From: a virus
Virus record (IMG/VR): IMGVR_UViG_3300045988_151219
Location: 74,124 to 138,123 of that record
Strand: one strand, 5' to 3'
Length of the DNA: 64,000 nucleotides
Positions 1 to 64,000 of the stretch are shown in pieces. How positions within the stretch are numbered: the stretch's first letter is position 1; every line of letters begins with the position of its first letter. The position numbers and the translations under genes are program-made. The notes under the pieces are model-generated. The model did not search any database and was not told where the DNA came from. It saw only the letters and a list, made by a program, of their open reading frames with translations.

Positions 1-438
1 TGAGTGTTTTTTCACTTTTTCAGAAAAGACGTCTGCCCATTTACCTTGCTCTTCTTTTACAGGCTTTAGTATATTTCCCTTTTTGTAACACCACAAGAGA
101 TATTCATGTTGATAACGTATTGTAAAAGCTGCCGGAATACCTGTGACTTTATCCCAAACAATTCTTGCATGTAATGAATATCCTAAGTCATGCATCATCT
201 TCTCTGTTTGAAATAAATATTTCTCTATCGTCCAAACAAAAAAATTATGCTTTTCTTCTGTCTTTACTTGTTGAAGTATATTCTTTATATCATTTAAAGA
301 CATTGTAGGATAATCTAAATTTTTTCCGCTTGAGTTAGGTCTTGCCACTTTCTTCCCGCCTTTCTTTTGTTCCCACGGAGGGTCAGCATAAATTATGCTA
401 TATTTTTTATTATTGCTTTTTAAATCCGTTATGACCAT
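1..438 (-). CDS. MT-A70-family N6-adenine DNA methyltransferase (N-terminal 146 codons; ORF runs off window start)
   Basis: Own minus-strand translation from ATG at 438 (absent from ORF track): MVITDLKSNNKKYSIIYADPPWEQKKGGKKVARPNSSGKNLDYPTMSLNDIK... IIYADPPW is the MT-A70 catalytic DPPW motif. The frame is open to base 1 and an AGGAGAT RBS lies upstream. Confidence 0.75.
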   Translation of the reverse strand, partial: MVITDLKSNNKKYSIIYADPPWEQKKGGKKVARPNSSGKNLDYPTMSLNDIKNILQQVKTEEKHNFFVWTIEKYLFQTEKMMHDLGYSLHARIVWDKVTGIPAAFTIRYQHEYLLWCYKKGNILKPVKEEQGKWADVFSEKVKKHS

Positions 439-471
439 TTAAATATCTCCTATTATAATAAAACTTTTTAG

Positions 472-1050
472 TTAGTTTATCCACTTTATAATAGGGTCTC
501 CTGTATAACCCTTCTCCCAAACATACCAGGCGAAAGCTACAGCCCCACCTTTAGGTAATGTCCTGTCATTATTTTTATAAGTAGTTATACGTCTTCTTGC
601 TACATATAAAGTCTTAAGCGGAAACTCTTCAAATAGTCTTGCTCTTCCCTGGCTTTCTAAAAAGAGTAGCCTAAGGAACATACATACTTTTCTTCCCTCC
701 GGAACTAAAGCCATAGCATGTGCTACAAACTCTTCCGCTGCATGATACGGTGGATTAGTTGCTATATCCCCATCCCATTTATTTAAACATTTAAAGAAGT
801 CTATTCCAATTTCTCCATATCCGCGGTCTACTAAGTCAGAAGCTCTTCCTAAAACTCCTTTCTCTTTAAAGACTTTAGCAAGTTCCCCATCTCCGCAAGC
901 ACATTCCCAAACATTATTTAAGCTTTCTACCTCTAAAAGAAGATACGCCGCTATATTATCAGTAGCATAAAAATCGTATTCCTCTCTCTTGTCTTTAGAG
1001 TGGTTGGAAGCTCCCATTGTTACAAATACATTTTTGTTTGACTTTGCCAT
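472..1050 (-). CDS. Amino-DNA methyltransferase (N6-A or N4-C), NPPY type
   Basis: Motif I-like ECACGDGELA and catalytic DIATNPPY in a 192-aa ORF. Confidence 0.8.
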   Translation of the reverse strand: MAKSNKNVFVTMGASNHSKDKREEYDFYATDNIAAYLLLEVESLNNVWECACGDGELAKVFKEKGVLGRASDLVDRGYGEIGIDFFKCLNKWDGDIATNPPYHAAEEFVAHAMALVPEGRKVCMFLRLLFLESQGRARLFEEFPLKTLYVARRRITTYKNNDRTLPKGGAVAFAWYVWEKGYTGDPIIKWIN

Positions 1051-1051
1051 T

Positions 1052-1627
1052 CTACCACCCCCTATATTTTGATAAATAAAGTAACTTCCATAAGAACATA
1101 GCCTGTATTATATTATTCCTCGATGTATTAGGTTCTTTATCTGTCTTGATATACCTCTCTATCTTAAACCCTAACTCCGTAAGTGAGTTCGCTAAATCTT
1201 CTTTGTCTTGCTCATTCTTGCAGTATTCATCTAAGCTTTCAAGCTGTAGATTTAATATAGAGAAGTCTATTCCGCTAAACTGTGTATTGCATATAGATTC
1301 TGTATTCGTATCCATAATAGTTGAATCTACAGCAAAATCTTTATTCATCTTATATACATAGTTATGAATCTCATTCCTTATTCCTGTATATAAATAGTTA
1401 AATAAAGAAGCTTTCTTTGGATTATAATTTGACCTCTGTAATAAAGACAAAGCTTTATATAATCCTACCTGCTTTAAATCTTCTTTGTCAAAAGCCGGAT
1501 TAGAATAGAAATGCCTTGCCATTACTATATCACATAAGTTACATATGTTTTTATAACCATTTTCGGTTAGTCTGAATTTGAAGTCTTCTGTGTAAAAGTC
1601 TTCTATTTTAACGTCTATCTTCTGCAA
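1052..1627 (-). CDS. Sigma-70 region-2-like transcription factor
   Basis: KEDLKQVGLYKALSLLQRSNYNPKKASLFNYLYTGIRNEIHNYVYK matches the sigma region 2.1-2.4 pattern; no clear region 4; TTG start. Confidence 0.5.
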   Translation of the reverse strand: MQKIDVKIEDFYTEDFKFRLTENGYKNICNLCDIVMARHFYSNPAFDKEDLKQVGLYKALSLLQRSNYNPKKASLFNYLYTGIRNEIHNYVYKMNKDFAVDSTIMDTNTESICNTQFSGIDFSILNLQLESLDEYCKNEQDKEDLANSLTELGFKIERYIKTDKEPNTSRNNIIQAMFLWKLLYLSKYRGW

Positions 1628-1631
1628 TTTA

Positions 1632-3794
1632 CTACCTCAAAGATTTTGTTAATATCTGAAACACACATAATAACCCTGTCTGCAACTCTAAGTCAGATTT
1701 AAAAGAATCTTCTAAAATCCACGGAGCTAACAAGAACTTTATTATCTTAAGAGTATTAGCTCCAAATAAGCTGTTAATCTTCTTAGACTGCTCCGCATAA
1801 GGCGGATAATTAACCATGGCTTTTGTCATGTCGGCTAAAACTTCCTGGAAGTCCTGCTGCACAGTTACTAAGGGAAATTTTAATATACTGTCTATTGCTT
1901 TAAAACAGGTCTCTTTATCTTTCTTTGCAATCGATTCAAGAAATAGATAAATATAAGGATGTGCTGTCCGTACAGATTGTACAAAAGCATCATGACCTAT
2001 TAAGAAGTATTTGTCTAAAAGCATGTGTGCATTTCTCATATGCCCTCTTGAACGTTTGCAAATCACATCTATTACATTATCAGGTACTTCTTTGTTTAGC
2101 TCTTTAGAAATATTCTTTAAATTCTTGAACATTTCTTCTTTTGATATACCATCAAATTTAAGCTCTATAGAACGTGACCTTATTGTCTTGAGTAATTTCT
2201 CCGGATTAGTTGTAGCAAATATAAAGAAAACTTTTTTAGGAGCTTCTTCTATAATCTTAAGTAAAGCTGCTTGCCCCACACTCGAAATCAGTTGGGCCTC
2301 GTCCAGCACTACTACTTTATAGAATGAACCTGAGGAATAGGCAAACGTATCTCTTAGTTCTCTAATATGGTCTACAGAACCCATAGCCGCTGAATCAAGT
2401 TCCATATAATACGGCGTTGTATCTAAGTCTACTGTATTATCGTGATTTATTTCTCTGGCAAAAATTCTCGCACAAGTTGTATTGTGATTATATGTACCTT
2501 GGGCGTAAAATTCATGACACTTCTCTGTTGTTATGTCATAAACATCTTCTACTGTGTCAGTGTATGATAAAATCTTAGCATATGTATACCCTATTAATTC
2601 ATCAAAACATGACGGCAAATACCCTAATTCATTCTTAAGATTAATAAGAGTCCTTTCTGTAACACATCTACCCGCTCGTAAATTATGTAAAACAGCACGT
2701 ACTCTACTCGTTTTTCTTCCTTTTACATAATGTTCTAATTCTTCCGTCATTCTTCTTGTAACTGAAATAACATTTCTGGAATTAGCTGTATTTTTATCTT
2801 CTAAAATAAACTGTCTACTTGTCCATTTAAAGTCCTGTAAAGAATGATTTTTTATATATATTTTATAATAAACATTTCCTTTATATCGTCCGGTAGTTAG
2901 TGTCTTAGGTATTATCTTTGTAGCTACCCCTAAAGACATGAAAATCTCCTGGTACCCCTTTACCAGCTTTTCAGACTTGCTCATTAATTCAAACTGATTC
3001 TTTGAAATGCACCCATCAGTATCAAATAAGCCCTGAATGAATGCTTTCCTCGTCTCTACGTCTGTATTAAAAACCCATTCCGGAACATACTTATTTCCTG
3101 CTCCGTGCATGATTTCTATACTCATCTTGTCTTTTAAAGAAGACCTTATATTATAAACGTCTTCTTTTCTCTTATCTTTAGACAGCTTCCCGCTCCAGCC
3201 TACAATTCTTTTAAATTTCTTGCAAGCTTTGAGTGAACCACAATACCCTGCTGCTGTTCTGTCTCTGCTGCACCACCCATCAGAAAGCCACACGGCTTGT
3301 GCATAAGCTAAATCAGGACAGTGTTTAGCATTCTTAAACTCTATAGGTTTCTTAGGAAATAAAATATAATCTCCTATTTTTAAATTGCCTAATGGAAATA
3401 ATCCAATTTCCCCATCTTTAAAAGCTAAGACTTTGTGTCTTAGTGTTCCCCTTACATTATTATTTACATTTAAATTTACTGTACGGACTAAAGCTTCTCT
3501 TTCAAAATATTTTGCTACTATCTTGTCTTTACCAAACCTGCCCTCTGTCTCTCCTTTACAGTCTGTAAATCCCTCGTCTATCCCTTTACAGTAATCTCCT
3601 ATTTTTACATATCCATTCTCTGTTAAAATGCGTATATCTCCTGGAACGCATTTTCCACAACCATATTCTCCATAAAGTATAAGAGACCTCGGAGCTTCTT
3701 CCGGTTTAGCTACCAGTGATTTTAATATTTTTACATTTAAATCCTGCCCTACTACTTCATCAAAAGTTGTCGGTCTGAATTGCTGCGTAATCAA
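1632..3794 (-). CDS. Clamp-loader AAA+ ATPase (DnaX/RFC-like) interrupted by an intein
   Basis: Exteins join to GEYGCGK+TTCARIF, restoring Walker A GxxGxGKT. Walker B VVVLDEAQ, sensor-1 FIFATTN, and TIRSRS box are present. Confidence 0.85.
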   Translation of the reverse strand: MITQQFRPTTFDEVVGQDLNVKILKSLVAKPEEAPRSLILYGEYGCGKCVPGDIRILTENGYVKIGDYCKGIDEGFTDCKGETEGRFGKDKIVAKYFEREALVRTVNLNVNNNVRGTLRHKVLAFKDGEIGLFPLGNLKIGDYILFPKKPIEFKNAKHCPDLAYAQAVWLSDGWCSRDRTAAGYCGSLKACKKFKRIVGWSGKLSKDKRKEDVYNIRSSLKDKMSIEIMHGAGNKYVPEWVFNTDVETRKAFIQGLFDTDGCISKNQFELMSKSEKLVKGYQEIFMSLGVATKIIPKTLTTGRYKGNVYYKIYIKNHSLQDFKWTSRQFILEDKNTANSRNVISVTRRMTEELEHYVKGRKTSRVRAVLHNLRAGRCVTERTLINLKNELGYLPSCFDELIGYTYAKILSYTDTVEDVYDITTEKCHEFYAQGTYNHNTTCARIFAREINHDNTVDLDTTPYYMELDSAAMGSVDHIRELRDTFAYSSGSFYKVVVLDEAQLISSVGQAALLKIIEEAPKKVFFIFATTNPEKLLKTIRSRSIELKFDGISKEEMFKNLKNISKELNKEVPDNVIDVICKRSRGHMRNAHMLLDKYFLIGHDAFVQSVRTAHPYIYLFLESIAKKDKETCFKAIDSILKFPLVTVQQDFQEVLADMTKAMVNYPPYAEQSKKINSLFGANTLKIIKFLLAPWILEDSFKSDLELQTGLLCVFQILTKSLR
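2481..3650 (-). mobile_element. Intein with LAGLIDADG homing-endonuclease domain (390 aa, residues 49-438 of the clamp loader)
   Basis: Starts CVPGDIRILTENGYVKIGDY (block A), has TLRH (block B) and LAGLIDADG-like AVWLSDGWC and FIQGLFDTDGCIS, and ends YNHN followed by Thr+1. Junction codons were checked on the DNA (TGC at 3648-3650, AAT at 2481-2483, ACA at 2478-2480). Confidence 0.85.
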
Positions 3795-3807
3795 AATAAG
3801 CTCCCCC

Positions 3808-4509
3808 TTAAATATTGCATCCTAATATTGACAGTTGTGTTTTGTAATATTCTTCTAAATAGTCAGCTTCATATGATTTTCCAAAATACCTATAATCTGT
3901 AAGTGTTCCTACGTCTTTTATTCCGTCAGGATGGTCAGCTATTGAAACATCAAAATATTTCTGTAGCTTATAATACTCTCTTTTGCTTCCTTTCTTTCCC
4001 TGTTCATCGTTATCTAACAGCAAGATTACTTTATTGGTAAGTGTCTTGAGTATCTCTCTTCCCATCGATGAAAGCCCTGTAGACTGCAAAGCAAATACAT
4101 ATGGATAAATCTTTCCTAAGGTATCCCTGTCTTTCAAGCCCTCTACTAATACTATAGGCGTTTGCGGTGTAAATTTCTTGTCTAAAGAAAAAATACCATA
4201 TGGAAATTCTCGATAATTACCATAGGTAATAAATTTCTTGTTGATTAAACTTCGGAATATAATATAAAAGTCTTTATCTTGAAAATGATTTACTATACCT
4301 ACTACCAGTTTTTCGTCAATAATAAAAGTCTTTAAATAAGCGGGAAGTAATGAAGCTTTTCCCGCTAACTGTATTAAAGACTGCATTGTGAATAATCTAT
4401 AGTTAGATAAGTCGTAATATAACCCCATATAAGAATACGGGTCTACTACGTCTTTCTTTTTTAGTCTAAAGCTAACTTTTAACAGTTCGCTTACTGGTAG
4501 TGTACTCAT
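3808..4509 (-). CDS. Toprim-domain protein (DnaG-type primase catalytic part)
   Basis: IVLVEGLKDRDTL (Toprim Glu) and VILLLDNDEQGKKG (DxD). Confidence 0.6.
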   Translation of the reverse strand: MSTLPVSELLKVSFRLKKKDVVDPYSYMGLYYDLSNYRLFTMQSLIQLAGKASLLPAYLKTFIIDEKLVVGIVNHFQDKDFYIIFRSLINKKFITYGNYREFPYGIFSLDKKFTPQTPIVLVEGLKDRDTLGKIYPYVFALQSTGLSSMGREILKTLTNKVILLLDNDEQGKKGSKREYYKLQKYFDVSIADHPDGIKDVGTLTDYRYFGKSYEADYLEEYYKTQLSILGCNI

Positions 4510-4510
4510 C

Positions 4511-4855
4511 CTAATCCTCTTTGTTGATTTTTTCTAATTCTTTATTTATCTGTGTGACTGTCTGCGTTAAATCACTTGACTTAGAATAATAAGAAGCTGT
4601 TATGTCTATAATAGATATTTTATTAGGCATTACTCCATATAAGCAGACAATAAATAAGAAAAGAAGTGTTGCTCTTTTTATCCTTTTCTTATTGCTTGTA
4701 TTTAAATCAATCTCAAACGGATTAGTAATAAAAACAAGAAAACATCCACCAAATAAAATACTTAATATAATTACTATAACTCTTAATGTCTCATGAACAT
4801 TGCAGTATAAATTCAAAGCATATATAACCCATGGAGATATAAACAGTTCGTCCAT
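4511..4855 (-). CDS. Small membrane protein
   Basis: Two hydrophobic helices (VIVIILSILFGGCFLVFI, ATLLFLFIVCLYGV). Confidence 0.45.
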   Translation of the reverse strand: MDELFISPWVIYALNLYCNVHETLRVIVIILSILFGGCFLVFITNPFEIDLNTSNKKRIKRATLLFLFIVCLYGVMPNKISIIDITASYYSKSSDLTQTVTQINKELEKINKED

Positions 4856-4884
4856 AATATTAAATCCTCTCTAAAAGTATCTCT

Positions 4885-4894
4885 TATATTATAC
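4885..4894 (-). promoter_or_regulatory. Class B promoter-like motif (minus strand CAGTATAATATAAGAG)
   Basis: Plus-strand tatattatac sits in the gap between stop 4889 and ATG 4855; one of 10 intergenic copies. Confidence 0.45.
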
Positions 4895-7800
4895 TGTTTT
4901 CTTCGACAAATTGTACAGTAATAATCGTCCTGTACATGTAGGACACATCTTATTATAATCGTGCTTAAACAAAGAAAAAGTTAAAGAGTTTCCACACTTG
5001 CAGTTTGCATCTACTTTCATTGTCTGGTCTACCATCTGAAAAATACAGTCCTGTAAGCATTGACGGTATGACCTCTTCGTGATTGTGGACATTACTAAAT
5101 ATGGTGAAATATAAGCCGGCAGTGACATATAAACTAAAGCTCCCGCTTTGTACGGTATAGCTAATATCTTGTCTCTTAATTCCGGCATATACTTTGTTGT
5201 AAATGTCATCAGTGTATTAAGACTCTTTCCAGCTACTTTTATATTCCAGTCTGTATTTGCCATTTTGTTTTTAAAGAAGTCTACAGAATAATCGTTTATC
5301 ACTCCTAAGTATGTTATCTCGTTTTCTCTTGACTGCTTTAAAGCATCCGCATCATCATAAACAGCTGTAACTTGACACGACTCTAATTTACTGTTTACTT
5401 CTTCTAAATGTTGTAATAAATCCTGTGCTGATACTTTTTCTTTGAAAGATACATCAAAAAGCCAGCTGCCTGTATACCAACCTCTCTGGTCGTTAGCAGA
5501 TAATAATTGACAAGAGTTTCCTTCTACAGCAAAATACTTATACGCCAATCCAGGAACAGTTTTAAAAAATTGAGATGTAACGTAATACTGTAAAGCATCT
5601 CTATTATAAAAGAACCATTTAGGATTCTGCTTTACAATAAATCTAAGTATTGTAGCTTTTCTTCCTTCAGAAAAAGAATTAATGACATCATCGTAATTGC
5701 TTTCATCATATATCTTTCTGGTAGTCATATATTTTATATGCTTGGCGTCACACGTCTGGCATCCTAAACATGTAGCATCCTCATTGGCTAAAGTCTTTAG
5801 ACACAGATTAGCCGAAAAGTCCATTTTCTGTGTCCTTTCCCACCACATCTTTTTTACTCTGTCAGTGACCGCCTGCATATAATCATTGGGAAATATCCAG
5901 TCTTTAGGACGTGCATTACAAAAAAAGAACATATCTTCTATTCCATGTTCTTTTAAGACTTTTACTACTATTTCCTGGCAGTTTCTTCGAAACCTACTGT
6001 AATAAACTGCTCCTTGTTCAGACATCTTTACTAAACAATCAGTTCCTGCCGGACCAAAATCTATTAGCAACTGCTCTATCCAGGTTCCCCCAAAGATTGA
6101 ATGTATCCTTACTCTTACTTTTCTTTTCTTCATCTCTTCTATCAGATAAAGAAATTGATTGCCAGGATAAAATGACATTCTTGCAGTCTTTCTATCAAGA
6201 TATCTAAGTGCTATATTTGTATAATAAAGCAACGGAGTTATATTCATCTGTAGGGATGTTTTAGCTCCGATTTTATCCCTGATAGCGAACATCTCGTCTA
6301 CTTCTGAAATGCATTCATCTATGTCTTCTTTAGTTTCATATCCGGTTTGGATATACCCCATTTTTAAGTGCATGATTTTTAAGCGGTAGATATTTCTTGC
6401 CGCCTGCATTATAGTTTCTCTTGATAGATTTTTATTTAAGAATTGATTTCTTAGTCTGTTGGAAAATCCCTCAATAGGTGCAGATACTCTGGATAATCCT
6501 AATTTCTTTGCAATTAACAGCTGCTCCGGTGCATGTGCTATCACGTCTAACCGTTCATTTATCAAAGAAATTTTAGAAAAGTATTCCGCCCCTTTCTTTA
6601 TCATGTCCATAAACCTATAGTAGTAGTTTAGATTATAACTATAAAAAGTTACTTTATTAGCAGCAGAAGTCTTTCTTGCATACTCTAAATTCTTCTCTAC
6701 ATTATCTAAAGTACGTTCATGATAGTTTCCGGCTATAGTTGCTTCGTGACAATTGTGAGTATAAAGCATGTTGTAGCATGTCCGATGGTTAGGCAAGGTC
6801 TCTGTAGTATATGTTACTTCTTCTCTTCCTAATTTCTTCACAGACATAACATATACAGGAAAATAATCCCCGCTCGCTAAAGCTTTAAAGATTCTCGGTA
6901 AAGAACTATAAGAATATTTCTTTAATGTCTCTATAGAAATATTATTTCCTTGATATGATACAAAAGCTTTGTTATCTTTATATAAACATAAGTGAATATA
7001 TTCTCCTGTGATTTCTACAAATTTTCCTACCATACGATATAACAGTTGAATATCTGATTTAAACTTATATTCTGTTATCTTAGTTAAATCGTTTTCTACA
7101 TACTCTAAATATTTCTCTATGCTCTCTTTAGCATAATAGAATACATGGTCAGAAACTCTTTTGTTTTTAAAGTCTTCTTCGTATCTCTCTTTTAGCTCTT
7201 TTTCAGACGGAATATACTTGCCATAAGATTCTAAACCCATCTTGATATAAAAGACATCTCTTATATTGATGTCTTTTGCTAAGACTTCTTCTTCTCTTCC
7301 TTCAGATAAAATCATCCTCATCATGCGATGGTTTTCTGAACAGGTGAATTTAGAACCATCTGATAAAGTAATTTCCATTAAAGGCTGCTTTGAAGCCTGT
7401 TTTACTGTTGTATATTGCTTTTCGTCTTCTCTTAAAAATCTTGTAGTAGGCACAGCCCCCACGTCTAAAAGAGACTCTATATTCTCAAGCCCTCTTCCTG
7501 TCGGTATCTTAGTTCCTGCCGGTACTGAAAAAGAACATAATGTAGAAGCCCCTGAACAGCCTGAGGATACCTGCACATCTATAGATGAACAGTTTGACCC
7601 CGCTAAGTGAAAAGTCTTTAAAGGAAAGCCTTCCCATTCATCAAGCTCAAGTTTATTTACTTGCACTCTTTCCGGAAGTCTTTCGTCTAAAGGCTTAATT
7701 GATTTTATTGTATAGTTGTCTTCCGCATAATCCCATTTATATTTATTGGGATAAAAAATATAGTGGTTTAAAATATTCCTCGATATTAAATACTCCATGA

Positions 7801-8473
7801 ACCCATTAGTATCATGCAGATTTTTACCCTCTTTTACTTTATAGTTGTATGCACTTTCAATCAGTGTAGGTAAAATAACTTCTCCATACCCATGAATAGT
7901 CATGTCTACTAAAGATGAGCCTAAGTCTTTCCCCTCTTCATCGTAAACATGTCCATAAAGTATCGGGGCTTCCGTTGCAGAAGCTCCCCCCATTATAAAA
8001 GGCGGAATCCTTAAATCTTTTGCTCTTCCCTCTACCGTGTAAGGTATGCCTGATTTCTTGAGTATTATCGGAATATGAAACATTTCCGGAATTAAAGCCA
8101 TTGATACTAATACTAAGTCATAGTCTTTTACCGGATGGTGGGAACAGTTACCAAAAAGATAAGGAATGTGGTTTTCTTCATAAACCTTTTCATTCCCCTC
8201 TTCGATAAAGTAACAGTTGTCTACAAAGATATCTTCGCCATGCTTTTCATGACATAGCCAATTCAAGCAGCTAAAGGAGTTAGATACTGTCTTGTGTGAC
8301 CCTGGCAGTAATAACACTACAAGTATTTTTAGTTTTGATTTATCCCATTTCTGTATAGAATCTTGGTTATTGTCTACCGCATACAGATATTCAGGATAAT
8401 TCATCTTCTTCATATTATTATCAAGAAATCTCTCTATCTCTTCATGAGTGACTTCTATTAAATCATTCATCAC
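4889..8473 (-). CDS. Giant radical-SAM protein of the TIGR03960/TIGR03936 (radical SAM + radical-SAM-linked) type, interrupted by an intein
   Basis: N-terminal B12-binding-like layout (KILVVLLLPGSHK..., YDLVLVSMALIPE..., PPFIMGGASATEAP). Cys cluster GCSGASTLCSF|C HEATIAGNYHER after intein removal. Core VSAPIEGFSNRLRNQFLNKNLS and LKMGYIQTGYETKEDI resemble FAPEAGTQRLRDVINKG and YFMIGLPTETDEDI of that family as I recall it. Confidence 0.6.
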   Translation of the reverse strand: MMNDLIEVTHEEIERFLDNNMKKMNYPEYLYAVDNNQDSIQKWDKSKLKILVVLLLPGSHKTVSNSFSCLNWLCHEKHGEDIFVDNCYFIEEGNEKVYEENHIPYLFGNCSHHPVKDYDLVLVSMALIPEMFHIPIILKKSGIPYTVEGRAKDLRIPPFIMGGASATEAPILYGHVYDEEGKDLGSSLVDMTIHGYGEVILPTLIESAYNYKVKEGKNLHDTNGFMEYLISRNILNHYIFYPNKYKWDYAEDNYTIKSIKPLDERLPERVQVNKLELDEWEGFPLKTFHLAGSNCSSIDVQVSSGCSGASTLCSFSVPAGTKIPTGRGLENIESLLDVGAVPTTRFLREDEKQYTTVKQASKQPLMEITLSDGSKFTCSENHRMMRMILSEGREEEVLAKDINIRDVFYIKMGLESYGKYIPSEKELKERYEEDFKNKRVSDHVFYYAKESIEKYLEYVENDLTKITEYKFKSDIQLLYRMVGKFVEITGEYIHLCLYKDNKAFVSYQGNNISIETLKKYSYSSLPRIFKALASGDYFPVYVMSVKKLGREEVTYTTETLPNHRTCYNMLYTHNCHEATIAGNYHERTLDNVEKNLEYARKTSAANKVTFYSYNLNYYYRFMDMIKKGAEYFSKISLINERLDVIAHAPEQLLIAKKLGLSRVSAPIEGFSNRLRNQFLNKNLSRETIMQAARNIYRLKIMHLKMGYIQTGYETKEDIDECISEVDEMFAIRDKIGAKTSLQMNITPLLYYTNIALRYLDRKTARMSFYPGNQFLYLIEEMKKRKVRVRIHSIFGGTWIEQLLIDFGPAGTDCLVKMSEQGAVYYSRFRRNCQEIVVKVLKEHGIEDMFFFCNARPKDWIFPNDYMQAVTDRVKKMWWERTQKMDFSANLCLKTLANEDATCLGCQTCDAKHIKYMTTRKIYDESNYDDVINSFSEGRKATILRFIVKQNPKWFFYNRDALQYYVTSQFFKTVPGLAYKYFAVEGNSCQLLSANDQRGWYTGSWLFDVSFKEKVSAQDLLQHLEEVNSKLESCQVTAVYDDADALKQSRENEITYLGVINDYSVDFFKNKMANTDWNIKVAGKSLNTLMTFTTKYMPELRDKILAIPYKAGALVYMSLPAYISPYLVMSTITKRSYRQCLQDCIFQMVDQTMKVDANCKCGNSLTFSLFKHDYNKMCPTCTGRLLLYNLSKKTV
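6752..7528 (-). mobile_element. Intein (259 aa, Ser1 class, residues 316-574) with no recognisable endonuclease motif
   Basis: SVPAGTKIPTGRGLENIESL fits block A (xLxxGTxIxT), TCSENH fits block B, and EEVTYTTETLPNHRTCYNMLYTHN ends in HN followed by Cys+1. Junction codons were checked on the DNA (TCA 7526-7528, AAT 6752-6754, TGT 6749-6751). Confidence 0.75.
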
Positions 8474-8482
8474 TTTCTCCTA

Positions 8483-8995
8483 CTATATGTCAAGGATTAA
8501 ATCGTCAAGCTGCTGTTCCAATGAATATTCTTTAGACGGACTGTCAAAAGGGTCAGCTAAAGAACTAAAGATATCCTCCTGTGTCTCTTCTATCTTATAT
8601 TCTTTCTGGTCATCTTTTGTATCGTCTAAAAGCTCCTGCGGAAACTTGTCAAACATCTTCTTTAATTCTTCTTCCGGATATTTAACTGCTTCCTCTATAG
8701 TTGCTTTCGCTCTTTTCGATTTCTTCTCTTCTTTGTTTATCTTTGTCTTCTTAAACTCAATACCAATTTGTTTGAGGAAAGGAACAAGTTCACCCTCGTA
8801 TGCTTGCTTCTTCGCCCCCATTGAAGTTTCTTTGTCTTTCAGCCCTAAGTAAACTTCATAGCATCTTTTGACCCTTTCCTCAAACGCTCTCAACTGCTCT
8901 TTAGGTATTGCGTCATATAAAGCTTTATTTACTTTTATTCCCTTTGAAAAAGATACCGCTCCCGATATCTTCTCTGTTGTCTCTATCATATTCAA
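8483..8995 (-). CDS. Hypothetical K/E-rich protein
   Basis: 170-aa ORF with AGGAGGAA RBS; no motif recognised. Confidence 0.5.
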   Translation of the reverse strand: MNMIETTEKISGAVSFSKGIKVNKALYDAIPKEQLRAFEERVKRCYEVYLGLKDKETSMGAKKQAYEGELVPFLKQIGIEFKKTKINKEEKKSKRAKATIEEAVKYPEEELKKMFDKFPQELLDDTKDDQKEYKIEETQEDIFSSLADPFDSPSKEYSLEQQLDDLILDI

Positions 8996-9007
8996 TTCCT
9001 CCTTCTC

Positions 9008-9017
9008 TATATTATAC
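9008..9017 (-). promoter_or_regulatory. Class B promoter-like motif (GTAGTATAATATAGAG)
   Basis: tatattatac lies 13 nt upstream of ATG 8995, which would give a very short leader. Confidence 0.35.
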
Positions 9018-9361
9018 TACTTCTGGAAATAGTAGGTCTTGAATATTTCAAATAACGTTCCTCTCTGGACTTGCATATTCTCGATTTCAGAACATTTTAT
9101 AGAGACTTCTCTTCCGTCATTATGCTCTGCCATTAAAAAGGCTGTATTCATAGATAAAGGATTGTGTGTTATTATCTTGAACCTCGTCTCTTTGACCCAC
9201 ACATATAAAGTATTCCCTTTGCTGAATTTTACTTTAAGACGAACATTTCCCTCTCTTAACTTTCCTAAATAGAAAACAGCCGCTCTGATAAGCATTAGTC
9301 CTGCTATATTTATTATAGATAATATTCCTATCAGAATATAAAGCAATTCAGCTATAGACAT
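9017..9361 (-). CDS. Hypothetical N-terminally membrane-anchored protein
   Basis: N-terminal helix LLYILIGILSIINIAGLMLI. Confidence 0.45.
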   Translation of the reverse strand: MSIAELLYILIGILSIINIAGLMLIRAAVFYLGKLREGNVRLKVKFSKGNTLYVWVKETRFKIITHNPLSMNTAFLMAEHNDGREVSIKCSEIENMQVQRGTLFEIFKTYYFQK

Positions 9362-9363
9362 TA

Positions 9364-10560
9364 TTAAACACTTTCTTTATATAATATGGCGTCATATTCG
9401 TTAGACGATAAACCCATTCCTTTTTCTGTCAGATAAAAAGCAATGGACGACTGTGTGCTAAAAGCTTTGAGGAAAATATAAAGCAGTTTAGACGATATAG
9501 TAAAGTTGGAACTCATCGGAGTAGTATCTCCTTCTTTCGACCCTACCAGTGTGAATTTTGAATCGCCTTTCTTTGATTTCAAAATAAATTCAACACCTGA
9601 ATCATTATAGTTAAATTCTACTTTACCTGTACTTGTCGGCAAGATAGATGAAATATCCACCAGCTTATAAAGCTGTGCATAATCAATATAGCATTTTCCT
9701 TTTGCCGCATGGATTATATTATCTATTCCGTCTCTGATAGCCTGCGGTACTGTTGAGTCTGATACTAAGAAAGCATACTCAAAATTGGAACCTTTAATGA
9801 CTTTCCTCTTTGTCACTACTGTCTCGTCTGTCTCCAATATCTCAAGCTCTTCTTCTACCTCTGATAAGACATTCCTAAGCACGTTTAAATCTTTCACTTT
9901 TAAATCCATATTGCTGAAAGATTTTCTGCATGAAATGTTACCCCACATATAAGAAGCATACGCTATGTCTTTGTCACACAGAATACGTCTTTCTGCCGGT
10001 GATACTGCATTATTAACTACTGGCGTAAAGTCTTTTACTACAGACAGCAAGTCTATTGAGTTAAGAGACTGCTCTTTGTGAACACTGTCTTTAAACATAA
10101 ATTTACTGTTGTCTACTGTATATGTTTCTAAAACGATATCTCCACCAAACAGCTTTAATTTATAATTGTCTCCGTCTTTGAAAATAACCGTCTTATTCCC
10201 TATAGCTCTTGAAAGCTTGTCTAAATAGTCTGTCGGTATGACGATATCTTCCGTCAGCACATTCTCTACATTTATTCTATCTACTTCATACTTGAAATAA
10301 ACGTCAAAGTCTGTAATATAGAATTGTACTTTGTCTCCTTCAGGATGTATCAAAATAGCTTTTGAAATGACGTCTCTTCCTGATACTACAGATAATGTCT
10401 TCGCTATTTTTATTAAAAACTTGAACTGCACCCCTGAAAACTTAATGTGAGGTGCTGTAATCTCTTCTTCTACCGTTCCAAAGTTGGACAAGTCTACGTC
10501 TTCCGTATTGTCCATTATAATATTGTCTAATTCGATTTCATTGAACACTGTCTCTTCCAT
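9364..10560 (-). CDS. Sliding-clamp (DnaN beta-like) protein
   Basis: 398 aa. The layout FKFLIKIAKTLSVVSGRDVISKAILIHPEGDKVQFYITDFDVYFKYEV...IVIPTDYLDKLSR resembles DnaN domain I, and the gene sits between nuclease and clamp-loader genes. Confidence 0.5.
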   Translation of the reverse strand: MEETVFNEIELDNIIMDNTEDVDLSNFGTVEEEITAPHIKFSGVQFKFLIKIAKTLSVVSGRDVISKAILIHPEGDKVQFYITDFDVYFKYEVDRINVENVLTEDIVIPTDYLDKLSRAIGNKTVIFKDGDNYKLKLFGGDIVLETYTVDNSKFMFKDSVHKEQSLNSIDLLSVVKDFTPVVNNAVSPAERRILCDKDIAYASYMWGNISCRKSFSNMDLKVKDLNVLRNVLSEVEEELEILETDETVVTKRKVIKGSNFEYAFLVSDSTVPQAIRDGIDNIIHAAKGKCYIDYAQLYKLVDISSILPTSTGKVEFNYNDSGVEFILKSKKGDSKFTLVGSKEGDTTPMSSNFTISSKLLYIFLKAFSTQSSIAFYLTEKGMGLSSNEYDAILYKESV

Positions 10561-11539
10561 GCTGGATTCTCCTTACTATTCCTCTTTGCTCTAAATAATA
10601 AATAATTAAATCTTTCGCTTCTTTGCCGGCAGTTATATTGTCTAAAATAGAATATACTGATGAATTACTTCTCTTCTTCGACATCATCTCTATCAAGGTG
10701 TCAAAGTTATTCGTAAGCTTGCTTGTGAGTTTAGTGATATTCTCACTCTCCATATCTTCACTGCTAAATACCAGCTTGGGGTCTGTTATCTTCTCCTGAT
10801 ACCTTTGATATTGTATTCCGTCTCCTAATGTCAGCACATCAATATTAAAATAATCCCTCTTGATATTATAATCTTTAGATGAACCTCTCGACATAGACCC
10901 AGGACGAATTATACTCTGGTCTCCTACATATTCTATCGGATAAGGAACGTGGTCATGCCCTAATACATAGTAATCATACCCATATTTTGTGACGTCTTCT
11001 TTGTATATCGTCTCAAATCTTTCTCCATACGGAAAATTGTAGTATGAGTGTGAGATGAGAATATTATACTCTCCTCGGTTTGGAAGCTCATTCACAGCTT
11101 TAATAGGTGTATTATAGTCATTCCCTACTAAGACATACTTATCACCATTTATTGTATATTCCAGTGTTACTAAATGCTCTATCACTTTTGCGTTATAAAG
11201 CAACCCTAATGCTGAACGGTGCAGATTAGCTACATTCATATATTGTATATCATGGTTGCCTGTCACTGTTAAAGCTCTAATGCCCGCTTGCTTATATTCA
11301 TTGAAGACTTCTATTACTTTATTTAAATAGTCGAACGGCTGGTGAGGTTGGTGGAAGATGTCTCCTAAAAAGATTACCGCGTCGATACCGCTCTTGCTCG
11401 CAAAGACTTTAATCTGTTTTAATTTCTCTAGCAATGCGTTGGGATAATCGTCTATTCTGCTACGGGGTGCTTGGTAATTTAAATGCAAATCTCCGATGAA
11501 TATTATATTCTTTTCAGTTAAGCTCATGATACCGACCAC
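10538..11539 (-). CDS. sbcD: Mre11/SbcD-type nuclease (metallophosphoesterase)
   Basis: FIGDLHL, LGDIFH, TVTGNHD, ISHSY, GHDHVP motifs. The true start is probably the internal MSLTEK. Confidence 0.85.
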   Translation of the reverse strand: MVGIMSLTEKNIIFIGDLHLNYQAPRSRIDDYPNALLEKLKQIKVFASKSGIDAVIFLGDIFHQPHQPFDYLNKVIEVFNEYKQAGIRALTVTGNHDIQYMNVANLHRSALGLLYNAKVIEHLVTLEYTINGDKYVLVGNDYNTPIKAVNELPNRGEYNILISHSYYNFPYGERFETIYKEDVTKYGYDYYVLGHDHVPYPIEYVGDQSIIRPGSMSRGSSKDYNIKRDYFNIDVLTLGDGIQYQRYQEKITDPKLVFSSEDMESENITKLTSKLTNNFDTLIEMMSKKRSNSSVYSILDNITAGKEAKDLIIYYLEQRGIVRRIQHGRDSVQ

Positions 11540-12167
11540 CCTCTACTTCGTATGTCTTCACCGCATTATGCATAAGACGCTCGTCATGCGTGATAAGTAC
11601 GAATATGAACCCTAACCTCTTGGCTATGTCTTCTATAAACATCTTGAGATAAATTATATATTTGTCCGACAGCTGCGTGAACGCTTCGTCTAAAAATATA
11701 ATAGGCGACAGTCCGTGATATTGTATGTAGAATACCTGGAACAAAAAACCTATAGTAACTAATACCCCGCCACCGACTGAATCCTTTAGAGATGACTTTA
11801 AAATGTCTTCTCCATTCTTTTCAATCAAATAAAGGTTTGCTTGCTTTAAGTTACGCTTGTCTTCTATCTCTATCTCTATTTTATATTCTTTGTCATAAAA
11901 GATAGTCTTTAAACCCTCATTGATGAAGTTTGCTGCCTCGTTAATGTGTTCAGTAGCCATCGTCTGTATGAGGTTCTTTAAAAGGTTTAAGCCCTCTTCT
12001 TGCAATGTACTTTTCTTAGTAAGCTCTTCGTATTCTTTCTTCTTCTCTTCATAGTTAAGCTTGAACTGGCTTAGCACTCGCTTCGTGTTCGTGATTGAGC
12101 TTTTCAGACTGATACTTTGCATTTTTGCTTGGTTGTAACGTGATATTATCTCTTCGGCGTTTCCCAT
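11514..12167 (-). CDS. sbcC: Rad50/SbcC ATPase, C-terminal piece
   Basis: N-terminal coiled coil, then signature-like SVGGG, Walker B/D-loop IIFLDEAFTQLS, H-loop LITHDE. Confidence 0.75.
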   Translation of the reverse strand: MGNAEEIISRYNQAKMQSISLKSSITNTKRVLSQFKLNYEEKKKEYEELTKKSTLQEEGLNLLKNLIQTMATEHINEAANFINEGLKTIFYDKEYKIEIEIEDKRNLKQANLYLIEKNGEDILKSSLKDSVGGGVLVTIGFLFQVFYIQYHGLSPIIFLDEAFTQLSDKYIIYLKMFIEDIAKRLGFIFVLITHDERLMHNAVKTYEVEGGRYHELN

Positions 12168-12170
12168 CTG

Positions 12171-12425
12171 TCAATCTTCCTTAATATCTAAAGAAAGACT
12201 TTCTTCGGCTTTCGCTAAAGCTCTCTCTATTTCTTCACTTAACCTCTGCACTTCGGTCTCTGCTTCTTCCAAAGTGTTAAGGTTATATTTTTCTTTTAGC
12301 TCTTTAAGTAACGCTCCCTCTCTTTCTTTTAGTACAGACAGCTTCCCGCTTAATTCGACCTGCTCTTCTTTCAGCTTGTCTCTTTTCTCGGTTAGCTCTC
12401 TGAACCGCTCTTTCATTTCTTCCAT
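12171..12425 (-). CDS. Coiled-coil piece between the Rad50 halves
   Basis: 84 aa of pure heptad-like E/K/L sequence with its own AGGAGGAG RBS. Its stop TGA lies 3 nt before the next ATG. Confidence 0.5.
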   Translation of the reverse strand: MEEMKERFRELTEKRDKLKEEQVELSGKLSVLKEREGALLKELKEKYNLNTLEEAETEVQRLSEEIERALAKAEESLSLDIKED

Positions 12426-12438
12426 CTTCGCTCCTCCT

Positions 12439-13665
12439 TTATTTTAAGATTGAGTGGCAGTATGGACAGGCTTTGAATGTTGTCAGTTCTTCCTCCACTT
12501 CTTTTTGAGTTGAAAGTGTCTTTGTCAGAAGCTGCCCCGCTGCCACTCTTTCTTTGAATACCTGTGATAGTTCCTTTGTTAGCTCTTCTATATATAATAC
12601 TTTGGCTGGGTCTATCTTTTTCAGGCTCTCACTATTTTTTAGCTTTTTGTTTATTTTTTGTATCTTGCTCTCTATTTTCTCTATATTATTCTTTGTCTCT
12701 TTTTCTTCTTCTATCCTCTTTGACATTAGCTCTGCTGTCTCAATCTTCGTTGTTAGCTTGCTTAAGTCTTCTGTGTTCTGTATCTTATTCTCTATATTCT
12801 TTATATTATCTTTTTTCTCTTTTATTGCTTCTTTTACGTTTTTAGTTTCTTTAATTATTGTATTAATTGCTTCTATCTTCTCTATATCTTCTTTTTTAGG
12901 TAATTTGATATTATTTAGCTTATTCATTATATTGGTATTTTTGTTTTCTATCTTCTCTATATTATTCTTTGTCTCTTTGATGTCTTTTTCTATATTGTGT
13001 ATGTGATTTAGTTCGTTAGCTTTACTGTCTAATTTTAAGATTGTATCGGCTGCTTCTTCGGACTCTTTTAGTTTATTGAGTCGGTTGCTTTCTTCTAAAG
13101 CAAGATTTTTGTTGGTGTCCATGGTATTTTTACAAAGCAAGATGTCTCGCTTGATACCTTTGAAGTCCTGCACCATGTCTGCTTGGACTTCCCCTAAATT
13201 TTCAAATTCAGAAGAGTATGAAAAGAATTTGAAAAGTTCTGATGGTGTCCTATTCAGTAAAAATGGATATGCCATCTGTGAATAAAAGTTAAGACGCTCT
13301 TTTGTTCCTGTAACGTCTACTTCTTTTATACCAAACGTATTCGCTAATTCCTCAAGCTGATTTCTTCCTATCTTAGAATATGTTTTGCCATCAATTATAT
13401 AAGTAGTCTTGATAGATGAATCTTTGTCTCTCGCCCATATGAAATAATGATTCCGATAAGAGAACTTGACAGCAGCTTTTTTAGCTCCCTTAGTAATGTG
13501 TGATTCTCTGGCTAAATTAAAAATTGATGTTTCTAACGCTCTAAATAAAGAAGATTTACCCTGATTGCTGGAACCTAAGATTAAGTTCAGTCCAGGCTTA
13601 AATTCTATTTTAGCATTTTTTATTCTTTGATAGTTTCTAATTTCAATCTTGAGTGAGTTATCCAT
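12439..13665 (-). CDS. sbcC: Rad50/SbcC ATPase, N-terminal piece ending at the zinc hook
   Basis: Walker A LILGSSNQGKSSLFRAL, a long K/E/N coiled coil, and C-terminus ...FKACPYCHSILK (CxxC hook, 12457-12468). Confidence 0.8.
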   Translation of the reverse strand: MDNSLKIEIRNYQRIKNAKIEFKPGLNLILGSSNQGKSSLFRALETSIFNLARESHITKGAKKAAVKFSYRNHYFIWARDKDSSIKTTYIIDGKTYSKIGRNQLEELANTFGIKEVDVTGTKERLNFYSQMAYPFLLNRTPSELFKFFSYSSEFENLGEVQADMVQDFKGIKRDILLCKNTMDTNKNLALEESNRLNKLKESEEAADTILKLDSKANELNHIHNIEKDIKETKNNIEKIENKNTNIMNKLNNIKLPKKEDIEKIEAINTIIKETKNVKEAIKEKKDNIKNIENKIQNTEDLSKLTTKIETAELMSKRIEEEKETKNNIEKIESKIQKINKKLKNSESLKKIDPAKVLYIEELTKELSQVFKERVAAGQLLTKTLSTQKEVEEELTTFKACPYCHSILK

Positions 13666-14664
13666 TTATGTTTTTATCTCTCCTTTCTCCAGTTCAACAA
13701 TATGTTTCCCTATATCATATACTACGTTTACTGTTACAGCATTTCCTGCTTGTTTATATAATTGTTCAGTGCTATTACATAATAAAGCTTTATGAAACTG
13801 CTCGTCAGTAAACCCTTGTAGCCCCCAGCACTCCTTTGGAGTAAGCTTTCTTATATAACACTTAACTCCATTAGATAATAAAACTCCGCTTATCTCACCT
13901 TTATGGTTGCTTGTTCCTTTATTGCAACCAGTCGTAAGACATCTTGCATATTCAGTTAGTTTTACTTCTTTCTCTGAAAGGTCTATGAATTGACAGTATA
14001 AACCTGTTTTTGCTCCTATACCTCCACCTTGCGATGTTATAGTACAAGCCAAATCTAAATTATATACTCTATCTCCTTGAGAACCATTTATAATTTCTTT
14101 AAGAGTTCTCTCACTTTTTCTTGTGACAGGAAGTAGCGACTGTCCTTTGTGTTCTCCATTATATCCCGCAATGTACACTCGCTCACGGCTTTGCGGAACT
14201 CCGTAGGCTTTTGAGTTGTAAACACGCCATTCAAGACTGTACCCTCTCGCAGCCATTTCAGACAAGACCTGGAAGAATCCCCAGCCATCATCAATTGAAA
14301 GCAAGTTCTTAACGTTTTCAGCGATAAGCCATTTGGGTCTATTTCCGCCTGCTTCGTCAAGAAGCCGCATAATCTCATAAAATAAGCCACTTCTGGTTCC
14401 TCGTTTGATACCTGCTTGTTTCCCTGCAATGGATACATCTTGGCATGGAAACCCGAAGGTCCATATGTCGGCTTTTGGTATTTTGTCGCCTCTAACTTTT
14501 TGGACATCATTTGCAAACCATAATCCCTCCGTGTTATATAAAGCTCTATAACTTCTTTGAGCATATTTATTAAATTCACACCAGCCAATACATTTCATTC
14601 CCGCCTTCTCAAACCCTGAATGAAATCCACCTATGCCAGCGAAAAAGTCAATAAAAGTTAGCAT
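13666..14664 (-). CDS. dcm: DNA cytosine-5 methyltransferase
   Basis: FIDFFAGIGGF (I), GFPCQDVS (IV), ENVKNL (VI), QSRERVYI (VIII), GNAVTVNV (X). Confidence 0.95.
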   Translation of the reverse strand: MLTFIDFFAGIGGFHSGFEKAGMKCIGWCEFNKYAQRSYRALYNTEGLWFANDVQKVRGDKIPKADIWTFGFPCQDVSIAGKQAGIKRGTRSGLFYEIMRLLDEAGGNRPKWLIAENVKNLLSIDDGWGFFQVLSEMAARGYSLEWRVYNSKAYGVPQSRERVYIAGYNGEHKGQSLLPVTRKSERTLKEIINGSQGDRVYNLDLACTITSQGGGIGAKTGLYCQFIDLSEKEVKLTEYARCLTTGCNKGTSNHKGEISGVLLSNGVKCYIRKLTPKECWGLQGFTDEQFHKALLCNSTEQLYKQAGNAVTVNVVYDIGKHIVELEKGEIKT

Positions 14665-14703
14665 TCTTTTTCCTCTTAAAAATTTTAGAATTTGAATTTA
14701 TTA

Positions 14704-14713
14704 TATATTATAC
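14704..14713 (-). promoter_or_regulatory. Class B promoter-like motif (AACAGTATAATATATAA)
   Basis: tatattatac in the 213-nt gap upstream of dcm. Confidence 0.45.
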
Positions 14714-14877
14714 TGTTTTCAGCAAAAAATGTTTCTAAACATATTTTGTAAAAATCGTATCATTTTAAATTCTTCCTCCCGTAAAATGTCAGTAAACCTT
14801 ATAAGAATCGTACAAAAAGAAGCTTTTACCAAACATATTGTTCAATATCAGCTTCCTTTTCTTTATTTTATGTATAT

Positions 14878-15309
14878 TTAATTATTTTCTATTAAATCTT
14901 CGGTGATATAATCTCCGTTACTTTGTTCTTCTCCGCTATAAATTTCATAGCGGTATTCTCTATTCGGATACATAATAAAGAATTTAAAATAATCTACACC
15001 ATGCTTTTTGAAAAAATCATTCCTAAGTTCCTTCTCCCTACTTACAGATATATTCTTAAACTTCGGTTTTTTAATATACACATTATATAAAAGGTTTACC
15101 ACGTTTAGCTTTATTGAATTTTCTTCCCGTTCTTTCTGATATATTTCTTCTTTAATCTCTAACTGTCTTTTAGCATCTTTAACTCGTTGTTCATCTCGGC
15201 TTATCATTACAATACGTGCTCTTTTATATGGATTATCATAATCGGTACATATTTCTTGCAATACATATATCATATTATTCCTCCGTTTTATTTCTATAAA
15301 GATGTTCAA
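14878..15309 (-). CDS. Hypothetical protein
   Basis: 143-aa ORF; no motif recognised. Confidence 0.45.
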   Translation of the reverse strand: MNIFIEIKRRNNMIYVLQEICTDYDNPYKRARIVMISRDEQRVKDAKRQLEIKEEIYQKEREENSIKLNVVNLLYNVYIKKPKFKNISVSREKELRNDFFKKHGVDYFKFFIMYPNREYRYEIYSGEEQSNGDYITEDLIENN

Positions 15310-15505
15310 CTATTCTAAAAGTGCTTTCAGCATTAGCGTTACTTTCTCCAATAGCTTTTACTATACGCTGTAATAACTCTTTTATAGCCTCATTATCTTC
15401 TTTCAAAATATTTACTTCTTTCCTTAAGTCACTCACATTCAGCTTTAAATTTCTATTCTCCAGTTTTAAAGCATTGACTTTAATTGATAACTTCAAAATA
15501 TCCAT
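15275..15505 (-). CDS. Hypothetical coiled-coil protein
   Basis: 76-aa ORF directly downstream of a class A promoter. Confidence 0.45.
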   Translation of the reverse strand: MDILKLSIKVNALKLENRNLKLNVSDLRKEVNILKEDNEAIKELLQRIVKAIGESNANAESTFRIVEHLYRNKTEE

Positions 15506-15548
15506 TATTGTTTTCCTTTCTTCTACAACACATTTAATTTACAAGTAT

Positions 15549-15577
15549 ATTATAAAAGAAATTGTAATATATGTCAA
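15549..15577 (-). promoter_or_regulatory. Class A sigma-70 consensus promoter
   Basis: Minus strand TTGACA TATATTACAATTTCTTT TATAAT: -35 at 15572-15577, 17-nt spacer, -10 at 15549-15554. Confidence 0.75.
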
Positions 15578-16248
15578 GCTTTATTTTCTATAATAAATCC
15601 GCTCCATTGGTCAGCATGTTGCAGTAATAATGCTAAAGGACATTCTTTACAAGCATACTCTTTGTTAGCATTAACATACTGTCCGTCATGTATTAAGATA
15701 GCCTGAAATTCTTCCGGTGTAAGTTTAAAATGCCACGTTAAATAATAAAGAGACCTGTGAGGAACAGACATAAACGGATAAAGCTTAGTGTTATATTGAT
15801 AACCAGCTTTCCAATCAGGTTTCTCTAAATATAAAGGATTATGAGGATTACCTGCTTTACCAAAATCATGAAATAACCCGCAAAAAGCTACGGAACTTCT
15901 GAATACATTAGGCATAGAATCTTTATGTGCTTCATAAAGATTTAAAGCTGTTTCAGCTACATTAAGTGAATGTTCTAAAAGACCAAATTTCCTATTTAAA
16001 TGATACTTAGTAGAAGCTGGAGCTGTAAGAAATCCGAAATCTTTAATCACCTCTGTAAAGAAAATTTTAAAACTGTCGATAAATTGAGAATCTCTTCCTT
16101 CTAAAATAACGTTAATAATTTTAGGCAATCTTCTATCAAATAACTCCGGATTTTCTTCCGGATAGTTTTTACTTGGCTTATCATCACTAAAATGTAAGTC
16201 GTCTAAAATGTCTTGATAATTAGTATACATCATCTTCCAACTCCTCAA
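15574..16248 (-). CDS. HD-domain phosphohydrolase
   Basis: LLEHSLNVAETAL ... FCGLFHDFGKAG (H...HD pattern). Confidence 0.7.
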   Translation of the reverse strand: MRSWKMMYTNYQDILDDLHFSDDKPSKNYPEENPELFDRRLPKIINVILEGRDSQFIDSFKIFFTEVIKDFGFLTAPASTKYHLNRKFGLLEHSLNVAETALNLYEAHKDSMPNVFRSSVAFCGLFHDFGKAGNPHNPLYLEKPDWKAGYQYNTKLYPFMSVPHRSLYYLTWHFKLTPEEFQAILIHDGQYVNANKEYACKECPLALLLQHADQWSGFIIENKA

Positions 16249-16585
16249 AAGAATTTAACCAGTCCTGCATAGTTTCTGCTTCTTCTTTATCTTTTAAATG
16301 CTTGATGTAATATCTGATAGTCTTCTTATCATTATCATCTTTAGGGTCTAATACTATAGTGTCTTTATCCGGTTTCTGATTTATATTGTCATAAACATAA
16401 AATCTCGGACATATTTCATTGTGGGCATCTGAAAGTGAAATCCTTAAGGTAGACGCCATCTCTAATACTAATTCAGAAAGTTTGTCTAAACAGTCTAATT
16501 GGTCATAGGGTGTAGTAGACATATCTAAATCGTATAGAAGTTTTGATATCTCTTTCTTGTCTTGTTCTGTCATATTAAGCTTCAT
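16220..16585 (-). CDS. Hypothetical acidic protein
   Basis: 121-aa ORF; no motif recognised. Confidence 0.45.
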   Translation of the reverse strand: MKLNMTEQDKKEISKLLYDLDMSTTPYDQLDCLDKLSELVLEMASTLRISLSDAHNEICPRFYVYDNINQKPDKDTIVLDPKDDNDKKTIRYYIKHLKDKEEAETMQDWLNSFEELEDDVY

Positions 16586-17606
16586 CCTCGTCTACTACTA
16601 ATTTTACTCCGCCTTTAGCATTAAACAGTTGCTTGACTTCATCTAAGTTATCCCTTACTAATGCAGAAAGTTTAACCTGTCCTCTCACTTTAACCATCTC
16701 TTTCATAGACGGTAACTGTACATCATACATACCCATCTTGTGAGCTTTGACGTATCCTTCATTAATGAGGAATGTACTGTAATAAGAAATGTTTGAAATA
16801 CCTTTACCAAAATAAATTGCTATCTCTGCTTTCACAAAAGGTCTGTTATATCTATTCTTTTCTGAATAAATAGTGTTTATTGCTCCATAAGGTGTTTCTT
16901 CTCTTCCGGTAATTGTTGATACCATCTTCTTAAGCTTAGTCTTAAGAGTCATCAGAAGCCTAATATCCATATTAAATTTCTGTGCAGACCCACCAGCAGC
17001 TTCATAAGTTGAACCTCTCATAAAGTTAATCTTATTGCGCATCTGATTAATAAATAAAAAGCTTGCCGGACATCCGGAATTTTTAAGTTTTGCTTTATAT
17101 TTAGGTAAAAATAAAGACATATACCTTGCTTGAAGTCCTGGCTCTATTTCCGCAATTGATTTCTCAAGCACCTTTTCCGGAAATAAATTTGTTATAGAGT
17201 CTATTACTATCAATGCAAATCTGTCGTCCGGTATCAATATTGAATCTAAAATCTCTTCCGCCTCTTCAAACGTACTAATTTGCCTATGAAAAAAGCTCTT
17301 ATTTAAATAATCTTTTAGTCCAAAGGATTCTATTTGCGTATCATTTACAGCTTTTTCACTATCTAAATAAAATGTAATATAACCATTGGCACACAAGGTT
17401 TTACAAATATGAAGTGCCATAGTCGATTTACCACAACCTGATTCAGATGAAAGCTGTATAAATTTTCTTCTCGGAAACCCTTTACCGTTAGACAGAACAG
17501 CGTCAAATACAATAGAACCTGATTCTAAAAATTCATCTTTATCTACTTCGGTCGTGTCGTCCTGGCATAATGCCGTAAGCGATTTTACTAAGTCTTGTGT
17601 TGCCAT
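16575..17606 (-). CDS. RecA-family recombinase
   Basis: Walker A SSESGCGKSTMAL, Walker B ALIVIDSITNL, 343 aa. Confidence 0.7.
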   Translation of the reverse strand: MATQDLVKSLTALCQDDTTEVDKDEFLESGSIVFDAVLSNGKGFPRRKFIQLSSESGCGKSTMALHICKTLCANGYITFYLDSEKAVNDTQIESFGLKDYLNKSFFHRQISTFEEAEEILDSILIPDDRFALIVIDSITNLFPEKVLEKSIAEIEPGLQARYMSLFLPKYKAKLKNSGCPASFLFINQMRNKINFMRGSTYEAAGGSAQKFNMDIRLLMTLKTKLKKMVSTITGREETPYGAINTIYSEKNRYNRPFVKAEIAIYFGKGISNISYYSTFLINEGYVKAHKMGMYDVQLPSMKEMVKVRGQVKLSALVRDNLDEVKQLFNAKGGVKLVVDEDEA

Positions 17607-18205
17607 TATTTACTCCTTGTGTATAATAATTTTTCTTTCTCTTCGTGAAATCTTCGCCTCATCGGTAAGTCTTTACAGTTTTTTCCGCTTGGTAATATTA
17701 TACCATTCCTCACCATAAGTCTAAAGAGAAAGATAAAAGATTCTGCTGTGTCATTATTGAGTCTATTAGTATATTGTATAACTGTTACTTTATTAAGCTT
17801 TAAAGTGTCGATTATCTCTTTAGCTAAAATAACAGATTCAGATTTAATAGACTTCTTCGCCTCTTTAACATATTTACAATATGTAGGATGTAAATTGTAA
17901 ATCGTATTAATTCCTTTATCATGTATTAACCTATAGAAAATATGAGTATCCAGTGTATATAGTCCTGATGAAAATAAAGCAGTAGGCAACGGTTCTTCTG
18001 ATATAAGTGTGTCTAAATCCCCTTTGGAATATAAAGCATCAACAACCCTATCTCCGAATAAAAGAACTCTATTAAACATTGCCTGATAAGTTTTTTCAGT
18101 TGATTCTAATTTTGAAACTGCATCTAAAAATAAAAATGAACGCTCTGTATCATAAATAGAAATACCTGTCCTTGTAAATGACGGGTCAAGCCCTGCTATT
18201 AACAT
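17606..18205 (-). CDS. RuvC-like Holliday-junction resolvase
   Basis: MLIAGLDPSFTRTGISIYD (catalytic Asp), ISEEPLP, NNDTAESFIFL. Confidence 0.65.
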   Translation of the reverse strand: MLIAGLDPSFTRTGISIYDTERSFLFLDAVSKLESTEKTYQAMFNRVLLFGDRVVDALYSKGDLDTLISEEPLPTALFSSGLYTLDTHIFYRLIHDKGINTIYNLHPTYCKYVKEAKKSIKSESVILAKEIIDTLKLNKVTVIQYTNRLNNDTAESFIFLFRLMVRNGIILPSGKNCKDLPMRRRFHEEKEKLLYTRSK

Positions 18206-18224
18206 TATACTCTCCCTATAAATG

Positions 18225-18259
18225 AAAAAAGAGATTATCTACTTTAATAAATAATCTCT
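18225..18259 (-). terminator. Rho-independent terminator
   Basis: Minus strand AGAGATTAT-(12 nt loop)-ATAATCTCT followed by TTTTTT, just after stop 18278. Confidence 0.75.
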
Positions 18260-18277
18260 CCTTTCCGTTACGATATA

Positions 18278-19051
18278 TTAGTCTGAAAAATAAGAAGAAA
18301 GGTCTTCCTCGGAACTGATAGTGTCCGGTGCTGATTCTACACGCTGGGCTATCCCTTTTTTCTCATCGTATTCCTGCTGTGTCATAGCAGTAGCTACAGG
18401 AAGTACAATGTCTTTGATGTGACGTTTCCAGAAGTCAATCACCTGTTGTTTGATTTTAGCAGATTTCTTCCACGTTGCAGCTCCGGCTACTGTGAAAGTC
18501 TTTGATTGAAATTTCTCATCATTACATGTTACCACGATATCAATGTTATTCAGCGGTGTATTCTGTACTTCTTCAATAGTTACCAAATCAGAATACTCTC
18601 TATACCCCAATACTAATACAGCATTAGTAACATGGTTAGACTGAATAACGCCTTTCCGGTCGGTCTCATAAATCAAGCATGGATATAAGTACCTTACTCT
18701 TACTTTAGGTGAACCCTTAAGCTGCAAATCGTCTGTTACAAGAATATTCGTTGATATTTCTTCATCATACACGGTCTTTATGATAATTACTTTATTTGAA
18801 ATTAATGAAATTCTTGACCTTGCAGACACTGTAAATCTTGCTTTATCAACCGGAAATCTTGATACTGTGGTTCCTGATTTCCCTACTACCACACCAGGTA
18901 CTGATGAAAGGGAACCAAAATCTAAATCATCTTTATCTTCTTTTGCTTCTACTATCTCTTCTGCTTTTGCTGCTTCTGTTTCTTCTACTTCGTTTGTTAG
19001 GACGTCTGTGTCATCAAGCACCTGGTCTAAACCTACTTCGTTCGTTGTCAT
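18278..19051 (-). CDS. Hypothetical protein with acidic termini (possible ssDNA-binding protein)
   Basis: Acidic N-terminus and acidic C-tail SSEEDLSSYFSD; sits between recombination genes and the HU-like gene. The function is a guess. Confidence 0.3.
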   Translation of the reverse strand: MTTNEVGLDQVLDDTDVLTNEVEETEAAKAEEIVEAKEDKDDLDFGSLSSVPGVVVGKSGTTVSRFPVDKARFTVSARSRISLISNKVIIIKTVYDEEISTNILVTDDLQLKGSPKVRVRYLYPCLIYETDRKGVIQSNHVTNAVLVLGYREYSDLVTIEEVQNTPLNNIDIVVTCNDEKFQSKTFTVAGAATWKKSAKIKQQVIDFWKRHIKDIVLPVATAMTQQEYDEKKGIAQRVESAPDTISSEEDLSSYFSD

Positions 19052-19072
19052 GACTTTCTCCTTTATTTTACT

Positions 19073-19564
19073 TTAAATTTCTTCAATTACTTTCTTCTTC
19101 GGCTTTTCTTCTGCTTTTGTTCCATATTTCTTGTAATCAAGCGGATGTAACACATCAAGCATCGCTTTGTCTTCCGCATCTTCTGAAACCAAAATTCCAT
19201 GGAATTTAAGAGAAGATTCAAGTTCTTCAAATCCCAGCAACTGTTCAATATAAGTCTTTACAGCTGTGGACGGATAGAACTTGAAGTGCGGTACATATTC
19301 CCATGTCTTCATTCCTGGAATTGGCTTTCCATTCTTATCAAGACCTGCTTTTGCTCCTCTCGGCTTACTGTGATTAATTTTATACTTTCCTACTCCAGCC
19401 AGCGGAATATTATGCTGGTCAATGACTGTCGTAAGCTCCGCCATTCCCCACATAATGTCTTTGTACAACTCCCATGCCTTCTGTTTCGATACATTCACAC
19501 CCAACGTATCCTTAATGATAAGCTGGATATGACGTTTGACTACTTCGGTCGTCTTAATAGCCAT
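19073..19564 (-). CDS. HU/IHF-fold DNA-binding protein (TF1-like) with enlarged arm
   Basis: IPLAGVGKYKINHSKPRGAKAGLDKNGKPIPGMKTWEYVPHFKFYPSTAVKTYI fits the HU pattern GfGxFxvxxRxaRxGrNPxTGexixI...FKxxxxLK. Confidence 0.6.
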   Translation of the reverse strand: MAIKTTEVVKRHIQLIIKDTLGVNVSKQKAWELYKDIMWGMAELTTVIDQHNIPLAGVGKYKINHSKPRGAKAGLDKNGKPIPGMKTWEYVPHFKFYPSTAVKTYIEQLLGFEELESSLKFHGILVSEDAEDKAMLDVLHPLDYKKYGTKAEEKPKKKVIEEI

Positions 19565-19594
19565 AAATTTTCTCCTTTACTAAATAAAATAAAT

Positions 19595-20035
19595 TTACAT
19601 CTTATAAGTTGAATTACTTATAAGGTATTGAGAAGAATTGTAAAACTGCAATAGCTTCTCATATTTACTTTTCAAAGTTAATGTAGCTTCTCGGACTAAA
19701 TCAACTTGTGAAAGTAAAAATTCTATTTGAGCAGTAATTTTACTGCGAATAGACGGCAAGACAGCTTCCTCTCTTATAGACTTCCTAAGCTGTCTTAATT
19801 TAATTTGTGCCTGCACCAGTAAAGCTAATTTGTTGCAGGCTTCCTGGTAATTAACAGCGGTCTCTTTATATCCCCCATAAAGTGTTGACAGCTGTGTAGG
19901 GTCTTTGATGTCCGGTATGTCTATCACGCCTTTTTCTAAGTCTGTATCAACAAAAGACATGATAGAGTTTATTACTCTTTCTAAAGAAGCACACATTGAA
20001 AGAAATTCACTTTGCTGCATAGAATTTATCCTCAA
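19595..20035 (-). CDS. Hypothetical protein
   Basis: 146-aa ORF; no motif recognised. Confidence 0.45.
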   Translation of the reverse strand: MRINSMQQSEFLSMCASLERVINSIMSFVDTDLEKGVIDIPDIKDPTQLSTLYGGYKETAVNYQEACNKLALLVQAQIKLRQLRKSIREEAVLPSIRSKITAQIEFLLSQVDLVREATLTLKSKYEKLLQFYNSSQYLISNSTYKM

Positions 20036-20849
20036 TAGTCTTAATCAACCAGGCTCTATCTTCTAAAGAGATACTCTCACTACGTTCTAATATCATAGGA
20101 ATGTTATTCTCTAAACAATAATGAGCTATCCGTAAAAGTTGAAGTTGCAGTTTACCACTATTAATATACGTTTCTGAATGCCTATCCAGATGTGACCCCT
20201 GCTTAACAAAATAAGGAATTGAGTTTAAGTGAACCAAAGAAGCATTGCTTAAAACCTTGTTCAAATAAGTCTTGTCTGTTAAGTCATCTCCATCAGCGTA
20301 AGCATGTTCCGTATCATATGTTATATATACGTTTTTGTAGTTTCCCTGTAACTGGAGTAAGTTCTTTACTACACCTATCTTAGTAGACTTTTTAGACCCT
20401 GGGTCGTTCTCATAAGTAAATTTTATTTTCTTTGAGCTTTGTCTATAAAATTCCTGACTAATATAAGAAAGCTCTTTGATATTTTCCTCATAAGACAGTT
20501 CAGGATTATATGCTCCGCAATGAGATACAAGATAAATGTTTATTCCATACTTGTCTACCATAAAAGACATTTTCTTATCTATATCTAAACAGTATTTTAA
20601 GATAAAAGCTTTATGAGTTTCTTTAATAAGAGTAAAAATAAAAGGTAAATGTATTACTATATTCACATTATCACTTGAACTTTTATTCTTTACAAGATAT
20701 TTACTCATTTCTAAGAATCGCTGATATCTCGGAACTTCCCATTGTGTAGGTGAAGATAAAAACATTTGAAACGTTCTTACTCCTTGAGTAAAAGCTTCTT
20801 TAAAGAAATCTACATTATCAACATGTACTCCGATTAAGTCGTACTGCAT
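20007..20849 (-). CDS. AP endonuclease IV-like (xylose-isomerase TIM barrel)
   Basis: VIHLPFIF, VSHCGAY, YENDPGS, YDTEHAYADGDDL, LVHLNSIP...GSHLDRHS parallel the Nfo metal-ligand motifs. Confidence 0.65.
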   Translation of the reverse strand: MQYDLIGVHVDNVDFFKEAFTQGVRTFQMFLSSPTQWEVPRYQRFLEMSKYLVKNKSSSDNVNIVIHLPFIFTLIKETHKAFILKYCLDIDKKMSFMVDKYGINIYLVSHCGAYNPELSYEENIKELSYISQEFYRQSSKKIKFTYENDPGSKKSTKIGVVKNLLQLQGNYKNVYITYDTEHAYADGDDLTDKTYLNKVLSNASLVHLNSIPYFVKQGSHLDRHSETYINSGKLQLQLLRIAHYCLENNIPMILERSESISLEDRAWLIKTIEDKFYAAK

Positions 20850-22075
20850 ACCTTGCCCTCTTTTTTCTGTGACTTAGCTCTTATATCATAAATAGCATTT
20901 TTAAGCTCATCAGCCTTATCCGTTTTCTCCCACGGGAAAATAACATTTCCAAAGAACCCTATTTTAGCCGTCATAGCATAATTCCAATCTGTAGGATGTC
21001 TTAAGTTAAGCTCTCTTTCTATCCCTGCCGGCGTTAAGTCAAATACCTGTCTAACTGCTCTTAAGATAATAGATGTAGGTATGTCTGATGTTCCAAAGCA
21101 TTTTATATTAACGGAACAGGGATTTTCTACACCAATAGCATAAGAAAGCTGTACTTCTACTTTATGAACAAGACCGGAAGCTACTAAATTCTTTGCTACA
21201 TATCTTGCCATTAATGCTCCTGATATATCCTGCTTGGTCGGGTCTTTACCATTCATAGAACCCCCACCAGCCGGAAAATACATACCATAAGAATCTACAA
21301 TAATTTTTCTTCCTGTTAATCCAGAATCTACAGCCGGACCAAACTCTGTAAATGACCCTGTAGGATTGATATAAAATCTCTTAACATCTTTAATATCAAA
21401 TCCGCTTGACTGTAATATCGGTGCAATGATTGTCTCTTTTACTCTTTTCCTTAACTCTGTTATTCCTATGTCTTTTGTTGAAGCTATAGAAATAACCACC
21501 GTGTCTACAATAAGTTTTTCTAATCCTCTATTATATCTTATTGTTACTTGAGCTTTTCCATCAGGATAAAAGGGATTGCCTAAATCAGCTAAAGCTACCT
21601 CGGTCATTCTGCATGTAAGCTTTCTTGCTAATTCAATAGGCAGCGGCATAAAGTTAGGTGTTTCATCAATAGCTCCCCCACATACTAACCCCTGGTCACC
21701 CGCTCCCTGTGTTTCAGACTGCTTTCCTCTAACATAAGTATCTTCAACACCTTGGTTAATCTCTTCTGATTGATTAGTTACTCTTACTTCTATTGATACT
21801 GTGTCATAACTAAAGCCTTTAGATGGGTCTATATAACCTAATGATTTAATAGCTTCTCTTGCTACTTTTTCATAAACACAAAAATACTTAGACTTTACTT
21901 CCCCCATAATAAGTAAAAAATCTTTACATACTGCACATTCAATTCCTACGTGTGCTTCTGAATCGTTAGCTAAAATATCATCCATAATTGACATAGCGAT
22001 AAAATCACACATTTTGTCCGGATGTCCTACACATACCGATTCAGAAGTAAATAAATAGCCTGTAACCTTATTCAT
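20834..22075 (-). CDS. metK: S-adenosylmethionine synthetase
   Basis: FTSESVCVGHPDKMCD, GAGDQGL, DGKAQVT, GGGSMNGKDPTKQDISGALMARYVAKNLVASGL. Confidence 0.95.
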   Translation of the reverse strand: MNKVTGYLFTSESVCVGHPDKMCDFIAMSIMDDILANDSEAHVGIECAVCKDFLLIMGEVKSKYFCVYEKVAREAIKSLGYIDPSKGFSYDTVSIEVRVTNQSEEINQGVEDTYVRGKQSETQGAGDQGLVCGGAIDETPNFMPLPIELARKLTCRMTEVALADLGNPFYPDGKAQVTIRYNRGLEKLIVDTVVISIASTKDIGITELRKRVKETIIAPILQSSGFDIKDVKRFYINPTGSFTEFGPAVDSGLTGRKIIVDSYGMYFPAGGGSMNGKDPTKQDISGALMARYVAKNLVASGLVHKVEVQLSYAIGVENPCSVNIKCFGTSDIPTSIILRAVRQVFDLTPAGIERELNLRHPTDWNYAMTAKIGFFGNVIFPWEKTDKADELKNAIYDIRAKSQKKEGKVCSTT

Positions 22076-22233
22076 TTAATATCTCCTTAAAATAAATATT
22101 TTCTATAGAAATTTAATTTTATTCTGTATTGCATTCTTAGAGTAGGAGATATTTTAACAGAAAATGCCTTCAGTTACTACGGCTTAATAGAATGTTATCC
22201 TTCTAAGAATTGTGTTTAAGAATAAATAAATTG
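22076..22233 (-). promoter_or_regulatory. Structured 5' leader of metK (candidate riboswitch or translational attenuator)
   Basis: Perfect 9-bp helix between RNA AUUCUUAGA (22210-22202) and UCUAAGAAU (22141-22133). The enclosed AUAUCUCCU (22152-22144) is perfectly complementary to the SD region AGGAGAUAU (22087-22079). Confidence 0.35.
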
Positions 22234-22473
22234 TTAGTTTTTATCTCTATATAATTTTAAATAATCAGAAACTAATTCACGCATATTTTCTGCAATATGA
22301 TGAATGAAATCACTATCAGAAACATTATCAGGAATATTATATTTCCACTCACCATCTTTATTGTATCTGTTTCGCAAGTCATTTAATACTTGAAAGACTT
22401 TCTCGTCTGATATAATAATTTCCGATTTATTCTCCATCTCGTGATTTATTGATATTAGTAATAAGCTCTTCAA
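22234..22473 (-). CDS. Hypothetical protein
   Basis: 79-aa ORF. Confidence 0.4.
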   Translation of the reverse strand: MKSLLLISINHEMENKSEIIISDEKVFQVLNDLRNRYNKDGEWKYNIPDNVSDSDFIHHIAENMRELVSDYLKLYRDKN

Positions 22474-23137
22474 TAGGTGTATTCATAACTTCATCAACAT
22501 CACCCTTATCAGCGTAAGTCACTCTTGAATCCCACTCTTCAATGGGGTCATCGTACTTATTAATAACTTCTTTGAAAGCTTCTGAAATATAACCATTGTT
22601 TACACTTTTAGTAGGTTCTACTTCTTCATCTATAGTTTTAAATGAAAATTCCTTTTTCCCTACTTTAGAGAAGTAATCCCCTATACGTGTATAAGCAAAA
22701 GCTCCTAAAGGCTGTTTACTGCCTATGGCTCCAACAAAAGAGTCCTCTCTTGTAGAAATTAATTTAGCTTTTCCTTCGCTGTCAACAAATAAAATAGAAT
22801 CCTGTTTGTACTTAATACCTAATTTCAATCCTAATTTAAATAAAGTGTTTTCTTCTTCTTTAGGTGCAAAGACTACTAAAGAATCTTCATCTACTACTAC
22901 AGATGAACCATCTTCTTTTTTCTCTACATAGCTTCCTTTAATTTTGTTGAACCCATAGTTAGCTGCTCGAAAATATCTTTGCAGCTCTTTAAAGTTCTTT
23001 CTATTTTCTTGAGGTGTGTTTTCATTCCTATTTGCGGAAATGAACAACAACACATCCCCACGGTCAAAATGCTGCTTAATTCTTCCTAAACTTGCTTCGC
23101 ATATCTTCATATTGTTGAACGTATCTTTTAATGACAT
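22427..23137 (-). CDS. Tandem paralog 3 of an MSLKxTF...EASLGR...FISANRNE family
   Basis: Collinear similarity to the two upstream copies along the whole length. Confidence 0.6.
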   Translation of the reverse strand: MSLKDTFNNMKICEASLGRIKQHFDRGDVLLFISANRNENTPQENRKNFKELQRYFRAANYGFNKIKGSYVEKKEDGSSVVVDEDSLVVFAPKEEENTLFKLGLKLGIKYKQDSILFVDSEGKAKLISTREDSFVGAIGSKQPLGAFAYTRIGDYFSKVGKKEFSFKTIDEEVEPTKSVNNGYISEAFKEVINKYDDPIEEWDSRVTYADKGDVDEVMNTPIEELITNINKSRDGE

Positions 23138-23765
23138 AATAATTACCTCTTTCTTTATTTAACCTTTTTGTACTTCTATTATCCCATTCAGTTAATCCGT
23201 CTTCATAACTATTTATAACAGACCTAAATGCTTCTTGTAGAAAGCCCCGCATATATTGTCTTTCAGGCTCTACTGACTCCAGAATACTGAATGAGAATTG
23301 CTTCTTTCCAATAGTAGAAAAATAATCTACCACTCTTGTATAAATAAACCTACCTAATTCTATAGCAGAATCAGTTAGTAAATTATAGTATTTTGCTTTT
23401 CCTTCACTATTTATAAAGAGAATAGCTTCTTGTTTATATCTTCTTCCTAACTGTTTACCTAATCTTAATAAAGTTATTTCATCTTTAGGTTTTCCATAGA
23501 CTATAAGAGAATCCTCTTCTACAGTAACTGTAGTACCATCTTCTCTATTTTCTACATAGCTTCCTTTGATTTTATTATACCCAAAATTAGAATCATAAAT
23601 ATAATGCTGTAACTCTTTAAAAGCTTTCTTGTTTTCCTGGATTGTACTTTCATTCCGATTAGCTGAAATAAATAAAATACAATCTCCATTATCGTAATGC
23701 TGCTTTAGTCTACCTAAACTTGCTTCATATAATTTTATATTGCTGAAAGTTTCTTTTAAAGACAT
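23076..23765 (-). CDS. Tandem paralog 2 of the same family
   Basis: The first 22 aa are nearly identical to copy 1. The C-terminal tail overlaps the start of copy 3 by 62 nt. Confidence 0.6.
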   Translation of the reverse strand: MSLKETFSNIKLYEASLGRLKQHYDNGDCILFISANRNESTIQENKKAFKELQHYIYDSNFGYNKIKGSYVENREDGTTVTVEEDSLIVYGKPKDEITLLRLGKQLGRRYKQEAILFINSEGKAKYYNLLTDSAIELGRFIYTRVVDYFSTIGKKQFSFSILESVEPERQYMRGFLQEAFRSVINSYEDGLTEWDNRSTKRLNKERGNYYVIKRYVQQYEDMRSKFRKN

Positions 23766-23766
23766 T

Positions 23767-24468
23767 TTACTCTTTCCTATTTTGTTCCACTATTTCTTTT
23801 ATTGCTTTCTCAAAAGAAGTTTTGCATATTTCTTTAACTTCAAAATCTTCCTCAACACTCCTATCCCATACTGCTAAAGGATTAGTTGAAGACTCCAATA
23901 ACTCTATAAAAGATTCTGAAAGTAACCTATCACCTAAGTTATGTTTAGGTTTTACTTCTTCTACTGTCTTAAAAGTAAAATGTCTCTTTCCTATCTTAGA
24001 AAAATAATCCCCTATCTTTATAGGACTAAATTTACCTACTGATTTCTTAGAACCTAAACTACCTATCTTAGTTCCTTCTTTAGTAGCGTAAAATTGAGCT
24101 TCTTTCTTACTATTGATAAAAAGTATAGAGTCCTGATTAAATCTTATTCCTAACTGGATACCTAATTTAAATAAGATATTTTCTTTATCTGCCGGAGCAA
24201 ATACTACTAAAGAATTTTCCGAAACAGGAACTTTTTCTCCATTACTGTTTTCTTCTACGTAATGTCCTTCTATCTTATTATAGCCAAAATTAGCTATCTT
24301 TACATAACGTTGAAGCTCTTTATAATTCTTCTTATTCTCTTTTTCTGAATTTTCATTTCTGTTTGCACTTATAAAGAGTAAACAATCTCCTTTTTCTAAG
24401 TGCTGCATAAGCCTTCCTAAGCTTGCTTCATATAATTTTATATTGCTGAAAGTTTCTTTTAAAGACAT
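23767..24468 (-). CDS. Tandem paralog 1 of the same family
   Basis: MSLKETFSNIKLYEASLGRL...LLFISANRNEN...FGYNKIEGHYVE...SLVVFAP. Confidence 0.6.
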   Translation of the reverse strand: MSLKETFSNIKLYEASLGRLMQHLEKGDCLLFISANRNENSEKENKKNYKELQRYVKIANFGYNKIEGHYVEENSNGEKVPVSENSLVVFAPADKENILFKLGIQLGIRFNQDSILFINSKKEAQFYATKEGTKIGSLGSKKSVGKFSPIKIGDYFSKIGKRHFTFKTVEEVKPKHNLGDRLLSESFIELLESSTNPLAVWDRSVEEDFEVKEICKTSFEKAIKEIVEQNRKE

Positions 24469-24469
24469 T

Positions 24470-25102
24470 TCATGAACCTCTTAAATCATAAATAATCTTC
24501 TTTGATAGTTTTAAAATGTTAGTAGTAGCCTGTGACATCTCTTTATTTAAAAATAAAGTAGTCGGGTGTGGTAACGGAATAATAACTACGTCTTTTTCTT
24601 CTTCATTATCTAATATTCCCTTAGATAACTTAGTGTAATAAATTTCTCCTAATGACTGTCTGACTGTTCCAAAGTTAAATCCAAAGAACCATCTTAGAGA
24701 ATCGTTACACATCAGAAAAATAACTTTATAATTACTAATAAAGCTAAACTCAAAATATTTTAAAGGTGCTTGTGATAAAATAGAGTTCCATAAAGGAATT
24801 TCTTCTACTACATTATATACCATACATAAATTGGAAACTTCACTCCGTGACAATCCTAATCTTAATAAATACTCATCAAACAGCTTTCCCTGTATTGTAT
24901 TTGAAGGAAATAGCATGTTATACTTAGCTTCGTTTTTATCCGGAGACCTTGAAATAAATACTATGTCCGAACCTTTAACTAAATGAGCGTGGTTGCCGTA
25001 AAGCTTAGTTTCCAACTGATATATTTTTTCTTTACTTGTTAAATTAAATCTCTGTAGATTCTTGATAGCATTTTGATTGTACTGAATTTTAAGTGACAGC
25101 AT
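24470..25102 (-). CDS. Uracil-DNA-glycosylase-superfamily (family 4/5-like) protein with non-canonical motif A
   Basis: VFISRSPDKNEAKYNMLFPSNTIQGKLFDEYLLRLGLSRSEV aligns by eye with fVGEAPGxxEdxxGxPFvGxaGxLLdxxL; PLPHPTTLF aligns with the HPS motif. Confidence 0.45.
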   Translation of the reverse strand: MLSLKIQYNQNAIKNLQRFNLTSKEKIYQLETKLYGNHAHLVKGSDIVFISRSPDKNEAKYNMLFPSNTIQGKLFDEYLLRLGLSRSEVSNLCMVYNVVEEIPLWNSILSQAPLKYFEFSFISNYKVIFLMCNDSLRWFFGFNFGTVRQSLGEIYYTKLSKGILDNEEEKDVVIIPLPHPTTLFLNKEMSQATTNILKLSKKIIYDLRGS

Positions 25103-25151
25103 GAATTATACCTTAGCGAAAGATAGTAGGAATTACAACAAATTATCAGGA

Positions 25152-25943
25152 TTAGATTTTAGTAGAACCTATTCCACCTAAGCGTGATTTATTCTGAACT
25201 TCATCGTGAGAAATAACTTTATATTCCTGGAAAATTCCCTGAATAAGTCTATCTCCTCTATTAACAATAAAAGGTTTGTCTGACATATTGTAGAACCTTG
25301 CACAGATTTCCCCTTCATTATCGGGATTATTTACATATGAGGAATCAATAATTCCTACACTGTTAGCAAGTATAATCCCATGTTTAATACCTAAAGAAGA
25401 CCTGATATGCAAAGATAAAAATTCATTCTTAGGCATATAAACTTTAACTCCGAACTTTACAATATCAGAATATTTATGAGGTTCTAAAGTAAAGCTGTAC
25501 AAAGAATAGAAATCATATCCGGCTGAACCGTCATCTGCTCTTCTCGGAAGCGGTGGCTTAAAAGGCTGAACAACGTCTCCATATCCGCCATCAATGTCTT
25601 CTCCATGTAATCCGATAAGGTTATCGAACTCCTGGATTTCATTTGATATTTCTCCCTCATCAGGCTTTGTAATTCCTATTATATCTTCTTCCCCAGCTAC
25701 TCCACATTCACATTCAGCAGCTTGTGCAAATCCTAAGCGGGAAACATATTCAAAATATCTTTTAGTCATTTCATCTAATGATTTTAAAGCTGTAGGTGAA
25801 CACCACGCAAAAAGCTTCTGCCCATTCCCTTTACCAAAAAGGTCGGGATGTTCAGTTTCAAATCTAACCAGCACCTGACGGTCTACAGCTAAGACTCGCC
25901 CAGGACCATATATTGAATGATAAACTTGTTGTCCAATAAACAT
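25152..25943 (-). CDS. dut: dUTPase with an extra ~130-aa N-terminal domain
   Basis: C-terminal half: GSAGYDFYS, IRSSLGIKHG, GIIDSSYVNNPDNEGEI, GDRLIQGIF, RLGGIGST (motifs I-V). The N-terminus GQQVYHSIYGPGRVLAV resembles the GxxVxHxxxGxGxV Tudor/CarD-like motif. Confidence 0.85.
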   Translation of the reverse strand: MFIGQQVYHSIYGPGRVLAVDRQVLVRFETEHPDLFGKGNGQKLFAWCSPTALKSLDEMTKRYFEYVSRLGFAQAAECECGVAGEEDIIGITKPDEGEISNEIQEFDNLIGLHGEDIDGGYGDVVQPFKPPLPRRADDGSAGYDFYSLYSFTLEPHKYSDIVKFGVKVYMPKNEFLSLHIRSSLGIKHGIILANSVGIIDSSYVNNPDNEGEICARFYNMSDKPFIVNRGDRLIQGIFQEYKVISHDEVQNKSRLGGIGSTKI

Positions 25944-25990
25944 TTTAATCTCCTATATAAATCTAAATGTTAAATACTATGAAAATATAT

Positions 25991-26212
25991 TTATTCCCCT
26001 TTCAAGCTCTTATAGTAATAAAGGGATAAAATCTTGCTACAATTACTACACTGTAAGTAATCTTCTGATATAACTAAGTATGACCCACAATGAGGACAGC
26101 GACACGGACAGCTAACTTCATTGTTTATTATAGAACCGAAAACTTTTTTCTTGTCTTTGCAGCTAAGCTGGATTAATTCTTTCGGAGATAAATAAGAGAA
26201 AAATTTTATCAC
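25991..26212 (-). CDS. Small zinc-ribbon protein
   Basis: CPCRCPHCGS ... CSNCSK. Confidence 0.45.
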   Translation of the reverse strand: MIKFFSYLSPKELIQLSCKDKKKVFGSIINNEVSCPCRCPHCGSYLVISEDYLQCSNCSKILSLYYYKSLKGE

Positions 26213-26880
26213 GATTTAACCCTCAAATCTAAGAGAAATGATAAAAGCTTTAAATCGCTTTTTATTCCCTTTCTCTTAATATACGATAATGTAGACTTCT
26301 TAATATTGTTACCTATCCTCAAATTGACTGTCTTTAGCAGTCTTTTATATTGTGGATTAACAGTTTGATTTTCCCAATCATTTACTCTCTCTAAGAAAGT
26401 AAACAGTGAAGATTCAACCATACTGTAAGGCAAATTATCTGTTATTTTAAATCCTGTTAGAATTAAATCCTTAAGAGATAAGCTGAAAGATTCATATAAA
26501 TCATAAATAGATTCATCTCCCTGGCTCTTGTCTACCCATTTACCAGTTAGCCATAAGATTTTAAGCAAGTAGTAAAAGTAATTATAATCACAATCATCAG
26601 CCTGTTCTATAAATCTTTTAGCTATCCTGTATTTCTTTTTCTCTATAACCCAGTTAAGTAACGCTCTGTGAGTAGATAAATCTTTATCCGGAACTCCTGC
26701 TAAGGAAATAAAATTCCTTGTATATATTTTTAAATCATCTCTTAAAGTCGGATAGTATTTCCCAGTGTAGATTATATCTAAGTTTTGACAAGATGAATCA
26801 ATGACATCCCGACACACATAATTAGGATAAAAAAAGATTACTATCTCTTTTGATTCTACACTTATTGTACAGTTTTCCAA
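26209..26880 (-). CDS. Hypothetical protein
   Basis: 223-aa ORF; no motif recognised. Confidence 0.45.
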   Translation of the reverse strand: MENCTISVESKEIVIFFYPNYVCRDVIDSSCQNLDIIYTGKYYPTLRDDLKIYTRNFISLAGVPDKDLSTHRALLNWVIEKKKYRIAKRFIEQADDCDYNYFYYLLKILWLTGKWVDKSQGDESIYDLYESFSLSLKDLILTGFKITDNLPYSMVESSLFTFLERVNDWENQTVNPQYKRLLKTVNLRIGNNIKKSTLSYIKRKGIKSDLKLLSFLLDLRVKS

Positions 26881-26894
26881 AGTGAAAACTCCTT

Positions 26895-27413
26895 TTAAAT
26901 TAAGATATCTATGATTTTTTCATAGTTCCTATTATATCTTAATAACTTATCATAATAATAAAGTTCAGGTGAATTTTTACCCTGTAAAGCCACTCTTTGA
27001 TAATAAGGTGTATTCTCTACTGTAGCCTGCTCTATCTTGCTATATCCCTGTTTCATAGTTAAAAATAATGATGTTGTCTTGTCTTTCATAGCTTTTACTA
27101 CAGTTTTAAATCTTGATAAGAAAATAAGAGAATTTTTATCATAGTAAGATAAGACTATTACTTTTAATGAAGTCTCTTCTATAAACTTTAAAAGCTGTCC
27201 TTCTACCTGCTTATTAAGAAATGAAATATCTTCTAACACAACAGGTCGGTCTAAATGCTTTATCCCTGAATAATAAGACACAAAGTCTTTAACGCCATTC
27301 AGATTTTCCACATGATACATAGGAATTTTTATAGATTTCTTAAAGTCATTAACGTAAGAGCCTATGATTAGTATTGGATAAACGCTTGGGTCTTTTAAAT
27401 TAATTTTCCCCAT
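26895..27413 (-). CDS. Clamp-loader accessory subunit (delta-prime-like, no Walker A)
   Basis: VVLEDISFLNKQVEGQLLKFIEETSLKVIVLSYYDKNSLIFLSRFKTV parallels iiIxxadxmxxxaaNaLLKxLEEPxxxxxfiLxxxxxxxxlxTIxSR. Confidence 0.45.
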   Translation of the reverse strand: MGKINLKDPSVYPILIIGSYVNDFKKSIKIPMYHVENLNGVKDFVSYYSGIKHLDRPVVLEDISFLNKQVEGQLLKFIEETSLKVIVLSYYDKNSLIFLSRFKTVVKAMKDKTTSLFLTMKQGYSKIEQATVENTPYYQRVALQGKNSPELYYYDKLLRYNRNYEKIIDILI

Positions 27414-27424
27414 AATTTCCCCAC

Positions 27425-27453
27425 AAAATAAAAAGAGTAGTTGTTTCTACTCT
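27425..27453 (-). terminator. Hairpin plus U-tract immediately downstream of a class B motif
   Basis: Minus strand AGAGTAG-AAACAA-CTACTCT followed by TTTTATTTT, located between motif 27454-27463 and ATG 27413. Confidence 0.4.
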
Positions 27454-27463
27454 TATATTATAC
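27454..27463 (-). promoter_or_regulatory. Class B promoter-like motif (TGGTATAATATAAGAG, with extended -10 TG)
   Basis: tatattatac. The 17-mer ctactcttatattatac is identical to the copy upstream of the tRNA cluster. Confidence 0.45.
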
Positions 27464-27468
27464 CATTT

Positions 27469-28107
27469 CTAAAATTCCACATTTGCTACCAAATAATTAA
27501 TTAAATCATGCCTAAACTCATGAATCACTTTTGATTTTACATTAAACATAACAGAAATTTCTTTAGCCGTAAACCCAGCTTCTAAATGAAGAACAAGAAC
27601 CCTTAAGGACATCTTGCATTTTCCTAAAATTGGAGAATCAATAACTTCGTCAAGTAAACTATCGTTAGGAATAAGTTTCAAAATTCTTTCTCTCTCTAAA
27701 CTGCTGTCCACTTCTCTTTCTAAATTCTGCTTAGAAGGTAAAACCATAGAAATTGAGAATCCGTCTTCATCTTCAATATCCATTGAAACAGAATCTCTGA
27801 TTGCTGTGAATTTATCATCTCTTTTTCTAACTGAAATATCAAGCATTGCCCGATAAACCGCTAATTGTACAAAATATTTTTTTGATGTTATCTGACTATT
27901 ATATTTATCAAAGTATCCCTTTTCAAGAAATTTAACAAAGAACTCTTCCGCTAAGTCTTCAAGTTCTATCTTTGTTTTTAAATTACTAAATTGCTCTTTC
28001 TCATAAAAGTAGCTTGTATAAAATTTAGTAAGTGTATACCCCTCTTCTACTGTTAAGACATCATTCTTCGGAATAGCTCTAATTTCAGAATATTCAACAA
28101 ACATCAA
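27469..28107 (-). CDS. ECF-like sigma-70-family factor
   Basis: Region 2-like LEDLAEEFFVKFLEKGYFDKYNSQITSKKYFVQLAVYRAMLDISVRKR; region 4 HTH-like MSLRVLVLHLEAGFTAKEISVMFNVKSKVIHEFRHDLINYL. Confidence 0.6.
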   Translation of the reverse strand: MMFVEYSEIRAIPKNDVLTVEEGYTLTKFYTSYFYEKEQFSNLKTKIELEDLAEEFFVKFLEKGYFDKYNSQITSKKYFVQLAVYRAMLDISVRKRDDKFTAIRDSVSMDIEDEDGFSISMVLPSKQNLEREVDSSLERERILKLIPNDSLLDEVIDSPILGKCKMSLRVLVLHLEAGFTAKEISVMFNVKSKVIHEFRHDLINYLVANVEF

Positions 28108-28151
28108 AATTTCCTCCCGCCCTTTAAAATGAAGTTTTCTAAGTTGTATTA

Positions 28152-28180
28152 ATTATAAAAGAGATTGTAATTTATGTCAA
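28152..28180 (-). promoter_or_regulatory. Class A sigma-70 consensus promoter
   Basis: TTGACA TAAATTACAATCTCTTT TATAAT: -35 at 28175-28180, -10 at 28152-28157. Confidence 0.75.
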
Positions 28181-28596
28181 GTCTTTTTAAAACTTTTCGT
28201 AATTGGAATACTACAATCTACAATCAATACGTTATGATTATCCACTTTCTCTAAAGAACAATAGAATTTTACTGAAAGAGAATCTTTGGGAACTATGTCC
28301 TGCATAGCCTTAACTACACTTGTACAAGATATAATAGATTGTGTAATTTCTTTATTTTTATTATATTTATAAGCTACTTTTAAATCTCCGTTTTGAACTT
28401 CATCTATATTATTCAAAAAAATAATAGCTACTTGTTCTTTTTCTTTATTGACTAATACTCTTACTCTATACGGAAATCCTAAAGATTGAAGTAACCTTTT
28501 CTTGATATAAAAGTACGGTGTCTTAGCCATTGTTAAAGTAACTGTATTGACATCTATATTATATTCTTTTCTTTTTTTCTTCTCTTCGCTGCTCAT
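28177..28596 (-). CDS. Hypothetical protein (possible AbrB/SpoVT-like fold), paralog of 43823-44185
   Basis: SLGFPYRVRVLVNKEKEQVAIIFL versus LSGPYKVKALVNPQTNQVVIFKV in the other ORF. Confidence 0.4.
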   Translation of the reverse strand: MSSEEKKKRKEYNIDVNTVTLTMAKTPYFYIKKRLLQSLGFPYRVRVLVNKEKEQVAIIFLNNIDEVQNGDLKVAYKYNKNKEITQSIISCTSVVKAMQDIVPKDSLSVKFYCSLEKVDNHNVLIVDCSIPITKSFKKT

Positions 28597-28600
28597 TTTC

Positions 28601-28822
28601 TCACCTGAAAATAAAAACCATCAGATTAACTATAATAAGCATTAATAAACCTAACAAGCAAAATTTAAAAGTTTTTTCTTTATCTTCTATTTCACCTTTA
28701 AAAGATTCAAATTCTTTCTCAACTTCCAAAATTTTATAACTGATAATATCAAATCTATCAGTTATAAAATTGTTATCAGTTTTAAATTCAAGGTCATTAG
28801 AATCCGTTGTTAAGTTTTCCAT
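28601..28822 (-). CDS. Small C-terminally membrane-anchored protein
   Basis: C-terminal helix FCLLGLLMLIIVNLMVFIF. Confidence 0.45.
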   Translation of the reverse strand: MENLTTDSNDLEFKTDNNFITDRFDIISYKILEVEKEFESFKGEIEDKEKTFKFCLLGLLMLIIVNLMVFIFR

Positions 28823-28850
28823 ATTTCCTCCTCTTTTGAATATAGGAATA

Positions 28851-28880
28851 GAGTCTTGAAAGTGCTAATTTTCAAGACTC
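28851..28880 (-). terminator. 11-bp hairpin closing the tRNA/ncRNA transcription unit
   Basis: gagtcttgaaa-(8 nt)-tttcaagactc. On the minus strand it is followed by a U-rich stretch, UAUUCCUAUAUUC. Confidence 0.45.
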
Positions 28881-29126
28881 ACCCTACTTTATCTACAACT
28901 ATTATTAAGCTGTAAATAAATTTTGGTATAACGTATGTAGAAAGGAAGCTCGAAACTACGGGCTACTTGTCTAACTCTTATACCGGAAGTCAAACAAGCT
29001 CGTTATGAGGGGTCGTGAAGAATTGCACTTCACTTAATGATACTATCTACCCCAGGTTTTCCTAATGTAATATAGTTCTCCCCTTTTTGAAAAGATAAAA
29101 TCTTATACTTTTACTACATCAGGAAA
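28881..29126 (-). ncRNA. ORF-free structured segment downstream of tRNA-Leu (candidate ncRNA or tRNA-like remnant)
   Basis: Nested helices GGGGT...ACCCC enclosing GTGAAG-aattgca-CTTCAC. A 7-bp acceptor-like pair GGTATAA/TTATACC (28925-28984) encloses GTAG...CTAC. No ORF is present. Confidence 0.3.
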
Positions 29127-29213
29127 TGGTGCGAAAGGTGGGACTTGAACCCACACGGTATTTCTACCAGGAGATTTTAAGTCTCCAGCGTATTCCGATT
29201 CCGCCACTCTCGC
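29127..29213 (-). tRNA. trnL-UAA: tRNA-Leu(UAA), type II, CCA encoded
   Basis: Manual cloverleaf: acceptor GCGAGAG/CTTTCGC, anticodon arm GGAGA-CTTAAAA-TCTCC, long variable arm, T arm GTGGG-TTCAAGT-CCCAC, ACCA end. Confidence 0.9.
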
Positions 29214-29384
29214 ATATAGACAAGCTTTTACAGAACCAGCTATTGCTGCCTTGTATGAACAATGGGAGAAAGCAGCAATATGAAGAAAAGTGTTTAGGGA
29301 TATTTTCTTAGCTGTAAGTAAAAGTATGAGGAGCGTCTGTAAAAGCCCATCTTATATAAGCAGTTTAATGACTTACTTAGGTCA
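29214..29384 (-). ncRNA. Structured 171-nt spacer between tRNA-Ser and tRNA-Leu (candidate ncRNA)
   Basis: Perfect 11-bp long-range helix GCUUUUACAGA/UCUGUAAAAGC enclosing a perfect 9-bp helix UAUUGCUGC/GCAGCAAUA, plus hairpin ATGAC-ttacttag-GTCAT. Confidence 0.3.
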
Positions 29385-29475
29385 TGGCGGATAGAGTGAG
29401 ATTCGAACTCACGCATGCATCTCTGCACCTAACGGTTTTCAAGACCGTCCTCTTGAGCCTCTTGAGTATCTATCC
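29385..29475 (-). tRNA. trnS-UGA: tRNA-Ser(UGA), type II, CCA encoded
   Basis: Acceptor GGATAGA/TCTATCC, anticodon arm ACGGT-CTTGAAA-ACCGT, long variable arm, T arm GTGAG-TTCGAAT-CTCAC, GCCA end. Confidence 0.9.
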
Positions 29476-29478
29476 ATG

Positions 29479-29554
29479 TGGTGGAAGTATCAGGACTTGA
29501 ACCTGCATCTGACGCTTATAAGGCGTCTGCTCTAACCGGTTGAGCTATACCTCC
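29479..29554 (-). tRNA. trnI-UAU: tRNA-Ile(UAU), CCA encoded
   Basis: Acceptor GGAGGTA/TACTTCC, D arm AGCTCAACCGGTTAGAGC, anticodon arm GACGC-CTTATAA-GCGTC, T arm GCAGG-TTCAAGT-CCTGA (the last pair is not perfect), ACCA end. Confidence 0.85.
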
Positions 29555-29579
29555 ACATAAGAGAAGAAATCACTACTCT

Positions 29580-29589
29580 TATATTATAC
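29580..29589 (-). promoter_or_regulatory. Class B promoter-like motif upstream of the tRNA cluster (ATAGTATAATATAAGAG)
   Basis: tatattatac lies 26 nt upstream of the tRNA-Ile 5' end. No RBS or ORF intervenes, which supports a promoter role. Confidence 0.55.
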
Positions 29590-29624
29590 TATTTCTTCTA
29601 TAGAATTTTCCAATAATTTTTCTT

Positions 29625-29888
29625 TTAATAAGCATCTAACATATATGCTATATTACCCAGACTTTCTATAAAGCCAGAATATTCATGTATATCGGTTAAA
29701 TCATGAATTTCTTTACCTGGAATTTTTAGAAATATATGATTCTTATTCTCTCTACTCTCAAGAACTAAGTATGGAAAATCTTTTTCCTATACTTTACTTG
29801 ATATGAAAAATCCATTTCTGTTCTCAATTATATTAAATTCATATGGACTACTGTTAAGAACAGCTTGTATTTCTTTCTGGCTAATCAT
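29625..29888 (-). pseudogene. 88-codon ORF interrupted by one in-frame TAG (codon 34, 29787-29789)
   Basis: Own translation: MISQKEIQAVLNSSPYEFNIIENRNGFFISSKV*EKDFPYLVLESRENKNHIFLKIPGKEIHDLTDIHEYSGFIESLGNIAYMLDAY*. The frame was checked codon by codon. Confidence 0.5.
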
Positions 29889-29902
29889 AATATACTCTTT
29901 CT

Positions 29903-30352
29903 TTAAAGCTCATGTTCTTGATTAAATAAAATATGTTTAATTTTATTTATATTTTTAAATGCCTCTTCTTCCCTCATAAAACAATTACCGATTTTAACAT
30001 TAAGTAAATCAATCATATCTCCAGAAAATGAAGAACATACTACTCCTATAGTGTAGTTATCGTCAAAATTAGAAGTAAGTTCATTTGAAGACTTTCGCCT
30101 AAAATATACATAAAAATATCTACCATTCAATTTAGGTCTATATTCAGGCACATCAATTTTCATTCGCTCAAAATTTTCAATTATTAATTTCCAGTCGTCG
30201 GCTTCTTTATCTGATTTAGCATCATATAATTTAGAGTCTTTAAAATAATAATCCAAAGAATCCCACCCTTTAGAAGTAATTGTAAATATTTCTCCTTCAA
30301 GTACACCCAGTTTCTTTTGTAGTAGGTCTATAACCTCTGATTTTAATGTCAT
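29903..30352 (-). CDS. GNCF-motif family protein, member 1
   Basis: C-terminal KIGNCFMREEEAFKNINKI and N-terminal MTLKSEVIDLLQKKLGV are shared with 33665-34096 and 34249-34650. Confidence 0.55.
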   Translation of the reverse strand: MTLKSEVIDLLQKKLGVLEGEIFTITSKGWDSLDYYFKDSKLYDAKSDKEADDWKLIIENFERMKIDVPEYRPKLNGRYFYVYFRRKSSNELTSNFDDNYTIGVVCSSFSGDMIDLLNVKIGNCFMREEEAFKNINKIKHILFNQEHEL

Positions 30353-30378
30353 AATATACTCCTCCTCTTTTCTTTAAA

Positions 30379-30744
30379 TTATTTATTATCTTTAATGACT
30401 TTAATTTTTTCGACTACTTTATCAGCTACTTTATCTAAATTATCACCCAGATTTTCTATATTTTCTTGTGTGACATATTTTGCTACTAACATTTTATATG
30501 CCGTGTCTCTATCAGGAATTATTATAAAAAGAAAAAGTAAAATACAGCTAATTCCACCTAAATATTTACCTACTCTTTTAAACTGTATAGAATCTTCAAT
30601 ATCTTCGTTTAGATTCAAATATAATAATATAACAAGAAAAGCACCAGCAAAACTAAGAATAAGTCCTAAATTAATTAAGCTTGAAAGCTTTCCAAGTAAT
30701 TCAATGAAATAAAATAGCCAAGGTGAAATAATAGGCTCACTCAT
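30379..30744 (-). CDS. Membrane protein (2-3 TM)
   Basis: Helices WLFYFIELLGKL, LILSFAGAFLVILLYL, GGISCILLFLFIII. Confidence 0.5.
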   Translation of the reverse strand: MSEPIISPWLFYFIELLGKLSSLINLGLILSFAGAFLVILLYLNLNEDIEDSIQFKRVGKYLGGISCILLFLFIIIPDRDTAYKMLVAKYVTQENIENLGDNLDKVADKVVEKIKVIKDNK

Positions 30745-31129
30745 TTAAAGCTCCTTCTACAGATAATCTTTGTAAACTAATATTAAGATTTACAAACTTC
30801 CATTTCTTGATAACAGATTTCTTATAATCTAAATAATTTTTAACTTTCTTTTCTATGTCTTTAAGCAGTTTAACTTTTACTCTATTCATAGCTAAATTTA
30901 CTCCATAATCTTCATCAAAAACATCTAATTCATGACATTTAGCTACGCATAGATACTGGTCTTTTAGAGTTAGCAACTCATTTCCAGAATCAAAGTAATT
31001 ATATAATAAATCTTGTATTCCCTCTATATAAGCTGTAACAAGTCTCTTGTTTGGATTGATGAGGACACAAACACGTATCTTTCGATTAATGCCATCTATC
31101 TTAATCCTACGCATAATATACTTATCCAT
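30737..31129 (-). CDS. Hypothetical protein with VAKC-x-x-x-D-x-FD motif
   Basis: CVAKCHELDVFDEDYGVNLAMNRVKVKLLK; the motif is shared with three ORFs at 35.7-37.6 kb. Confidence 0.5.
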   Translation of the reverse strand: MDKYIMRRIKIDGINRKIRVCVLINPNKRLVTAYIEGIQDLLYNYFDSGNELLTLKDQYLCVAKCHELDVFDEDYGVNLAMNRVKVKLLKDIEKKVKNYLDYKKSVIKKWKFVNLNISLQRLSVEGALNE

Positions 31130-31133
31130 AAGT

Positions 31134-31502
31134 TTACCCTACAGAACTAATTCTACGAAAATCTAAGAAAAGCTCAATATCTACTAAAATATCATCTATA
31201 ACAGTATAATACTTAGAACTTTTACCTGTCATAATATTCAAACAGTAAAACTCTTTCGTTATTACTTTAATTTCATTTAAAATTTCTTCAAAAGATTTTA
31301 AATTAGCTTCAGTTTTTCTATCTACAAAAGTATTTAGTATTAACAGATTAACATGTAATAAAGGAATTTTATCTTTACTACAAGCATCCCAATTAAGCGA
31401 TGTGTCATTTGACAACTTTTTTAATTGTGATTCAATTTTTTTCAGATATGATTTAGCACACTTACTATTACTTGGAATATTAAAATCTATTGTAGCTACC
31501 AT
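31134..31502 (-). CDS. Hypothetical protein
   Basis: 122-aa ORF. Confidence 0.45.
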   Translation of the reverse strand: MVATIDFNIPSNSKCAKSYLKKIESQLKKLSNDTSLNWDACSKDKIPLLHVNLLILNTFVDRKTEANLKSFEEILNEIKVITKEFYCLNIMTGKSSKYYTVIDDILVDIELFLDFRRISSVG

Positions 31503-31654
31503 AGTTAATTACACCTCTCCTTTATATTAAAATTAACTGTTATACATATAATCCATTATCTTAAGAAAGGAATCAACAGCATCCTTCTTAATAGTAAACT
31601 TAAGACCGCTAAAAGTTAGTTTACCTGTAAACTTTAATCCACCGCAAGCAGCTA

Positions 31655-31885
31655 CTACTCCAGGAGGAATCCATTCAAGCTCTTCAAATCAATTGAATCT
31701 CCTTCAGAATCCTTAAGCCGATTTATATAATTTTGATAAAAGTTTGGATTAAACCACTCTATAGGTGTTGAAATATCTTCTAACCCTTCTATTTCTCCTA
31801 AGATATCATCAGGACTGTTTTCTGATATTATCAAATCATCTATAGTCATAATATTATCTGCTTTCTTTAACAAGCTGTTCAACAA
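31655..31885 (-). CDS. Hypothetical acidic protein
   Basis: 76-aa ORF ending in a double TAG TAG; overlaps the adhesin 3' end by 32 nt. Confidence 0.4.
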   Translation of the reverse strand: MLNSLLKKADNIMTIDDLIISENSPDDILGEIEGLEDISTPIEWFNPNFYQNYINRLKDSEGDSIDLKSLNGFLLE

Positions 31886-33647
31886 TCATAGTGAGTCTTT
31901 CTACTTTATCTTTCAGCTGTTTATTTTCTTCTGTGAGTGTATTTATCTGCTCTACTAATTTCTTGTTAGAAACATAGTTAAACTGGTTACTTGATTTACC
32001 AAATTTTACTGAAAATCCGGCATTGAACATGTTGTTACCATTGCCTACAGTAGAACCTAAGCTAAACATCACATTTTCACTCGGACGGTAGAATACTCCT
32101 AAAGCTACAGCATTAGCATTTCTATAATTTCCATATCCCACAGCGAAATCCCATTTTTCTTCCGGATTAAATTCAAGCGGATGTAATGCCGCCAAGGCTG
32201 CTGAACCTGCACCTACTTTATTAACCCTATCACCTAAAAGTTTTACGTCTCTTCCTACATTAGTAATGTTATTAGTAACTTCATTGATTTTTGTGTTGAT
32301 ATTAGTAATACTATCAGAATTTTTCTTAATTGCAGCATCAAGTTTCTTATCAGCGTCAATTAAATTCTGTGCATTACTAATATACGTTGTGTGTTGATAA
32401 GCATTGTGTAATTCTGTAGTGTTTGTAGAACCAATCATATTGTGAATATTAGTATCACCAGCAATACGATTGTCTTTCTCTTTCTGTAAATCAGACGCTT
32501 TAGCTACATCTTTAATTACAACATATCCAAGCTTAGTGTCTGAATAATTATCTTTCACTTCAAGTGTAACTTTGTTGTCTTCTATATTATACTCTCCAGG
32601 TTCTACTGAATTATCCTTCAGCTTTCCTGTAAGATTGACTTTTGAACCGTCTTTCTTGACAAGAGTAATAGTTCCATCATTGTTAATAGAACCTTTTATA
32701 ACATTATTTCCATGAACTACTTCTGCCAATGAACGAAGCTGTGCTACATTGACAGCATCATCAGAACTTGTACCAGCAGCTACATTGGTAATCTGACGTT
32801 TATACTGACTGTTGCCAACACTAACAGCACCAGCTGTAGACTCCCATACGGACCATCCGGTATGCTTTGGATTAATATTCATGGTAGCAGGGTCCCACCC
32901 AAGAACTCCTTTATCAATATTTGCTAAAGACTCTTTGCCTAAAGCAATCCCGCCCTTAACATTGGTAGTTGAAAACTTTCCAATTGCAATGGCATCATCG
33001 GCGTATGTTTCTCCACCGATACCTATTACATTATCGCCTTTAACTGTCCACGCATTTATTCCAATAGAATATTTTCCATAAACATTAGTAGTAGAACTAC
33101 CTATAGCTAAAGAATCAATACCATATACGTAAGTAGAACTCCCAACAGCAACACCGTTAGAAGCAAATACCATAGCTTGTGTTCCTATAGCTACAGCATG
33201 ATAACCATGTGCTTTTGCAGTGTCACCGAAAGAGACAGCATCTTGACCGATAGCTTCAGAATTTACTCCCATTGCAACCGCTTCACCATCACCATGACTC
33301 TTTGCAGTACACCCAGAACCTACAGCTACAGAAATCCAGTTTCTACTATTATCAGCATTAGTACCATCAACTTCATTGTGATTTCCTATAGCCATAGCAT
33401 CAAAGCCTTTTACTTTATTATAAACTCCTACAGATAAACCCATAGAAGCATTTTCCATTTCCGATTCTCTACCTATCATTGTACTCCAGTTAGAGTTTTT
33501 CATTTTGAGTTTATTCCCAATGACAGTATATTCGGTACTACCTGTAACTGTGTTATTAGCTCCGTTGTCAATATCTACAGCATAAGCTGAACTTGTTAAA
33601 AGCAAGCTTACTAAAACGGCAGTAATTAAGCTCTTATTTTTCTTCAT
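31854..33647 (-). CDS. YadA-like trimeric autotransporter adhesin
   Basis: Signal peptide MKKNKSLITAVLVSLLLTSSAYA. Head repeats (AVAMGVNSEAIGQDAVSFGDTAKAHGYHAVAIGTQAMV...). Neck NVAAGTSSDDAVNVAQL. Coiled-coil stalk. Anchor GAGSAALAALHPLEF...WDFAVGYGNYRNANAVALGVFYRPS...NAGFSVKFG. Local GC is about 45% against a ~30% background. Confidence 0.85.
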   Translation of the reverse strand: MKKNKSLITAVLVSLLLTSSAYAVDIDNGANNTVTGSTEYTVIGNKLKMKNSNWSTMIGRESEMENASMGLSVGVYNKVKGFDAMAIGNHNEVDGTNADNSRNWISVAVGSGCTAKSHGDGEAVAMGVNSEAIGQDAVSFGDTAKAHGYHAVAIGTQAMVFASNGVAVGSSTYVYGIDSLAIGSSTTNVYGKYSIGINAWTVKGDNVIGIGGETYADDAIAIGKFSTTNVKGGIALGKESLANIDKGVLGWDPATMNINPKHTGWSVWESTAGAVSVGNSQYKRQITNVAAGTSSDDAVNVAQLRSLAEVVHGNNVIKGSINNDGTITLVKKDGSKVNLTGKLKDNSVEPGEYNIEDNKVTLEVKDNYSDTKLGYVVIKDVAKASDLQKEKDNRIAGDTNIHNMIGSTNTTELHNAYQHTTYISNAQNLIDADKKLDAAIKKNSDSITNINTKINEVTNNITNVGRDVKLLGDRVNKVGAGSAALAALHPLEFNPEEKWDFAVGYGNYRNANAVALGVFYRPSENVMFSLGSTVGNGNNMFNAGFSVKFGKSSNQFNYVSNKKLVEQINTLTEENKQLKDKVERLTMIVEQLVKESR

Positions 33648-33664
33648 TTCTTCTCCTCATAATA

Positions 33665-34096
33665 CTAAAATTTTGAATTGAGTTTCTTTATAATATCTTC
33701 TTTATGATTTTCAGCTTCTTCTTTTGTTCTGAAACAATTACCTATACTTACACAAAGTCTACCTAACAAGTCATCTTCATATTCAACGCATTCAATCATG
33801 TATTTATTATCATACAAAGCAAAAAAATTCTTAACTCCTATACGCCAGTATTTGTCTTTACCCTTCGGAACATAATCAGGCATTTCTATTTTTAAATTTT
33901 CAAATTGTAAAATTATATTAGCCCAATCATCAGACTCGTCTAAATATCCTGTTTCAGGCTTTTCTATGAAAAACATATGTTCAGAAAACTGATATCTCTC
34001 TTTCCTTTCATCAGGATAAGTTACAGTAAAGATAATATCATCTTTAATATTTAAAATCTCCTGTAACTAGTCAATCATATACTCTTTAAGTTTCAT
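33665..34096 (-). pseudogene. GNCF-motif family member 2 with in-frame TAG at codon 10 (34067-34069)
   Basis: ATG at 34096 reads MKLKEYMID*LQEILNIKDDIIFTVTYPDERKERYQFSEH, in frame (120 nt) with track ORF 33665-33976 (MFFIEKPE...SIGNCFRTKEEAE). The paralogs have L or N at the TAG position. Confidence 0.55.
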
Positions 34097-34248
34097 TTCT
34101 TTTCCTCCTTACGATATTTTGCATTCAGCTTTGTCAAGATTAAAGAAGCAGCTTTCTCAACCCTTTCAAAACAGCACTCATAGCTGTATCAATTATCTTC
34201 CACGCTCTATCTTCTAAAGAGATTTTAGAACTTTCTTCTTTTCCCATT

Positions 34249-34650
34249 TTACTCCTCCATGCCTAATTTCTTGCAAAGCTCATCTATGTGAGCTTCAGCT
34301 TCTTCTTTTGTACGGAAACAATTTCCAGCATATCTATTTACCTGATGTCTTACACTATCTTTTTCAAAAATACACTGTCCAATTTTCTTATCAGAAGTGA
34401 TAAAGTAATACAAATTTCCATCAGGAGGATTATATGGAGTATATGATAAAGCTACAGACTCCCATTCACTAATAAATCTACTCCAGAAAGGATAATATTC
34501 CCATTTATCATTACTTTTTACATAAAGTAACTTATGACTAAATTTAAAAGTAAATGTGAAAGCATGCTCAAAAGTAGCTGTAAATTCTTCCTCTTCACTA
34601 ACTCCAATCTTTTTTCTTAAATTTTCTAACACTTCTTCTCTATAAGTCAT
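34249..34650 (-). CDS. GNCF-motif family protein, member 3
   Basis: MTYREEVLENLRKKIGV ... YAGNCFRTKEEAEAHIDEL. Confidence 0.55.
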   Translation of the reverse strand: MTYREEVLENLRKKIGVSEEEEFTATFEHAFTFTFKFSHKLLYVKSNDKWEYYPFWSRFISEWESVALSYTPYNPPDGNLYYFITSDKKIGQCIFEKDSVRHQVNRYAGNCFRTKEEAEAHIDELCKKLGMEE

Positions 34651-34679
34651 CTTGTCCTCCTAATAACCCTAAGCTGTAC

Positions 34680-34689
34680 AATATTATAC
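34680..34689 (-). promoter_or_regulatory. Class B-like motif, variant (ATAGTATAATATTGTAC)
   Basis: aatattatac lies 30 nt upstream of ATG 34650. Confidence 0.35.
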
Positions 34690-34850
34690 TATTTAATTGA
34701 GTCAATCTTCTCTTTTATTTCAACTATTTCTTTATAAATCACTTCTTCATTGTTTAACCTCTCATGATGTAACTCTTTTATTAACTCCACCAGCTTTTGT
34801 GTTCTGTCATCTATTTGTTGTCTTAGTTGAAAATAATGATAGTCGTCCAT
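34689..34850 (-). CDS. Small coiled-coil protein (53 aa, below the ORF-track cutoff)
   Basis: Own translation MDDYHYFQLRQQIDDRTQKLVELIKELHHERLNNEEVIYKEIVEIKEKIDSIK*, preceded by TAAGGAGG. Confidence 0.45.
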   Translation of the reverse strand: MDDYHYFQLRQQIDDRTQKLVELIKELHHERLNNEEVIYKEIVEIKEKIDSIK

Positions 34851-34987
34851 TAAGGAACCTCCTTACATAAACCAGAAAGATAATATACAAAGGATAACAA
34901 AATAAATAACAAAAAAGATAAATTTTTCAGACGGCTTCCCATCTATAAACCCTGACGCTAATACTATTGATAATATTAAGTTTAAAA

Positions 34988-35563
34988 TTATTTTTCCCTC
35001 AACTTATTCTCTAATTCTGATACTCGCTCTTCTAACTTTTCTATTAAGATATTCTGCTCTTTAATATCTCTTTCTCTCTTTTGAAAAGAGATTTCTAAGC
35101 ACCTAAGCAGTAACTCAAGAGTCGCCGGAAAATCTATGCTCGTTTTAAACACCGCAGAAGCTTTAAATCCCCTTGAAGCTACTTCTCGTAAATATTTAAT
35201 ATACTTTTCTAAAACTGTAAGACTTGTTTTTTCATTAGACATTCTTTCTTCCGCTAAATATCTCTTATCAATTTCCTTATCAAATAAAGTCTCTAAATTA
35301 AACATTAAAGCTAAATATTGACTATCTATATAAAGACTATTTCCAATATTATCAAAAAACTTATTAATTCTAAGTTTTAGTTCTTTATATTTTTCTTCCA
35401 ATATTTCTGCTTTAACTGTTAAATCAGCTAATAGTTTAAATACTTCTTCCTTAATATCATTAAATTCCTGTTCCTGCTCTTTGTTAAATGGAAATCTCTG
35501 TTCAAGGATACTCTTTACACCAGAAAATACTTTTTGTAATTTCTCGTTATCTTGACTCTGCAT
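34988..35563 (-). CDS. Hypothetical coiled-coil protein
   Basis: 191-aa ORF directly downstream of a class A promoter. Confidence 0.5.
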   Translation of the reverse strand: MQSQDNEKLQKVFSGVKSILEQRFPFNKEQEQEFNDIKEEVFKLLADLTVKAEILEEKYKELKLRINKFFDNIGNSLYIDSQYLALMFNLETLFDKEIDKRYLAEERMSNEKTSLTVLEKYIKYLREVASRGFKASAVFKTSIDFPATLELLLRCLEISFQKRERDIKEQNILIEKLEERVSELENKLREK

Positions 35564-35600
35564 AATATTCCTCCCAATAAATAAATTATTTTATATTTAG

Positions 35601-35629
35601 ATTATAAACTATATTGTAAATTATGTCAA
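35601..35629 (-). promoter_or_regulatory. Class A sigma-70 consensus promoter
   Basis: TTGACA TAATTTACAATATAGTT TATAAT: -35 at 35624-35629, -10 at 35601-35606. Confidence 0.75.
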
Positions 35630-35635
35630 GTTCTT

Positions 35636-35670
35636 CTAAAATAAAAACACTTAAAATATCTAAGTGTTTT
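35636..35670 (-). terminator. Rho-independent terminator
   Basis: Minus strand AAAACACTTA-(7 nt)-TAAGTGTTTT followed by TATTTT, after stop 35689. Confidence 0.6.
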
Positions 35671-35688
35671 TATTGTTACTATTATATA

Positions 35689-36231
35689 CTATTGTCTATT
35701 CAACGAATTTTTGATTTCCTGGAAGTCATCAATTAACCCAGAAAACTTTCCTATATACTTATCTAAGTATTTATTATATCTACTAACAAACTTCTTAATT
35801 AGACGTTCTTTTACTTTCTCCTTACCTATTCTAAAATCAAAAGTATCCCCTTCAGCTAAAATAGTCCTTGCTCTTAAAGTATGTAATTTATCAATATCAT
35901 TATCCCTAATAAGAACATCTCCTAAGCCATAAGCTTCTGCTAACATGTTTATAGAAATCATTATTGGAGAATCTACACTCTCAAATTTCATCTCACCTAA
36001 ATGTTGTAATGTGTAGTGAGTTGCTTCCCCTACTATTAAGGTTTTATTGTACTTAAAATCTACATAAACAATGAGTCTATAATAAATAGAAACTCCTATC
36101 TCATTTAGTCTGATAACTTCTGCATAAGTATCCGAATGAATAGGAACTCCTTGACTTTTAGAAAGCTCCATAATATCAGTCTTTATTCCATTATGTAAAA
36201 CTTCTACAGGTGATGTAAACATATCTTCCAC
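35689..36231 (-). CDS. Hypothetical protein, D-x-FD-x-x-x-G family
   Basis: ILAEGDTFDFRIGKEKVKERLIKKF. Confidence 0.5.
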   Translation of the reverse strand: MEDMFTSPVEVLHNGIKTDIMELSKSQGVPIHSDTYAEVIRLNEIGVSIYYRLIVYVDFKYNKTLIVGEATHYTLQHLGEMKFESVDSPIMISINMLAEAYGLGDVLIRDNDIDKLHTLRARTILAEGDTFDFRIGKEKVKERLIKKFVSRYNKYLDKYIGKFSGLIDDFQEIKNSLNRQ

Positions 36232-36942
36232 TTACTGATTATAAAAAATATCATTTATTTCTTCTTTCATAACTTCTATCTTCATTTTCATATTGTGGTT
36301 TGCTCTTTTAAACATTCCGCAAGTCTCATCTAAATTATGAAAGTACCTGTCCAGAACTCGCAACAGCTTCTCAATAAAACGTGATTCAATTAATTTCAAA
36401 CCATATTCTAAATCAAAGACATCTTCCGGAGCTGTAACAGCTTTAGTCTTTAGAGAAATAGAGTTAAATGACATTTTCCCCGTATAATCAACATTTACTC
36501 CCCCAACATTATAATAGTAATCTTTAAGAGCTTTCCCTATCAAAACTTCTACTTTCTCTTTAGAAGGAACATCTCTATAAAAGATATCTTTCACTTTTGC
36601 AGCAATGATAACTCTTCCCTGGCTATCTTTGTTGATAGTATATCTATAGACAAAATGCAGACCTAGAATAAAGTCAAAAGATTTAAAAGCAGTAAGACAT
36701 TCTACTTTAGACCGGTCTACAGCTTGTGCTGCCTTTTCTTCTTTTTTCTCTAAATCAAAGACACCTACTGTGGATAAGTCAAAAGTATTTGTACTAATTT
36801 CTTCATCCCCTAAGATTTCAATTTTATCTCCAGGAAATGTTTTCTCCAACAGATGAATCCTTTTCTGTATTTCAAAATCATCTAATCCTAAAATAGTTGC
36901 TTCTTTCTTTCCGCCGATAGATACTTTTACCTTGACAGCCAT
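36232..36942 (-). CDS. Hypothetical protein, same family
   Basis: AVTAPEDVFDLEYGLKLIESRFIEKLLRVL. Confidence 0.5.
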   Translation of the reverse strand: MAVKVKVSIGGKKEATILGLDDFEIQKRIHLLEKTFPGDKIEILGDEEISTNTFDLSTVGVFDLEKKEEKAAQAVDRSKVECLTAFKSFDFILGLHFVYRYTINKDSQGRVIIAAKVKDIFYRDVPSKEKVEVLIGKALKDYYYNVGGVNVDYTGKMSFNSISLKTKAVTAPEDVFDLEYGLKLIESRFIEKLLRVLDRYFHNLDETCGMFKRANHNMKMKIEVMKEEINDIFYNQ

Positions 36943-36959
36943 TTCTTTTTCTCCTCTTG

Positions 36960-37577
36960 TTAATTCTTTTTGACAGGTTTAATCTCCAAAATCATATCAT
37001 GCAAACTATTTTTCTTCTTAAAAAGATAAAATTCATATGCTTTTAAAACTCGCAAAAGAACTTTGTCCATCTTTTCAAAAAGACGCTTCTTAATTAACTC
37101 TACTCCTGTAGCGTAAATAAATAAGTCGTGCGGGTCACAATCTACTTTGATTTTAAGACTCGGTAGATTATACTTTTTAAAATCAGCAACATGTAATAAC
37201 ACAGGAACAGAATTTTTCTGATTATTAAAGTAATCAGTTACAGCAAACATGCAAATTTCCTGTAAAGTCATTGCTGTGACATCTTCTTTATTTAAATAAA
37301 TATTTGTCACTTTACCAACAAGTCTTTTTACTTTATCAGGACGATTCATAACCTGATTGATTTTAACTTTAATATTAATCCCCATACGGTACTTAAAAGT
37401 ATAGGTATCAATATAAGTTTTGTAATCCACATCTTCAAGTAAAGAGTTAAAAAGCTCAATATCTTCTTTCCCTACTGAATCCGTTTCTTTCACTCTTTCA
37501 AGAAAATCACTCAAGCCTTTAGCTAAGGTCTTGAGTTTCTCCGGTGATAATTTCTTTCTTGTCATTTTCTCCTCCAC
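36960..37577 (-). CDS. Hypothetical protein, same family
   Basis: VDCDPHDLFIYATGVELIKKRLFEKMDKVLLRVL. Confidence 0.5.
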   Translation of the reverse strand: MEEKMTRKKLSPEKLKTLAKGLSDFLERVKETDSVGKEDIELFNSLLEDVDYKTYIDTYTFKYRMGINIKVKINQVMNRPDKVKRLVGKVTNIYLNKEDVTAMTLQEICMFAVTDYFNNQKNSVPVLLHVADFKKYNLPSLKIKVDCDPHDLFIYATGVELIKKRLFEKMDKVLLRVLKAYEFYLFKKKNSLHDMILEIKPVKKN

Positions 37578-37595
37578 AAATTACAAATAACCCCT

Positions 37596-37672
37596 TTAGT
37601 TCAGAATCAAATTCATAAACAACTTTATAAACTTGAGTCTGAACTAACAGTACGGCATAACCGTTAGTTCAG
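37596..37672 (-). promoter_or_regulatory. Leader with three mutually exclusive pairing segments
   Basis: Plus strand ttagttcag (37596-37604), ctgaactaac (37639-37648), gttagttcag (37663-37672). On the RNA the middle segment can pair with either flanking copy. A TATAAT lies at 37676-37681 (minus). Confidence 0.35.
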
Positions 37673-37741
37673 TTTATTATAAGAGATTTACCCTGGACAG
37701 GATTAAATAAGTAAACCTCTTACATATAATATACGATAGAA

Positions 37742-37957
37742 TTAATTCTGGTTTTCTTCTTCCCGCTCTTTGATTGATTTATCCAAAGCTTCTGCTTCTT
37801 CATAAGGGTCATCAAACGCAGGGGCTGCCGGAATTTCAGCATTGTCTCCTGTTTTAGGACCCCACTTAGCTTCAGATTCTTCTCTCTTTCTAAGTGCTTC
37901 TGCCTCTTCTTCCGGTGTGTCGAAAACTTCGTTGTAATACTGTCCTTCTTTTTCCAT
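37742..37957 (-). CDS. Small acidic protein with internal EEAEAL repeat
   Basis: PEEEAEALRKREE ... PYEEAEALDKSIKEREE. Confidence 0.45.
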   Translation of the reverse strand: MEKEGQYYNEVFDTPEEEAEALRKREESEAKWGPKTGDNAEIPAAPAFDDPYEEAEALDKSIKEREEENQN

Positions 37958-37969
37958 GACTAATCTCTC

Positions 37970-38287
37970 CTATCTATAAATAAAAACTTGTTTAACTCGC
38001 CTACCCCATTCAATAGCCCGCTGGTAATCGTGCATAAATATATCTACGCAACCATCGATACCACAGATATCATTGACGATATAATCAATTCCATCTATCT
38101 GAATTTTTGTTCCTAACGGAAGAAAGTTGCAAGCAACCCCTCCTTCATAAGGGATTTCACCTGTTGCTGTAGGATTACTATATGTTTCTACACCTGTGTA
38201 AGCTGATGTCTCAACTGTAATCCATTCTGCATAAGAAGGAGCAAAGCATCCAGAAACTATTAAAAGAGATAATATGAATTTCAACAT
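37970..38287 (-). CDS. Secreted 3D-domain (MltA/RlpA-like double-psi beta-barrel) protein, probable lipoprotein
   Basis: Lipobox-like LLIVSGC, then ETSAYTG...NPTATGEIPYEGGVACNFLPLGTKIQIDGIDYIVNDICG...VDIFMHDYQRAIEWG. Confidence 0.6.
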   Translation of the reverse strand: MLKFILSLLIVSGCFAPSYAEWITVETSAYTGVETYSNPTATGEIPYEGGVACNFLPLGTKIQIDGIDYIVNDICGIDGCVDIFMHDYQRAIEWGRRVKQVFIYR

Positions 38288-38419
38288 AAATTAACCACCT
38301 TTCTAAAATAGACCGTGTTTTCCATTTCCAGCTGTATTCACTTCTCTATGAAGTTTTGCACTGGATAATCTTCTTTAGCTGTATCAACCCACCTTTCTTG
38401 TCACATAAATTGGAACGTA

Positions 38420-38429
38420 TATATTATAC
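38420..38429 (-). promoter_or_regulatory. Class B promoter-like motif (ATAGTATAATATATAC)
   Basis: tatattatac lies 133 nt upstream of ATG 38287. Confidence 0.4.
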
Positions 38430-38436
38430 TATAAAT

Positions 38437-38739
38437 TCAAGTTTTTATCTTCTTTACTGTTACAGAAGACAAATAATCTATATAGGGAATAGTTTCTTTT
38501 AACTCTTTTATAAATTTACGATAGTCTTGATTAAATACAGGAACCGGTATAGTGTTCAGTACGCCTATCACGCAGACTTGATGAACCATGTCATTTTCTG
38601 ATTTAAGGTAATAAATAGCACTATGATAATCAAAATACCCTTCAGCATATTGAAATGAACGATATAATAAGTTTTTAAAACTATCTATAGAATCTTTATC
38701 TTCCTGCTTAAAGTAAAGCGTCATTGTTACTGTAATCAT
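38437..38739 (-). CDS. Hypothetical protein
   Basis: 100-aa ORF. Confidence 0.45.
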   Translation of the reverse strand: MITVTMTLYFKQEDKDSIDSFKNLLYRSFQYAEGYFDYHSAIYYLKSENDMVHQVCVIGVLNTIPVPVFNQDYRKFIKELKETIPYIDYLSSVTVKKIKT

Positions 38740-38754
38740 TGAAAGCTCCTTATT

Positions 38755-39480
38755 TTAAATATTTTTCATATTTTCAATGTATAAAAGGGCTTCTTGATGT
38801 CTTTCACAACATTTACATTTTGATTCAGCGTGAATACCAAATAGTTGAACATTACAATCTTCTCTTGCTTCACAAAAAGTTACTTTATTGTATAAATCAT
38901 TTTTCTGAAGGTACAAGATAATATCTTCTTTAGAAGTATTATCTAATGGAAAATCTATATTGATATCTTTTATTCCGTATATTTTAAAAATATTAGAATA
39001 TATATCTAATATTTCTTTTTTATATTGCGTTGCATCATCATCTTTGATATACCCCATAAATATTTGTATTTTATTCGGTGGTATAATGATTAATGTACTG
39101 GCTATTGATAATATCCATAATACAGGTAAAACCAAATATTTACTATATTTATGTGTTTGATTGGAAGTATATGTTTCATGCAATCTACTATCCAAAATAA
39201 TATCATATATACGGAATCCTTGATTTTTGTATATACTCATAATATCAGAAACACTATGACGTTCCCGAACAAGTATACCAGGATATCTAAAAGATGGTAT
39301 AGAATGATAAGCCAAAAATATATCACATTCATCTTTAAGATGGTTCTTTTCAATTTCTTTACAAAGAATATCAAGAATGGTTGTGCTATCACAACCACCC
39401 GAAAAGGATATGATAAATGACCGTTTTCCTTGCCTTAGGATATTAGCAATTCGTTCTTGCCCTAAAGATATAGTAGACAT
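38755..39480 (-). CDS. PP-loop ATPase, QueC/ExsB-like
   Basis: FIISFSGGCDSTTILDIL (SGGxDSTT as in QueC), 241 aa, C-terminal Cys cluster FCEAREDC...SKCKCCERH. Confidence 0.45.
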   Translation of the reverse strand: MSTISLGQERIANILRQGKRSFIISFSGGCDSTTILDILCKEIEKNHLKDECDIFLAYHSIPSFRYPGILVRERHSVSDIMSIYKNQGFRIYDIILDSRLHETYTSNQTHKYSKYLVLPVLWILSIASTLIIIPPNKIQIFMGYIKDDDATQYKKEILDIYSNIFKIYGIKDINIDFPLDNTSKEDIILYLQKNDLYNKVTFCEAREDCNVQLFGIHAESKCKCCERHQEALLYIENMKNI

Positions 39481-39488
39481 TTTACTCC

Positions 39489-39857
39489 TTATTTTAAATA
39501 TTTTTCGATAGAAATTTTATACTTAGACTCAATAATGAAGTTAGCTAAAGAAAGCAACTCTGCCCTAAATACAGATATAGGACATGTAGATTCTTTAGCT
39601 GAATAGCCTAATTTGCAGCGTAATAAGTTAAAGACTAAATCTCTTTCCATCAAAACTTTATTTGTTTTGAAAATCAAGATTTCCGCATAACGTTCGTTAT
39701 AGTCAATATAAGTCTCTTCCGGTAAGAAATCTTCCTCAAAAACAGTCGCTATTTCTACTGTAATATACCAGTGTCTTAGGTCAAATTTATCTAAGTATTT
39801 ATCAAACACTTTAGCTAAAATTTTATTCTTTGATAAATCTTTTAACTTTTTAGACAT
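39489..39857 (-). CDS. Hypothetical protein
   Basis: 122-aa ORF. Confidence 0.45.
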   Translation of the reverse strand: MSKKLKDLSKNKILAKVFDKYLDKFDLRHWYITVEIATVFEEDFLPEETYIDYNERYAEILIFKTNKVLMERDLVFNLLRCKLGYSAKESTCPISVFRAELLSLANFIIESKYKISIEKYLK

Positions 39858-39868
39858 TCAGTCTCCTA

Positions 39869-40651
39869 TTAAACGAAAATTCTGCATAACTTATAGTAAT
39901 AATAAATAACTGCTGGTAAAAGTAAAAGAGATCCTAAACCTGCACCAAAACTTTCAGGAGAAAATTTAAATAAATTTAGAATTCCAAACATTGTTGTAGG
40001 AACTATTAAAATTCCCCCAATAATAAAAACAGTGATAAGAGTATACCGGATAAAATAGAAAAACTTACTAATATTACTATAATCCCCCATCAAAACTTCA
40101 TCACTGTAAAACTCGTTAAACTTGAAATACTTACACGTACTGTACGGTTCCAAATTAACAATTTTCCGATAGTTTAAGGTTCTATGAAATTCATTTTCAT
40201 TATAGTCTGATTTACAATAATCTAAATATTTAAAGTATTTAGAAATAATATTATCGTCCTTGTCGGTATGTAGACAAGGCTTATCATAGAAATGAATAAT
40301 TCTATGTTTATTGCTTATAATAGACCTAACACTATCTATTTTAGTAGGAACATAACATTCTGTTTCTGCTAAAGGAATATCTGAAAGAGTCTGTTCATAA
40401 GCTTCCGCATGACAATTAAGAATACTTTCTAATCTTTCTAAATCTTCCTTCTCTTGAGCTTCATTTATCCAAGACTGAAACCAACCTACTTTTTCTTCCT
40501 TAGGATTTTCCTTAACAGCTTCAACTTGAACTACTTCTGTCTCTTTCTTTTCTTTCTCCTTCTTCTCTTTATTCTTACTTGCAAAATAGTTAAAAGCTGT
40601 AAGTCCTAAAGAAAGTGTAAGCAGTGTGTTGAAAGTTTCTTTTGAGTACAT
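39869..40651 (-). CDS. Membrane protein
   Basis: N-terminal helix LLTLSLGLTAFNYF and two C-terminal helices (YTLITVFIIGGILIVPTTMFGIL, GAGLGSLLLLPAVIYYYY). Confidence 0.5.
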   Translation of the reverse strand: MYSKETFNTLLTLSLGLTAFNYFASKNKEKKEKEKKETEVVQVEAVKENPKEEKVGWFQSWINEAQEKEDLERLESILNCHAEAYEQTLSDIPLAETECYVPTKIDSVRSIISNKHRIIHFYDKPCLHTDKDDNIISKYFKYLDYCKSDYNENEFHRTLNYRKIVNLEPYSTCKYFKFNEFYSDEVLMGDYSNISKFFYFIRYTLITVFIIGGILIVPTTMFGILNLFKFSPESFGAGLGSLLLLPAVIYYYYKLCRIFV

Positions 40652-40703
40652 GATAGTGTCCTTTCTCTTAACAGTAAATATTACTAATATATTTTATGTC
40701 TGT

Positions 40704-40732
40704 ATTATAATATTTATTGTAATATTTGTCAA
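40704..40732 (-). promoter_or_regulatory. Class A sigma-70 consensus promoter
   Basis: TTGACA AATATTACAATAAATAT TATAAT: -35 at 40727-40732, -10 at 40704-40709. Confidence 0.7.
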
Positions 40733-40738
40733 GTGCTT

Positions 40739-42523
40739 TTAACATTTTTCATAAGCTTCACACCAGTTACTTCCGAAAGCCCACTCATACTTAAATTTGA
40801 AATCTTTATATAAATCTGAAAAATCAAATAAGCTGTCTAAAAGCTCCTCTGCTTGTTTGTCTGTATAAGTCTCCGGAACTTCTATCAAGTGACTGTCAAA
40901 AACTCCCAACACCCATTGAATGTCTTTAATATCTTTTGTTCTTCTAACTACCATCTTAAAGAAATCAGCACATGAAGACTGTATAGCTGTGTTAAAAGCT
41001 CTTCGCTCATCAGCAGACTTTTCAGATTCATCAAAAGAATTTATGTTTACTAAAGTACGTCTTCTGCCAATTATCGTTTCTGTATATCCGTTCTTCCTGG
41101 TTTTTGCTATGACTTCATCTCTGAATTTAGCTAATTCCGGAAATAATGAGAAATATTTATTAACTAATTTCTGCCCATCTTCGTATGATATATTTAACGC
41201 TCTTGCAGTAGCTGCTCCGGCAGAACCAAAAATAGTGCTGAAAGAAACAACTTTAGACACATTTCTTTCTTCTTTAGAGATTTCTGTTTTACCTAATAAT
41301 CTTTTGGCTATCTCGGTGTGTAAGTCTACTCCTTTATTAAACCAGTCTAAAAGAGTTTTACAGTTAGAAAGATACGCTGCTATATAAAGTTCCGCTGATT
41401 TCCAGTCCGCATATAAGAATTTATTTCCTTTGTGAGGAATTATACTTTTTCTAAATTCAGCCGGATATGCTGAAACAATAGGGTCTTTTACATATACACG
41501 ACTTGAAGCAGTTCCATACCCAACTGATTCAAATACCGGATGAAAAGCTCCATCATCAGAAACCATTGAAGTTACTTTCTTTAAAGAGTTCTTGACTGAA
41601 AGATTATGTTTCAACTCTAAGATATTCGTTATTATTTTAGAGTTTTCAGTCTCTCCTTTATTAGCTAAGTTTTCAGAAAGCATATTTAAAGATTGTGCAT
41701 TGAATGACGGTTTCCCTTTAGGCGATTTTAAAGGTATTTCAAATTTCTTCTCATCTACTAAAAAACTATTTAAATCAGAAAAAGCGTTAGGTCTGAAAGT
41801 TTCTTTCCCTATCTTTTTACAGAAATTATTTAAGTCTATATCATACTTCTTGTTGACTGTATTTTCTATTTCAGTAAACTTGTCCGCATCAAAAAGTATT
41901 CCTCTTCCACTTGATTTAATAACTTCTGATATAAAGTCAAATTCAAGCTGCAAGACTTTTTTCTGCTGTATTATATTGTCTTTGTAATATTCCATTATCC
42001 TAAACGGTAAGACAGAATCTAAAGCGGAATATTGTAAAACCAGCTTATTTTCTATATCATATCTAAATTTTCCATCTTCATCAGGTGTAAAAATGTTTTC
42101 AAACTTTCGGATAAGAGAAGCTTTTTCCGGATATAAGTTAATAAAAATGTCTTTTAAAGCGTTTAACTCTAATTGAAAAACTCTTGCCATGATAAAAGTA
42201 TCAAAGTAAATAGGAACGGCTACTCCAAATTGGTCATATATTCTTGACAAATCAAATTGAAGGTTATGCCCTACTGCTTTAATACTTGATAAAAAATCTT
42301 TCAGAATAGATTTCTCAATATCAGAAAGTTCTGTATATGTGTCTGTTTTATTTGAATATGTTTTTATCGGTATAACTAAAGAAATATCTTCCTGCAAGTT
42401 ATATAAAGAAAGTAAAGTTATCGGAGATTTAAAATCCAAACTTTCTGTCTCTATGTCTAATCCTAAATTTTTATTCTTCCAGGTAGAAGGTATCTCACTC
42501 GGTAAAGCTAATTTTATCTGCAT
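40739..42523 (-). CDS. Family-A DNA polymerase, divergent paralog (3'-5' exo + pol)
   Basis: Exo I LGLDIETESLDF, Exo II VGHNLQFDLSRI, Exo III YSALDSV. Motif A LYADWKSAELYIAAY, motif B RNVSKVVSFSTIFGS, motif C LGVFDSHLIEV (FDS in place of HDE). Confidence 0.75.
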   Translation of the reverse strand: MQIKLALPSEIPSTWKNKNLGLDIETESLDFKSPITLLSLYNLQEDISLVIPIKTYSNKTDTYTELSDIEKSILKDFLSSIKAVGHNLQFDLSRIYDQFGVAVPIYFDTFIMARVFQLELNALKDIFINLYPEKASLIRKFENIFTPDEDGKFRYDIENKLVLQYSALDSVLPFRIMEYYKDNIIQQKKVLQLEFDFISEVIKSSGRGILFDADKFTEIENTVNKKYDIDLNNFCKKIGKETFRPNAFSDLNSFLVDEKKFEIPLKSPKGKPSFNAQSLNMLSENLANKGETENSKIITNILELKHNLSVKNSLKKVTSMVSDDGAFHPVFESVGYGTASSRVYVKDPIVSAYPAEFRKSIIPHKGNKFLYADWKSAELYIAAYLSNCKTLLDWFNKGVDLHTEIAKRLLGKTEISKEERNVSKVVSFSTIFGSAGAATARALNISYEDGQKLVNKYFSLFPELAKFRDEVIAKTRKNGYTETIIGRRRTLVNINSFDESEKSADERRAFNTAIQSSCADFFKMVVRRTKDIKDIQWVLGVFDSHLIEVPETYTDKQAEELLDSLFDFSDLYKDFKFKYEWAFGSNWCEAYEKC

Positions 42524-42538
42524 AATTTCTCCTATATT

Positions 42539-43810
42539 TTAAAGTATCATAGAATTTAAAAAGCTTTCAGTCATTACACAAGCATCAGGGGATTTATCAG
42601 GTCTCCACTTAATAAGTCTTGCATGCTTCAAAGCTTTAGCTCTTCCACTAACAGCTTGTCCGTCTATCTCTGCAACCCTACCATACCATTCTTGCTTTAA
42701 TGTAGGTTTTCCATCTACAGTTTCTGTTATATCTTTTCTTAAATCTAAAGGTAAAGAAGCTATATTAGCTATAACGTGATTAGCTTCTGTGCCATCTTCT
42801 TTCTTTAAAATAACTGAAAACTGTAAAGCTCCAACTAAACCTGCCCAAGCTTTATTTTCATCTGCCGGCTCAAATCCTGTAATATAAGCATCAATAGTAT
42901 CCCCTAATCCAGCCATAGCTGAACTTTCAGACATAGACCGTTTTACTTTCACCCAACCATCAGAAAGTCGATTGTTAGCTGTAGAATACTTTGAATATAA
43001 ATTCTTGAGAACAATACCCTCTCCACCTTGAGCTACGATTGCTTTATAAAATTGTTTTTTATTTGTGTAAGCTGAATAAGGAAGTTCTATTTGCATTCCT
43101 GATTTTTTTAAATCTTCAAACACCTTCAGCATTGCTACTTTACGTTCTACTAAAGGTCTATTTAAAAGCCAATTATCTTTATAATAAAGACAATCAAAAC
43201 AATTAAATTGAATTACAGGTCTCCCCTCTTGTGATTTCAGCTTCTTTTGAATATTAAGAGAATCATGAGCGTTTAAAGCTAAAAGTGCTGTAATAGCTTG
43301 CAATTGAGCTACTGTTACTACTCCCCTGGATTCCATTTCAGTTGATATAGAGTCATCTAAAGATGTAAGCTCACAATCCAAAATAAAGTCATATGGAATC
43401 TTTTCTTTATCCCAATCTTCTAAAATGTTACCGGCGTAAGATACAGGCAAAAAATCTTTGACAGAAATATTCCTGGAATAATACTGCCAATCATTATTAA
43501 ACTTGACCAGCATAAATCTTACTCCGTCAAGCTTTGTTTCTGCTATCCAGTCCTTAGACAGCCATAAAGAGTTTTGAATATCAGGCTGTAAATAATTCAT
43601 CCGTTGACATAACATAGGACTATCTATGTTTAAAATAGCAGATAAAGTCTTTGGAATATAATTTCCGTAAAGCTGCTCCATATAATATTTTCTTAAAGCT
43701 AAGATGTAATCAGTCTTTCCCAGCTTAGTTTCAGTATAAGGCAACTCTATAGATAATTCTCTACACTGTTTATCTAACCCTTTAATAGTCCTGGTTGTAG
43801 AAATAGACAT
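42539..43810 (-). CDS. ATP-dependent DNA ligase
   Basis: AETKLDGVRFML (KxDGxR), EGIVLKN, GWVKVKR. Confidence 0.85.
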   Translation of the reverse strand: MSISTTRTIKGLDKQCRELSIELPYTETKLGKTDYILALRKYYMEQLYGNYIPKTLSAILNIDSPMLCQRMNYLQPDIQNSLWLSKDWIAETKLDGVRFMLVKFNNDWQYYSRNISVKDFLPVSYAGNILEDWDKEKIPYDFILDCELTSLDDSISTEMESRGVVTVAQLQAITALLALNAHDSLNIQKKLKSQEGRPVIQFNCFDCLYYKDNWLLNRPLVERKVAMLKVFEDLKKSGMQIELPYSAYTNKKQFYKAIVAQGGEGIVLKNLYSKYSTANNRLSDGWVKVKRSMSESSAMAGLGDTIDAYITGFEPADENKAWAGLVGALQFSVILKKEDGTEANHVIANIASLPLDLRKDITETVDGKPTLKQEWYGRVAEIDGQAVSGRAKALKHARLIKWRPDKSPDACVMTESFLNSMIL

Positions 43811-43822
43811 AGTATATTTTCC

Positions 43823-44185
43823 TTACTTATCAAATCCGGTTGATTTCATATCCGTTAAATCAAACAGTAAAGCTTTATTTTCTTCATCATATGTACCATA
43901 CAATCTTCCGGTACCCCAATGAGCTTCAATATACTTTCTAAGCGGAACGCTATTAATAGAACCGTTTGATTGGATAACTTTTCCATCGGTATCTTCATCA
44001 GCTACTTTAAAAATTACTACTTGGTTTGTTTGTGGATTTACCAATGCTTTTACTTTATACGGTCCGGAAAGTTTATTAAAACCTACAGAACTAATAAACA
44101 CTCCCGCAAAGCAAGTCTTAATAAAAATGCCTCCTGTACGTCCAGGACCAGCAAGTTCTTTCGGGTCTAAAAATCCTTCTAACAT
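43823..44185 (-). CDS. Hypothetical protein, paralog of 28177-28596
   Basis: LSGPYKVKALVNPQTNQVVIFKV. Confidence 0.4.
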   Translation of the reverse strand: MLEGFLDPKELAGPGRTGGIFIKTCFAGVFISSVGFNKLSGPYKVKALVNPQTNQVVIFKVADEDTDGKVIQSNGSINSVPLRKYIEAHWGTGRLYGTYDEENKALLFDLTDMKSTGFDK

Positions 44186-44216
44186 TTTATCTTCTCCTTT
44201 AAATTAAAATATAAAA

Positions 44217-44963
44217 TTATTCCACTTCTAACTTTATTATACTATATTGTTTTCTATTTAAATCTTCTTCACTTGAAATATCAGCATTTCCAAAAATATT
44301 TAATGCATCAAGTATATAAACATCTCCATGAATTTTTGCATTATCAGTTATAATACAGTGATTATCTATAACAGCATTTTCATAGACTTCCGCATTCCCC
44401 ATAATTTTTGCTTGTTCAGATATTGTAGAATCACCATAAACTTTAGCATTATCAGATACTCGTACATATCCTGAAATGTGTGCGTTCTCATACACTTTTG
44501 CAGTTCCACCAATAACAGTACAGCCCAGCAAAACAACATGGCCATAGACACTTCCACCACCTGTAACCCAAACATTATCCTTCAATAAAGCAGAACCATA
44601 TACTCTTGCTCCGTCTATCACTCTACAGTTTCCTCTAAGTAAAGCATTTCCATATACTTTTGCTAACCCTGAAATCAAAGCATAATCTTTTATTTCCGCT
44701 ACGTCAAAAACACTTGCAGAACCTTTAATTATTACATCATCATATACTTTAGCATTTCCCCAAACTTTAGCTCCCTCATATACAATAGCATTATGATAAA
44801 CCCAGCAAGTTCCTTCTTGTGATAAGTTGTCCTCACTTTCTACATAGCCTCCTAAATCTCCAGCTTGTATATCGTTGAAAGATTTTAAAGCTCTAATTCG
44901 ATATAAAGTATTACCTAATGTTGTTTTTGTTTCATTAGTTAGTTCATATTTTCTATCGCCCAT
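44217..44963 (-). CDS. Beta-helix repeat protein (about seven 18-residue AKVYGNAxIxGxxxVxxx turns; hexapeptide/bactofilin-like)
   Basis: AKVYGNALLRGNCRVIDG / ARVYGSALLKDNVWVTGG / AKVYENAHISGYVRVSDN / AKVYGDSTISEQAKIMGN / AEVYENAVIDNHCIITDN. Confidence 0.55.
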   Translation of the reverse strand: MGDRKYELTNETKTTLGNTLYRIRALKSFNDIQAGDLGGYVESEDNLSQEGTCWVYHNAIVYEGAKVWGNAKVYDDVIIKGSASVFDVAEIKDYALISGLAKVYGNALLRGNCRVIDGARVYGSALLKDNVWVTGGGSVYGHVVLLGCTVIGGTAKVYENAHISGYVRVSDNAKVYGDSTISEQAKIMGNAEVYENAVIDNHCIITDNAKIHGDVYILDALNIFGNADISSEEDLNRKQYSIIKLEVE

Positions 44964-45003
44964 TTTTGTTTCCTCACTTATAATATAACTCTTTTATGAC
45001 TAT

Positions 45004-45032
45004 ATTATAAAATAGATTGTAATATATGTCAA
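45004..45032 (-). promoter_or_regulatory. Class A sigma-70 consensus promoter
   Basis: TTGACA TATATTACAATCTATTT TATAAT: -35 at 45027-45032, -10 at 45004-45009. Confidence 0.75.
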
Positions 45033-45046
45033 GTATTTTTTACAAC

Positions 45047-45079
45047 AAAAAAGAAAAAGCAGGGAGGAACTGCTTTTTC
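45047..45079 (-). terminator. Rho-independent terminator
   Basis: Minus strand GAAAAAGCAG-TTCCTCC-CTGCTTTTTC followed by TTTTTT, directly upstream of the class A promoter. Confidence 0.8.
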
Positions 45080-45164
45080 TTTTCGTAAGGAGAAAATACA
45101 CATCACACAAACAATTAGATTCCAAAGTGGTAATCGCTTTACCACTGCTTTAATATATAAAGTC

Positions 45165-46355
45165 TTAGTCTTCTTCCTCGATTTTATAAGTTTTCGCTAA
45201 ATAATTATAGGCATCCTCTAAGGTATCAAATTCTTCCACAGTATCAACTGCAATCGTATACGGACGTTCTTTCAAAGGAATATGTACTGCTAATTCTAAA
45301 TTCCCTTCTTCATTGTATATATTATATACTACATTATACTCTCTATCAATCTCTCTTTGTACAGAATACTCGGTTGTGTTTAACTTAAGCATTAACTGAT
45401 TTATCTTATCATAATATGGTGATGTAGGTGATGTATATAAATTGTCATCTTCATCAGATACTATTACTGTATCTTCATAAATACCCATGACTACAGCTTC
45501 GCCTATAAAGCAGCCGTTAAATACAGAAGGTTTTAAAGTAACTTCTTTATAAGCTTCTTCATCAGATACAGATTCATCTAAAGATAAATCTACTTTATAT
45601 AAATCTCCTGATTCAGAAATAAATCCGAAATATTCCCCTACAGTAGATTCTTCTACTTTAGTATTTTCTATCCTGCCATTTATTTCTTCTTTGGCTTCTT
45701 CTACAGAATCCACATTAGCTACAAAATTTCCATCAGGATCTAAAACTGTATAATGGTCTTTATCAGCACAGTATGTATAGCCTTTATATTCCTGTTCAGA
45801 TTCAGAAATAGATTTTACTTCTTTTGAGAAATCATCTTCTGACATGGAATAATATTCACCTGTAGAATCTGTTAGATAAACTATATTTTTATCTACAGAA
45901 TATACTACAAACTGCCCGTCATCAAAATCATATGATTTTCCTACTTCCGGCTTAATCGGCTTAGGCTCTTCTTCTGCCTGTTTATCTTTAGGCTCATCAT
46001 TCATATAATCAATCTTAGGTGCTAAATCAGACGCCTGTGTAGCGTCTTCTTCTACTTCTTGTTCATAAATCCTTGTATTCATATTTATATAATCAGAAAG
46101 ATTGCTTTCATCTATCTCTTTTAATCTCTCAAGCAAATCTTCTGATTTAAGATTATCCGAAACTATTTTATATGTAACGTTCCGGTCTTTAAATTGAACA
46201 CCCGAAAAAGTTGATTCTTTTATTAAAGAAAAATCTTTTTTATTAAGCTTTTCAAATTGCGGCACCTTTAAACGTTTTTCTTCTTCTTCTGTAGATTCAT
46301 TTACAGTCAAGTCTTTATTAACTTGAAGCAATGCTCCTAAGTAATCTATGTTCAT
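45165..46355 (-). CDS. Hypothetical highly acidic protein
   Basis: 396-aa ORF, D/E-rich; no motif recognised. Confidence 0.5.
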   Translation of the reverse strand: MNIDYLGALLQVNKDLTVNESTEEEEKRLKVPQFEKLNKKDFSLIKESTFSGVQFKDRNVTYKIVSDNLKSEDLLERLKEIDESNLSDYINMNTRIYEQEVEEDATQASDLAPKIDYMNDEPKDKQAEEEPKPIKPEVGKSYDFDDGQFVVYSVDKNIVYLTDSTGEYYSMSEDDFSKEVKSISESEQEYKGYTYCADKDHYTVLDPDGNFVANVDSVEEAKEEINGRIENTKVEESTVGEYFGFISESGDLYKVDLSLDESVSDEEAYKEVTLKPSVFNGCFIGEAVVMGIYEDTVIVSDEDDNLYTSPTSPYYDKINQLMLKLNTTEYSVQREIDREYNVVYNIYNEEGNLELAVHIPLKERPYTIAVDTVEEFDTLEDAYNYLAKTYKIEEED

Positions 46356-46399
46356 TTACAGTCTCCTTCGTAAGATAATAAGTGTTTATCATCAATAAA

Positions 46400-46436
46400 A
46401 ATATATATAAATAAGAGTGTAGAAATTTACACTCTT
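46400..46436 (-). terminator. Possible terminator overlapping the polA stop
   Basis: AAGAGTGTA-(6 nt)-TACACTCTT followed by an A/U-rich tract; the U-tract is weak. Confidence 0.4.
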
Positions 46437-48583
46437 TAAATTTCAAATATAGACTCTTCCTGCTCTTCTTGTACTACTTCTTCTAAAGCTTCTTCTCTAA
46501 TTTGTTCAGTAGGAACAGCTTCTACTTTAGGTGAAATAGTTCCGTCTTTATAGTTGACATTAAAATCAAAACACTTCCCCCAACAAGTTCCTATACTCGG
46601 CTCTGCTTTCATCTGACATTGCCAGTTAGGTATTGTAAACTCCATACACTTTTTAGCCAATAATAAGTTATGTATAAAGTTTTCATCATTAGGTATCGAC
46701 AAATCTATTTCATCATGAATGGTATTCATGAATCTAACCCCTGTATTTAATTTTGGATTTAACAGCTTATTCCACATTCTAAGTATGGAAAGTTTAGTTA
46801 TGTCCGCCGCTGTTGCTTGTATCTTGTCATTTATAATAGTCCGCCGTCCATAAGCTCGCATCTTTGGATTAGCAGACTCCATATAAAATTTTACTCTTCT
46901 CGGTCTCCCAAAATAAGAATAAACTGTACCTACTTTTTCTGCTCTTCTTTCTACTGTACGTACCCATTGAAATAATGTAGGTAATCCTTTTTTAAAGTCA
47001 TCTACCAGTTTTTGAGCTTCTTCTAACGGTATTTCTAATTTCTCCACGTAAGTATGTGCATTACCGCCGTAAAGCTGGGAGAAAGAAGCTACTTTAGCCA
47101 TCTTTCTTTTATGCTTATCATAATTTTCTTTTCCCCAAATCTGACAAGCGGTTTCTGCGTGTACATCTCCCCCCTGTGTAAACGGTCTGACCCATGCAGG
47201 TTCTCCTGAAATAGCAGCTGGTATTCTTAGCTCTTGTGCGTTAAAGTCAATAGCTACCCATAGACAACCTTTATCCGGCAAAAAAGAAGACCTCAAATTT
47301 AAATGCTGGTCAAATCCTTCTGCCCAAACATCAGCTTTCCGCCATGTTGAAAACAGCCAGTCTCTTATAATAATCTCGTCTTTTGTAATGGTAGATAAAT
47401 CTATGTCTTTTAATTCATGCACATAATACATGCAAGGCTCCGGCTTAGACAATGCCTGTATATTCATATGAGTAAAATATGTATTCTTCTTGTCTGAACC
47501 TGACGCCAGTCTCCCTGACGGAACATTAAAATGAATATAAGAGAAACGGCACTTTCCGTTCTGTCGAACAGCTTCATCATATAAGCTGCCAAAGAATGAA
47601 GACTGCATTTTCTTGAGTTTTGAGTATTCTACAAGCTTAGTTAAAAGCTTCGTCTCTTCTGTATTGCCTAATTTCTTTGATACAGCAGTTAATGTATTTA
47701 TATCTGTCTTCATCTGTCCGGTAGCTGTATATACTCCTGTTGTAATACCTACCGAAATTAAAGCTTCCCCTAACTGCTTAGGAGATTTTAATGTAAAAGG
47801 ATATCCTACTGTAGCGTATATCTCTGATTCTAATTTTGCTAATGCAGGCTCTATTTCATCTAATCTCGCTTTGACATAGTCTACATCAATATTTACTCCG
47901 TTATCTTCAAAGATAACAAAAGGCATTAAAATATTATTGTCTATCTTTGATGAAATTCCACCCTCTTGATAGAATTTAAAAGTCTTTGCTACTAAAGCAA
48001 AAGTTCCAATAGCATCATAGCAAGCATACTTATAACCATCTTCCGGATTAACATAATAGAAAGATGAATTAGAACCTACTGTCTCTTCAAAGGTAGGTGG
48101 CATATACCCTAAGAAATGTAAAGTGCTTTTCTTGAGTGACGGCAGCTTAACATTAGTATCCGAAAGCCATGTACACTCCATAACGTCTAAGTATTTAATT
48201 GCCTGGATATCATATCCTAACTTATAAAGCCACCGGATATCAAACTTATAGTTATAAAAGAAAACTTTCTTGCTTTCTAATAATGCTTTATACAATAAAT
48301 CAAGGGAATCTTTCCCTAAATTATTTCCCACAGCATGTTTGACTGGAATATAATATCCTTCGTCCGATGAAAAAGCTACCGAAAACCCTACTATAAATCC
48401 ATTGTCAGGGTCTAAATCGGATGTTTCAAAGTCAAGAGACATCAATTTTGCTTTATTCTCTTCAAACAGCTTTTTCAGTTCTTCTATTGATTTAATAAGA
48501 TGTGTCTTTAATGAGTTTATTCTCTCCTGATTTTCACGCACTGCTGGAATATAATGTTCGTATGCTGCTATATTCTTTGCCAA
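46436..48583 (-). CDS. polA: Family-A DNA polymerase, canonical motifs (3'-5' exo + pol)
   Basis: Exo I LMSLDFETSDLDP, Exo II FFYNYKFDIRWL, Exo III YACYDAI. Motif A VAIDFNAQELRIPA, motif B RKMAKVASFSQLYGG, motif C NTIHDEIDL. Confidence 0.9.
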   Translation of the reverse strand: MAKNIAAYEHYIPAVRENQERINSLKTHLIKSIEELKKLFEENKAKLMSLDFETSDLDPDNGFIVGFSVAFSSDEGYYIPVKHAVGNNLGKDSLDLLYKALLESKKVFFYNYKFDIRWLYKLGYDIQAIKYLDVMECTWLSDTNVKLPSLKKSTLHFLGYMPPTFEETVGSNSSFYYVNPEDGYKYACYDAIGTFALVAKTFKFYQEGGISSKIDNNILMPFVIFEDNGVNIDVDYVKARLDEIEPALAKLESEIYATVGYPFTLKSPKQLGEALISVGITTGVYTATGQMKTDINTLTAVSKKLGNTEETKLLTKLVEYSKLKKMQSSFFGSLYDEAVRQNGKCRFSYIHFNVPSGRLASGSDKKNTYFTHMNIQALSKPEPCMYYVHELKDIDLSTITKDEIIIRDWLFSTWRKADVWAEGFDQHLNLRSSFLPDKGCLWVAIDFNAQELRIPAAISGEPAWVRPFTQGGDVHAETACQIWGKENYDKHKRKMAKVASFSQLYGGNAHTYVEKLEIPLEEAQKLVDDFKKGLPTLFQWVRTVERRAEKVGTVYSYFGRPRRVKFYMESANPKMRAYGRRTIINDKIQATAADITKLSILRMWNKLLNPKLNTGVRFMNTIHDEIDLSIPNDENFIHNLLLAKKCMEFTIPNWQCQMKAEPSIGTCWGKCFDFNVNYKDGTISPKVEAVPTEQIREEALEEVVQEEQEESIFEI

Positions 48584-48597
48584 TGTTTTTCTCCTTA

Positions 48598-49119
48598 TTA
48601 TTTATTTGGCTGAATTAAGATAAATAACGTCTCCTGTCCGGAAGCAGAAACCCTGCTGATAATAGATGTGTATTCCCCCGCTTTCTCTTCCGGTATATAA
48701 AACTTTACTAACCCCTCAATAGATGAAATTTTAGGGTTATTGATTGAAATTAAAGAACTTGTGTTTGTCATAATATAAAGTGTTGTATTTTCTAAGTAAT
48801 TAGTTAGCTCTCCATATTGTGATAGAGAATTTAAAAGCTCATCTTTCTTGTTACATTTAAATTTTACTCCTATACTATCCTTATTCATGCTAAAGTTACA
48901 AGCTTGATAAAAATATTTATTCAGTTTTATAGTAAGTGAGTTCGCATCGTATATATTATATCTTAACCCTTTGTCTGAAAGGTCTATTCTAAATCCGAAA
49001 AAAATAAAATTGTTTCCGTTTATTTTTTTAGCAATAGGTGATGGAATCTCTACTACCTTAACAAACAACAATCTTATTTTCATTATTAATTTCTTTATAA
49101 ATCTAAGAATAATACCCAT
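48598..49119 (-). CDS. Hypothetical protein
   Basis: 173-aa ORF. Confidence 0.45.
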   Translation of the reverse strand: MGIILRFIKKLIMKIRLLFVKVVEIPSPIAKKINGNNFIFFGFRIDLSDKGLRYNIYDANSLTIKLNKYFYQACNFSMNKDSIGVKFKCNKKDELLNSLSQYGELTNYLENTTLYIMTNTSSLISINNPKISSIEGLVKFYIPEEKAGEYTSIISRVSASGQETLFILIQPNK

Positions 49120-49665
49120 TTACACCTGCTCCGATAAATCATTGTAAGGGTCGTAAAGCCTTAAATACAACCCTGTAAAGTTTTCTTTGTCTACACTGTT
49201 AATATAATCTAAAATTTGATAAGCAATAGTTTTGTTATTAATTCCTTGTTTGTATTCATCATACCTTGTAGAAATAAACTTTTTATATAATTCCTTCAGC
49301 TGGTTATAAAGCTCTAATGATTTTGCATCGTTTGAAATCTCAAGCTGCTTATTCCTGATATATTCTGTAACAGGGTATTTATAGACTTCTGTATAAGCAA
49401 ATACAAACAAGACTTTTTTATCATATATTAACATTTTACTAAATTCTTCTCCGCCGTGAGAAAGATTTATCAAAATCTGATATATGATATATTTTACCGT
49501 GTTTGATAGTTTATGATAATCCGTTAGACCATTAGAAAGCTTGCAAAGCTCTAAGTAAGAAGTAGTCTTGCAATTATTCTCTTTTTTATATTCTTTTAAA
49601 AAAATATCTTTAAAATATTCCAAAGCAAATATTTTTACTACTCTATCTATTTGTCCATTAGTCAT
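49120..49665 (-). CDS. Hypothetical protein
   Basis: 181-aa ORF. Confidence 0.45.
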   Translation of the reverse strand: MTNGQIDRVVKIFALEYFKDIFLKEYKKENNCKTTSYLELCKLSNGLTDYHKLSNTVKYIIYQILINLSHGGEEFSKMLIYDKKVLFVFAYTEVYKYPVTEYIRNKQLEISNDAKSLELYNQLKELYKKFISTRYDEYKQGINNKTIAYQILDYINSVDKENFTGLYLRLYDPYNDLSEQV

Positions 49666-49894
49666 AAGAACTGCTCCTTTTTATTTTGTCTTCTTCTATA
49701 TTATACTTCTTTCCTAAAACAATATTTGTCTGAATTTTAAGCAGAAGCCGTTCAGTTTCAACCAAATCTACCAGGTCATAAACCCTCTTCCTAACTATTT
49801 GATACTCTGTAGGTGCTGTTTGTTCTATGCTAAAAGAAGCTGAATTTTTAAATTCATCTATTAATTCCTGTATCTTATTCTCATCTAATATCAT
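49658..49894 (-). CDS. Hypothetical protein
   Basis: 78-aa ORF. Confidence 0.4.
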   Translation of the reverse strand: MILDENKIQELIDEFKNSASFSIEQTAPTEYQIVRKRVYDLVDLVETERLLLKIQTNIVLGKKYNIEEDKIKRSSSYD

Positions 49895-49897
49895 GAC

Positions 49898-50209
49898 TCA
49901 CACCTCTATATAAATAACTTCCCCATTTTCATATGAATTGTAAATGTTAGCGTATACTTCTTTAGAAATAATTCCATTGTTTGGAAAGTACATTGTTTCT
50001 TCAACTATGGTCTCTGAAACCAAAGTCATTTTGTTTCCTCTTGTGTCTGAAATCTTTAACGTAACTTGGAAATCCTCAAGCTCTTTAGCTTTTTCAGGCT
50101 CAAATAAGAAAGTTAAATACATCGGTTCCATTTTTACATGTACTGTATAAACTTTCTTATTAAGTGTAAATATCTGTATAGGTTTAGTTTTAGCTAAAAT
50201 ATGTAACAT
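49898..50209 (-). CDS. Hypothetical protein (start moved to the second ATG)
   Basis: The track start at 50236 lies inside a terminator hairpin. ATG 50209 is preceded by AAGGAGAA. Confidence 0.45.
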   Translation of the reverse strand: MLHILAKTKPIQIFTLNKKVYTVHVKMEPMYLTFLFEPEKAKELEDFQVTLKISDTRGNKMTLVSETIVEETMYFPNNGIISKEVYANIYNSYENGEVIYIEV

Positions 50210-50220
50210 TCTTTTCTCCT

Positions 50221-50256
50221 TAAAATAAAATCCCACCTCTTCTAAGGTAGGATTTT
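50221..50256 (-). terminator. Hairpin plus U-tract between a class B motif and the next gene
   Basis: Minus strand AAAATCCTACC-(8 nt)-GGTGGGATTTT (one G-U pair) followed by ATTTT. Confidence 0.5.
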
Positions 50257-50296
50257 TAAATCGTCTGTATTTATTTTTTCTACCTGTTTATTTAGC

Positions 50297-50306
50297 TATA
50301 TTATAC
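50297..50306 (-). promoter_or_regulatory. Class B promoter-like motif (TTAGTATAATATAGC)
   Basis: tatattatac in the gap after stop 50330. Confidence 0.4.
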
Positions 50307-50329
50307 TAAAAAGTAGAAGTTATTGTGTT

Positions 50330-50581
50330 TTATTTTACGTCTTCTTTGTTTGACGCCAGCATTTCTAATGCCGGAAGCATAGTAGACATCACACGTTTAA
50401 TTTCAACACTCTTATTTAAAAGAATCGGATATTTACCTTGCTGTACATAGTTCAGGCAAACTTCGCAAAGTTTAATCGTATTCTTCAAATCTCGTACAGC
50501 TACTCGGCGATAAGTCTGTTCTACCGTTTCTTCATCAATTCTTGACTCAAAAATATTTTTCAGATTGTACTGTTTCTTCAT
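50330..50581 (-). CDS. Hypothetical protein
   Basis: 83-aa ORF. Confidence 0.45.
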   Translation of the reverse strand: MKKQYNLKNIFESRIDEETVEQTYRRVAVRDLKNTIKLCEVCLNYVQQGKYPILLNKSVEIKRVMSTMLPALEMLASNKEDVK

Positions 50582-50634
50582 GATTAAAGTCCTTTCAAAA
50601 ATTAATTTGTTGTTACTCTAATCTATATGTTTTT

Positions 50635-50967
50635 CTATTTTGCTTTCTCAAAATATTTATCTGACAGCTTAATCGGGAACTTGATGTCTTCTATATCTAC
50701 CAAATAGAAAAGCGGTATCGGAATTTCTTTGAGATAAAGCAAATCTCCCATTACTGGGTCTACTCCATTGTACTTTAATGATGTACCTGCTTTAAGATAA
50801 AGCTGGCTGTCTTTGATATCAAAGTTTTCAAAAAAAGATTCCAAATCTAAATCTCCATTTAACTTTTCCTCATTTACTACTCGGTCAATAATTGCTCCGA
50901 TAGTAGAAAGAAAGGTCGGCAGCCTTGTATCTTTTTTTAATTTTACATATTCTCCTTCTTTAAACAT
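50635..50967 (-). CDS. Hypothetical protein
   Basis: 110-aa ORF. Confidence 0.45.
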   Translation of the reverse strand: MFKEGEYVKLKKDTRLPTFLSTIGAIIDRVVNEEKLNGDLDLESFFENFDIKDSQLYLKAGTSLKYNGVDPVMGDLLYLKEIPIPLFYLVDIEDIKFPIKLSDKYFEKAK

Positions 50968-51430
50968 CTGTTTCTTCTCCTTTTATCACGTCAATAATGT
51001 TAATTAAAAACTGGATGTGTGAACCTATATTGGCTTTATATTCCTTGAACCTGTTTAAATTCTCTTTATTATTATACCAAATAGGTGAAATAGTGTCTGT
51101 GTTGTAAGTACCAAACTCTTCTTCTAAAGCTCTTCTCTCATCAAGAGAAAGCTTATTCCAAATATTATTAAAGAGTTTTTCAACATTGTACTTTATAATA
51201 TTCTTCTTAAAGAAGTCTACCGGATGGTACACTTTCCTCTCTGAAAAGCAAAACAGAGTATCTCCGTCCTTATTGTTATAAAGCTTTGCTGCCGGCGTAT
51301 GATAATTTTCATGAAAAGGACAATAAACTTTTCCCTCATATGAGTTTACGTTATATTGCAGAAAAGAATTTAATAAAAACGGAATATTAATCTTTCTATT
51401 AATAACGTATTCCTTAAACGCCTCTTCCAT
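50960..51430 (-). CDS. Primase zinc-finger-like protein (degenerate CHC2)
   Basis: YCPFHENYHTPAAKLYNNKDGDTLFCFSERKVYHPVDFF parallels the DnaG pattern CPFHxExTPSFxV...CFGCG, but the last Cys pair is incomplete. Confidence 0.4.
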   Translation of the reverse strand: MEEAFKEYVINRKINIPFLLNSFLQYNVNSYEGKVYCPFHENYHTPAAKLYNNKDGDTLFCFSERKVYHPVDFFKKNIIKYNVEKLFNNIWNKLSLDERRALEEEFGTYNTDTISPIWYNNKENLNRFKEYKANIGSHIQFLINIIDVIKGEETDV

Positions 51431-51751
51431 TTATTTTCCTCTCTTAGGAAATGCAGCTACTCGATAAATCTCTTCTAAAGCATCTTCTTCGGTTAAATAA
51501 CCTTTGACATCACCATATCCTAACTCTTCGTCATAAATAAGCCCTCCCCTTTCGTTAGTAAGTGCTGTCTCATATAAACCTAAGTCGTGTCCATAAGACA
51601 TCCCATTTTGAATTAACGAAAGTCCATATCCGTTGTCAAACTTATACTTGTAGCTTATTCCACCTAATATACAATCCTTAGACTTATCTTCTACGTGAAA
51701 CGGTACATCTAACAATTTGTTTTTCATTTTAGCTCCTCCTAAATAATACAA
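51431..51751 (-). CDS. Hypothetical protein
   Basis: 106-aa ORF downstream of a class A promoter. Confidence 0.45.
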   Translation of the reverse strand: MYYLGGAKMKNKLLDVPFHVEDKSKDCILGGISYKYKFDNGYGLSLIQNGMSYGHDLGLYETALTNERGGLIYDEELGYGDVKGYLTEEDALEEIYRVAAFPKRGK

Positions 51752-51767
51752 TTATTTCTATATCTGT

Positions 51768-51796
51768 ATTATAAAAGAAGTTGTAAAATATGTCAA
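51768..51796 (-). promoter_or_regulatory. Class A sigma-70 consensus promoter
   Basis: TTGACA TATTTTACAACTTCTTT TATAAT: -35 at 51791-51796, -10 at 51768-51773. Confidence 0.75.
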
Positions 51797-52407
51797 GCTT
51801 TTTCTTCAACTTTTTTATGATGGTCTTCATATATTAAATCATAAAATTTTGGGAAGTTTTTAAGGTATTCACAAAAGGCTCTCCATTCAGGAAGCTTATG
51901 ATTTTTCCGCTGATTGTATATTGTTTTCAGCTGACGATAATTAGTCGTCATGCGTGCTGTGTATGAGAATCCTGTCGGAATATTATAAAGTAATTTAAGC
52001 ATTTTTTCTTCGGACGGATTCTCTGCATATTCTTTCTGTAATTTCTTTAATAAATTTTTTGCCTCTTCTGTAACGTAACTGTTACAGTTTTCATCTATCT
52101 TCAAAGCGTTTATTTTGTGTATAGTCGATTGTGAAGTAACAAAATCAATAAAATGATACCGTTGTAATTCTACCCACATCTTGATTGAACAGTGTAAATC
52201 AAACTGTGCAATAATTCCGTTGAGGTAATTATCTTCTCCCGAATTAGGTGCTTGGTGTGCTAATACTCTGGCTCTCTTAATATCGGAATCTTTAGGCGTA
52301 TCCAAATCTCTATTAACTTCTTCCGCCATAGAATATCCGGAAGCTACAATAGATTCACTAAGTCCAAAGACTCTTAAATTAGATATGATATTTTCAAATT
52401 CTTTCAT
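51793..52407 (-). CDS. ThyX-fold (flavin-dependent thymidylate synthase-like) protein with altered signature
   Basis: GEDNYLNGIIAQFDLHCSIKMWVELQRYHFIDFVTSQSTIH parallels HETPFEHxxFTFxVxxPIFVxRQWxRHRxxSxxxxSxRY, and TARMTTNYRQLKTIYNQRKNHKLPEWRAF parallels the NxRSLxxFxxLRxxxxAQxEI helix. RHR is replaced by RYH. Confidence 0.5.
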   Translation of the reverse strand: MKEFENIISNLRVFGLSESIVASGYSMAEEVNRDLDTPKDSDIKRARVLAHQAPNSGEDNYLNGIIAQFDLHCSIKMWVELQRYHFIDFVTSQSTIHKINALKIDENCNSYVTEEAKNLLKKLQKEYAENPSEEKMLKLLYNIPTGFSYTARMTTNYRQLKTIYNQRKNHKLPEWRAFCEYLKNFPKFYDLIYEDHHKKVEEKA

Positions 52408-52418
52408 TTCTTTCTCCT

Positions 52419-53837
52419 TTAAAAGTTTAATCCTAAATCAAAATCATCTGACCCCACTAAATCAGAAAGCTCATCAGACGACATCATGATTTTCTGGTCT
52501 GCATCTTCGCTTCCTACATTATACATTTCTGGGTCAAATTTAATTGCAACAGGGTCTACGATAACAGGACCGTATCTATTTTTCAGCAGACACATATTAG
52601 CTTCTTTAGCTAATTTTAAATTCTCGTCTGTGTATATAGACAAGACTACTATAGACGATTTCTCAAGCTCGTTAGCTTCAGCTATTGCTCGTAAATCATA
52701 CGCTCCCTGGTTTTTAACCGCTCTTGCCCAGCCTTCACGGTTAGCCTGCGCTGCTACCATGACATGTATCTTTCTATACTCTCCTGTGGTTTTATCTTTC
52801 CTGAAATTTAACGCTAATTTTCTAAAGTAAGAAACATACTCATTAATGACAGCATATTCATTCTGGTTCTTTGAAACCGCTCCGAATTTAAAGAGATTAA
52901 TATAATCAACAAAAACTCCGTCTATACCTTTACCTGTCTCTTTTATAAATTCATCATCTACGTCTTCCAGCTTGGTTCTGACTTCCGCTTTAGACATTGT
53001 AGCAAAATCAGTCTCATCCAGTATCTTTATTTTTCCGCCTGTCTCATAAAAGTCCGGCAAAATAGTTTCTGTAAAATACTCTGTCTCTTTTTCATTCAGT
53101 TTACACTGTCTGATTTTTTGATGTGGTAATCCAACATATTCCGTAAATTTTGACTCATTGGAATGTCTTGAAAGCAGCTGTATAAGCACATCTTCTTTTG
53201 AGACTTCCAATGATATTATTACTACATTATAGTTTTCTTTCTTGGCATTATTATAAGCACAGTTTAACATGTAAGTTGATTTACCGTTTGCTACGAAACC
53301 AAATACAGTTGAAATACCGCCCATAGGCAGTCCACCGATAGCCTCATCTATTTCCGGTATGAATGACAACAAACCAATAGGTTTGTTTTTCTTCGCCTTA
53401 TAATATTCTAAAAAAGCTTCTGGTGTGTCTGTAGTAGATTTCTCGACTTTCCCCTGGTCTACTTTAATATCAGCTAATCTGTCTTGAAGCTCCGGCGTAA
53501 ATCCTTTCGCTTTGACTTCCCCTGCCACCTGCATTAAGGTCTTGGAAATGTCTTGGTTTATTCTCTGTCTTAACAGTAGCTTATATCTTATCTTTAAATC
53601 TTCTTCTGATAAGACTTTCGCTTTGCTAAGAGGTACTTCATATTCCGGATGTTCATTTAAGAAATAGCTTTCTGTAGGCAGCTTGCCTAATTCTTTTAAG
53701 TTATCCCTGAACTCTTCAAACAGCTGTGTTTCCTGTGATGAAAAATAATTCTGGTTTTCCGGTGATAATACCTGGTTAATGATTAAAGCTGTCTCGTCTC
53801 CTGATGTATTCAGTATAGACTTAATTATAGTCTCCAC
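52419..53837 (-). CDS. DnaB-family replicative helicase
   Basis: Walker A FGFVANGKSTYML, Walker B GVFVDYINL, VMVAAQANREG. Confidence 0.8.
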   Translation of the reverse strand: METIIKSILNTSGDETALIINQVLSPENQNYFSSQETQLFEEFRDNLKELGKLPTESYFLNEHPEYEVPLSKAKVLSEEDLKIRYKLLLRQRINQDISKTLMQVAGEVKAKGFTPELQDRLADIKVDQGKVEKSTTDTPEAFLEYYKAKKNKPIGLLSFIPEIDEAIGGLPMGGISTVFGFVANGKSTYMLNCAYNNAKKENYNVVIISLEVSKEDVLIQLLSRHSNESKFTEYVGLPHQKIRQCKLNEKETEYFTETILPDFYETGGKIKILDETDFATMSKAEVRTKLEDVDDEFIKETGKGIDGVFVDYINLFKFGAVSKNQNEYAVINEYVSYFRKLALNFRKDKTTGEYRKIHVMVAAQANREGWARAVKNQGAYDLRAIAEANELEKSSIVVLSIYTDENLKLAKEANMCLLKNRYGPVIVDPVAIKFDPEMYNVGSEDADQKIMMSSDELSDLVGSDDFDLGLNF

Positions 53838-54359
53838 TTATATTTCCTCTATTTCCATTCTTTTTTGTCCTAAAGTAATTGTCTCTATCTCATTCTGCTT
53901 TAGCCATTCATGTAAAGCCAGATATTTCTGTTGTATATTTACTGTGGTCAATATCCACAAGTGCCTATTGTTTGTTAATAGATTCTCTCCTAACTGTATT
54001 ACTATATCATCCTGCCTTCTATTTTCAAATTCTGTACCTGTAAAATATACCAGGATAATATCCTGCTTTAAATCAAATATAGTTTTATACTCTTCTACGT
54101 TTCCTAAATAAATGTCTATAAGCTCATAAGCATTCAGGAATTTAACAGACTTGAATTTCTTTAGCCTTAATATTAAAGATAAAGCTACATACTTAAGCTC
54201 CTTATTGTTTTCGTATTTCACACATAAAGAGTTGTCTGATTCTATGTCTTTCACTTTATCATATATTGTTTTGAATTTTTCAAGGCTAAAATTCCTGATA
54301 GACATAATCTCCGGATAAAAAGCCTTCAGCTTATAAAATTTTTCTAACGATGTACTCAT
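53838..54359 (-). CDS. Hypothetical protein (helicase-adjacent)
   Basis: 173-aa ORF abutting the helicase gene; no motif recognised. Confidence 0.45.
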   Translation of the reverse strand: MSTSLEKFYKLKAFYPEIMSIRNFSLEKFKTIYDKVKDIESDNSLCVKYENNKELKYVALSLILRLKKFKSVKFLNAYELIDIYLGNVEEYKTIFDLKQDIILVYFTGTEFENRRQDDIVIQLGENLLTNNRHLWILTTVNIQQKYLALHEWLKQNEIETITLGQKRMEIEEI

Positions 54360-54368
54360 CAGAATACC

Positions 54369-55472
54369 TCATATAACTAAATGTAAATGTTTCTTCGCTC
54401 TCGTAACAGCTGTATAAAGCAGCCTGTCTCTATCAACCCAGTTAGCATACTTGGGAATGATAGCTACTATGTCTTCTGCTTCGGAACCTTGGTATTTCCA
54501 AACAGTAACCGCATATCCAAAATCAAATGTAGCCCTATTCATATCCCATTCATCGTCAAAAGGTTCTTGATAGAAGTTAGCAAAATCAGTTTTTAAATCT
54601 CGGCTATGATGTGTATAATCCGGCTTGAATCTCAAGAAGCCTAATAAGCCTTTGCAGACTTTAGCCATCTTACATTCTCCGGTCATTCCGTTTACAGGCC
54701 TTGCTCCCCCTATCTCCGTATTCCACATATTCTTAGTGAGTACGACTTTCTCCCCCGCTTGGGGAATTAGTCCACTAAATCCTAATTTCTGTCTGATATA
54801 CCGGTTGAGACTATTCCTGTCTTTGTTTGTAGTAACTAATATCTGGTCTGTCTTTAAACAGGTTTCTATAAAGTCTTTATTACCTTTTATATCCTGCCTT
54901 GTTAAAACTTCAAAGTCTTCCCCTTTTTCAGGCGTGATTGTCTCTCTATTCCTAATTTTTGTAGCTAATCTTACTATACCTGATTCTCCGGCTTGTCTTA
55001 TAATCTCGGTCAAGATAACGTCCGGATGGTCAAACAAGTGAGGGTCATCTCCAATAGGCGGAAGCTGGAAAGGGTCTCCAACAAATATTATCTTGTGAGG
55101 AAATTTCAGAAGGTCTTTAAAGATTTCTTTGTCTACCATAGAAGCTTCGTCTACTACTATTACTTCGCAATGCCTGATAGGCATCTTCTTTAAAGCAAAG
55201 ATTAATTCTTCCCCTTCTTTGTCTAACAAAGAATATTGGTAGTGGTGTATAGTAATCGCCGGAATACCTTTTGCGGATAAGACTGAAACTGAACGCCCTG
55301 TAGGACCTAAGAAACCTACTAAGCCTTTTTCTTTATTCTTAAAGAACTCTGAAATAATAGTAGATTTTCCTGTACCAGCATACCCTGCCAATACAAATAT
55401 TTTTCTATCCGATTGTAAGAATTTTTCCAGCTTCTCTAACGCCTCTTGCTGGGAATCAGTGAGATTTAACAT
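54369..55472 (-). CDS. SF1 RecD/Dda/Pif1-like helicase
   Basis: LAGYAGTGKSTII, VIVVDEASMV, FVGDPFQLPPI, VWKYQGSE, LYTAVTRAKKHLHLV. Confidence 0.85.
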   Translation of the reverse strand: MLNLTDSQQEALEKLEKFLQSDRKIFVLAGYAGTGKSTIISEFFKNKEKGLVGFLGPTGRSVSVLSAKGIPAITIHHYQYSLLDKEGEELIFALKKMPIRHCEVIVVDEASMVDKEIFKDLLKFPHKIIFVGDPFQLPPIGDDPHLFDHPDVILTEIIRQAGESGIVRLATKIRNRETITPEKGEDFEVLTRQDIKGNKDFIETCLKTDQILVTTNKDRNSLNRYIRQKLGFSGLIPQAGEKVVLTKNMWNTEIGGARPVNGMTGECKMAKVCKGLLGFLRFKPDYTHHSRDLKTDFANFYQEPFDDEWDMNRATFDFGYAVTVWKYQGSEAEDIVAIIPKYANWVDRDRLLYTAVTRAKKHLHLVI

Positions 55473-55737
55473 GTATTATCAACTCGTCTCCCGCTTGTAA
55501 ATTCCCAACGTCAGATATATTATTATCTTTCTTAATCTGATAAACCAATTCACGGACGTCTTCATTCTCCTTAACAATATCTTTCGCTATGTCATACAGA
55601 TTGTCTCCAGCTTTCACCGTATAATGATACGTGATAACTTCTTCTTTCGGAAAATCTGTCACAGTATAACCAGCTATAAATACAATTAAGATAAATAATA
55701 CAAGCTTTTTCATTTCTTTCTTCTCCTCTATAAACAT
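55456..55737 (-). CDS. Membrane-anchored LysM-domain protein
   Basis: TM helix LVLFILIVFIAGY, then YTVKAGDNLYDIAKDI...NLQAGDELII. Confidence 0.7.
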   Translation of the reverse strand: MFIEEKKEMKKLVLFILIVFIAGYTVTDFPKEEVITYHYTVKAGDNLYDIAKDIVKENEDVRELVYQIKKDNNISDVGNLQAGDELIIHVKSH

Positions 55738-55758
55738 AATACATTTCTTTATGTCTAT

Positions 55759-55787
55759 ATTATAAAAGAAGTTGTAAAATATGTCAA
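55759..55787 (-). promoter_or_regulatory. Class A sigma-70 consensus promoter
   Basis: TTGACA TATTTTACAACTTCTTT TATAAT: -35 at 55782-55787, -10 at 55759-55764; identical to the 51.8-kb copy. Confidence 0.75.
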
Positions 55788-55821
55788 ATGTTTTTATTTA
55801 TAAATTATATTATAAACTACG

Positions 55822-56358
55822 TTACATATTATTCTGCCACTCTCTCAAGATAACTTTCTTAGGCTGTGAATACGTGAGTCTTCTTGCTCTGTTATATATC
55901 TTATCTGAATTAAGCTGTGCTACAAAGATTGATTCAAAAAAGTTACCTAAGCTAAGTCTTGCCAAATCTGTTTCTGTACCGGTATAGTCTGTCGATTTAA
56001 TTTTGAAAGTAAGAACATCAGGCTCATTCTCTTCCCAATAAAGGTAATAATATACTTCTCCTAATTTAAGCTCCGGCTTCTTCTCATAAAAGAAACACCC
56101 TTTGAAAAATTCTTCCAAATCTTTTGTATCAAAGTCTTTCGCATAATATAATTCCCTTGTTACCGAATTAATTGATTTCCTATAAAATCCTCTCGGTTGG
56201 AATAAAAATGTTCCTTTAAAATTTGTCTGATTAAATACATGATACGGTGTAGAAAATTTAAGCTGGTGTTTATATACAAATCTGGATGTAATTGTCTCGT
56301 CTAAATTCTCCCTCGCAAAATTAACTACCCTGTCCGGCTCTTTGTAATACGGTTTCAT
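55822..56358 (-). CDS. Hypothetical protein
   Basis: 178-aa ORF. Confidence 0.5.
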   Translation of the reverse strand: MKPYYKEPDRVVNFARENLDETITSRFVYKHQLKFSTPYHVFNQTNFKGTFLFQPRGFYRKSINSVTRELYYAKDFDTKDLEEFFKGCFFYEKKPELKLGEVYYYLYWEENEPDVLTFKIKSTDYTGTETDLARLSLGNFFESIFVAQLNSDKIYNRARRLTYSQPKKVILREWQNNM

Positions 56359-56404
56359 TTCTTTCTCCTTTTAATAACAATAAATTCTTTCAAATAACTC
56401 TCTT

Positions 56405-56414
56405 TATATTATAC
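56405..56414 (-). promoter_or_regulatory. Class B promoter-like motif (ATAGTATAATATAAAGAGAG)
   Basis: tatattatac lies directly downstream of terminator 56423-56453 and 47 nt upstream of ATG 56358. Confidence 0.5.
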
Positions 56415-56422
56415 TATAAATT

Positions 56423-56453
56423 AAAAAACTGATACTGTAGATTTTAGTATCAG
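56423..56453 (-). terminator. Rho-independent terminator
   Basis: Minus strand CTGATACT-AAAATCTAC-AGTATCAG followed by TTTTTT. Confidence 0.8.
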
Positions 56454-57310
56454 ATATTATATACGACAAATCCATCTATTCATTTCTCTCTCTTTTGACA
56501 AAACTTAATAAACATACTGACTTTATTCTTTAAACAGCCAATAGTTAAATAAGTACCTGTCTTATAGTATATTTACCTCGTCTTGATAAGGCTATTTACT
56601 ACATAAACGTGACTAAGGCTTATGCAGCTATACTATCTTATAAATAGATGTACTTTCTTTTATGAATTTACCTTGGTGCTTAGTACCTCTAACGTTATAA
56701 TAACTTCTCAAGAGTGCTGCACAGGTAGCGTCCTCTATGAGGTTAAAAGCTGTGGCACATTCCTTGTTATCGTTATCAATGTTATTAGTACGTTGCGTTA
56801 TATGCTCTTCTTCTAAAGCTCTTTGATAAATTCATCATTATTCAGTTGTAACTGCTAAATTCAGCGAATTTAGCTATTTTTGAAATGGATATTTCTGATG
56901 TACGAAATCAGATTCTACCGGCCCTTAGCCTATAACCTTGTCTGCGACAGTTACCACTAAGCTCTTATAAAACACGCTCTCTGAATTATAAGAGGAACTT
57001 ACTACTCTCTTTTATTTTCTACTCTTAGTTTACTTTTCGTTACGCTTGTTTTACTTGCCCTGGTTTTTCACTCTGGCTGGTATTTTGCTTTAGTCTCTAC
57101 TTTTTCTATTTTATTTCTCGTTGACTGCAGATACCTGGGGTCACAACTCCCTTGCATCTCCTCTTAGGCTCGTCACTCCCTAAGACGGCTGGACTACTGG
57201 TTTAACCTTGCTACTGTGTACGTTAGTACAAAGCTGTCTCTCGACATTTAAAGCAGGAACGCCCGCGGCTTTTGTCTTCGTCCGTTTATCTCTATATTTT
57301 ATATATTACA
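56454..57310 (-). ncRNA. ORF-poor ~850-nt region with a GC-rich structured core (candidate large ncRNA; class unknown)
   Basis: No ATG/GTG/TTG-started ORF of 60 aa or more on the minus strand. GC is about 50-55% at 57120-57290 against a ~30% background. Perfect hairpins at 56962-56994 (9 bp) and 56854-56874 (9 bp), plus TCTTAGG/CCTAAGA at ~57155-57180. The region lies between the SNF2 stop and a strong terminator. Confidence 0.4.
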
Positions 57311-59059
57311 TCATTTTCTTCTCTTTGTCAAATTCCACAGCATTGAGTTTTTGAGAAACTTCTTGTACTTTATTACCTCTTCTCCTTTCATTGTCCGACT
57401 GAACTTGGGAATATTCTTTAAACCCTCTTGTCCGAATATCTTGTTTATAAGCTCTTTATGCTGCTCTATCAATAAGGTTTTATATTCATCTATCGTGCCT
57501 TTAGCTACCAGGGTGTATATGTTCTGTGTACTGAACTTGCTGTCTATCCTGCATATTCTACCTATACTTTGTATTATCGTATATAAGGAAAAAGGCGTGT
57601 CATAGAATATTATATTGTTCGCTTTCTGCAAATTGATAGACTCTGAACCTGCTTTTGTGATTATAATGATACTTTTAGGTATTATCTGCTCCGCCTGGCG
57701 TCTCGCCTCTTCGCTCTGCTTCCCTGTTATCGACATAAGCTTACTGTATTGTACGCTTGAACGTTTGATGTGATACTCTAAATAACTGAATACCTCGTCA
57801 TAGTCTGTATATATTATTACAGACTCGTTTTTATGTATAATGTGTGATACTAGTGTTATTAAATACCTTATCTTCGTTGATACTCTGTTATCATTCTTGA
57901 TATTAAATATGTTTGTAGCAGAGTCATACTGCGGGCTTCTCGCCCCATCCACTACCATCTGGAGCGAATGCAGCCTTGCGGCAAAGGCTTGTGGGTTCTC
58001 GCTTGTATATTCTTTCTCTTTGCTCATTAAACCTTTTGAGGCTATGTTATAAAGTCCACCCTCTTCTTCTGTGATGTCGAATTTTATGCCCTTGAAGTTT
58101 AATTTGTACTCTTTCCCTCTGGAGATGTAACACCTCTTGAGTAAAAGCTTTAAACTCTCTAAGTTCTTGTAACCTGCTATCTCTCGAACTTTCCGCACTC
58201 CTCGCCTTGTCCTGATGACCCGCTCGTGGTAAATCACAAATTTATTCTCGAAATCCCTCCTGCTGTCACTTAAATATCCTGGACGTAAAAAGTCCATGAT
58301 TGAATATACTGATATAATGTTGTTCAGTAAAGGGGTCGCTGTTAAACCATAGACTACACTAAAGCTACTACGTAAAGATTTTAGCTCTCTGGTTAAGTTA
58401 CTGTCCGGATTTCCTATCTTGTGTACTTCGTCACAAATTAGTAAAATCTTGACAGGTCGCTTGATACCTGGTTTAAATTTAATCTTCTGTATGTTATTGA
58501 TTAGATTCTTTAGCGGCGTGAGATTACTATAGTTCATTAGAAATATTCTTCCGCTTTTATGAGTCGTTGTACTTTCGTTGGTAGTTCTAATGTGATATGG
58601 TAATCTTACCCTCTTTAGCTCTTTCTTGAATGCGTTGGTCGCTGATTTAGGACATAATATTATTGTTATTATCTGTGGGATTCTCTCTTCTTTTATAATA
58701 TCTTTGTTCTTTAGTTCGTTCTGCTGGCTCGTATTATTCTTTATATTTGCTTTGTTGTTTTCTTTTATTACTATATGGTCTTTATTGACTGTATCGTTAT
58801 TAATGTGTGTGTTTTGTGTACCTGGTTTAAGGATATTTTGTGGTACGTTTATCCGTTCTGATTTTATCAGCTTTTCTTTTTCTCTCTGGGCGTATTTTTG
58901 GTCAAACTTACTCATGATTAAATAAGCCAATGAAAGTGCTTGTAACGTCTTGCCCATTCCTGGCTTATCCCCTAATACAGAATTGGGATGGTTATATAAA
59001 AATTCTACTCCCTCTTCCTGCTCTTTTGTAAGTTTGTATGAATCATTTACTTCGTACAT
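57311..59059 (-). CDS. SNF2-family helicase/translocase
   Basis: LGDKPGMGKTLQAL (I), LLICDEVHKIGN (II), GLTATPLLNN (III), QSIGRICRIDS (VI), and an N/K-rich insertion after motif I. Confidence 0.85.
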   Translation of the reverse strand: MYEVNDSYKLTKEQEEGVEFLYNHPNSVLGDKPGMGKTLQALSLAYLIMSKFDQKYAQREKEKLIKSERINVPQNILKPGTQNTHINNDTVNKDHIVIKENNKANIKNNTSQQNELKNKDIIKEERIPQIITIILCPKSATNAFKKELKRVRLPYHIRTTNESTTTHKSGRIFLMNYSNLTPLKNLINNIQKIKFKPGIKRPVKILLICDEVHKIGNPDSNLTRELKSLRSSFSVVYGLTATPLLNNIISVYSIMDFLRPGYLSDSRRDFENKFVIYHERVIRTRRGVRKVREIAGYKNLESLKLLLKRCYISRGKEYKLNFKGIKFDITEEEGGLYNIASKGLMSKEKEYTSENPQAFAARLHSLQMVVDGARSPQYDSATNIFNIKNDNRVSTKIRYLITLVSHIIHKNESVIIYTDYDEVFSYLEYHIKRSSVQYSKLMSITGKQSEEARRQAEQIIPKSIIIITKAGSESINLQKANNIIFYDTPFSLYTIIQSIGRICRIDSKFSTQNIYTLVAKGTIDEYKTLLIEQHKELINKIFGQEGLKNIPKFSRTMKGEEVIKYKKFLKNSMLWNLTKRRK

Positions 59060-60015
59060 CAGAAAAATCCATTTCTACTTAAAAATTGACCCCATCTCTC
59101 AAGACCGAAATAGGAAATAACTCTGTGTGCATAGTCTTTACCCACATTGACTTTGTATAAGTTAGGATAGTAATTATCTCGTAACTTCATCATCTGATAA
59201 TTAAATTTCAATGTTTCCTTGTTTTCTTTTATCTTATTATTATACTGGCTTTCAACGAAATTATTCTCAAAAATTTCTTCAAAAGTTTCTACACTCTCTG
59301 CTATCTCCTTAGCTTTCTTATGCGGAAACCTCGGTATTCCTTTTAGAGAATCAGAAGCATCTCCTACAATAGCTCTATAAATGGGAAGCTTAGAAGGTGA
59401 AATCCGTAAGAATTTTTTATATAATGAATTTTCTTCTTCTATTGTAGTAAACCTATCCCAATCAATTATCTCCGGCTCCCCTTTAGTGACTTTCCGAACA
59501 ATAGAAACTCTATTGTCTTCTGTGAGTGCTTGCATTAAATCGTTATCCCCTGAATTGATAAAGACTTTTGCTAAATCAATTTTCCTGGAAAGGTTATATA
59601 AATTATCATCTGCTTCTTTATCTTCATTATATGAAAAATAAACGTTTGAATGTATTGAAGCTAATTTTACTATATATGGAATATCATTAAAGAAGTTGTA
59701 TTCAAGCTCGGCTCTTCCTTCTTTATATGAACGTCCTGTTGATTCAGTTAAGATTATTCTGTCTTTCGGTACACCATCTCTTACTATTACTACTGCTGTA
59801 TTTGGATATCCAGGCATAGATAAAAAAGACTGTATAGCTTGCAGTGTACCATATAAATGCCCATTAGGAAGCTTTAATCCAGCCGGCGTTATTGTATGAA
59901 AATTTTTAAAGACATAAAAATTCCTATGCAGCTGCCATGATAAATCCATAACAACAACATAGTCATATGTGTTTAAATATGATGGTAAAAATTCTTGTAT
60001 GTGTATTTGACCCAT
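59059..60015 (-). CDS. 5'-3' exonuclease / flap endonuclease (FEN, T4 RNase H/T5 D15-like)
   Basis: VVVMDLSWQLHRNFY, VVIVRDG, EADDNLYNL, INSGDNDLMQAL, IVGDASDSLKGIP. Confidence 0.85.
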   Translation of the reverse strand: MGQIHIQEFLPSYLNTYDYVVVMDLSWQLHRNFYVFKNFHTITPAGLKLPNGHLYGTLQAIQSFLSMPGYPNTAVVIVRDGVPKDRIILTESTGRSYKEGRAELEYNFFNDIPYIVKLASIHSNVYFSYNEDKEADDNLYNLSRKIDLAKVFINSGDNDLMQALTEDNRVSIVRKVTKGEPEIIDWDRFTTIEEENSLYKKFLRISPSKLPIYRAIVGDASDSLKGIPRFPHKKAKEIAESVETFEEIFENNFVESQYNNKIKENKETLKFNYQMMKLRDNYYPNLYKVNVGKDYAHRVISYFGLERWGQFLSRNGFF

Positions 60016-60024
60016 TTCTCCCCC

Positions 60025-60378
60025 CTATAATGTTGTTGAGTATAGCTCATTCAAATCCAACCATTCACCTTCTATCTCGGCGTAAATAGTAAAGTCGTCC
60101 GCTATTAAAGTAGTCTTTTTTATTTCTCCATCTATTATATACTCAAAGGGAATAGTCATTGATGAAATTGATATACTGTTTACTGATTCTTTTACAGAAT
60201 TTATCGGATTAATATAGTGACATTTAGGACATTCCCACAAAGACTCGTTAGGAAATCTTCCATCAGAATAAAAAATCTCATCAAAAAGCCCAAAGTCATA
60301 TTCGTATTCTTCTCTATGATTGCACATTGGACATGTTAAATAAAATTCAGGAAATAAATGCCCTTTGTATTTCTCCAT
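60025..60378 (-). CDS. Zinc-ribbon protein
   Basis: CPMCNH ... CPKCHY. Confidence 0.45.
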   Translation of the reverse strand: MEKYKGHLFPEFYLTCPMCNHREEYEYDFGLFDEIFYSDGRFPNESLWECPKCHYINPINSVKESVNSISISSMTIPFEYIIDGEIKKTTLIADDFTIYAEIEGEWLDLNELYSTTL

Positions 60379-60396
60379 CTCTTTTTCCTCCGTCTT

Positions 60397-60406
60397 TATA
60401 TTATAC
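60397..60406 (-). promoter_or_regulatory. Class B promoter-like motif (ATAGTATAATATAAAGACGGAGG)
   Basis: tatattatac lies directly downstream of terminator 60418-60447. Confidence 0.5.
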
Positions 60407-60417
60407 TATATTTTAGG

Positions 60418-60447
60418 AAAAATAAAATAGCTCCAATTAAGGAGCTA
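60418..60447 (-). terminator. Rho-independent terminator
   Basis: Minus strand TAGCTCC-TTAATT-GGAGCTA followed by TTTTATTTTT, after stop 60468. Confidence 0.7.
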
Positions 60448-60467
60448 TATATTGATAAAAGTTTTGT

Positions 60468-61022
60468 CTACCATTCATATAAAGTATATGATACAGTGAC
60501 CCCTTTTATACCTGTATTATTAAAATGTACTGTAGAATCAACTCTTCCGCACTGATAAGAAGCTGTCGGATAAACTTTTGAGTCTATAACAGAAACACCC
60601 GCTTTTATTTTGTGTACTTTTTTCAAATTTATTTTATATACGTTTACTTGCTTTTTATCTTCGTCCGGTGAAACTACCGTTTTATCAGATTTATCTGTCA
60701 TAACTTTAGGCAGATTAGGTGACTTCTTGTCTATATCTTTTGATATGTCTTTAGCTAATTGTTCAGTTGATTTTGCTTCTGTGTAGTATGTAAGAACAGG
60801 TTTTGCTTTACTTATCTCTTTTACTATCTGATAAGATGTGTTCTTGTCTACATTCAGTTTCTTTTCTATGACTTCTTCGTTCTTTATACCTTCCGCCGGT
60901 ATTATCTTAGATTTCTTTTCATTTTCTTTATGATAATACATATAACCCGAAAGGCATAAAATAAGACACATTGAAGCTATAAAGAAATAGAAAACTGTTT
61001 TCTCCTTAAATTCATATCTCAT
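60468..61022 (-). CDS. N-terminally membrane-anchored protein downstream of the endolysin (possible spanin-like lysis accessory)
   Basis: TM helix FYFFIASMCLILCLSGYMYY; the functional guess rests on position in the lysis cassette only. Confidence 0.35.
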   Translation of the reverse strand: MRYEFKEKTVFYFFIASMCLILCLSGYMYYHKENEKKSKIIPAEGIKNEEVIEKKLNVDKNTSYQIVKEISKAKPVLTYYTEAKSTEQLAKDISKDIDKKSPNLPKVMTDKSDKTVVSPDEDKKQVNVYKINLKKVHKIKAGVSVIDSKVYPTASYQCGRVDSTVHFNNTGIKGVTVSYTLYEW

Positions 61023-61601
61023 TTAATACTCCCACTCGTTAAAGTCTACCGCTGAAACTCCATATGCCGGCTTGTCTAAAGCATACTGCCACCCTACTAC
61101 ACGTAAAGAAGGATTTTCAATAGCAAAATCATTCTGGTTAGACGGGTCAGCTACCCAATAAGGAACATAATCAGCTAAATCATAACACTGTACTTGGTTA
61201 GACAATGTATAATATGTTCCATAAATTCCTGCTGAAAATCCATTTTCATTACATCTTACTACAAAAGCTGAACAGCAAGCAGTTAAAATATCTGAATCTA
61301 ATGAGTCAGCATGTTCAGGCTCTACATCATACCATATACCTAATTCAGGTTCTCCTAATTCATAAAGCTCATCTATAACGGTTTGAGCTTCTTGAACCGC
61401 TCGGTCTTCATGAGGAGCGTGTGTTAAACAATATACTCCCCACGGAATACCTAATTCTTTGGCTTTTGCAATATGTGTACTATATAAATCTTGAAGAGAA
61501 CAACCTTCAGAAATCTTAACTATAAGTCCACGCATACCGTCTTCATATGCTTCGTCAAGGTCGATTCCTTCCTGCCAATCTGATATATCAATAACCTTCA
61601 C
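61023..61601 (-). CDS. GH25 muramidase (endolysin)
   Basis: MKVIDISDWQEGIDLDEAYEDGMRGLIVKISEG ... GIWYDVE ... WVADPS ... WQYA pattern of GH25 lysozymes. Confidence 0.85.
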   Translation of the reverse strand: MKVIDISDWQEGIDLDEAYEDGMRGLIVKISEGCSLQDLYSTHIAKAKELGIPWGVYCLTHAPHEDRAVQEAQTVIDELYELGEPELGIWYDVEPEHADSLDSDILTACCSAFVVRCNENGFSAGIYGTYYTLSNQVQCYDLADYVPYWVADPSNQNDFAIENPSLRVVGWQYALDKPAYGVSAVDFNEWEY

Positions 61602-61604
61602 TTT

Positions 61605-62003
61605 TTAACTCCTTGTACTATTATTCTTAATTACAGTCTGTGCAGTCTCTGTTACTTTAGTAGCTACTCTTGCTGCTGGACTATTTGAATCAACGGATGA
61701 AATCTTTCCTTCTTCTATATTTCTTTCTACCATGTCAGGAATCCCATTATTATTTCCATCATGTAAGTATGTAGAAAGAAATCCCACTACTAAAGTCATG
61801 CCAATAAATGAGTTTATGAAATTTCTAAACTCTGTAAGCTTGGGTACTAAAGTATATAAGGCATCCAATATCCATGCAACAACATAAACTATAATCAGTA
61901 AAATAAACATCACAGCGAAAAAGTCTATTAATAGCATAGACTTCTGTGTTCTTCTTTTTCTTTTAAATATCCTTTTTATCTTTGCTAATATGGTCATTTT
62001 CAT
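61605..62003 (-). CDS. Holin-like two-TM protein
   Basis: Helices LLIDFFAVMFILLIIVYVVAWIL and FIGMTLVVGFLSTYL, a polar C-tail, and a position directly upstream of the endolysin. Confidence 0.5.
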   Translation of the reverse strand: MKMTILAKIKRIFKRKRRTQKSMLLIDFFAVMFILLIIVYVVAWILDALYTLVPKLTEFRNFINSFIGMTLVVGFLSTYLHDGNNNGIPDMVERNIEEGKISSVDSNSPAARVATKVTETAQTVIKNNSTRS

Positions 62004-62307
62004 ACTTTGTATAGATAATTGGTAAAGTGTCTATATCACGCATAATGCCTGTGATTACACCATTACCGCCTAAGTTATCATAAGACTTATAAAGTTTATT
62101 AACTACTTCTTTTTTGAGATATGAGATACCGTGTAAAGACATGCATTCTTCATGTACATTAATAATTTCAGACCTCAATAAGGCTACTAAGCCTTCTTTA
62201 ATTGATGTATACTGTGAGGATATATAGTGAATTTTTGCCCAAAACATACCACACAGAAAAACAATAAATACTTGTATCAGTTGACTAAGAATAGAATTAA
62301 AATCCAT
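61963..62307 (-). CDS. Single-TM protein of the lysis cassette
   Basis: N-terminal helix LIQVFIVFLCGMFWA; LYKSYDNLGGNG motif. Confidence 0.4.
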   Translation of the reverse strand: MDFNSILSQLIQVFIVFLCGMFWAKIHYISSQYTSIKEGLVALLRSEIINVHEECMSLHGISYLKKEVVNKLYKSYDNLGGNGVITGIMRDIDTLPIIYTKYENDHISKDKKDI

Positions 62308-62320
62308 AGTGCATATCCTT

Positions 62321-62977
62321 TTACTCTAATTCATCTGCCCATTGCGAAAGTTTACCTCGATAGTTCTTTTTAAGCTCACATTGTATAGCCCAATCTTTCT
62401 TTGTCATGTGCTTGATATAACGTTCAAAAGCATTATCGTTTTTACCTTCATAATTATCGTACTGTTTTGAATGTCCTATAAAAACACATTTTGAATTATC
62501 AGATATACGTGTAAGTATAAGTTTTAAATCAGATAATCTGCCGTTTTGAGCTTCGTCTATAATTACATAAGAGTTATCTATATTAATACCTCTCATAGAA
62601 ATATCAGTTAATATCTTGATAGAGTTTTCCATGATTAAGCTTTCAATATATTCCGGCTGTAATCCGCATGTTTCTAAAGCGTCATAGAAAGGTGCTGAAT
62701 ATATTGACTGCTTATCTTCTTCTGTACCAGGTAAGTATCCTAAACGTAAAGACCGGTCATCTGGTATTCTTATATAGTAAATCTTTGAAATCTTCCCTGT
62801 TAAAAATAAAGTTAATCCAGCTAATACTGATATAAAAGATTTACCGGTTCCTGCCTTAGCGTCTACTGCTATAAATAAGTGATTTTGTATACTGTCATAG
62901 AAATGTTTTTGGTAGGTGTCAAGCTTTGTATAGAGTCTTTGTAAATGTTTTTCTTCTATGGAAAAATCATAACTCAA
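62321..62977 (-). CDS. phoH: PhoH-like ATPase
   Basis: VDAKAGTGKSFISVLAG, LGYLPGTEEDK, MRGINIDNSYVIIDEAQN, LILTRIS...FIGHSKQYD. Confidence 0.8.
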   Translation of the reverse strand: MSYDFSIEEKHLQRLYTKLDTYQKHFYDSIQNHLFIAVDAKAGTGKSFISVLAGLTLFLTGKISKIYYIRIPDDRSLRLGYLPGTEEDKQSIYSAPFYDALETCGLQPEYIESLIMENSIKILTDISMRGINIDNSYVIIDEAQNGRLSDLKLILTRISDNSKCVFIGHSKQYDNYEGKNDNAFERYIKHMTKKDWAIQCELKKNYRGKLSQWADELE

Positions 62978-63004
62978 ATTTAACCACCTCTTATTTTTAT
63001 TTTC

Positions 63005-63346
63005 TTAGAAAAGTGAGTCGATGTCAGCTACTTCTGTTTTCTTAACCGTGACATTAGCTAAGTCTGTTTTCTTAGCGTAATCATCTGCATCAGTTAATTG
63101 TGCAACTGTACTCGGTACTGTAATATCAACTGCTTTAGAGTTAATAGCTACGTCTACTCCATTGACTTTTACTTTCTCTATTTTATTCACTTGAGCAGCG
63201 TCTTCTACTCCAGCTAATTTGTCTTTGTCTACGGTGGTGTAATCATTCGATGAAAGAACTTTGGCTCCGTCTTTCTGAACAAATTTATCTTTTATCTGGG
63301 TCGTATATGTCGTTAAACCTTCCAGCGTAAGTAACTTTTTAGTCAT
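63005..63346 (-). CDS. Tail-fibre-associated small protein
   Basis: GAKVLSSNDYTTVDKDKLAGVEDAAQVN resembles the GKxLSxNDxTxxxKxKLxGIexgA motif of phage fibres. Confidence 0.4.
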   Translation of the reverse strand: MTKKLLTLEGLTTYTTQIKDKFVQKDGAKVLSSNDYTTVDKDKLAGVEDAAQVNKIEKVKVNGVDVAINSKAVDITVPSTVAQLTDADDYAKKTDLANVTVKKTEVADIDSLF

Positions 63347-63361
63347 TATCTTATCTCCTTA

Positions 63362-64000
63362 TTAATTAAACAAAGCTAAGATTTCAGCATTTGAAATAAC
63401 TTCTGAAGGTTCAGCACTTATCATTATATCAGCTGTTCCATCAAAATCAATTCCATTAATCTTAACAGCTGTTTTTAATTTAGTAGCAGAAGTAGCATTA
63501 CCTACAACATCTCCTGTAAATGTTGACGCTGTTAAATGGTCGGCTGTAATGTCTCCGGTTACTGTTCCACCGGTCAAAGGTAACTTAGTATTATCAGCTA
63601 CTACTATATTAGCGGTACCATCAAAAGCTACTCCGTTAATAGTCCGTGGCGTTTCAAGCTTAGCAGCTTCTCCAGCTTTAGCTGCATTAGTAGCATTAGC
63701 TACCTGCGTTATAGTAATGTCGGCTGTACCATCAAAGGCTACTCCATTAATATTTCTTGCCGTCTTAAGTTTTAATGCTTCGTTAGCGGTGTCTGCTGTA
63801 GAAACTTCCGCCCCTATCTGTAAGAAGCTGTCAGAAGCTTGTATATAACGATATACTTTATTAGTATCCTCGACTACATAGATAACGCCTTCCTGCTTAT
63901 CAGAAAGTGCTGTTAAAGCAGCATAATTAGCTACGTTAATTACAGCATCTACATAAGACGGTAACTGGCTGGAAGGAACTTTTCCGGCAGCATCTAAAGA
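63362..64000 (-). CDS. Tail-fibre protein, C-terminal 212 codons (ORF continues beyond window end)
   Basis: Own translation is open from base 64000: SLDAAGKVPSSQLPSYVDAV...KLKTARNINGVAFDGTADITI...KLETPRTINGVAFDGTANIVV...KLKTAVKINGIDFDGTADIMI...ALFN*. It contains three copies of the fibre repeat K-L-x-T-x-x-x-I-N-G-x-x-F-D-G-T-A. The track shows only the last 71 aa. Confidence 0.8.
   Translation of the reverse strand, partial: SLDAAGKVPSSQLPSYVDAVINVANYAALTALSDKQEGVIYVVEDTNKVYRYIQASDSFLQIGAEVSTADTANEALKLKTARNINGVAFDGTADITITQVANATNAAKAGEAAKLETPRTINGVAFDGTANIVVADNTKLPLTGGTVTGDITADHLTASTFTGDVVGNATSATKLKTAVKINGIDFDGTADIMISAEPSEVISNAEILALFN

Follow-up and report, generated by a model that had tools for sequence, protein, structure and literature searches.

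An intein-interrupted gene for a probable single-chain relative of the bacterial TIGR03960 and TIGR03936 radical SAM proteins in a phage replication block

In bacteria, the genes for TIGR03960 and TIGR03936 proteins lie next to each other and are fused in at least one case (L110). At three loci, the pair adjoins rplS-ylqF-rnhB, rplU-rpmA-obgE or a Rne/Rng ribonuclease gene. TIGR03960 members carry an invariant cluster loop (C270-x3-C274-x2-C277), the signatures ISHLD, GFNPH and KKTKKG are invariant in true TIGR03936 members, and DUF2344 was placed by Pfam in the pseudouridine synthase clan (PMC7955657). No described function of TIGR03960 or TIGR03936 members was found in the literature searched, in line with the preliminary description of the present locus, which had presented the family as one without known function. 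Among other radical SAM proteins, MiaB, RimO and MtaB combine a Rossmann-like N-terminal domain, a radical SAM core, a nucleic-acid- or substrate-binding C-terminal domain and a second cysteine-bound site (in MiaB, an auxiliary cluster in the N-domain and a TRAM C-domain), and the cobalamin-dependent (class B) enzymes combine a B12-binding-like Rossmann domain with a following radical SAM barrel.

We analyzed a 64,000-nucleotide stretch of viral DNA (IMGVR_UViG_3300045988_151219:74124-138123, hereafter the window), in which positions are counted from the first letter (Table 1). An open reading frame had been reported at 4889..8473, and the ORF list and translation confirmed it as a real gene of 1194 codons on the minus strand. 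The ATG at 8470 is preceded, at a distance of 6 nt, by an AGGAG site, and a 98%-identical homolog of 1193 aa (P0001) is called from the matching ATG. Because of this spacing and of the near-identical homologs called from ATG, translation probably starts there rather than at GTG 8473. The protein after splicing has 934/935 aa, the computed 935 aa agreeing with the length first estimated for the intein-free product.

Table 1. Features of the radical SAM (rSAM) gene and of its neighbours in the window
Feature	Position	Strand	Detail or basis
Whole gene: radical SAM precursor + intein	4889..8470	-	1193 codons from ATG 8470; stop codon 4889..4891
N-terminal helical + Rossmann-like (B12-binding-like) domain, spliced ~2-235	7769..8470	-	PF19864, AF2, Foldseek
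N-extein rSAM core, cysteines C306 + C313 (GCSGASTLCSF)	7529..7591	-	invariant in 55 homologs
Intein, 259 aa (Ser1 ... His-Asn, then Cys+1)	6752..7528	-	missing from nine homologs; junction CSF/C
C-extein rSAM core from C316 (= intein +1), spliced 316-560	6017..6751	-	PF04055
TIGR03960-type C-terminal extension, 4-Cys motif at 5750..5803	5747..6016	-	conservation + alignment
Pseudouridine-synthase-fold domain, spliced ~651-898	5003..5746	-	AF2, Foldseek, hhalign
Zinc-ribbon-like C-terminal element, C899-x-C901 ... C918-x2-C921	4892..5002	-	sequence
Clamp loader, itself with intein	1632..3794		
Toprim-domain protein	3808..4509		
Beta-clamp-like protein	9364..10560		
SbcD/Mre11	10538..11539		

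The intein is inserted between the second and third Fe-S cysteines of the radical SAM motif and corresponds to precursor residues 316-574 (SVPAGT...YTHN), with terminal residues that fit a class 1 intein (S316 ... H573-N574 followed by C575, in precursor numbering). Its presence and boundaries, as given in the preliminary description, were recovered exactly by comparison with the nine intein-free homologs (926-958 aa), which are contiguous across the junction and read ...CSF/C.E... at this place. Splicing raised the PF04055 score by 13 bits, from 28.0 to 41.0 (gathering score 29.5). PF14890 (Intein_splicing) matched the window intein with an E-value of 3.2e-5 (24.2 bits vs a gathering score of 35.8), and no LAGLIDADG or HNH match to a homing endonuclease was obtained by HMM search of its 259 aa; to judge by its sequence, it is either a mini-intein or degenerate. 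A homolog (P0013) has a bigger intein at the identical site, with PF14890 and LAGLIDADG_3 matches, and inteins occur in ~38% of the complete family representatives, 61 of the 98 complete members being intein-free. Cys+1, the residue of the last splicing step, is also the third cluster ligand, so that the cluster site exists only in the spliced protein, and this functional-looking enzyme has to be restored by protein splicing first. Like the active-site inteins of phage RNR, polymerase, helicase, terminase and clamp loader, the element is class-1-type and interrupts the best-conserved motif of its host protein; unlike these, it sits in a radical SAM enzyme, within an Fe-S cluster-binding CxxC, an arrangement of which no description was found in the literature searched.

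On the spliced protein, PF04055 matched residues 301-463 from profile position 2, above the gathering score, which bears out the radical SAM identity proposed at the outset. The cysteine cluster, first described as GC-x6-C-x2-C, was located at C306-x6-C313-x2-C316, with all three cysteines invariant among 55 intein-free members. The loop of the family reads SSGCSGxxxxCSFCxEG, that is C-x4-6-C-x2-C, and is a variant of the canonical radical SAM spacing C-x3-C-x2-C, which TIGR03960 has (first spacing x4 in 5, x5 in 35 and x6 in 11 of the 51 members scored). Elsewhere in the core, R382, G410, N421, K422, K445, E454 and D458 are invariant across the 55 homologs, E409 and G452 are each 98% conserved, and the conserved residues fall on the SAM-binding motifs of TIGR03960 in hhalign alignments. 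The two strands quoted earlier, APIEGFSNRLRN and LKMGYIQTGYETKEDI, were indeed present and align with the TIGR03960 motifs APEAGSQRMRDVINKN and KLYFMIGLPTETxED; the core motifs common to both proteins are APEAGS/AIEGIS, ..NKN and K.G.I.TG.ET.ED. The AF2 model of the protein (pLDDT 87.4, pTM 0.88) gave Foldseek matches with a probability of 1.0 to MiaB, CysS, LipA, BioB and others, in keeping with the partial TIM barrel of the radical SAM superfamily.

In the N-terminal domain, PF19864 (Radical_SAM_N2) matched residues 80-210 of the spliced protein (31.7 bits vs a gathering score of 29, E-value 1.2e-7). The AF2 model of this domain alternates strands and helices (pLDDT ~90) and matched CysS, TokK, OxsB, AprD4 and MiaB using Foldseek, so that the proposed B12-binding-like fold holds at the level of the fold; the resemblance extends beyond CysS, TokK and OxsB to AprD4, which is B12-free. 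The succession of a B12-binding-like Rossmann domain and a barrel is that of class B enzymes, and CysS, TokK, OxsB and AprD4 were the top Foldseek matches, at low TM-scores (0.24-0.30 of the query); class B enzymes are, unlike the phage protein, devoid of a pseudouridine-synthase-like domain. The overall layout is also that of MiaB, RimO and MtaB, and MiaB-RNA complexes were among the best structural matches. The phage protein differs from MiaB by an N-domain without conserved cysteines, an extra cysteine motif after the barrel, a pseudouridine-synthase fold in its C-domain and a lack of HMM membership.

The N-domain aligns with that of TIGR03960, GG and D..GEGE-like motifs included, and the two proteins are collinear over ~600 residues from the Radical_SAM_N2 domain through the C-terminal cysteine motif. 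Using hhalign, the phage family and bacterial TIGR03960 aligned with a probability of 100% (E-value 1.2e-54, 581 columns, residues ~20-650) and a profile-alignment identity of ~18%. TIGR03960 was the sole substantial NCBIfam match of the spliced protein (E-value 1e-22, profile positions 57-586 of 605); NrdG and QueE, the families named as alternatives, were not among the matches at E<=10, nor did any MiaB-type equivalog match. The window protein scored 80.4 bits against a curated cutoff of 462.3, with relatives at 91.9 (P0003) and 30.7 (L009) and a true member (P0161) at 589.5. The TIGR03960-like assignment thus stands as end-to-end homology but not as membership, given this score and the cysteine spacing, and the canonical RGC.RGCRFCQAG loop is absent from the phage family, which is a separate branch outside the bacterial equivalog. 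Unlike TIGR03960, the phage protein invariably forms one chain with the second component and is often interrupted by an intein, and its gene sits in replication modules, whereas the bacterial genes adjoin RNA and ribosome genes.

The extension after the radical SAM core contains a motif C632-x10-C643-x2-C646-x2-C649, whose four cysteines are 100% conserved across 55 sequences and which aligns with the C-terminal cysteine motif of bacterial TIGR03960; it may bind an auxiliary Fe-S cluster or a metal. The domain that directly follows (AF2 pLDDT 90.8) had Pus10, TruA, PUS3 and Cbf5 as its best Foldseek matches in the PDB, with modest TM-scores to pseudouridine synthases (0.37-0.46), and all solved structures above noise were RNA-binding pseudouridine synthases or derivatives. 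No aspartate that could be catalytic is at least 90% conserved in residues 651-898, G743 and P865 being the only residues conserved to that degree. The domain therefore has its fold in common with these enzymes but not their catalytic aspartate, and the protein is not a pseudouridine synthase.

Position behind a TIGR03960-type cysteine motif and, by the Pfam clan assignment of DUF2344, a fold of the pseudouridine synthase clan are both shared with TIGR03936. With deep profiles (110 phage sequences vs 83 TIGR03936 sequences), hhalign aligned the C-domain to TIGR03936 with a probability of 93.1% (E-value 3.2e-7, 189 columns), reversed and shuffled controls staying at <=0.3%; a shallow-profile comparison gave only 1.7%. 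Standard HMMs yielded no match at E<=10, either for PF10105 (DUF2344) in 30 C-domains or for the NCBIfam TIGR03936 model, a local HMM built from 5 true TIGR03936 members gave only sub-threshold matches in phage C-domains, and the three TIGR03936 signatures are not conserved in the aligned phage columns. The suggested fusion to a TIGR03936-like part is hence upheld by deep profile-profile comparison and fold, but not by family HMMs, and these comparisons identify the C-terminal third as a likely diverged TIGR03936/DUF2344 homolog. Besides being missed by the family HMMs and having lost the signatures, the phage domain differs from TIGR03936 by its extra C-terminal zinc ribbon, which is complete in 21 of 55 members (C901 at least 90% conserved), with weak Zn_ribbon Pfam matches in a few family members.

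At 50% identity, the phage branch falls into 150 or more clusters with full-length matches. No PHROG corresponds to it, and a search of 50,697 deposited phage genomes gave no match. The clamp loader, clamp and SbcD/Mre11 genes were found next to the gene as described, whereas the reported primase has a Toprim domain only and lacks a zinc-binding domain. A survey of the neighbourhoods of phage homologs showed that 8 diverged lineages of phage contigs share the order clamp – rSAM – Toprim protein – clamp loader, so that the position in the module recurs; the longer order SbcC-SbcD-clamp-...-rSAM-(small ORF)-Toprim-clamp loader-sigma was seen in the window and in L003, L004, L009, L017, L036 and L037. 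The window also encodes a SAM synthetase (MetK, ~12 kb from the rSAM gene) and, elsewhere, a dUTPase, and it is rich in DNA methyltransferases. Neither accessory DNA-modification genes (kinase, glycosyl- or amino-transferase) nor a candidate peptide or protein partner are conserved beside the phage rSAM gene.

We consider it very probable that the gene encodes a real radical SAM enzyme homologous to TIGR03960 and TIGR03936, a strongly diverged phage counterpart of the bacterial pair in a single chain. The explanation that fits best overall, a spliced radical SAM enzyme acting on a nucleotide within a nucleic acid, has in our estimate an even chance of being right, as does a nucleic-acid substrate taken by itself. 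Such a substrate is hinted at because of the C-domain matches, the DUF2344 clan, the MiaB-like layout and the bacterial neighbours. The C306/C313/C316 cluster would cleave SAM, for which the phage encodes its own synthetase, reductively to yield a 5'-deoxyadenosyl radical, and this radical would take a hydrogen from a substrate that the pseudouridine-synthase-like domain holds in place. That substrate would most likely be a nucleotide within a nucleic acid, RNA (tRNA, rRNA or an RNA primer) being somewhat likelier than DNA. Located where the catalytic and binding domains meet, the C632/C643/C646/C649 site would hold a second cluster or a metal assisting as electron sink or donor or as group donor, with methylation, thiolation or others as candidate chemistries. 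The C-domain fold and the bacterial neighbours (RNase E/G, L21/L27/Obg, L19/YlqF) favour RNA no less than DNA, and the position of the phage gene argues for DNA or replication as much as for RNA; we hold an RNA substrate to be a tentative possibility and a DNA substrate to be rather unlikely.

DNA-acting radical SAM enzymes exist, namely SPL and those of thymidine hypermodification. In the preliminary description, a radical reaction on DNA or nucleotides that is needed during replication had been suggested, from gene position and intein presence only. Taken as a replication-coupled reaction on DNA or deoxynucleotides, it would for example be a new post-replicative base hypermodification evading restriction or a repair like that of spore photoproduct lyase. 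This reading agrees with the recurrent place of the gene between the clamp and the Toprim and clamp-loader genes, with an intein-rich family reminiscent of many replication proteins, and with the abundant methyltransferases and MetK of the window, from which DNA modification would belong to the lifestyle of the phage. We nevertheless rate it as improbable. Position is weak evidence, as the block also contains a sigma-factor gene and as dUTPase and MetK are encoded in other parts of the window; the binding domain has a fold known from RNA enzymes only, RNA and ribosome genes are the neighbours of the bacterial homologs, and accessory modification genes are not conserved adjacent to the phage gene.

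There is likewise a small but real chance that the substrate is not a nucleic acid but a protein (for example of the replisome or the ribosome), a small molecule or a cofactor, as for many radical SAM enzymes with a B12 domain, the C-domain being no more than a structural lid. By HMM and fold, enzymes that modify small molecules and proteins are among its closest characterised relatives (CysS, TokK, OxsB, AprD4, MCR Gln C-methyltransferase and BzaD), and the ribosomal proteins L19, L21 and L27 encoded near the bacterial pairs could be substrates themselves. The C-domain is moreover poorly conserved, without the catalytic aspartate or the TIGR03936 signatures, and may serve as a scaffold and not as a clamp for nucleic acids. 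On the other hand, no candidate peptide or protein partner is conserved beside the phage gene, and the pseudouridine-synthase fold and MiaB-like layout suit a nucleic acid better. That the gene is a relic, decaying or non-enzymatic, kept mainly to carry a selfish intein, or a misread NrdG, QueE or MiaB, as the non-canonical cysteine spacing, the unspliced PF04055 score just under the gathering score and the very low TIGR03960 score might suggest, is highly improbable and close to refuted by the invariant cluster and SAM-motif residues, the intact ORFs across at least 150 clusters, the absence of an intein from most complete members and the lack of NCBIfam matches to those families.

Returning to the radical SAM enzyme as such, none of its seven cysteines and SAM-motif residues varies among 55 members that share 20-46% identity; together with the number of clusters, this is the sequence pattern of selection for function. 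The gene comes from large phages (~145 kb) of an uncultured lineage, in which it is a conserved part of the replication/recombination block.

The radical SAM ORF (1194 codons) was the longest in that part of the window according to the ORF listing. Its GTG start at 8473 directly precedes an ATG at 8470; because an AGGAG lies 6 nt upstream of this ATG, and because the gene call of P0001, a homologous protein of 1193 aa that is 98% identical to the window's, begins at the corresponding ATG, the true gene is most likely 4889..8470. We identified precursor residues 316-574 as an intein, since the block is absent from nine homologs (926-958 aa), which read ...CSF↓C.E... gap-free (↓, insertion point), since it starts with Ser and ends with His-Asn followed by Cys at +1, since it matches the Intein_splicing Pfam model, if below threshold (E 3.2e-5), and since another homolog, P0013, carries a larger intein with LAGLIDADG at the identical insertion site. 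Excision of the block yields a protein of 935 aa (934 aa from the ATG), as the preliminary description had estimated (about 935 aa), and its account of the gene and protein was essentially right. Intein removal raised the Pfam Radical_SAM score from 28.0 to 41.0 bits, from below to above the gathering score.

To collect the features discussed here, we list their coordinates in the window below.

Coordinates of the radical SAM gene, its intein and other features of the window
Feature	Position	Strand	Remarks
Clamp loader (DNA_pol3_delta2/AAA)	1632..3794	-	intein with LAGLIDADG homing endonuclease
Toprim protein	3808..4509	-	233 aa, Toprim domain only, no cysteine
Small ORF between radical SAM and Toprim genes	4511..4855	-	114 aa; matches PHROG 3878 (unknown function)
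Radical SAM ORF	4889..8473	-	intein-split
Intein	6752..7528	-	precursor residues 316-574, SVPAGT...YTHN, 259 aa
SbcC/Rad50-like C-terminal SMC_N-like ATPase ORF	11514..12167	-	217 aa
SbcC/Rad50-like middle ORF	12171..12425	-	84 aa
SbcC/Rad50-like N-terminal AAA_23 ORF	12439..13665	-	408 aa
C5 DNA methyltransferase	13666..14664	-	332 aa, intein-free
MetK (S-adenosylmethionine synthetase)	20834..22075	-	three Pfam domains, E 1e-30 to 1e-49; PHROG 1569 "unknown function"
Three tRNA genes	29127..29554	-	Leu(TAA), Ser(TGA), Ile(TAT)
Trimeric autotransporter adhesin	31854..33647	-	597 aa; YadA head, stalk and membrane-anchor domains
Family-A DNA polymerase	40739..42523	-	594 aa
ATP-dependent ligase	42539..43810		
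Family-A DNA polymerase	46436..48583	-	715 aa

The spliced protein matched PF04055 (residues 301-463) and PF19864 Radical_SAM_N2 (residues 80-210), both above the gathering score. Its sole substantial NCBIfam match was TIGR03960 (E 1e-22, profile positions 57-586 of 605), with 80.4 bits, far under the curated cutoff of 462 bits; its relatives P0003 and the protein of locus L009 scored 91.9 and 30.7 bits, and P0161, a true bacterial member, 589.5 bits. Profile-profile alignment of 55 intein-free phage-type sequences with nine bacterial TIGR03960 proteins gave a probability of 100% (E 1.2e-54) over 581 columns, pairing phage residues 17-639 with bacterial residues 17-611 and including a C-terminal cysteine motif shared by both groups. 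The strands quoted in the preliminary description aligned to the bacterial motifs APEAGSQRMRDVINKN and KLYFMIGLPTETxED. An AlphaFold2 model of the spliced protein (13-sequence input, pLDDT 87.4, pTM 0.88) had its best PDB matches among the cobalamin-type radical SAM enzymes CysS, TokK and OxsB, the B12-free AprD4, a MiaB-RNA complex and, for the barrel only, LipA and BioB, and a PDB search with the protein sequence returned only noise-level RimO/TM_1862 matches.

Conservation was assessed on the same 55 sequences, which are 20-46% identical to the window protein. Invariant residues, numbered on the spliced protein, were located in the N-domain (D85, G108, P157, G163, G195), the cluster loop (C306, C313, F315, C316), the barrel (R382, G410, N421, K422, K445, E454, D458), a four-cysteine site between the barrel and the C-domain (C632, C643, C646, C649) and the C-domain itself (G743). 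The cluster loop reads C-x6-C-x2-C in the window, and the first spacing varied among the 51 members scored (x5 in 35, x6 in 11, x4 in 5), whereas the bacterial TIGR03960 loop is invariably C-x3-C-x2-C. Every sequence and fold feature of a SAM-cleaving [4Fe-4S] enzyme is thus present and under purifying selection, and we consider it highly probable that this is a radical SAM enzyme homologous to TIGR03960 + TIGR03936.

The C-terminal third (residues 625-935) matched no Pfam or NCBIfam model, as was the case for 30 members scanned at E≤10, and a Pfam scan of 30 C-domains at the same threshold did not detect DUF2344. When this region was modelled separately with AlphaFold2 (pLDDT 90.8), the first PDB matches were exclusively pseudouridine synthases and proteins derived from them (Pus10, TruA, PUS3, a mitoribosome assembly factor and Cbf5), with E-values from 7e-4, probabilities to 1.0 and TM-scores of 0.37-0.46. 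DUF2344, the Pfam counterpart of TIGR03936, is assigned to the pseudouridine synthase clan in Pfam (PMC7955657). A shallow hhalign comparison of the C-domain with five genuine TIGR03936 proteins, taken from annotated records and verified at 157-190 bits, was collinear though with a probability of only 1.7%. Deep profiles, with 78 more metagenomic TIGR03936 sequences added and 110 C-domains on the phage side, aligned C-domain positions 58-255 to TIGR03936 positions 8-209 of 244 (189 columns, E 3.2e-7). Because the probability of this deep alignment was 93.1%, against ≤0.3% and at most 18 columns when the template was reversed or, in five further controls, had its columns shuffled, we conclude that the C-terminal domain is a strongly diverged TIGR03936/DUF2344 homolog.

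The ISHLD, GFNPH and KKTKKG signatures of TIGR03936 are lost in the phage C-domain. Only G743 and P865 are conserved at ≥90%; with no catalytic aspartate among the conserved positions, the domain is not a pseudouridine synthase. The domain is followed by a CxC...CxxC zinc-ribbon-like tail, complete in 21 of the 55 members. A bacterial fusion in matching order was found at locus L110, which reads ...CTGCGIC – linker – ...YVSHLD; a 936-aa ORF at locus L019, also considered as a bacterial fusion, was discarded, as it has no TIGR03936 signal and its length probably reflects over-extension of an ORF in high-GC DNA.

The bacterial TIGR03960-TIGR03936 pair adjoins rplS-lepB-ylqF-rnhB in Ruminococcus albus and rplU-rpmA-obgE in Collinsella, and in Acetoanaerobium an Rne/Rng ribonuclease gene comes after it. 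By its sequence, the phage protein appears to descend from this system and to work like it, but it is a member of neither curated family, since it scores short of both HMMs and lacks the signature motifs. The phage branch further differs in being fused, in its altered loop, its Zn-ribbon tail and its richness in inteins, and in being fixed in a replication module. The TIGR03960 + TIGR03936 system itself is known but uncharacterised: no functional study of TIGR03960, TIGR03936, DUF2344 or PF10105 was found in the literature searched. Slr0320 of Synechocystis, a B12 and radical SAM protein with a high-light phenotype (PMC8065906), might belong to the family.

The true family size was visible only by exhaustive profile search: word- or k-mer-indexed searches retrieved only 16-18 relatives, whereas exhaustive search of 1.84 billion representatives retrieved 2384 proteins at E≤1e-3, including 497 at E≤1e-30, and nearly all of the best 150 of the 2384 (E≤1e-83) reach the phage-type C-terminus. 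PHROGs v4 had no family for the spliced protein or for the intein, BLAST against INPHARED at both DNA and protein level, with the gene and with two divergent relatives as queries, gave no match and so no isolate for comparison, and tblastn with three divergent queries against 50,697 deposited phage records gave no family match. Because the family is absent from these deposited genomes and from PHROGs v4, and has no full-length counterpart in BFVD, it marks a sizeable uncultured phage group. NCBI contains one protein from the 90% cluster to which the window protein belongs, labelled "hypothetical protein", and the lengths of contigs carrying it group at 145-147 kb. The bacterial TIGR03960 proteins retrieved first by the phage-family profile, P0161 and its relatives, come from Candidatus Gastranaerophilales (Melainabacteria), where at locus L011 the TIGR03960 gene has no adjoining TIGR03936 gene; this retrieval is biased by the word index and is therefore no evidence on the phage host. 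As separate observations, the window encodes a complete trimeric autotransporter adhesin, which suggests a diderm host, and L017, a phage-like contig related to the window phage, is binned in a MAG of Halanaerobiaceae (diderm Firmicutes) of similar GC (34.6%). The window also carries a cluster of three tRNA genes, including one for Ile(TAT); bacteria rarely have a tRNA-Ile with an unmodified UAU anticodon.

The genes of the window form a single long replication and recombination block on the minus strand, comprising a sigma factor, clamp loader, Toprim protein, the radical SAM protein, a beta-clamp-like protein, SbcD, split SbcC, C5 methyltransferase, UvsX/RecA, AP endonuclease, MetK, dUTPase, two family-A polymerases, ligase, DnaB, helicases and FEN. 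Genes in the order SbcC-SbcD-clamp-...-rSAM-(small ORF)-Toprim-clamp loader-sigma are found again in loci L003, L004, L009 (IMG/VR), L017, L036 and L037, whose radical SAM proteins are 21-46% identical to the window's. The gene that had been labelled a primase turned out to encode a Toprim-only protein without a zinc-binding domain, as its sequence is free of cysteines; it may act as a primase core or as a nuclease. In most lineages one small ORF or none separates it from the radical SAM gene, and BLAST between loci found no conserved small partner gene beside the latter; the window's 114-aa ORF, which is not retained at that place in the other lineages, likely encodes a membrane protein, since its first ~75 residues are strongly hydrophobic. 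The SbcC/Rad50-like ATPase appears split over 11514..13665, and the same three ORFs occur in L001, L003, L036 and L037, so this is no sequencing error. The two family-A polymerase genes lie 4 kb apart with the ligase gene between them, and their best match to any deposited phage is only ~25% identical.

A phage MetK fits a high SAM demand of a radical SAM enzyme together with several DNA methyltransferases, but as a clue to the former it is equally well explained by the many methyltransferases. MetK-bearing IMG/VR contigs share none with the radical SAM contigs and no MetK was found in the radical SAM loci, a result that is uninformative because these loci span only ±10 kb and the window's own MetK lies 12 kb from the radical SAM gene.

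Intein-sized insertions were found in 37 of 98 complete representatives (~38%), with two or more in 17, the greatest excess over the intein-free length being ~1220 aa. Sites were defined as clusters of domain boundaries plus a few junctions read by eye, hmmalign mapping being unreliable as it lumped insertions at insert states. Breakpoints lay near profile positions ~310, ~375-400, ~440, ~480 and ~530, most commonly at ~310 (the CxxC; about 34 cases), and the clear junctions, CSF↓C, YSFN↓(C/A)...HN↓(T/S/C)NY and GxI(x)↓C...HN↓TGYET, are all in the radical SAM core. The family is thus an unusually dense intein host, with five or more sites. In the window precursor the intein interrupts the cluster loop, and the cysteine at +1 doubles as the third ligand of the cluster; it follows from this anatomy that the precursor is unable to form the cluster site before splicing, whereas that splicing is used for regulation is speculation. 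With its commonest site in the Fe-S-binding CxxC, the family provides a clean setting in which to examine a possible coupling of splicing to cluster assembly. Among neighbouring genes, the clamp loaders of L003, L004 and L037 are intein-free (~345 aa) and that of L009 has a different (LAGLIDADG_2) intein. The C5 methyltransferase of L001 (2746..4794), a near-identical phage contig whose radical SAM protein is 98% identical to the window's, has 682 aa with an intein and a LAGLIDADG hint, so that two very close genomes differ here in whether the intein is present.

As modelled, the C-domain shares the pseudouridine synthase fold, whose enzymes grip RNA while flipping a base out of it. In the proposed mechanism, a 5'-deoxyadenosyl radical would attack a substrate that the C-domain presents, and an auxiliary cluster or metal may be bound at the second site, that of the four cysteines. 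We give a nucleic acid substrate roughly even chances, favouring it, and RNA in particular, because of the pseudouridine synthase fold, a three-part layout resembling that of MiaB and the genes that neighbour the bacterial pair; taken singly, RNA is a tentative assignment and DNA a doubtful one, with DNA or primer RNA kept in play by the early replication block and the adjoining Toprim protein. The DNA-directed reaction needed for replication that the preliminary description had proposed is possible, though not the best-supported reading. A protein or small-molecule substrate is, in our estimate, unlikely.

It would be a long shot that the enzyme performs an undescribed radical modification of phage DNA or of RNA primers or RNA-DNA hybrids during replication, with the bacterial pair acting on RNA and the Fe-S-loop intein serving as a redox- or iron-sensitive switch; if true, the phage lineage would have a radical SAM enzyme dedicated to this task, produced together with the replisome and retained beside the Toprim protein. 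TIGR03960/TIGR03936 is a large, widely distributed radical SAM system to which the literature searched assigns no function, and the phage branch, with its components fused, its strong purifying selection and its gene fixed in a replication and recombination module, provides an independent handle on the system's role. The phage protein, a single chain, may be simpler to express than the two bacterial proteins and has a confidently predicted structure, so the question could become testable.

Follow-up and report, generated by a model that had tools for sequence, protein, structure and literature searches.

A probable intein with a decayed homing endonuclease in the cluster-binding loop of a phage radical-SAM protein

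In a phage gene for a radical-SAM protein, 259 residues stand between two cysteines of the motif that would hold the [4Fe-4S] cluster, which raises the questions of what the insert is, by what chemistry it could leave the protein, and whether its position has a regulatory meaning. The original prediction, made from the letters of the window (the whole stretch of viral DNA analysed, 64,000 nucleotides), was an intein with Ser at position 1 whose splicing could gate enzyme activity, possibly in a redox-sensitive way. Here, we consider the insert to be a genuine intein in the Fe-S cluster loop, with a Hint domain that encloses a decayed LAGLIDADG remnant, at a probability of about 0.85.

The insert and its relation to known inteins

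An insert had been predicted at 6752-7528, and the peptide across both junctions (...SSGCSGASTLCSF|SVPAGTKIPTGRGLENIESL...NMLYTHN|CHEATIAG) is present there on the minus strand, with an insert of exactly 259 aa (Table 1). When the host protein was aligned with the homolog P0002 (931 aa, 44% identity), the alignment covered the full length with a single gap, which is the 259 aa exactly, and the homolog reads CSF|CMEA at this point. The more distant homolog L004 (923 aa) is also without the insert and has the junction CTF|CHEG. A third homolog, P0021, belongs to the P0002 cluster and lies at a syntenic locus, after the RecA, HD, SbcC-like, Mre11-like and clamp genes. All three are without aa 316-574 exactly, with CSF|C or CTF|C at the junction, and, judged from these alignments, the match of the insert to the gap in the homologs is far beyond chance. 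The comparison with intein-free homologs thus gave a precise indel against both P0002 and L004, as expected of an intein. No homolog was found that keeps the 259 aa as an integral non-Hint domain; all of them either lack the insert exactly or carry a homologous intein. The latter group consists of two metagenomic relatives, P0004 and P0005, with orthologous inteins of 389 and 418 aa at the identical site.

Table 1. Features of the intein-bearing gene, in window positions
Feature	Position	Strand	Details
Host ORF	4889..8473	(-)	1194 aa
N-extein (aa 1-315), TIGR03960-like B12-type radical-SAM protein	7529..8473	(-)	Radical_SAM_N2
Fe-S loop, first part, C306-SGASTL-C313-SF315	7529..7558	(-)	Cysteines 1 and 2
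Intein (probable)	6752..7528	(-)	Protein aa 316-574, 259 aa, in frame, 777 bases
Block A, S1-VPAGTKIPTGRGLENIESL	7469..7528	(-)	Register of C-L-A-E-G-T-R-I in classical inteins
Block B, LSDGSKFTC-S64-EN-H67-RMM	7319..7366	(-)	B:7 = Ser, B:10 = His
LAGLIDADG homing-endonuclease remnant, about intein residues 105-215	6884..7216	(-)	Alignment to P0004/P0005 endonuclease domains
Blocks F and G (putative), V238-TY-T241-TETLPN-H248-RT-C251-YNMLY-T257-H258-N259	6752..6817	(-)	Manual alignment
Cys575, +1 splice nucleophile and third cluster-motif cysteine	6749..6751	(-)	Invariant
C-extein (aa 575-1194), remaining radical-SAM barrel, C-terminal region, Cys-rich tail	4889..6751	(-)	Radical_SAM

The family is small, and only five distinct sequences were present in the databases searched. 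No match was obtained among 50,697 phage records by tblastn with the whole protein or by megablast with window positions 1-25000, PHROGs holds no family for the host protein, and a word-index search with the intein alone as query gave no match. Profile searches of IMG/VR viral contigs and of GTDB genome contigs found nothing, and a profile word-index search returned P0001 and P0002 again and no others.

Several lines of evidence point to a Hint domain. The Pfam family Intein_splicing, a proposed check on the insert, did match it (E 3e-5), but the score of 24 bits does not reach the curated cut-off of 35.8 bits; TIGR01445 (intein_Nterm) likewise gave E 0.02 and 15.8 bits, below its curated cut-off of 24.5 bits. 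Using hhalign against canonical mini-inteins, a probability of 90% (E 1.4e-6) was obtained over blocks A and B, and a profile of the clade found Npu DnaE at E 0.008 and PI-PfuI and PI-PkoII at E 1e-5. The AF2 model of the insert is of moderate quality (pLDDT 63.6), and in a Foldseek search with it all 50 of the 50 PDB matches listed were inteins or Hint domains, the best being PhoVMA (E 1e-4). The identification as an intein is therefore sustained by the precise indel, by Hint sequence and fold, by the terminal His-Asn followed by Cys+1, and by the orthologous inteins at the same site that bear LAGLIDADG domains.

For block A, the predicted spacing with Ser at position 1 (codon TCA) matches the classical register. 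Block B had been read as a TxxH motif in TCSENH, which does not hold: T62-C-S-E-N-H67 is Tx4H, and the profiles set Ser64 as B:7 and His67 as B:10, with S64-E-N-H67 aligned to T-K-D-H (ATKDH) of Npu DnaE and to CSPEH/CSEEH of other inteins. B:7 is Ser in the window, Gly in P0004 and Thr in P0005, and His67 is invariant in the three orthologous inteins. Blocks F and G were aligned by hand with Npu DnaE, Mtu RecA and Ssp DnaB, anchored on His248 and on the distance to the C-terminus, and in this manual alignment F:4 would be Thr241 (usually Asp) and F:13 His248; the C-terminal blocks are poorly modelled by AF2, with pLDDT below 50 for residues 245-259. Cys251, which is invariant in the three inteins, was considered as the F:4 equivalent and rejected, being only 8 residues from the C-terminus where F:4 lies about 18-22 residues from it. 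The terminal His258-Asn259 is present as predicted and is followed by Cys575, and both the Asn and Cys+1 are invariant in the three inteins.

The earlier reading of a linker with no visible LAGLIDADG, HNH or GIY-YIG motif was correct, and no endonuclease match was found for the window intein in Pfam or PHROGs, but what remains of a LAGLIDADG domain can still be recognised there. The inteins of P0004 and P0005 match LAGLIDADG_3 above the Pfam cut-off (E 1e-11 to 1e-12), and, as in classical LAGLIDADG inteins, their endonuclease domain lies between the N- and C-terminal Hint halves; the model of P0005 matches endonuclease-containing inteins (TliVMA, E 3e-10). When the window intein is aligned with these two, the gaps cover both LAGLIDADG motifs, and the remaining segment is helical (predicted helices H109-166). 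The two relatives differ in their condition. P0004 may be a pseudogene, because its ORF stops early, inside the radical-SAM domain, and its LAGLIDADG motifs have Arg/Lys at the catalytic-acid positions. P0005 does not look like a dead gene, because its 1813-aa ORF is intact, its exteins, aligned with intein-free P0002 over 923 residues that flank the intein on either side, show 54% identity, and its LAGLIDADG motifs retain their Asp residues. Since both LAGLIDADG motifs have been lost from the window copy, it would be a selfish element at a late stage.

The best structural and profile matches of the window and orthologous inteins are classical class 1 LAGLIDADG inteins (PI-SceI/Sce VMA, PhoVMA/TliVMA, PI-PfuI, PI-PkoII and mini-intein derivatives), which share the Hint domain with blocks A, B, F and G and the terminal His-Asn followed by a Cys+1 nucleophile. 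In contrast to these, the window intein has Ser at B:7 and Thr at F:4 rather than Thr and Asp, lacks both LAGLIDADG motifs, and belongs to a set of same-site orthologs in which residue 1 varies (Ser, Asn or Asp).

The radical-SAM host and the case for splicing

The unspliced host protein has a Pfam Radical_SAM_N2 match at aa 80-210, in the N-extein, and a Radical_SAM match at aa 575-722, in the C-extein; its true start codon is probably the ATG at 8470, and its relatives start MNDL.... When the intein was removed in silico, the Radical_SAM (PF04055) score rose from 28.0 to 41.0 bits, so that the annotation is corrected from below to above the cut-off of 29.5 bits. The unspliced protein had no match in NCBIfam, and the spliced one matched TIGR03960 (E 1e-22) over aa 76-628, across the junction. 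This match extends over about 550 residues and reaches 80 bits against a family cut-off of 462 bits; by these scores the host protein is a distant relative of TIGR03960 and not a member. It resembles that family in having both Radical_SAM_N2 and Radical_SAM domains, and differs from it in its CX6CX2C cysteine spacing, in being encoded within a phage replication module, and in about 300 additional residues at the C-terminus, with a tail rich in Cys. No paper on the function of TIGR03960 was found in the literature.

The insert does lie where predicted, after the second and before the third conserved cysteine of the cluster loop (C313 and C575), and the +1 nucleophile is indeed the third cluster cysteine. 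C306, C313 (extein residue -3) and F315 are invariant across the five family members, and Cys575 is kept in every one of them, whether the intein is present or absent. The motif itself does not have the canonical CX3CX2C spacing: the window protein has CX6CX2C (C306, C313, C575), as do P0002, P0004 and P0005, and L004 has CX5CX2C. Variant cysteine spacings are known in the radical SAM superfamily. That the precursor cannot bind the cluster, as the original prediction held, is a reasonable inference. We propose that the intein would excise itself after translation and join ...C306-x6-C313-S-F to C575-H-E-A, which would recreate the contiguous three-cysteine motif holding the [4Fe-4S] cluster. 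Cys575 would thus serve first as the +1 splice nucleophile and then as a cluster ligand, and active enzyme would be expected from the spliced protein only.

The insert might instead have lost splicing, the intein being dead and its host gene a pseudogene, or it might be an integral Hint-derived domain that is retained; such a loss would suit the profile scores under the curated cut-offs, Thr rather than Asp at F:4, Ser rather than Thr at B:7 and the decay of the homing endonuclease. We regard this as very improbable, as the gene around the insert has been maintained. Compared with L002, dN/dS is 0.05 for the N-extein, 0.046 for the C-extein and 0.14 for the intein, and the exteins on either side are under strong purifying selection. 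In 14 of 14 near-identical phage variants (98-100% identity) the ORF is intact and the intein is kept with Ser1, His67, His-Asn and Cys+1 unchanged, which points to purifying selection on the splicing blocks as well. The insert also parts the second and third cluster cysteines, which stand together as CxxC in the intein-free homologs, so that a retained insert should disable the enzyme, and every homolog found is either exactly without it or has a homologous intein in its place. A splicing intein is thus the reading that we follow below.

The silent divergence from L002 is lower in the intein (dS 0.08) than in the exteins (0.17-0.28), and a recent transfer of the intein between the window and L002 lineages was considered. 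This was rejected: the amount of divergence varies from one part of the gene to another throughout its length, and stretches of the C-extein are as silent as the intein, so that the low intein dS justifies no conclusion about the intein in particular. The phage lineage is intein-rich; a canonical P-loop intein lies in the adjacent clamp-loader gene, and a 98%-related phage has an additional intein in a C5-methylase.

Residue 1 and the splicing class

The first residue at the identical site is Ser (TCA) in the window, Asn (AAC) in P0004 and Asp (GAT) in P0005, and these differences are not sequencing slips because they are multi-nucleotide. Two things fix the register of block A, the pattern x-x-P-x-G/x-T/S-K/R-I/V-P and the CSF, which homologs without the intein retain. 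We also considered placing the start of the intein at the Cys of CSF, so that it would be a class 1 intein with Cys1, and rejected this, since homologs without the intein also have CSF/CTF and the register of block A agrees with S/N/D at residue 1. The predicted Ser1 nucleophile therefore stands as a residue, but its catalytic role is doubtful with Asn1 and Asp1 in the orthologs. Residue 1 is not conserved in the orthologous inteins, which leaves the canonical first step of class 1 insecure, and because those orthologs have Asn1 or Asp1 without the class 3 signature, Ser1 may be dispensable.

Neither of the two other known classes fits the window intein. Class 3 membership (WCT: Trp B:12, Cys F:4, Thr G:5) was rejected, as the window intein has Met69, Thr241 and Thr257 at these positions, block F being aligned manually; in P0004 and P0005 the class 3 positions hold Thr/Ser/Glu, with Ser at F:4. 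The class 3 inteins (MP-Be DnaB, Msm/Mch DnaB-1, AceL NrdHF) are similar in being phage-associated, and the orthologs of the window intein share with them a variable, non-nucleophilic residue 1. AceL NrdHF in particular shares Ser B:7, Met B:12 and Thr G:5 with the window intein and is among its top structural matches. In contrast to class 3, the +1 residue of the window intein is Cys, not Ser/Thr, and Cys F:4 and Trp B:12 are absent. Of the class 2 (KlbA) features Ala1, Ser G:6, Cys+1 and Asp F:4, the window intein shares Cys+1 only, having Ser1, His G:6 and Thr F:4. The likeness to Mja KlbA lies in Cys+1 as the C-extein nucleophile, in His B:10 and, for P0005, in the combination of a non-nucleophilic residue 1 (Asp1) with Ser G:6 and Cys+1, whereas the clade has Thr/Ser and not Asp at F:4. 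No specific sequence relationship to KlbA was detected, and KlbA is absent from the PDB sequence matches; the KlbA inteins are reported as one archaeal orthologous group.

A possible, though doubtful, explanation for the drift is that splicing in the clade does not depend on residue 1 and follows a class 2-like or another non-canonical route, Ser1 being dispensable. The Phe-1|X1 bond would then be attacked directly by Cys+1, or by an internal side chain, for example the F:4 Thr/Ser or Cys251. Besides the fixed register and the multi-nucleotide changes to Asn1 and Asp1 at the identical site, this is favoured by P0005, which has Asp1, does not resemble a dead gene and ends Ser-Asn|Cys. Ser at G:6 together with Cys+1 is the signature of KlbA class 2 inteins (PMC4031507). 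Moreover, His B:10, Cys251 and Cys+1 are common to all three inteins, and each has a hydroxyl residue at F:4. However, the basis is two single-contig metagenomic sequences, one of which (P0004) may come from a pseudogene, class 2 inteins keep an Asp at F:4 that the clade does not have, and Ser1 is strict in the 14 variants of the window lineage, although these carry little information at 98-100% identity. On the sequences compared, we can only tentatively suggest a small clade of inteins at the radical-SAM site that splices without a residue-1 nucleophile and has neither the class 3 Cys F:4 nor the KlbA signature. If true, class 2-type splicing would have arisen a second time, independently and in phages, or there would be a new route with an internal nucleophile, and the attacking thiol in the clade would be a future [4Fe-4S] ligand.

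Redox gating and the meaning of the site

The position of the insert invites the idea that splicing is a conditional switch that senses redox state or Fe-S supply and gives active enzyme only under reducing conditions, with splicing blocked by oxidation of Cys+1 (for example in a disulfide with Cys-3 or Cys-10) or by competition with cluster insertion. Cysteines do stand at extein -3 (Cys313) and +1 (Cys575), splicing of the Pab PolII intein is blocked by a Cys1/Cys+1 disulfide, and there is a precedent in Pyrococcus abyssi MoaA, where a native Cys-3/Cys1 disulfide controls the splicing of an oxygen-labile host protein (PMC3922620; PMC10663303). Pab MoaA is likewise a radical-SAM host with a cysteine at extein -3 (PMC3922620; PMC10663303), and by its CX2C geometry its intein would also lie directly before the third cluster cysteine. 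However, the Cys1 that forms the regulatory disulfide in the MoaA intein is Ser in the window intein (Asn/Asp in the orthologs), so the Cys-3/Cys1 trap cannot form here, and an archaeal MoaA host stands against a phage TIGR03960-like one. In addition, inteins generally reside in the most conserved catalytic motifs, through conservation of the homing site, and position alone therefore says nothing on regulation. The intein-free orthologs in syntenic phages mean that the host enzyme needs no such switch, and the decayed endonuclease suits the life cycle of a selfish element. We consider gating of this kind unlikely. The intein, as we read it, is a selfish element of an ordinary type, although its site is a neat one: it would have homed into a highly conserved DNA site, become fixed in a phage lineage of about 145 kb and afterwards lost its endonuclease, late in the homing cycle.

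In conclusion, the host protein and the insertion site are new for an intein as far as our searches show, and no account of such an intein in any phage radical-SAM gene was found in the literature. To the extent searched, this is the first intein found in a TIGR03960-like phage radical-SAM protein and inside its cluster-binding loop. With its +1 nucleophile tied to Fe-S ligation, the intein offers a system for asking whether cluster assembly and splicing compete. The family also presents four states of the homing cycle: the endonuclease appears intact in P0005, has mutated catalytic residues in P0004 and is deleted in the window, and the site is empty in P0002 and L004. This natural series can be useful for the study of intein evolution in phages. 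If the Asn1 and Asp1 orthologs splice, the known range of intein mechanisms would grow wider than the one KlbA lineage and the class 3 (WCT) lineage make it, and protein engineering would gain a compact intein that has Ser1 or no nucleophile at position 1, together with a Cys+1 junction.

A 259-aa insert before the third conserved cysteine of a radical-SAM protein

The 259-aa insert of the 1194-aa phage radical-SAM protein lies exactly where the original prediction of a Ser1 intein had placed it, and the reading frame is open through the whole ORF, insert included. When Pfam was searched with the unspliced protein, Radical_SAM_N2 scored 31 bits and Radical_SAM 28.0 bits, under its 29.5-bit cut-off; after in silico removal of the 259 aa, Radical_SAM reached 41.0 bits as a single continuous match. 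The NCBIfam search gave no match with the unspliced protein, and the spliced sequence matched TIGR03960 (B12-binding radical SAM, E 1e-22) over residues 76-628, spanning the junction, at a score so far under the family cut-off that the extein counts as a distant relative outside the family. Two intein-free homologs of the host protein were compared. The end-to-end alignment with P0002 (931 aa, 44% identity) contains one gap, which coincides exactly with the insert (junction ...SSGCSGQSSCCSF/CMEANVAG), and L004 (923 aa, 26% identity) has the junction ...SHGCSSGGACTF/CHEGSVYG. All five family members conserve C306, C313 and C575 without exception, so the insert separates the second and third conserved cysteines, directly before the third, as had been proposed. 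The spacing is CX6CX2C (CX5CX2C in L004), not CX3CX2C, and from its invariance and position we infer that C306 would be the first cluster ligand.

By every computational criterion available, the insert belongs to the intein superfamily: Hint matches were obtained by sequence and by fold, beside its exact absence from P0002. Pfam Intein_splicing matched at E 3e-5 but under the cut-off, TIGR01445 (intein N-terminal region) matched at E 0.02, and a PDB sequence search matched PI-SceI weakly. Using a profile from the three orthologous inteins, PI-PfuI and PI-PkoII were found at E 1e-5 and the Npu DnaE intein at E 0.008, and hhalign against an alignment of canonical mini-inteins and Hint repeats gave 90% probability (E 1.4e-6), covering blocks A and B. 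An AlphaFold2 model of the insert was built from three input sequences only (mean pLDDT 63.6, residues 245-259 poor); in Foldseek against the PDB, inteins or Hint domains made up 50/50 among the matches listed, with PhoVMA, the Sce VMA branched intermediate and the Mxe GyrA intein at the top. Block A is S1-VPAGTKIPTGRGLENIESL, in register with the CLAEGTRI-type block A, and block B is C63-S64-E-N-H67 (Ser at B:7, His at B:10). By manual alignment, block F is Y240-T241-T242 ... H248-R-T-C251-Y; block G is M-L-Y-T257-H258-N259, followed by Cys+1. A literature search returned no published description of an intein in this radical-SAM protein family or at this site.

Genomic setting and further inteins

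Every large ORF in the 64-kb window is on the minus strand, and the region around the radical-SAM gene resembles a large-phage replication module, with the order, from high to low coordinates, C5-methylase, SbcC-like ATPase, Mre11-like phosphoesterase, beta-clamp-like protein, radical-SAM gene, Toprim protein and clamp loader. At 40.7-48.6 kb the window also has a pair of genes for family-A DNA polymerases, both of which include a 3'-5' exonuclease domain; in one, the DNA_pol_A match is split in two stretches. Near-identical copies of the radical-SAM gene occur on ~145 kb contigs, and P0021, a member of the P0002 cluster, is at the syntenic locus in a related phage. A genome-encoded Ile-UAU anticodon is unusual in bacteria, and this tRNA fits an AT-rich phage (33% GC) bringing its own decoders. 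The protein with YadA head, stalk and membrane-anchor domains, the architecture of trimeric autotransporter adhesins, has phage-like surroundings and may represent either a tail fibre or a gene of host origin. In L007, a syntenic intein-free relative, an Acb2/Tad1 hairpin domain protein (anti-CBASS/anti-Thoeris sponge family) is encoded near the RecA and HD genes.

Two genes downstream of the radical-SAM gene, the clamp-loader gene (DNA_pol3_delta2/AAA) carries a canonical P-loop intein with Cys1, Thr+1 and a LAGLIDADG_3 domain (GEYGCGK/CVPGD...GTYNHN/TTCARI), which brings the window to at least two inteins, of differing type. The C5-methylase intein is a presence/absence polymorphism within one phage lineage, being present in L002, the phage with a 98%-identical radical-SAM gene, and absent from the window. 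Two metagenomic relatives, P0004 (aa 715-857) and P0005 (aa 762-1231), each have a further canonical intein starting with Cys1, which lies ~40 residues C-terminal to the first; the two sites are two residues apart (SFN/SNYYY and ISFF/SYNVNYY), and in the window this region is empty.

Coordinates of the features discussed
Feature	Location	Strand	Details
Clamp-loader gene	1632..3794	-	intein-containing
Radical-SAM ORF	4889..8473	-	1194 aa
Empty second-intein site	about 6617..6646	-	aa 610-619, FYSYNLNYYY
Radical-SAM intein	6752..7528	-	aa 316-574
C5 methylase	13666..14664	-	332 aa, intein-free
tRNA cluster (n=3)	29127..29554	-	Leu(UAA), Ser(UGA), Ile(UAU)
YadA-domain protein	31854..33647	-	597 aa
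Family-A polymerase	40739..42523	-	
Family-A polymerase, split match	46436..48583	-	
C5 DNA methylase	L002 2746-4794		682 aa; Intein_splicing, Hint_2, faint LAGLIDADG
Radical-SAM gene	L002 10001-13582		
P0004 gene	L006 28-2919		
Acb2/Tad1 protein	L007 3220-3591		

Endonuclease states, selection and regulation

When 1.84 billion representative proteins were searched exhaustively by HMMER, with just the intein as query, no more than four matches came back: a fragment of the same intein, a PT-HINT repeat protein, P0004 and P0005. The last two are members of the window protein's radical-SAM family with a homologous intein at the identical site; these inteins are longer (389 and 418 aa, respectively) and contain LAGLIDADG_3 domains over the Pfam cut-off. 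The low-confidence model of the P0005 intein best matched the endonuclease-bearing inteins TliVMA (E 3e-10), PI-PfuI, PI-PkoII and PI-SceI. The acidic residue is kept in both P0005 motifs (LLGFIQGDG, LRGIFQADG), and Arg and Lys occupy this position in P0004 (LAGSFRARG, LKGLFQSKG). When the three inteins are aligned, pieces of the endonuclease domain, such as RVSDHVFYYAKESIEKYL and DIQLLYRMVGKF, can still be recognised in the window intein, and both LAGLIDADG motifs fall within deletions. This bears out the earlier remark that no endonuclease motif is visible, and the absence is explained by decay, not by a new linker. Together with the empty sites, the family displays four states (intact, mutated and deleted endonuclease, and empty site), which probably represent the textbook homing cycle.

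NG86 estimates between the window and L002 copies gave dN/dS 0.05 for the N-extein (dS 0.28), 0.046 for the C-extein (dS 0.17) and 0.14 for the intein (dS 0.08, a lower value that carries no interpretation, divergence being patchy throughout the gene). Such constraint on both sides would not be expected of a host protein permanently broken in its cluster loop. The patchiness of nucleotide divergence is strong, with zero differences over codons 413-510, 614-703 and 1119-1194 and up to 17 per 50 codons elsewhere, and suggests mosaic recombination inside the gene. Among 14 variants (98-100% identity), 24/259 amino-acid columns vary in the intein versus 41/882 in the exteins (~2x density, p = 0.009); no variation occurs at Ser1, His248, Cys251, His-Asn or Cys+1, nor in blocks A and B.

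The original prediction also suggested that splicing might act as a redox-sensitive switch, a reading we consider unlikely. A precedent in a radical-SAM host is the P. abyssi MoaA intein, in which a native Cys-3/Cys1 disulfide blocks splicing until conditions are reducing (PMC3922620, PMC10663303). From the CX2C geometry, we infer that this intein likewise lies directly before the third cluster cysteine, and Cys at -3, the second cluster cysteine in the window protein (C313), is common to both. Residue 1 of the window intein is Ser, not Cys, which rules out the MoaA-type trap; a disulfide between Cys-3 and Cys+1 would be purely speculative. Intein-free orthologs are present in syntenic phages, the endonuclease is decayed, and inteins in general favour catalytic motifs, so that we favour a selfish element over a regulatory role. 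Whatever the origin of the intein, its splicing would be an obligatory maturation step preceding cluster binding.

Residue 1 and the splicing route

Residue 1 is Ser (TCA) in the window intein, Asn (AAC) in P0004 and Asp (GAT) in P0005. A shifted boundary is excluded, first, by the intein-free homologs, where CSF/CTF immediately precedes the third Cys, and, second, by the block A register, in which invariant P3, P9, G13 and L14 fix S/N/D at position 1. The class 1 N-O/N-S acyl shift is impossible for Asn and Asp. In the literature consulted, only two groups are described as splicing without a residue-1 nucleophile: KlbA (class 2), whose archaeal orthologs have Ala1, Ser at G:6, Cys+1 and Asp at F:4, and class 3, with the triplet Trp B:12/Cys F:4/Thr G:5 (PMC2807308, PMC4031507, PMC7664689, PMC7891396). 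In the window-intein clade, F:4 is Thr, Ser and Ser, and B:12 is Met, Thr and Thr. Having neither Cys at F:4 nor Trp at B:12, the clade is not class 3, and having neither Ala1 nor Asp at F:4, it does not fit the KlbA signature; the P0005 intein does end Ser-Asn/Cys, as KlbA would.

The P0005 ORF is intact (1813 aa), and its exteins are 54% identical to P0002 over the whole length. P0004 ends prematurely and is weaker evidence on residue 1. On its contig, family similarity is lost after ...LLKHGSIM and a stop follows 12 codons on, still in the radical-SAM domain and 68 nt short of the end of the contig. A frameshift, a pseudogene or another interrupting element, for example an intron, could account for this.

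Canonical use of Ser1 by the window intein is quite plausible. A real possibility, though less likely than not, is that the clade tolerates or uses a splicing route independent of this residue. In its simplest version, Cys+1 would attack the Phe-1 carbonyl directly; within the intein, the hydroxyl residue conserved at F:4 or the invariant Cys251 could serve as nucleophile instead.

Three features stand out: the dual role predicted for Cys575 as +1 nucleophile and third cluster cysteine, the full natural series of homing-cycle states, and Ser, Asn or Asp at residue 1. If splicing in this clade is indeed independent of residue 1, which is possible but less likely than not, it would be a second origin of nucleophile-1-independent splicing.

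Follow-up and report, generated by a model that had tools for sequence, protein, structure and literature searches.

A phage Rad50/SbcC-type ATPase encoded as three separate proteins, with the break just past the putative zinc-binding CxxC motif

In canonical Rad50/SbcC proteins (P. furiosus Rad50, E. coli SbcC, T4 gp46), the two lobes of the ABC-ATPase head are joined on one chain by an intramolecular antiparallel coiled coil. How the arm and hook signal to the ATPase head, and whether one continuous hairpin is needed, has long been asked of Mre11-Rad50 and of SMC proteins in general. It is established that separate N and C fragments of Rad50 can re-form the head, as in the two-chain PDB entries 1F2T, 1F2U, 1II8, and 3QKR; these constructs are engineered truncations without the arm and hook. 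Mre11-Rad50 fusions are also known (Mimivirus R555 type, and gp8 of Bacillus phage 0305phi8-36), and for 0305phi8-36 one P-loop NTPase segment was not seen (Yoshida, Claverie and Ogata 2011; PMC3175470). RloC, which carries a CxxC hook (PMC2610378), and the OLD/GajA/LmuB-type ATPases have an ABC-ATPase head with a coiled-coil insertion. Each of these defence proteins is a single chain, fused to or paired with other effectors.

We analyzed a stretch of 64,000 nucleotides of viral DNA (the window; IMG/VR record IMGVR_UViG_3300045988_151219, positions 74,124 to 138,123). The Rad50/SbcC-type DNA-end-processing ATPase of this phage is encoded as three separate proteins, and the cut lies just 3′ of the putative zinc-binding CxxC. 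Three minus-strand ORFs, 13665-12439 (408 aa, here the N piece), 12425-12171 (84 aa), and 12167-11514 (217 aa, here the C piece), are followed by an overlapping gene for an Mre11/SbcD-like nuclease. As in the canonical systems, the head is bipartite, with Walker A and the Q-loop in the N lobe and the signature, Walker B, and H-loop in the C lobe. Also shared with canonical Rad50/SbcC and its partner (Mre11, SbcD, gp47) are a long helical arm, a CPxC motif ending the ascending arm, an adjacent calcineurin-type nuclease, and a phage replication and recombination context; the neighboring genes here encode RecA, a sliding clamp, a clamp loader, polymerases, and a helicase. Unlike the canonical proteins, the phage ATPase consists of three polypeptides, its lobes are not joined on one chain, and most of the descending strand is missing. 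It further differs in its tandem arm modules of ~47 aa, a conserved extra subunit of ~80 aa, and often two added His/Cys after CPxC. We found no paper in the literature describing a three-piece Rad50 with a post-hook break, and the arrangement is apparently undescribed. We consider it likely that these genes encode a genuine, conserved three-gene phage Mre11-Rad50 (SbcCD / T4 gp46-gp47 type) DNA-end-processing machine, assembled as proposed below.

The ORFs and junctions, read directly, bear out the proposal of an initial annotation that a Rad50/SbcC-type ATPase is encoded here in pieces. In the N piece (12439-13665, minus strand), a Rad50-type N-terminal ATPase lobe is followed by a long helical arm in several segments, with CPYC at the C-terminal end; the ATG of the N piece directly abuts the stop of the upstream methylase (TAA ATG). 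A 13-nt spacer (12426-12438, minus strand) leads to the gene for the conserved small partner, a helix-loop-helix protein of 84 aa (12171-12425, minus strand), and contains a Shine-Dalgarno sequence, AGGAGG, at 12433-12438, 7 nt before the ATG. The gap to the C piece is 3 nt (TGA CAG ATG). The C piece (11514-12167, minus strand) consists of a ~70-aa coil and a Rad50-type C-terminal ATPase lobe, and is overlapped by 14 nt by the start of the 329-aa nuclease gene (10538-11527, minus strand; ATG at 11527). No minus-strand terminator was found inside the operon. The initial annotation gave each piece its own ribosome-binding site, which has to be qualified: only the 84-aa gene has a strong Shine-Dalgarno sequence, the C piece has a weak site (AAGGA, ~10 nt upstream), and the N piece has the TAA ATG junction. 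The translational coupling also proposed there fits the window and does not extend to the family, as in several phages the three genes are non-adjacent, with other genes or tens of kb between them.

The N piece carries a Rad50-like Walker A lobe. It passes the curated threshold of Pfam AAA_23 (41.2 bits, cut-off 27), and its best PDB profile matches are Rad50 N fragments (E = 5e-8). An AF2 model made with a 13-sequence alignment has pLDDT 77-88 in the head lobe, and the top 10 Foldseek matches are all Rad50 (E = 2.6e-6, probability 1.00), and not GajA or RecF. NCBIfam Rad50/SbcC equivalogs match both the N and C pieces over short stretches only, far below their cut-offs. The Walker A/P-loop reads GSSNQGKS (aa 31-38; 13552-13575, minus strand), with G31, G36, and K37 invariant in N-piece alignments, and Q130 of the Q-loop is conserved along with it. 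In a cluster of 18 near-identical N pieces, all members are 408 aa except one that is cut by a contig end.

The other end of the N piece reads ...FKACPYCHSILK. CPYC (aa 400-403; 12457-12468, minus strand; C400, P401, and C403 invariant) is followed by the five residues HSILK and the stop, so the break does fall exactly after the CxxC, as first annotated. The hook cysteines are likewise on the N chain alone: it is the only one of the three proteins with a cysteine near a terminus, and the 84-aa and 217-aa proteins are cysteine-free. In every hook-bearing lineage the N piece ends 4-17 aa past the CPxC. Two further His/Cys follow the motif in the tail in 18 of 26 lineages; the zinc site could therefore be completed within one chain and might not be an intermolecular hook. 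One actinophage N piece, gene 155 of Microbacterium phage Magritte, is without the CxxC.

The C piece carries the complementary lobe, in which the signature, Walker B, and H-loop are found. Its match to phrog_15167, a stand-alone family of 211 positions, has E = 3e-14. Aligned with the P. furiosus Rad50 C fragments 3qkr_B and 1ii8_B, its profile spans the entire lobe (E = 2e-5 to 5e-5). These E-values are modest; in the part from Walker B to the H-loop, similar scores are obtained for ABC-transporter nucleotide-binding domains. Against Pfam SMC_N the score is 20.2, below the cut-off of 40. The signature-motif equivalent is SVGGG (aa 130-134; 11766-11780, minus strand), and the C-piece alignment shows its G132 and G134 to be conserved or invariant. 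Walker B is IIFLDE (aa 156-161; 11685-11702, minus strand), with D160 and E161 invariant, and the H-loop His194 (11586-11588, minus strand) is also invariant. Nearly all of the best 150 of 6289 representative matches are 190-235 aa long, and the C piece is always stand-alone among these 150. The neighboring nuclease matches Pfam Metallophos (E = 5.8e-14) and the SbcD-like phrog_100, with partial NCBIfam Mre11 matches under the cut-offs, and a Metallophos gene also occurs with the split ATPase in related loci.

With their lobes on separate chains, the N and C pieces resemble the Rad50 catalytic domain constructs, and they align to the two kinds of chain in these structures. We predict that the two phage lobes join non-covalently into one ABC-ATPase head, as such laboratory constructs already do. 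The phage split differs from the constructs in being natural and conserved, in keeping a long arm, in having its zinc motif on the N chain only, and in including a third protein.

All three parts are present in 26 non-redundant loci and in further phage records, a recurrence that is far beyond chance. A relative with 93% identity keeps every stop and start of the three genes. Synonymous and non-synonymous codon changes relative to it number 36 and 14 in the N piece, 14 and 5 in the small protein, and 38 and 10 in the C piece, which indicates that all three genes are under purifying selection. The same architecture occurs at 31% identity in JGI contigs, in loci L009-L020, in Bacillus phage 0305phi8-36, in prophage phBC6A51, and in prophages across Bacillota; in Magritte and in the huge phage LR745208.1 the genes are dispersed. 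Such recurrence in dozens of distant phages and prophages marks this as a real way of building a Rad50-type ATPase. The initial annotation had judged the arrangement to be something other than damage, and the relatives agree with it: a single continuous ORF was found in none, and every one is split at the same place. An assembly or sequencing error, or a decaying pseudogene, draws on the general expectation that split genes can be artefacts, and is refuted by the comparative data. Dozens of independent assemblies have the same ORF lengths (408, 81-86, and 217 aa), the codon changes argue for selection on each ORF, and the same breakpoints appear in 26 or more divergent lineages, some of them represented by finished genomes of phages and bacteria.

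Could the pieces be rejoined by TGA read-through, a programmed frameshift, or protein trans-splicing? In the window the 84-aa ORF and the C piece share a frame, with TGA CAG alone between them, and inteins are detected in two other genes. The comparative evidence largely refutes such recoding, to which we give hardly any weight. The spacer between the N piece and the small-protein gene is 13 nt in the window and 15 nt in the 93%-identical relative, so their frame relation is not conserved. In L005, L009, L010, and L011 the ORFs of the small protein and C piece overlap or lie in different frames, and in L004 the codon between them is TAA instead of TGA. In several phages whole genes or many kb lie between the parts, and none of the three proteins has a Pfam intein or Hint match.

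The 84-aa protein is predicted to form a helix of ~46 aa, a loop (KYNLNTLEE), and a helix of ~30 aa. It belongs to no family in Pfam, PHROG, NCBIfam, or PADLOC, and no sequence similarity was detected between it and either the N arm or any Rad50 post-hook coil. A profile search recovered 95 homologues, all of 53-97 aa and all but one of 81-97 aa; none lies within a larger protein. The small protein accompanies both ATPase pieces in every lineage for which enough sequence was read, at identities down to ~20-25%, with its length and helix-loop-helix pattern tightly conserved. In nearly all lineages its gene is directly upstream of the C piece, overlaps it, or is nearby. From this conserved synteny we infer that it belongs to the ATPase complex. 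It might instead have an unrelated role, for example as a regulator or as an adaptor for DNA ends or the clamp, and simply be carried along in the operon, in keeping with its lack of a family and of similarity to Rad50 and with its position beside the clamp gene, and not the C piece, in LR745208.1 and L022/L023. Its retention at such low identity, with size and fold pattern unchanged, and, in most lineages, the placement of its gene just upstream of the C piece or in overlap with it make an unconnected role improbable.

The helical arm of the N piece (aa 157-396; 12478-13197, minus strand) is modeled by AF2 as helices at aa 157-250, 259-296, 300-343, and 354-396 with short loops between, at low or medium confidence (pLDDT 43 for a single-sequence concatenation, and 46-69 for the distal helices with the 13-sequence alignment). 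It contains an internal tandem repeat with a 92-aa offset (z = 7.9 versus shuffles), and the boundary of this duplication (about aa 302) coincides with a helix break. Direct DNA repeats of one family (D1) at 12633-12702, 12753-12822, and 12909-12978 (minus strand; 66-80% identity) encode repeated ...KETKNNIEKIE.K... segments, and GC content drops to 21-28% at 12700-13000 within the arm. Across the family the ascending arm is 201-342 aa long and varies by whole contiguous blocks of 47-48 aa.

These lengths bear on how the chains fit together. The initial annotation supposed that they simply rebuild the canonical antiparallel coil. In its full form this reading has a 1:1:1 complex in which the N arm rises to an apical zinc hook, the 84-aa protein supplies the strand that descends from the hook, and the C-piece coil makes up the remainder. 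The gene order (N piece, small protein, C piece) mirrors the canonical Rad50 chain, the CP[LYTI]C(G) of the N pieces resembles the Rad50/SbcC hook consensus, and the last N-piece helix (aa 354-396) is close in length to the first helix of the small protein. Together, the small protein and C coil come to ~150 aa, which would be a plausible strand length in a phage Rad50 with short arms. However, the arm is longer than this sum by 52-198 aa in all 26 loci. Its block-wise shifts are not compensated, as the partners stay constant (correlation of arm with small-protein length, -0.46), and the small protein, as noted above, shows no detectable similarity to a Rad50 post-hook coil. We therefore regard a rebuilt canonical hairpin as unlikely, and the supposition of the initial annotation is not supported in the form given.

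A second way to place the excess is for the distal N arm to fold back as its own antiparallel hairpin, which would bring the CPxC part-way down the arm beside the N terminus of the C piece, with the 84-aa protein splinting the nick between the chains. Subtracting the C coil from the N coil leaves about twice the small-protein length in seven of the first 11 lineages, the boundary of the 92-aa duplication in the window's arm falls at a helix break, and a small protein of constant size whatever the arm length would suit a splint. The ratio of about two fails in the prophage group (2.6-3.5), and indels of single 47-48-aa modules among prophage N pieces would re-register the whole hairpin. Packing of the distal helices is not confident in AF2 (pTM 0.34 with the 13-sequence alignment). 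Such a folded-back arm seems to us doubtful.

In the assembly that we propose, the ~70-aa coil of the C piece would pair antiparallel with the base of the N arm, where the Mre11-like nuclease would also dock. The 84-aa protein would be a third stoichiometric subunit, supplying or stabilizing a further ~80 aa of partner strand; it would lie either near the zinc motif, a position suggested by the gene order, or just above the coil of the C piece. In what is the most speculative part of the proposal, the remainder of the N arm would be one to four modules of ~47 aa that lack an encoded partner and that no dedicated descending strand can pair. This distal arm would most likely self-associate in register with the arm of a second N piece in a dimer, with the zinc site closing the tip; this would explain the free gain and loss of single modules. 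We tentatively suggest, as a possibility short of an even chance, that the arm has a different architecture from that of Rad50: an open-ended, modular rod of 47-aa units pairing with a second N arm, with a mostly single-chain zinc cap (CPxC...HxH or CxH), and with the ~80-aa protein as a new obligatory subunit that joins or splints a short antiparallel neck with the C piece. If the modular rod is real, the arm could evolve by addition of single modules, which is impossible for a hairpin-type SMC/Rad50 arm, and coiled-coil continuity through the hook would be dispensable for Mre11-Rad50 function.

The three-piece family is a natural experiment on the role of arm and hook: it combines a post-hook break, a mostly missing descending strand, a modular arm, and an extra subunit, and yet is maintained under purifying selection in many phages and prophages. 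The parts are small and separately expressible, and culturable systems are available in B. cereus prophage phBC6A51, Bacillus phage 0305phi8-36, and Microbacterium phage Magritte. Thousands of database proteins that at present bear the names "AAA family ATPase", "chromosome segregation ATPase", "exonuclease", or "hypothetical protein" could be reannotated as components of a single complex.

PADLOC returned generic matches to LmuB, GajA, and PtuA. Unlike the single-chain defence proteins of the RloC and OLD/GajA/LmuB types, the phage ATPase has as its partner an Mre11-like nuclease in a replication module.

The top BFVD structural match of the N piece is gp8 of 0305phi8-36 (A7KV18), which contains the same kind of N piece and ends just past a CPTC. 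This N piece and Mre11 form one fusion protein in 0305phi8-36; in the window the two are separate proteins. The ATPase segment missing from 0305phi8-36 in 2011 is a separate gene, gp5, and is thereby accounted for; gp7 is the small helical protein.

The initial annotation placed three consecutive ORFs of a split Rad50/SbcC-type ATPase in the window, and direct reading of the sequence locates them at the coordinates claimed, on the minus strand. The first, the N piece (13665..12439, 408 aa), contains a P-loop (GSSNQGKS, residues 31-38) followed by a long helical region and has the C-terminal end ...FKACPYCHSILK; its CPYC motif lies at 12457-12468, and a TAA stop follows 5 residues on. A 13-nt spacer, with AGGAGG 7 nt ahead of the next ATG, leads to a gene for a small protein of 84 aa (12425..12171, minus strand). 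The C piece (12167..11514, minus strand, 217 aa) begins after TGA CAG and contains SVGGG at the position of the signature motif, a Walker B motif (IIFLDE), and an H-loop (ITHD). It overlaps by 14 nt a gene starting at 11527 for a calcineurin-type phosphoesterase of 329 aa. Cysteine is absent from both the 84-aa and the 217-aa protein.

The three ORFs lie within a replication and recombination module that includes a C5 methylase, an HD protein, RecA, a clamp, an intein-bearing clamp loader, two family-A polymerases, DnaB, and SNF2. No terminator-like hairpin was found on the minus strand at 13700-11500 and the flanking genes on both sides share that strand, so co-transcription of the region's genes is likely. 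The region's best promoter-like match (TTGACA-18-GATAAT, 11/12, minus strand, 12145-12174) is made of the stop codon of the 84-aa gene and the spacer (GAT TGA CAG), and transcription from it would begin within the C-piece ORF. It is probably a chance match, given 30 such sites observed versus 22 expected. The lengths of related contigs (145-147 kb) point to a phage genome of ~146 kb.

The N piece scores above the Pfam AAA_23 cut-off (41.2 bits versus 27) and matches "exonuclease" and SbcC-like families of PHROGs. The best PDB matches of a profile of its homologues are Rad50 N-terminal fragments (E from 5e-8). The head lobe is confident in an AF2 model made with a 13-sequence alignment (pLDDT 77-88), and all of the top ten matches of this model in a Foldseek search of the PDB are Rad50 (10/10), with RecF, SMC, RecN, and GajA next. 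The C piece matches phrog_15167, a profile only 211 positions long and therefore a family of stand-alone proteins. The C-piece profile aligns over the whole lobe with the Rad50 C fragments 3qkr_B and 1ii8_B, which were expressed as separate chains. The nuclease ORF is Metallophos/SbcD-like by Pfam and PHROG, and its NCBIfam Mre11 matches are partial and below the cut-offs. For the 84-aa protein, Pfam, PHROGs, NCBIfam, and PADLOC gave no family match, and its profile found only generic helical bundles among PDB sequences, the Rad50 hook not being among the matches. We rejected homology of the small protein to the repeat unit of the N-piece arm or to the C coil (hhalign 4.6% and 13.6%), as the scores were no better than those of reversed-sequence controls.

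An assembly error would be indicated, according to the initial annotation, by relatives with one continuous ORF. The outcome clearly favours a real split: 26 non-redundant loci hold all three parts, and the N piece ends 4-17 aa past CPxC in 26/26. Sequence error is also contradicted by the constant ORF lengths, synonymous excess, and kept stops and starts of near-identical relatives. Every one of the more than 25 C-piece variants at 94-97% identity is 217 aa long, small-protein variants are 81-86 aa, and 17 of the 18 members of the N-piece cluster have 408 aa (the exception is truncated by a contig end). Synonymous/non-synonymous codon differences from L026, a 93%-identical relative that keeps both stops and all starts, are 36/14 in the N piece, 14/5 in the small protein, and 38/10 in the C piece. 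Recoding might instead rejoin the pieces during expression. The first spacer is 15 nt in L026 versus 13 nt in the window, so the frame relation is not conserved. Among the lineages compared, only the clade of the window and the related locus L004 (TAA ATG) have the small gene in frame with the C piece; in L005, L009, L010, and L011 the two genes overlap or differ in frame. A Pfam search detected no intein signal in the N piece, small protein, or C piece. We reject recoding on these shifting frame relations, the overlaps, and the lack of an intein signal; the split is almost certainly real, conserved, and functional.

The window carries an ordinary representative of a large, hitherto unrecognised family. 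The region had no megablast match in the phage collection, and tblastn queries with single pieces recovered only a few cultured phages. A peptide-pattern search of IMG/VR did not find relatives of the small protein, and a scan of genome contigs with the C-piece alignment gave no matches; the distant C-piece alignment was too divergent for the pattern search, for which a single prophage C piece was used instead. N-piece homologues at 31-46% identity are 397-470 aa long, each terminating just past CPxC. JGI contigs (31% identity) keep the gene order of the window, encoding proteins of 421 aa, 88 aa, and 215 aa and a Metallophos protein, also flanked by RecA and clamp genes. The same three parts occur in L009, L011, and the IMG/VR loci L012-L020. 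The C-piece profile matches 6289 cluster representatives at E <= 1e-3, 321 of them at E <= 1e-30. Among the best 150 of the 6289 matches nearly all are 190-235 aa, and the few longer ones have unrelated extensions. The small-protein profile finds 95 proteins of 53-97 aa, all but one of 81-97 aa and none (0/95) inside a larger protein. They share a pattern of two helices, the first of ~45 aa and the second of ~30 aa, with a K-[YF]-G/N-V-x-[ST]-x-E-E-A-type loop between them.

Gene arrangement varies across the family. Bacillus phage 0305phi8-36 encodes Mre11 fused to the N piece (gp8, C-terminal end ...KCPTCNQEVSEHAVNEMLEHIA), the small protein (gp7), an unrelated protein (gp6), and the C piece (gp5). 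The B. cereus prophage phBC6A51 has an N piece annotated "SbcC" (BC1852, 518 aa, C-terminal end ...VCPLCESPMSFDHSH), a small protein (BC1854, 77 aa), a C piece (BC1855), and SbcD (BC1857). The BC1852 cluster has 207 members from B. cereus group genomes, labelled "AAA family ATPase" or "Nuclease SbcCD subunit C". Prophages carrying the phBC6A51 type were found in Bacillus, Sutcliffiella, Lysinibacillus, Brevibacillus, Neobacillus, Paenibacillus, Sporomusa, Lachnospiraceae, and other Clostridia. In some prophages ~2.8 kb of other genes lie between the N piece and the small gene. The huge phage LR745208.1 has a clamp gene between the small gene and the C piece, with the N piece ~8 kb upstream. 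Genes for the N piece (155), small protein (245), and C piece (2) are scattered over the genome of Microbacterium phage Magritte. One contig of sample ERR11318533 has the N piece, followed by unrelated genes, and another has the small/C pair; L010 has a small protein and a C piece without an adjacent N piece.

Two observations concern the neighbours of these genes. Two related phages, L010 (4113-4751) and L013 (4153-4818), encode a predicted membrane protein immediately ahead of the small protein, in the place expected for the N piece; it is assigned to the formate/nitrite transporter family by a Pfam match in L010 and by sequence resemblance in L013. The C piece of LR745208.1, which comes from a 485-kb uncultured phage, is followed closely downstream by TnpB/IS200-IS605 OrfB-like ORFs (6564-8803 of locus L002).

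The motif CP[LYTIVM]C is invariant in all N pieces bearing a hook and is similar to the Rad50/SbcC hook. The short tail contains two more potential ligands in 18/26 lineages (e.g., CPLCESPMSFDHSH, CPLCEQAVAHTH, CPLCNQPIKGDGVCTH, and CPLCEQPHAGGAC), one in 4/26, including the window with CPYCH, and none in 4/26. With two further potential ligands in the tail, a four-ligand site could form within one chain in many lineages. The classical Rad50 hook has one zinc common to two chains. The motif may serve to dimerise the arms, to clasp a partner, or both. The Magritte N piece (gene 155, 2489-3541 of its locus, 350 aa), annotated as hypothetical, has a Rad50-like head and a helical arm, and no CxxC is present at its end or elsewhere. 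By these features we assign it to the split family as a member without a hook.

We compared three lengths per locus: the arm from the conserved head end to the first hook cysteine, the small-protein core, and the C coil from its start to the helix re-entering the head. Arm boundaries are estimates from alignments and medium-confidence AF2 secondary structure. Across the 26 loci, a C coil of ~67 aa and a small protein of 73-84 aa stand against an arm of 201-342 aa, which exceeds all encoded partner coil by 52-198 aa (median 122). The values for the window are an arm of 238 aa versus partners of 83 and 67-74 aa. Longer arms do not go with longer small proteins (r = -0.46).

The arm consists of tandem repeats. 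In seven lineages the best off-diagonal self-alignment has a period of 40-53 aa; in the window the period is 92 aa (two units), and the repeat is also detectable there at the DNA level. Z-scores against shuffles reach 14, values that coiled-coil periodicity can inflate. Firmer evidence comes from aligned prophage N pieces, in the arms of which unbroken gaps of 48 aa and 47 aa give length classes of ~247, 294, and 341 aa. The small protein (77 aa) and C piece (211-216 aa) do not change with them. Part of the repeated, K/N/I/E-rich arm in the window (12700-13000) has a GC content of 21-28%, versus ~35% nearby. AF2 gave distal helices of pLDDT 46-69 in the N-piece model (pTM 0.34), and a model of the concatenated N piece, small protein, and C piece made with no alignment (pLDDT 42.8) was uninformative except for helix boundaries.

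The proposal of the initial annotation that the three chains simply rebuild one hairpin is not supported as it stands, because the arm is 52-198 aa longer than its partners and changes module by module while they stay constant. Two copies of the small protein per N arm would suit 7/11 phage lineages, in which the ratio is ~2.0, but we reject this reading as a general rule on ratios of 2.6-3.5 in the prophage group and on the single-module indels. We also rejected the idea that extra proteins of 99-100 aa in phBC6A51 and L019 fill the missing strand, as L019 has one and is among those with the shortest arms. These extra genes (BC1853, 3290-3592 of the phBC6A51 locus L025; 6390-6689 in L019) lie between the N piece and the small protein, and their presence is unrelated to arm length. 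Tolerance of single-module insertions would point to pairing with an identical copy in register and not with a different strand or a fixed self-hairpin.

We propose that the lobes of the N and C pieces combine non-covalently into one Rad50-type head, as in engineered two-fragment Rad50 heads, and we consider it very likely that the two pieces reconstitute the head. The C coil would pair with the base of the N arm, where the Mre11-like nuclease would dock. The ~80-aa protein is probably a subunit of the complex; as a third subunit it may supply or stabilise a further stretch of partner strand. The other 1-4 modules of the arm might self-associate between the two N pieces of a dimer, with the zinc site as a tip cap, although we regard this zinc-capped N-to-N pairing as tentative and rather doubtful. 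A role of the complex in end processing during recombination-dependent replication, likened to that of T4 gp46/47, would fit the nearby RecA, clamp, and polymerase genes.

Rad50/SbcC is the nearest family: the head lobes, the nuclease partner, and the motif agree, whereas the single-chain intramolecular hairpin that defines Rad50/SbcC is absent from the split ATPase. NCBIfam and PADLOC searches gave nothing beyond generic ABC-ATPase similarity. We found no description of a naturally split Rad50/SbcC in the full-text literature searched, coverage of which is incomplete, so that an earlier description elsewhere is possible. A broad review of jumbo phages handles SbcC as a single ABC ATPase (PMC7824862). 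A P-loop NTPase segment reported as "not observed" in 0305phi8-36 (Yoshida, Claverie and Ogata 2011, PMC3175470) is, by our assignment, gp5, encoded three genes downstream.

Several other genes of the window, all on the minus strand, merit mention. The clamp-loader gene (DNA_pol3_delta2/AAA) contains an intein with a LAGLIDADG homing endonuclease, and a 1194-aa radical-SAM protein also matches intein splicing (1632-3794 and 4889-8473). The gene immediately ahead of the N piece (13666-14664) encodes a C5 cytosine methylase of 332 aa without an intein. The same methylase in L026 (1-1509, >660 aa) has Hint/intein and LAGLIDADG matches, so intein presence differs between the two. The genome encodes a full-length S-adenosylmethionine synthetase (MetK, 20834-22075). 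Two family-A DNA polymerases (40739-42523, 594 aa; 46436-48583, 715 aa), both with a 3'-5' exonuclease domain, lie <6 kb apart. A 597-aa ORF (31854-33647) has the YadA head, stalk, and membrane-anchor domains of trimeric autotransporter adhesins, which to our knowledge is unusual for a phage; its domain content suggests a Gram-negative-type host envelope or use in tail fibres.
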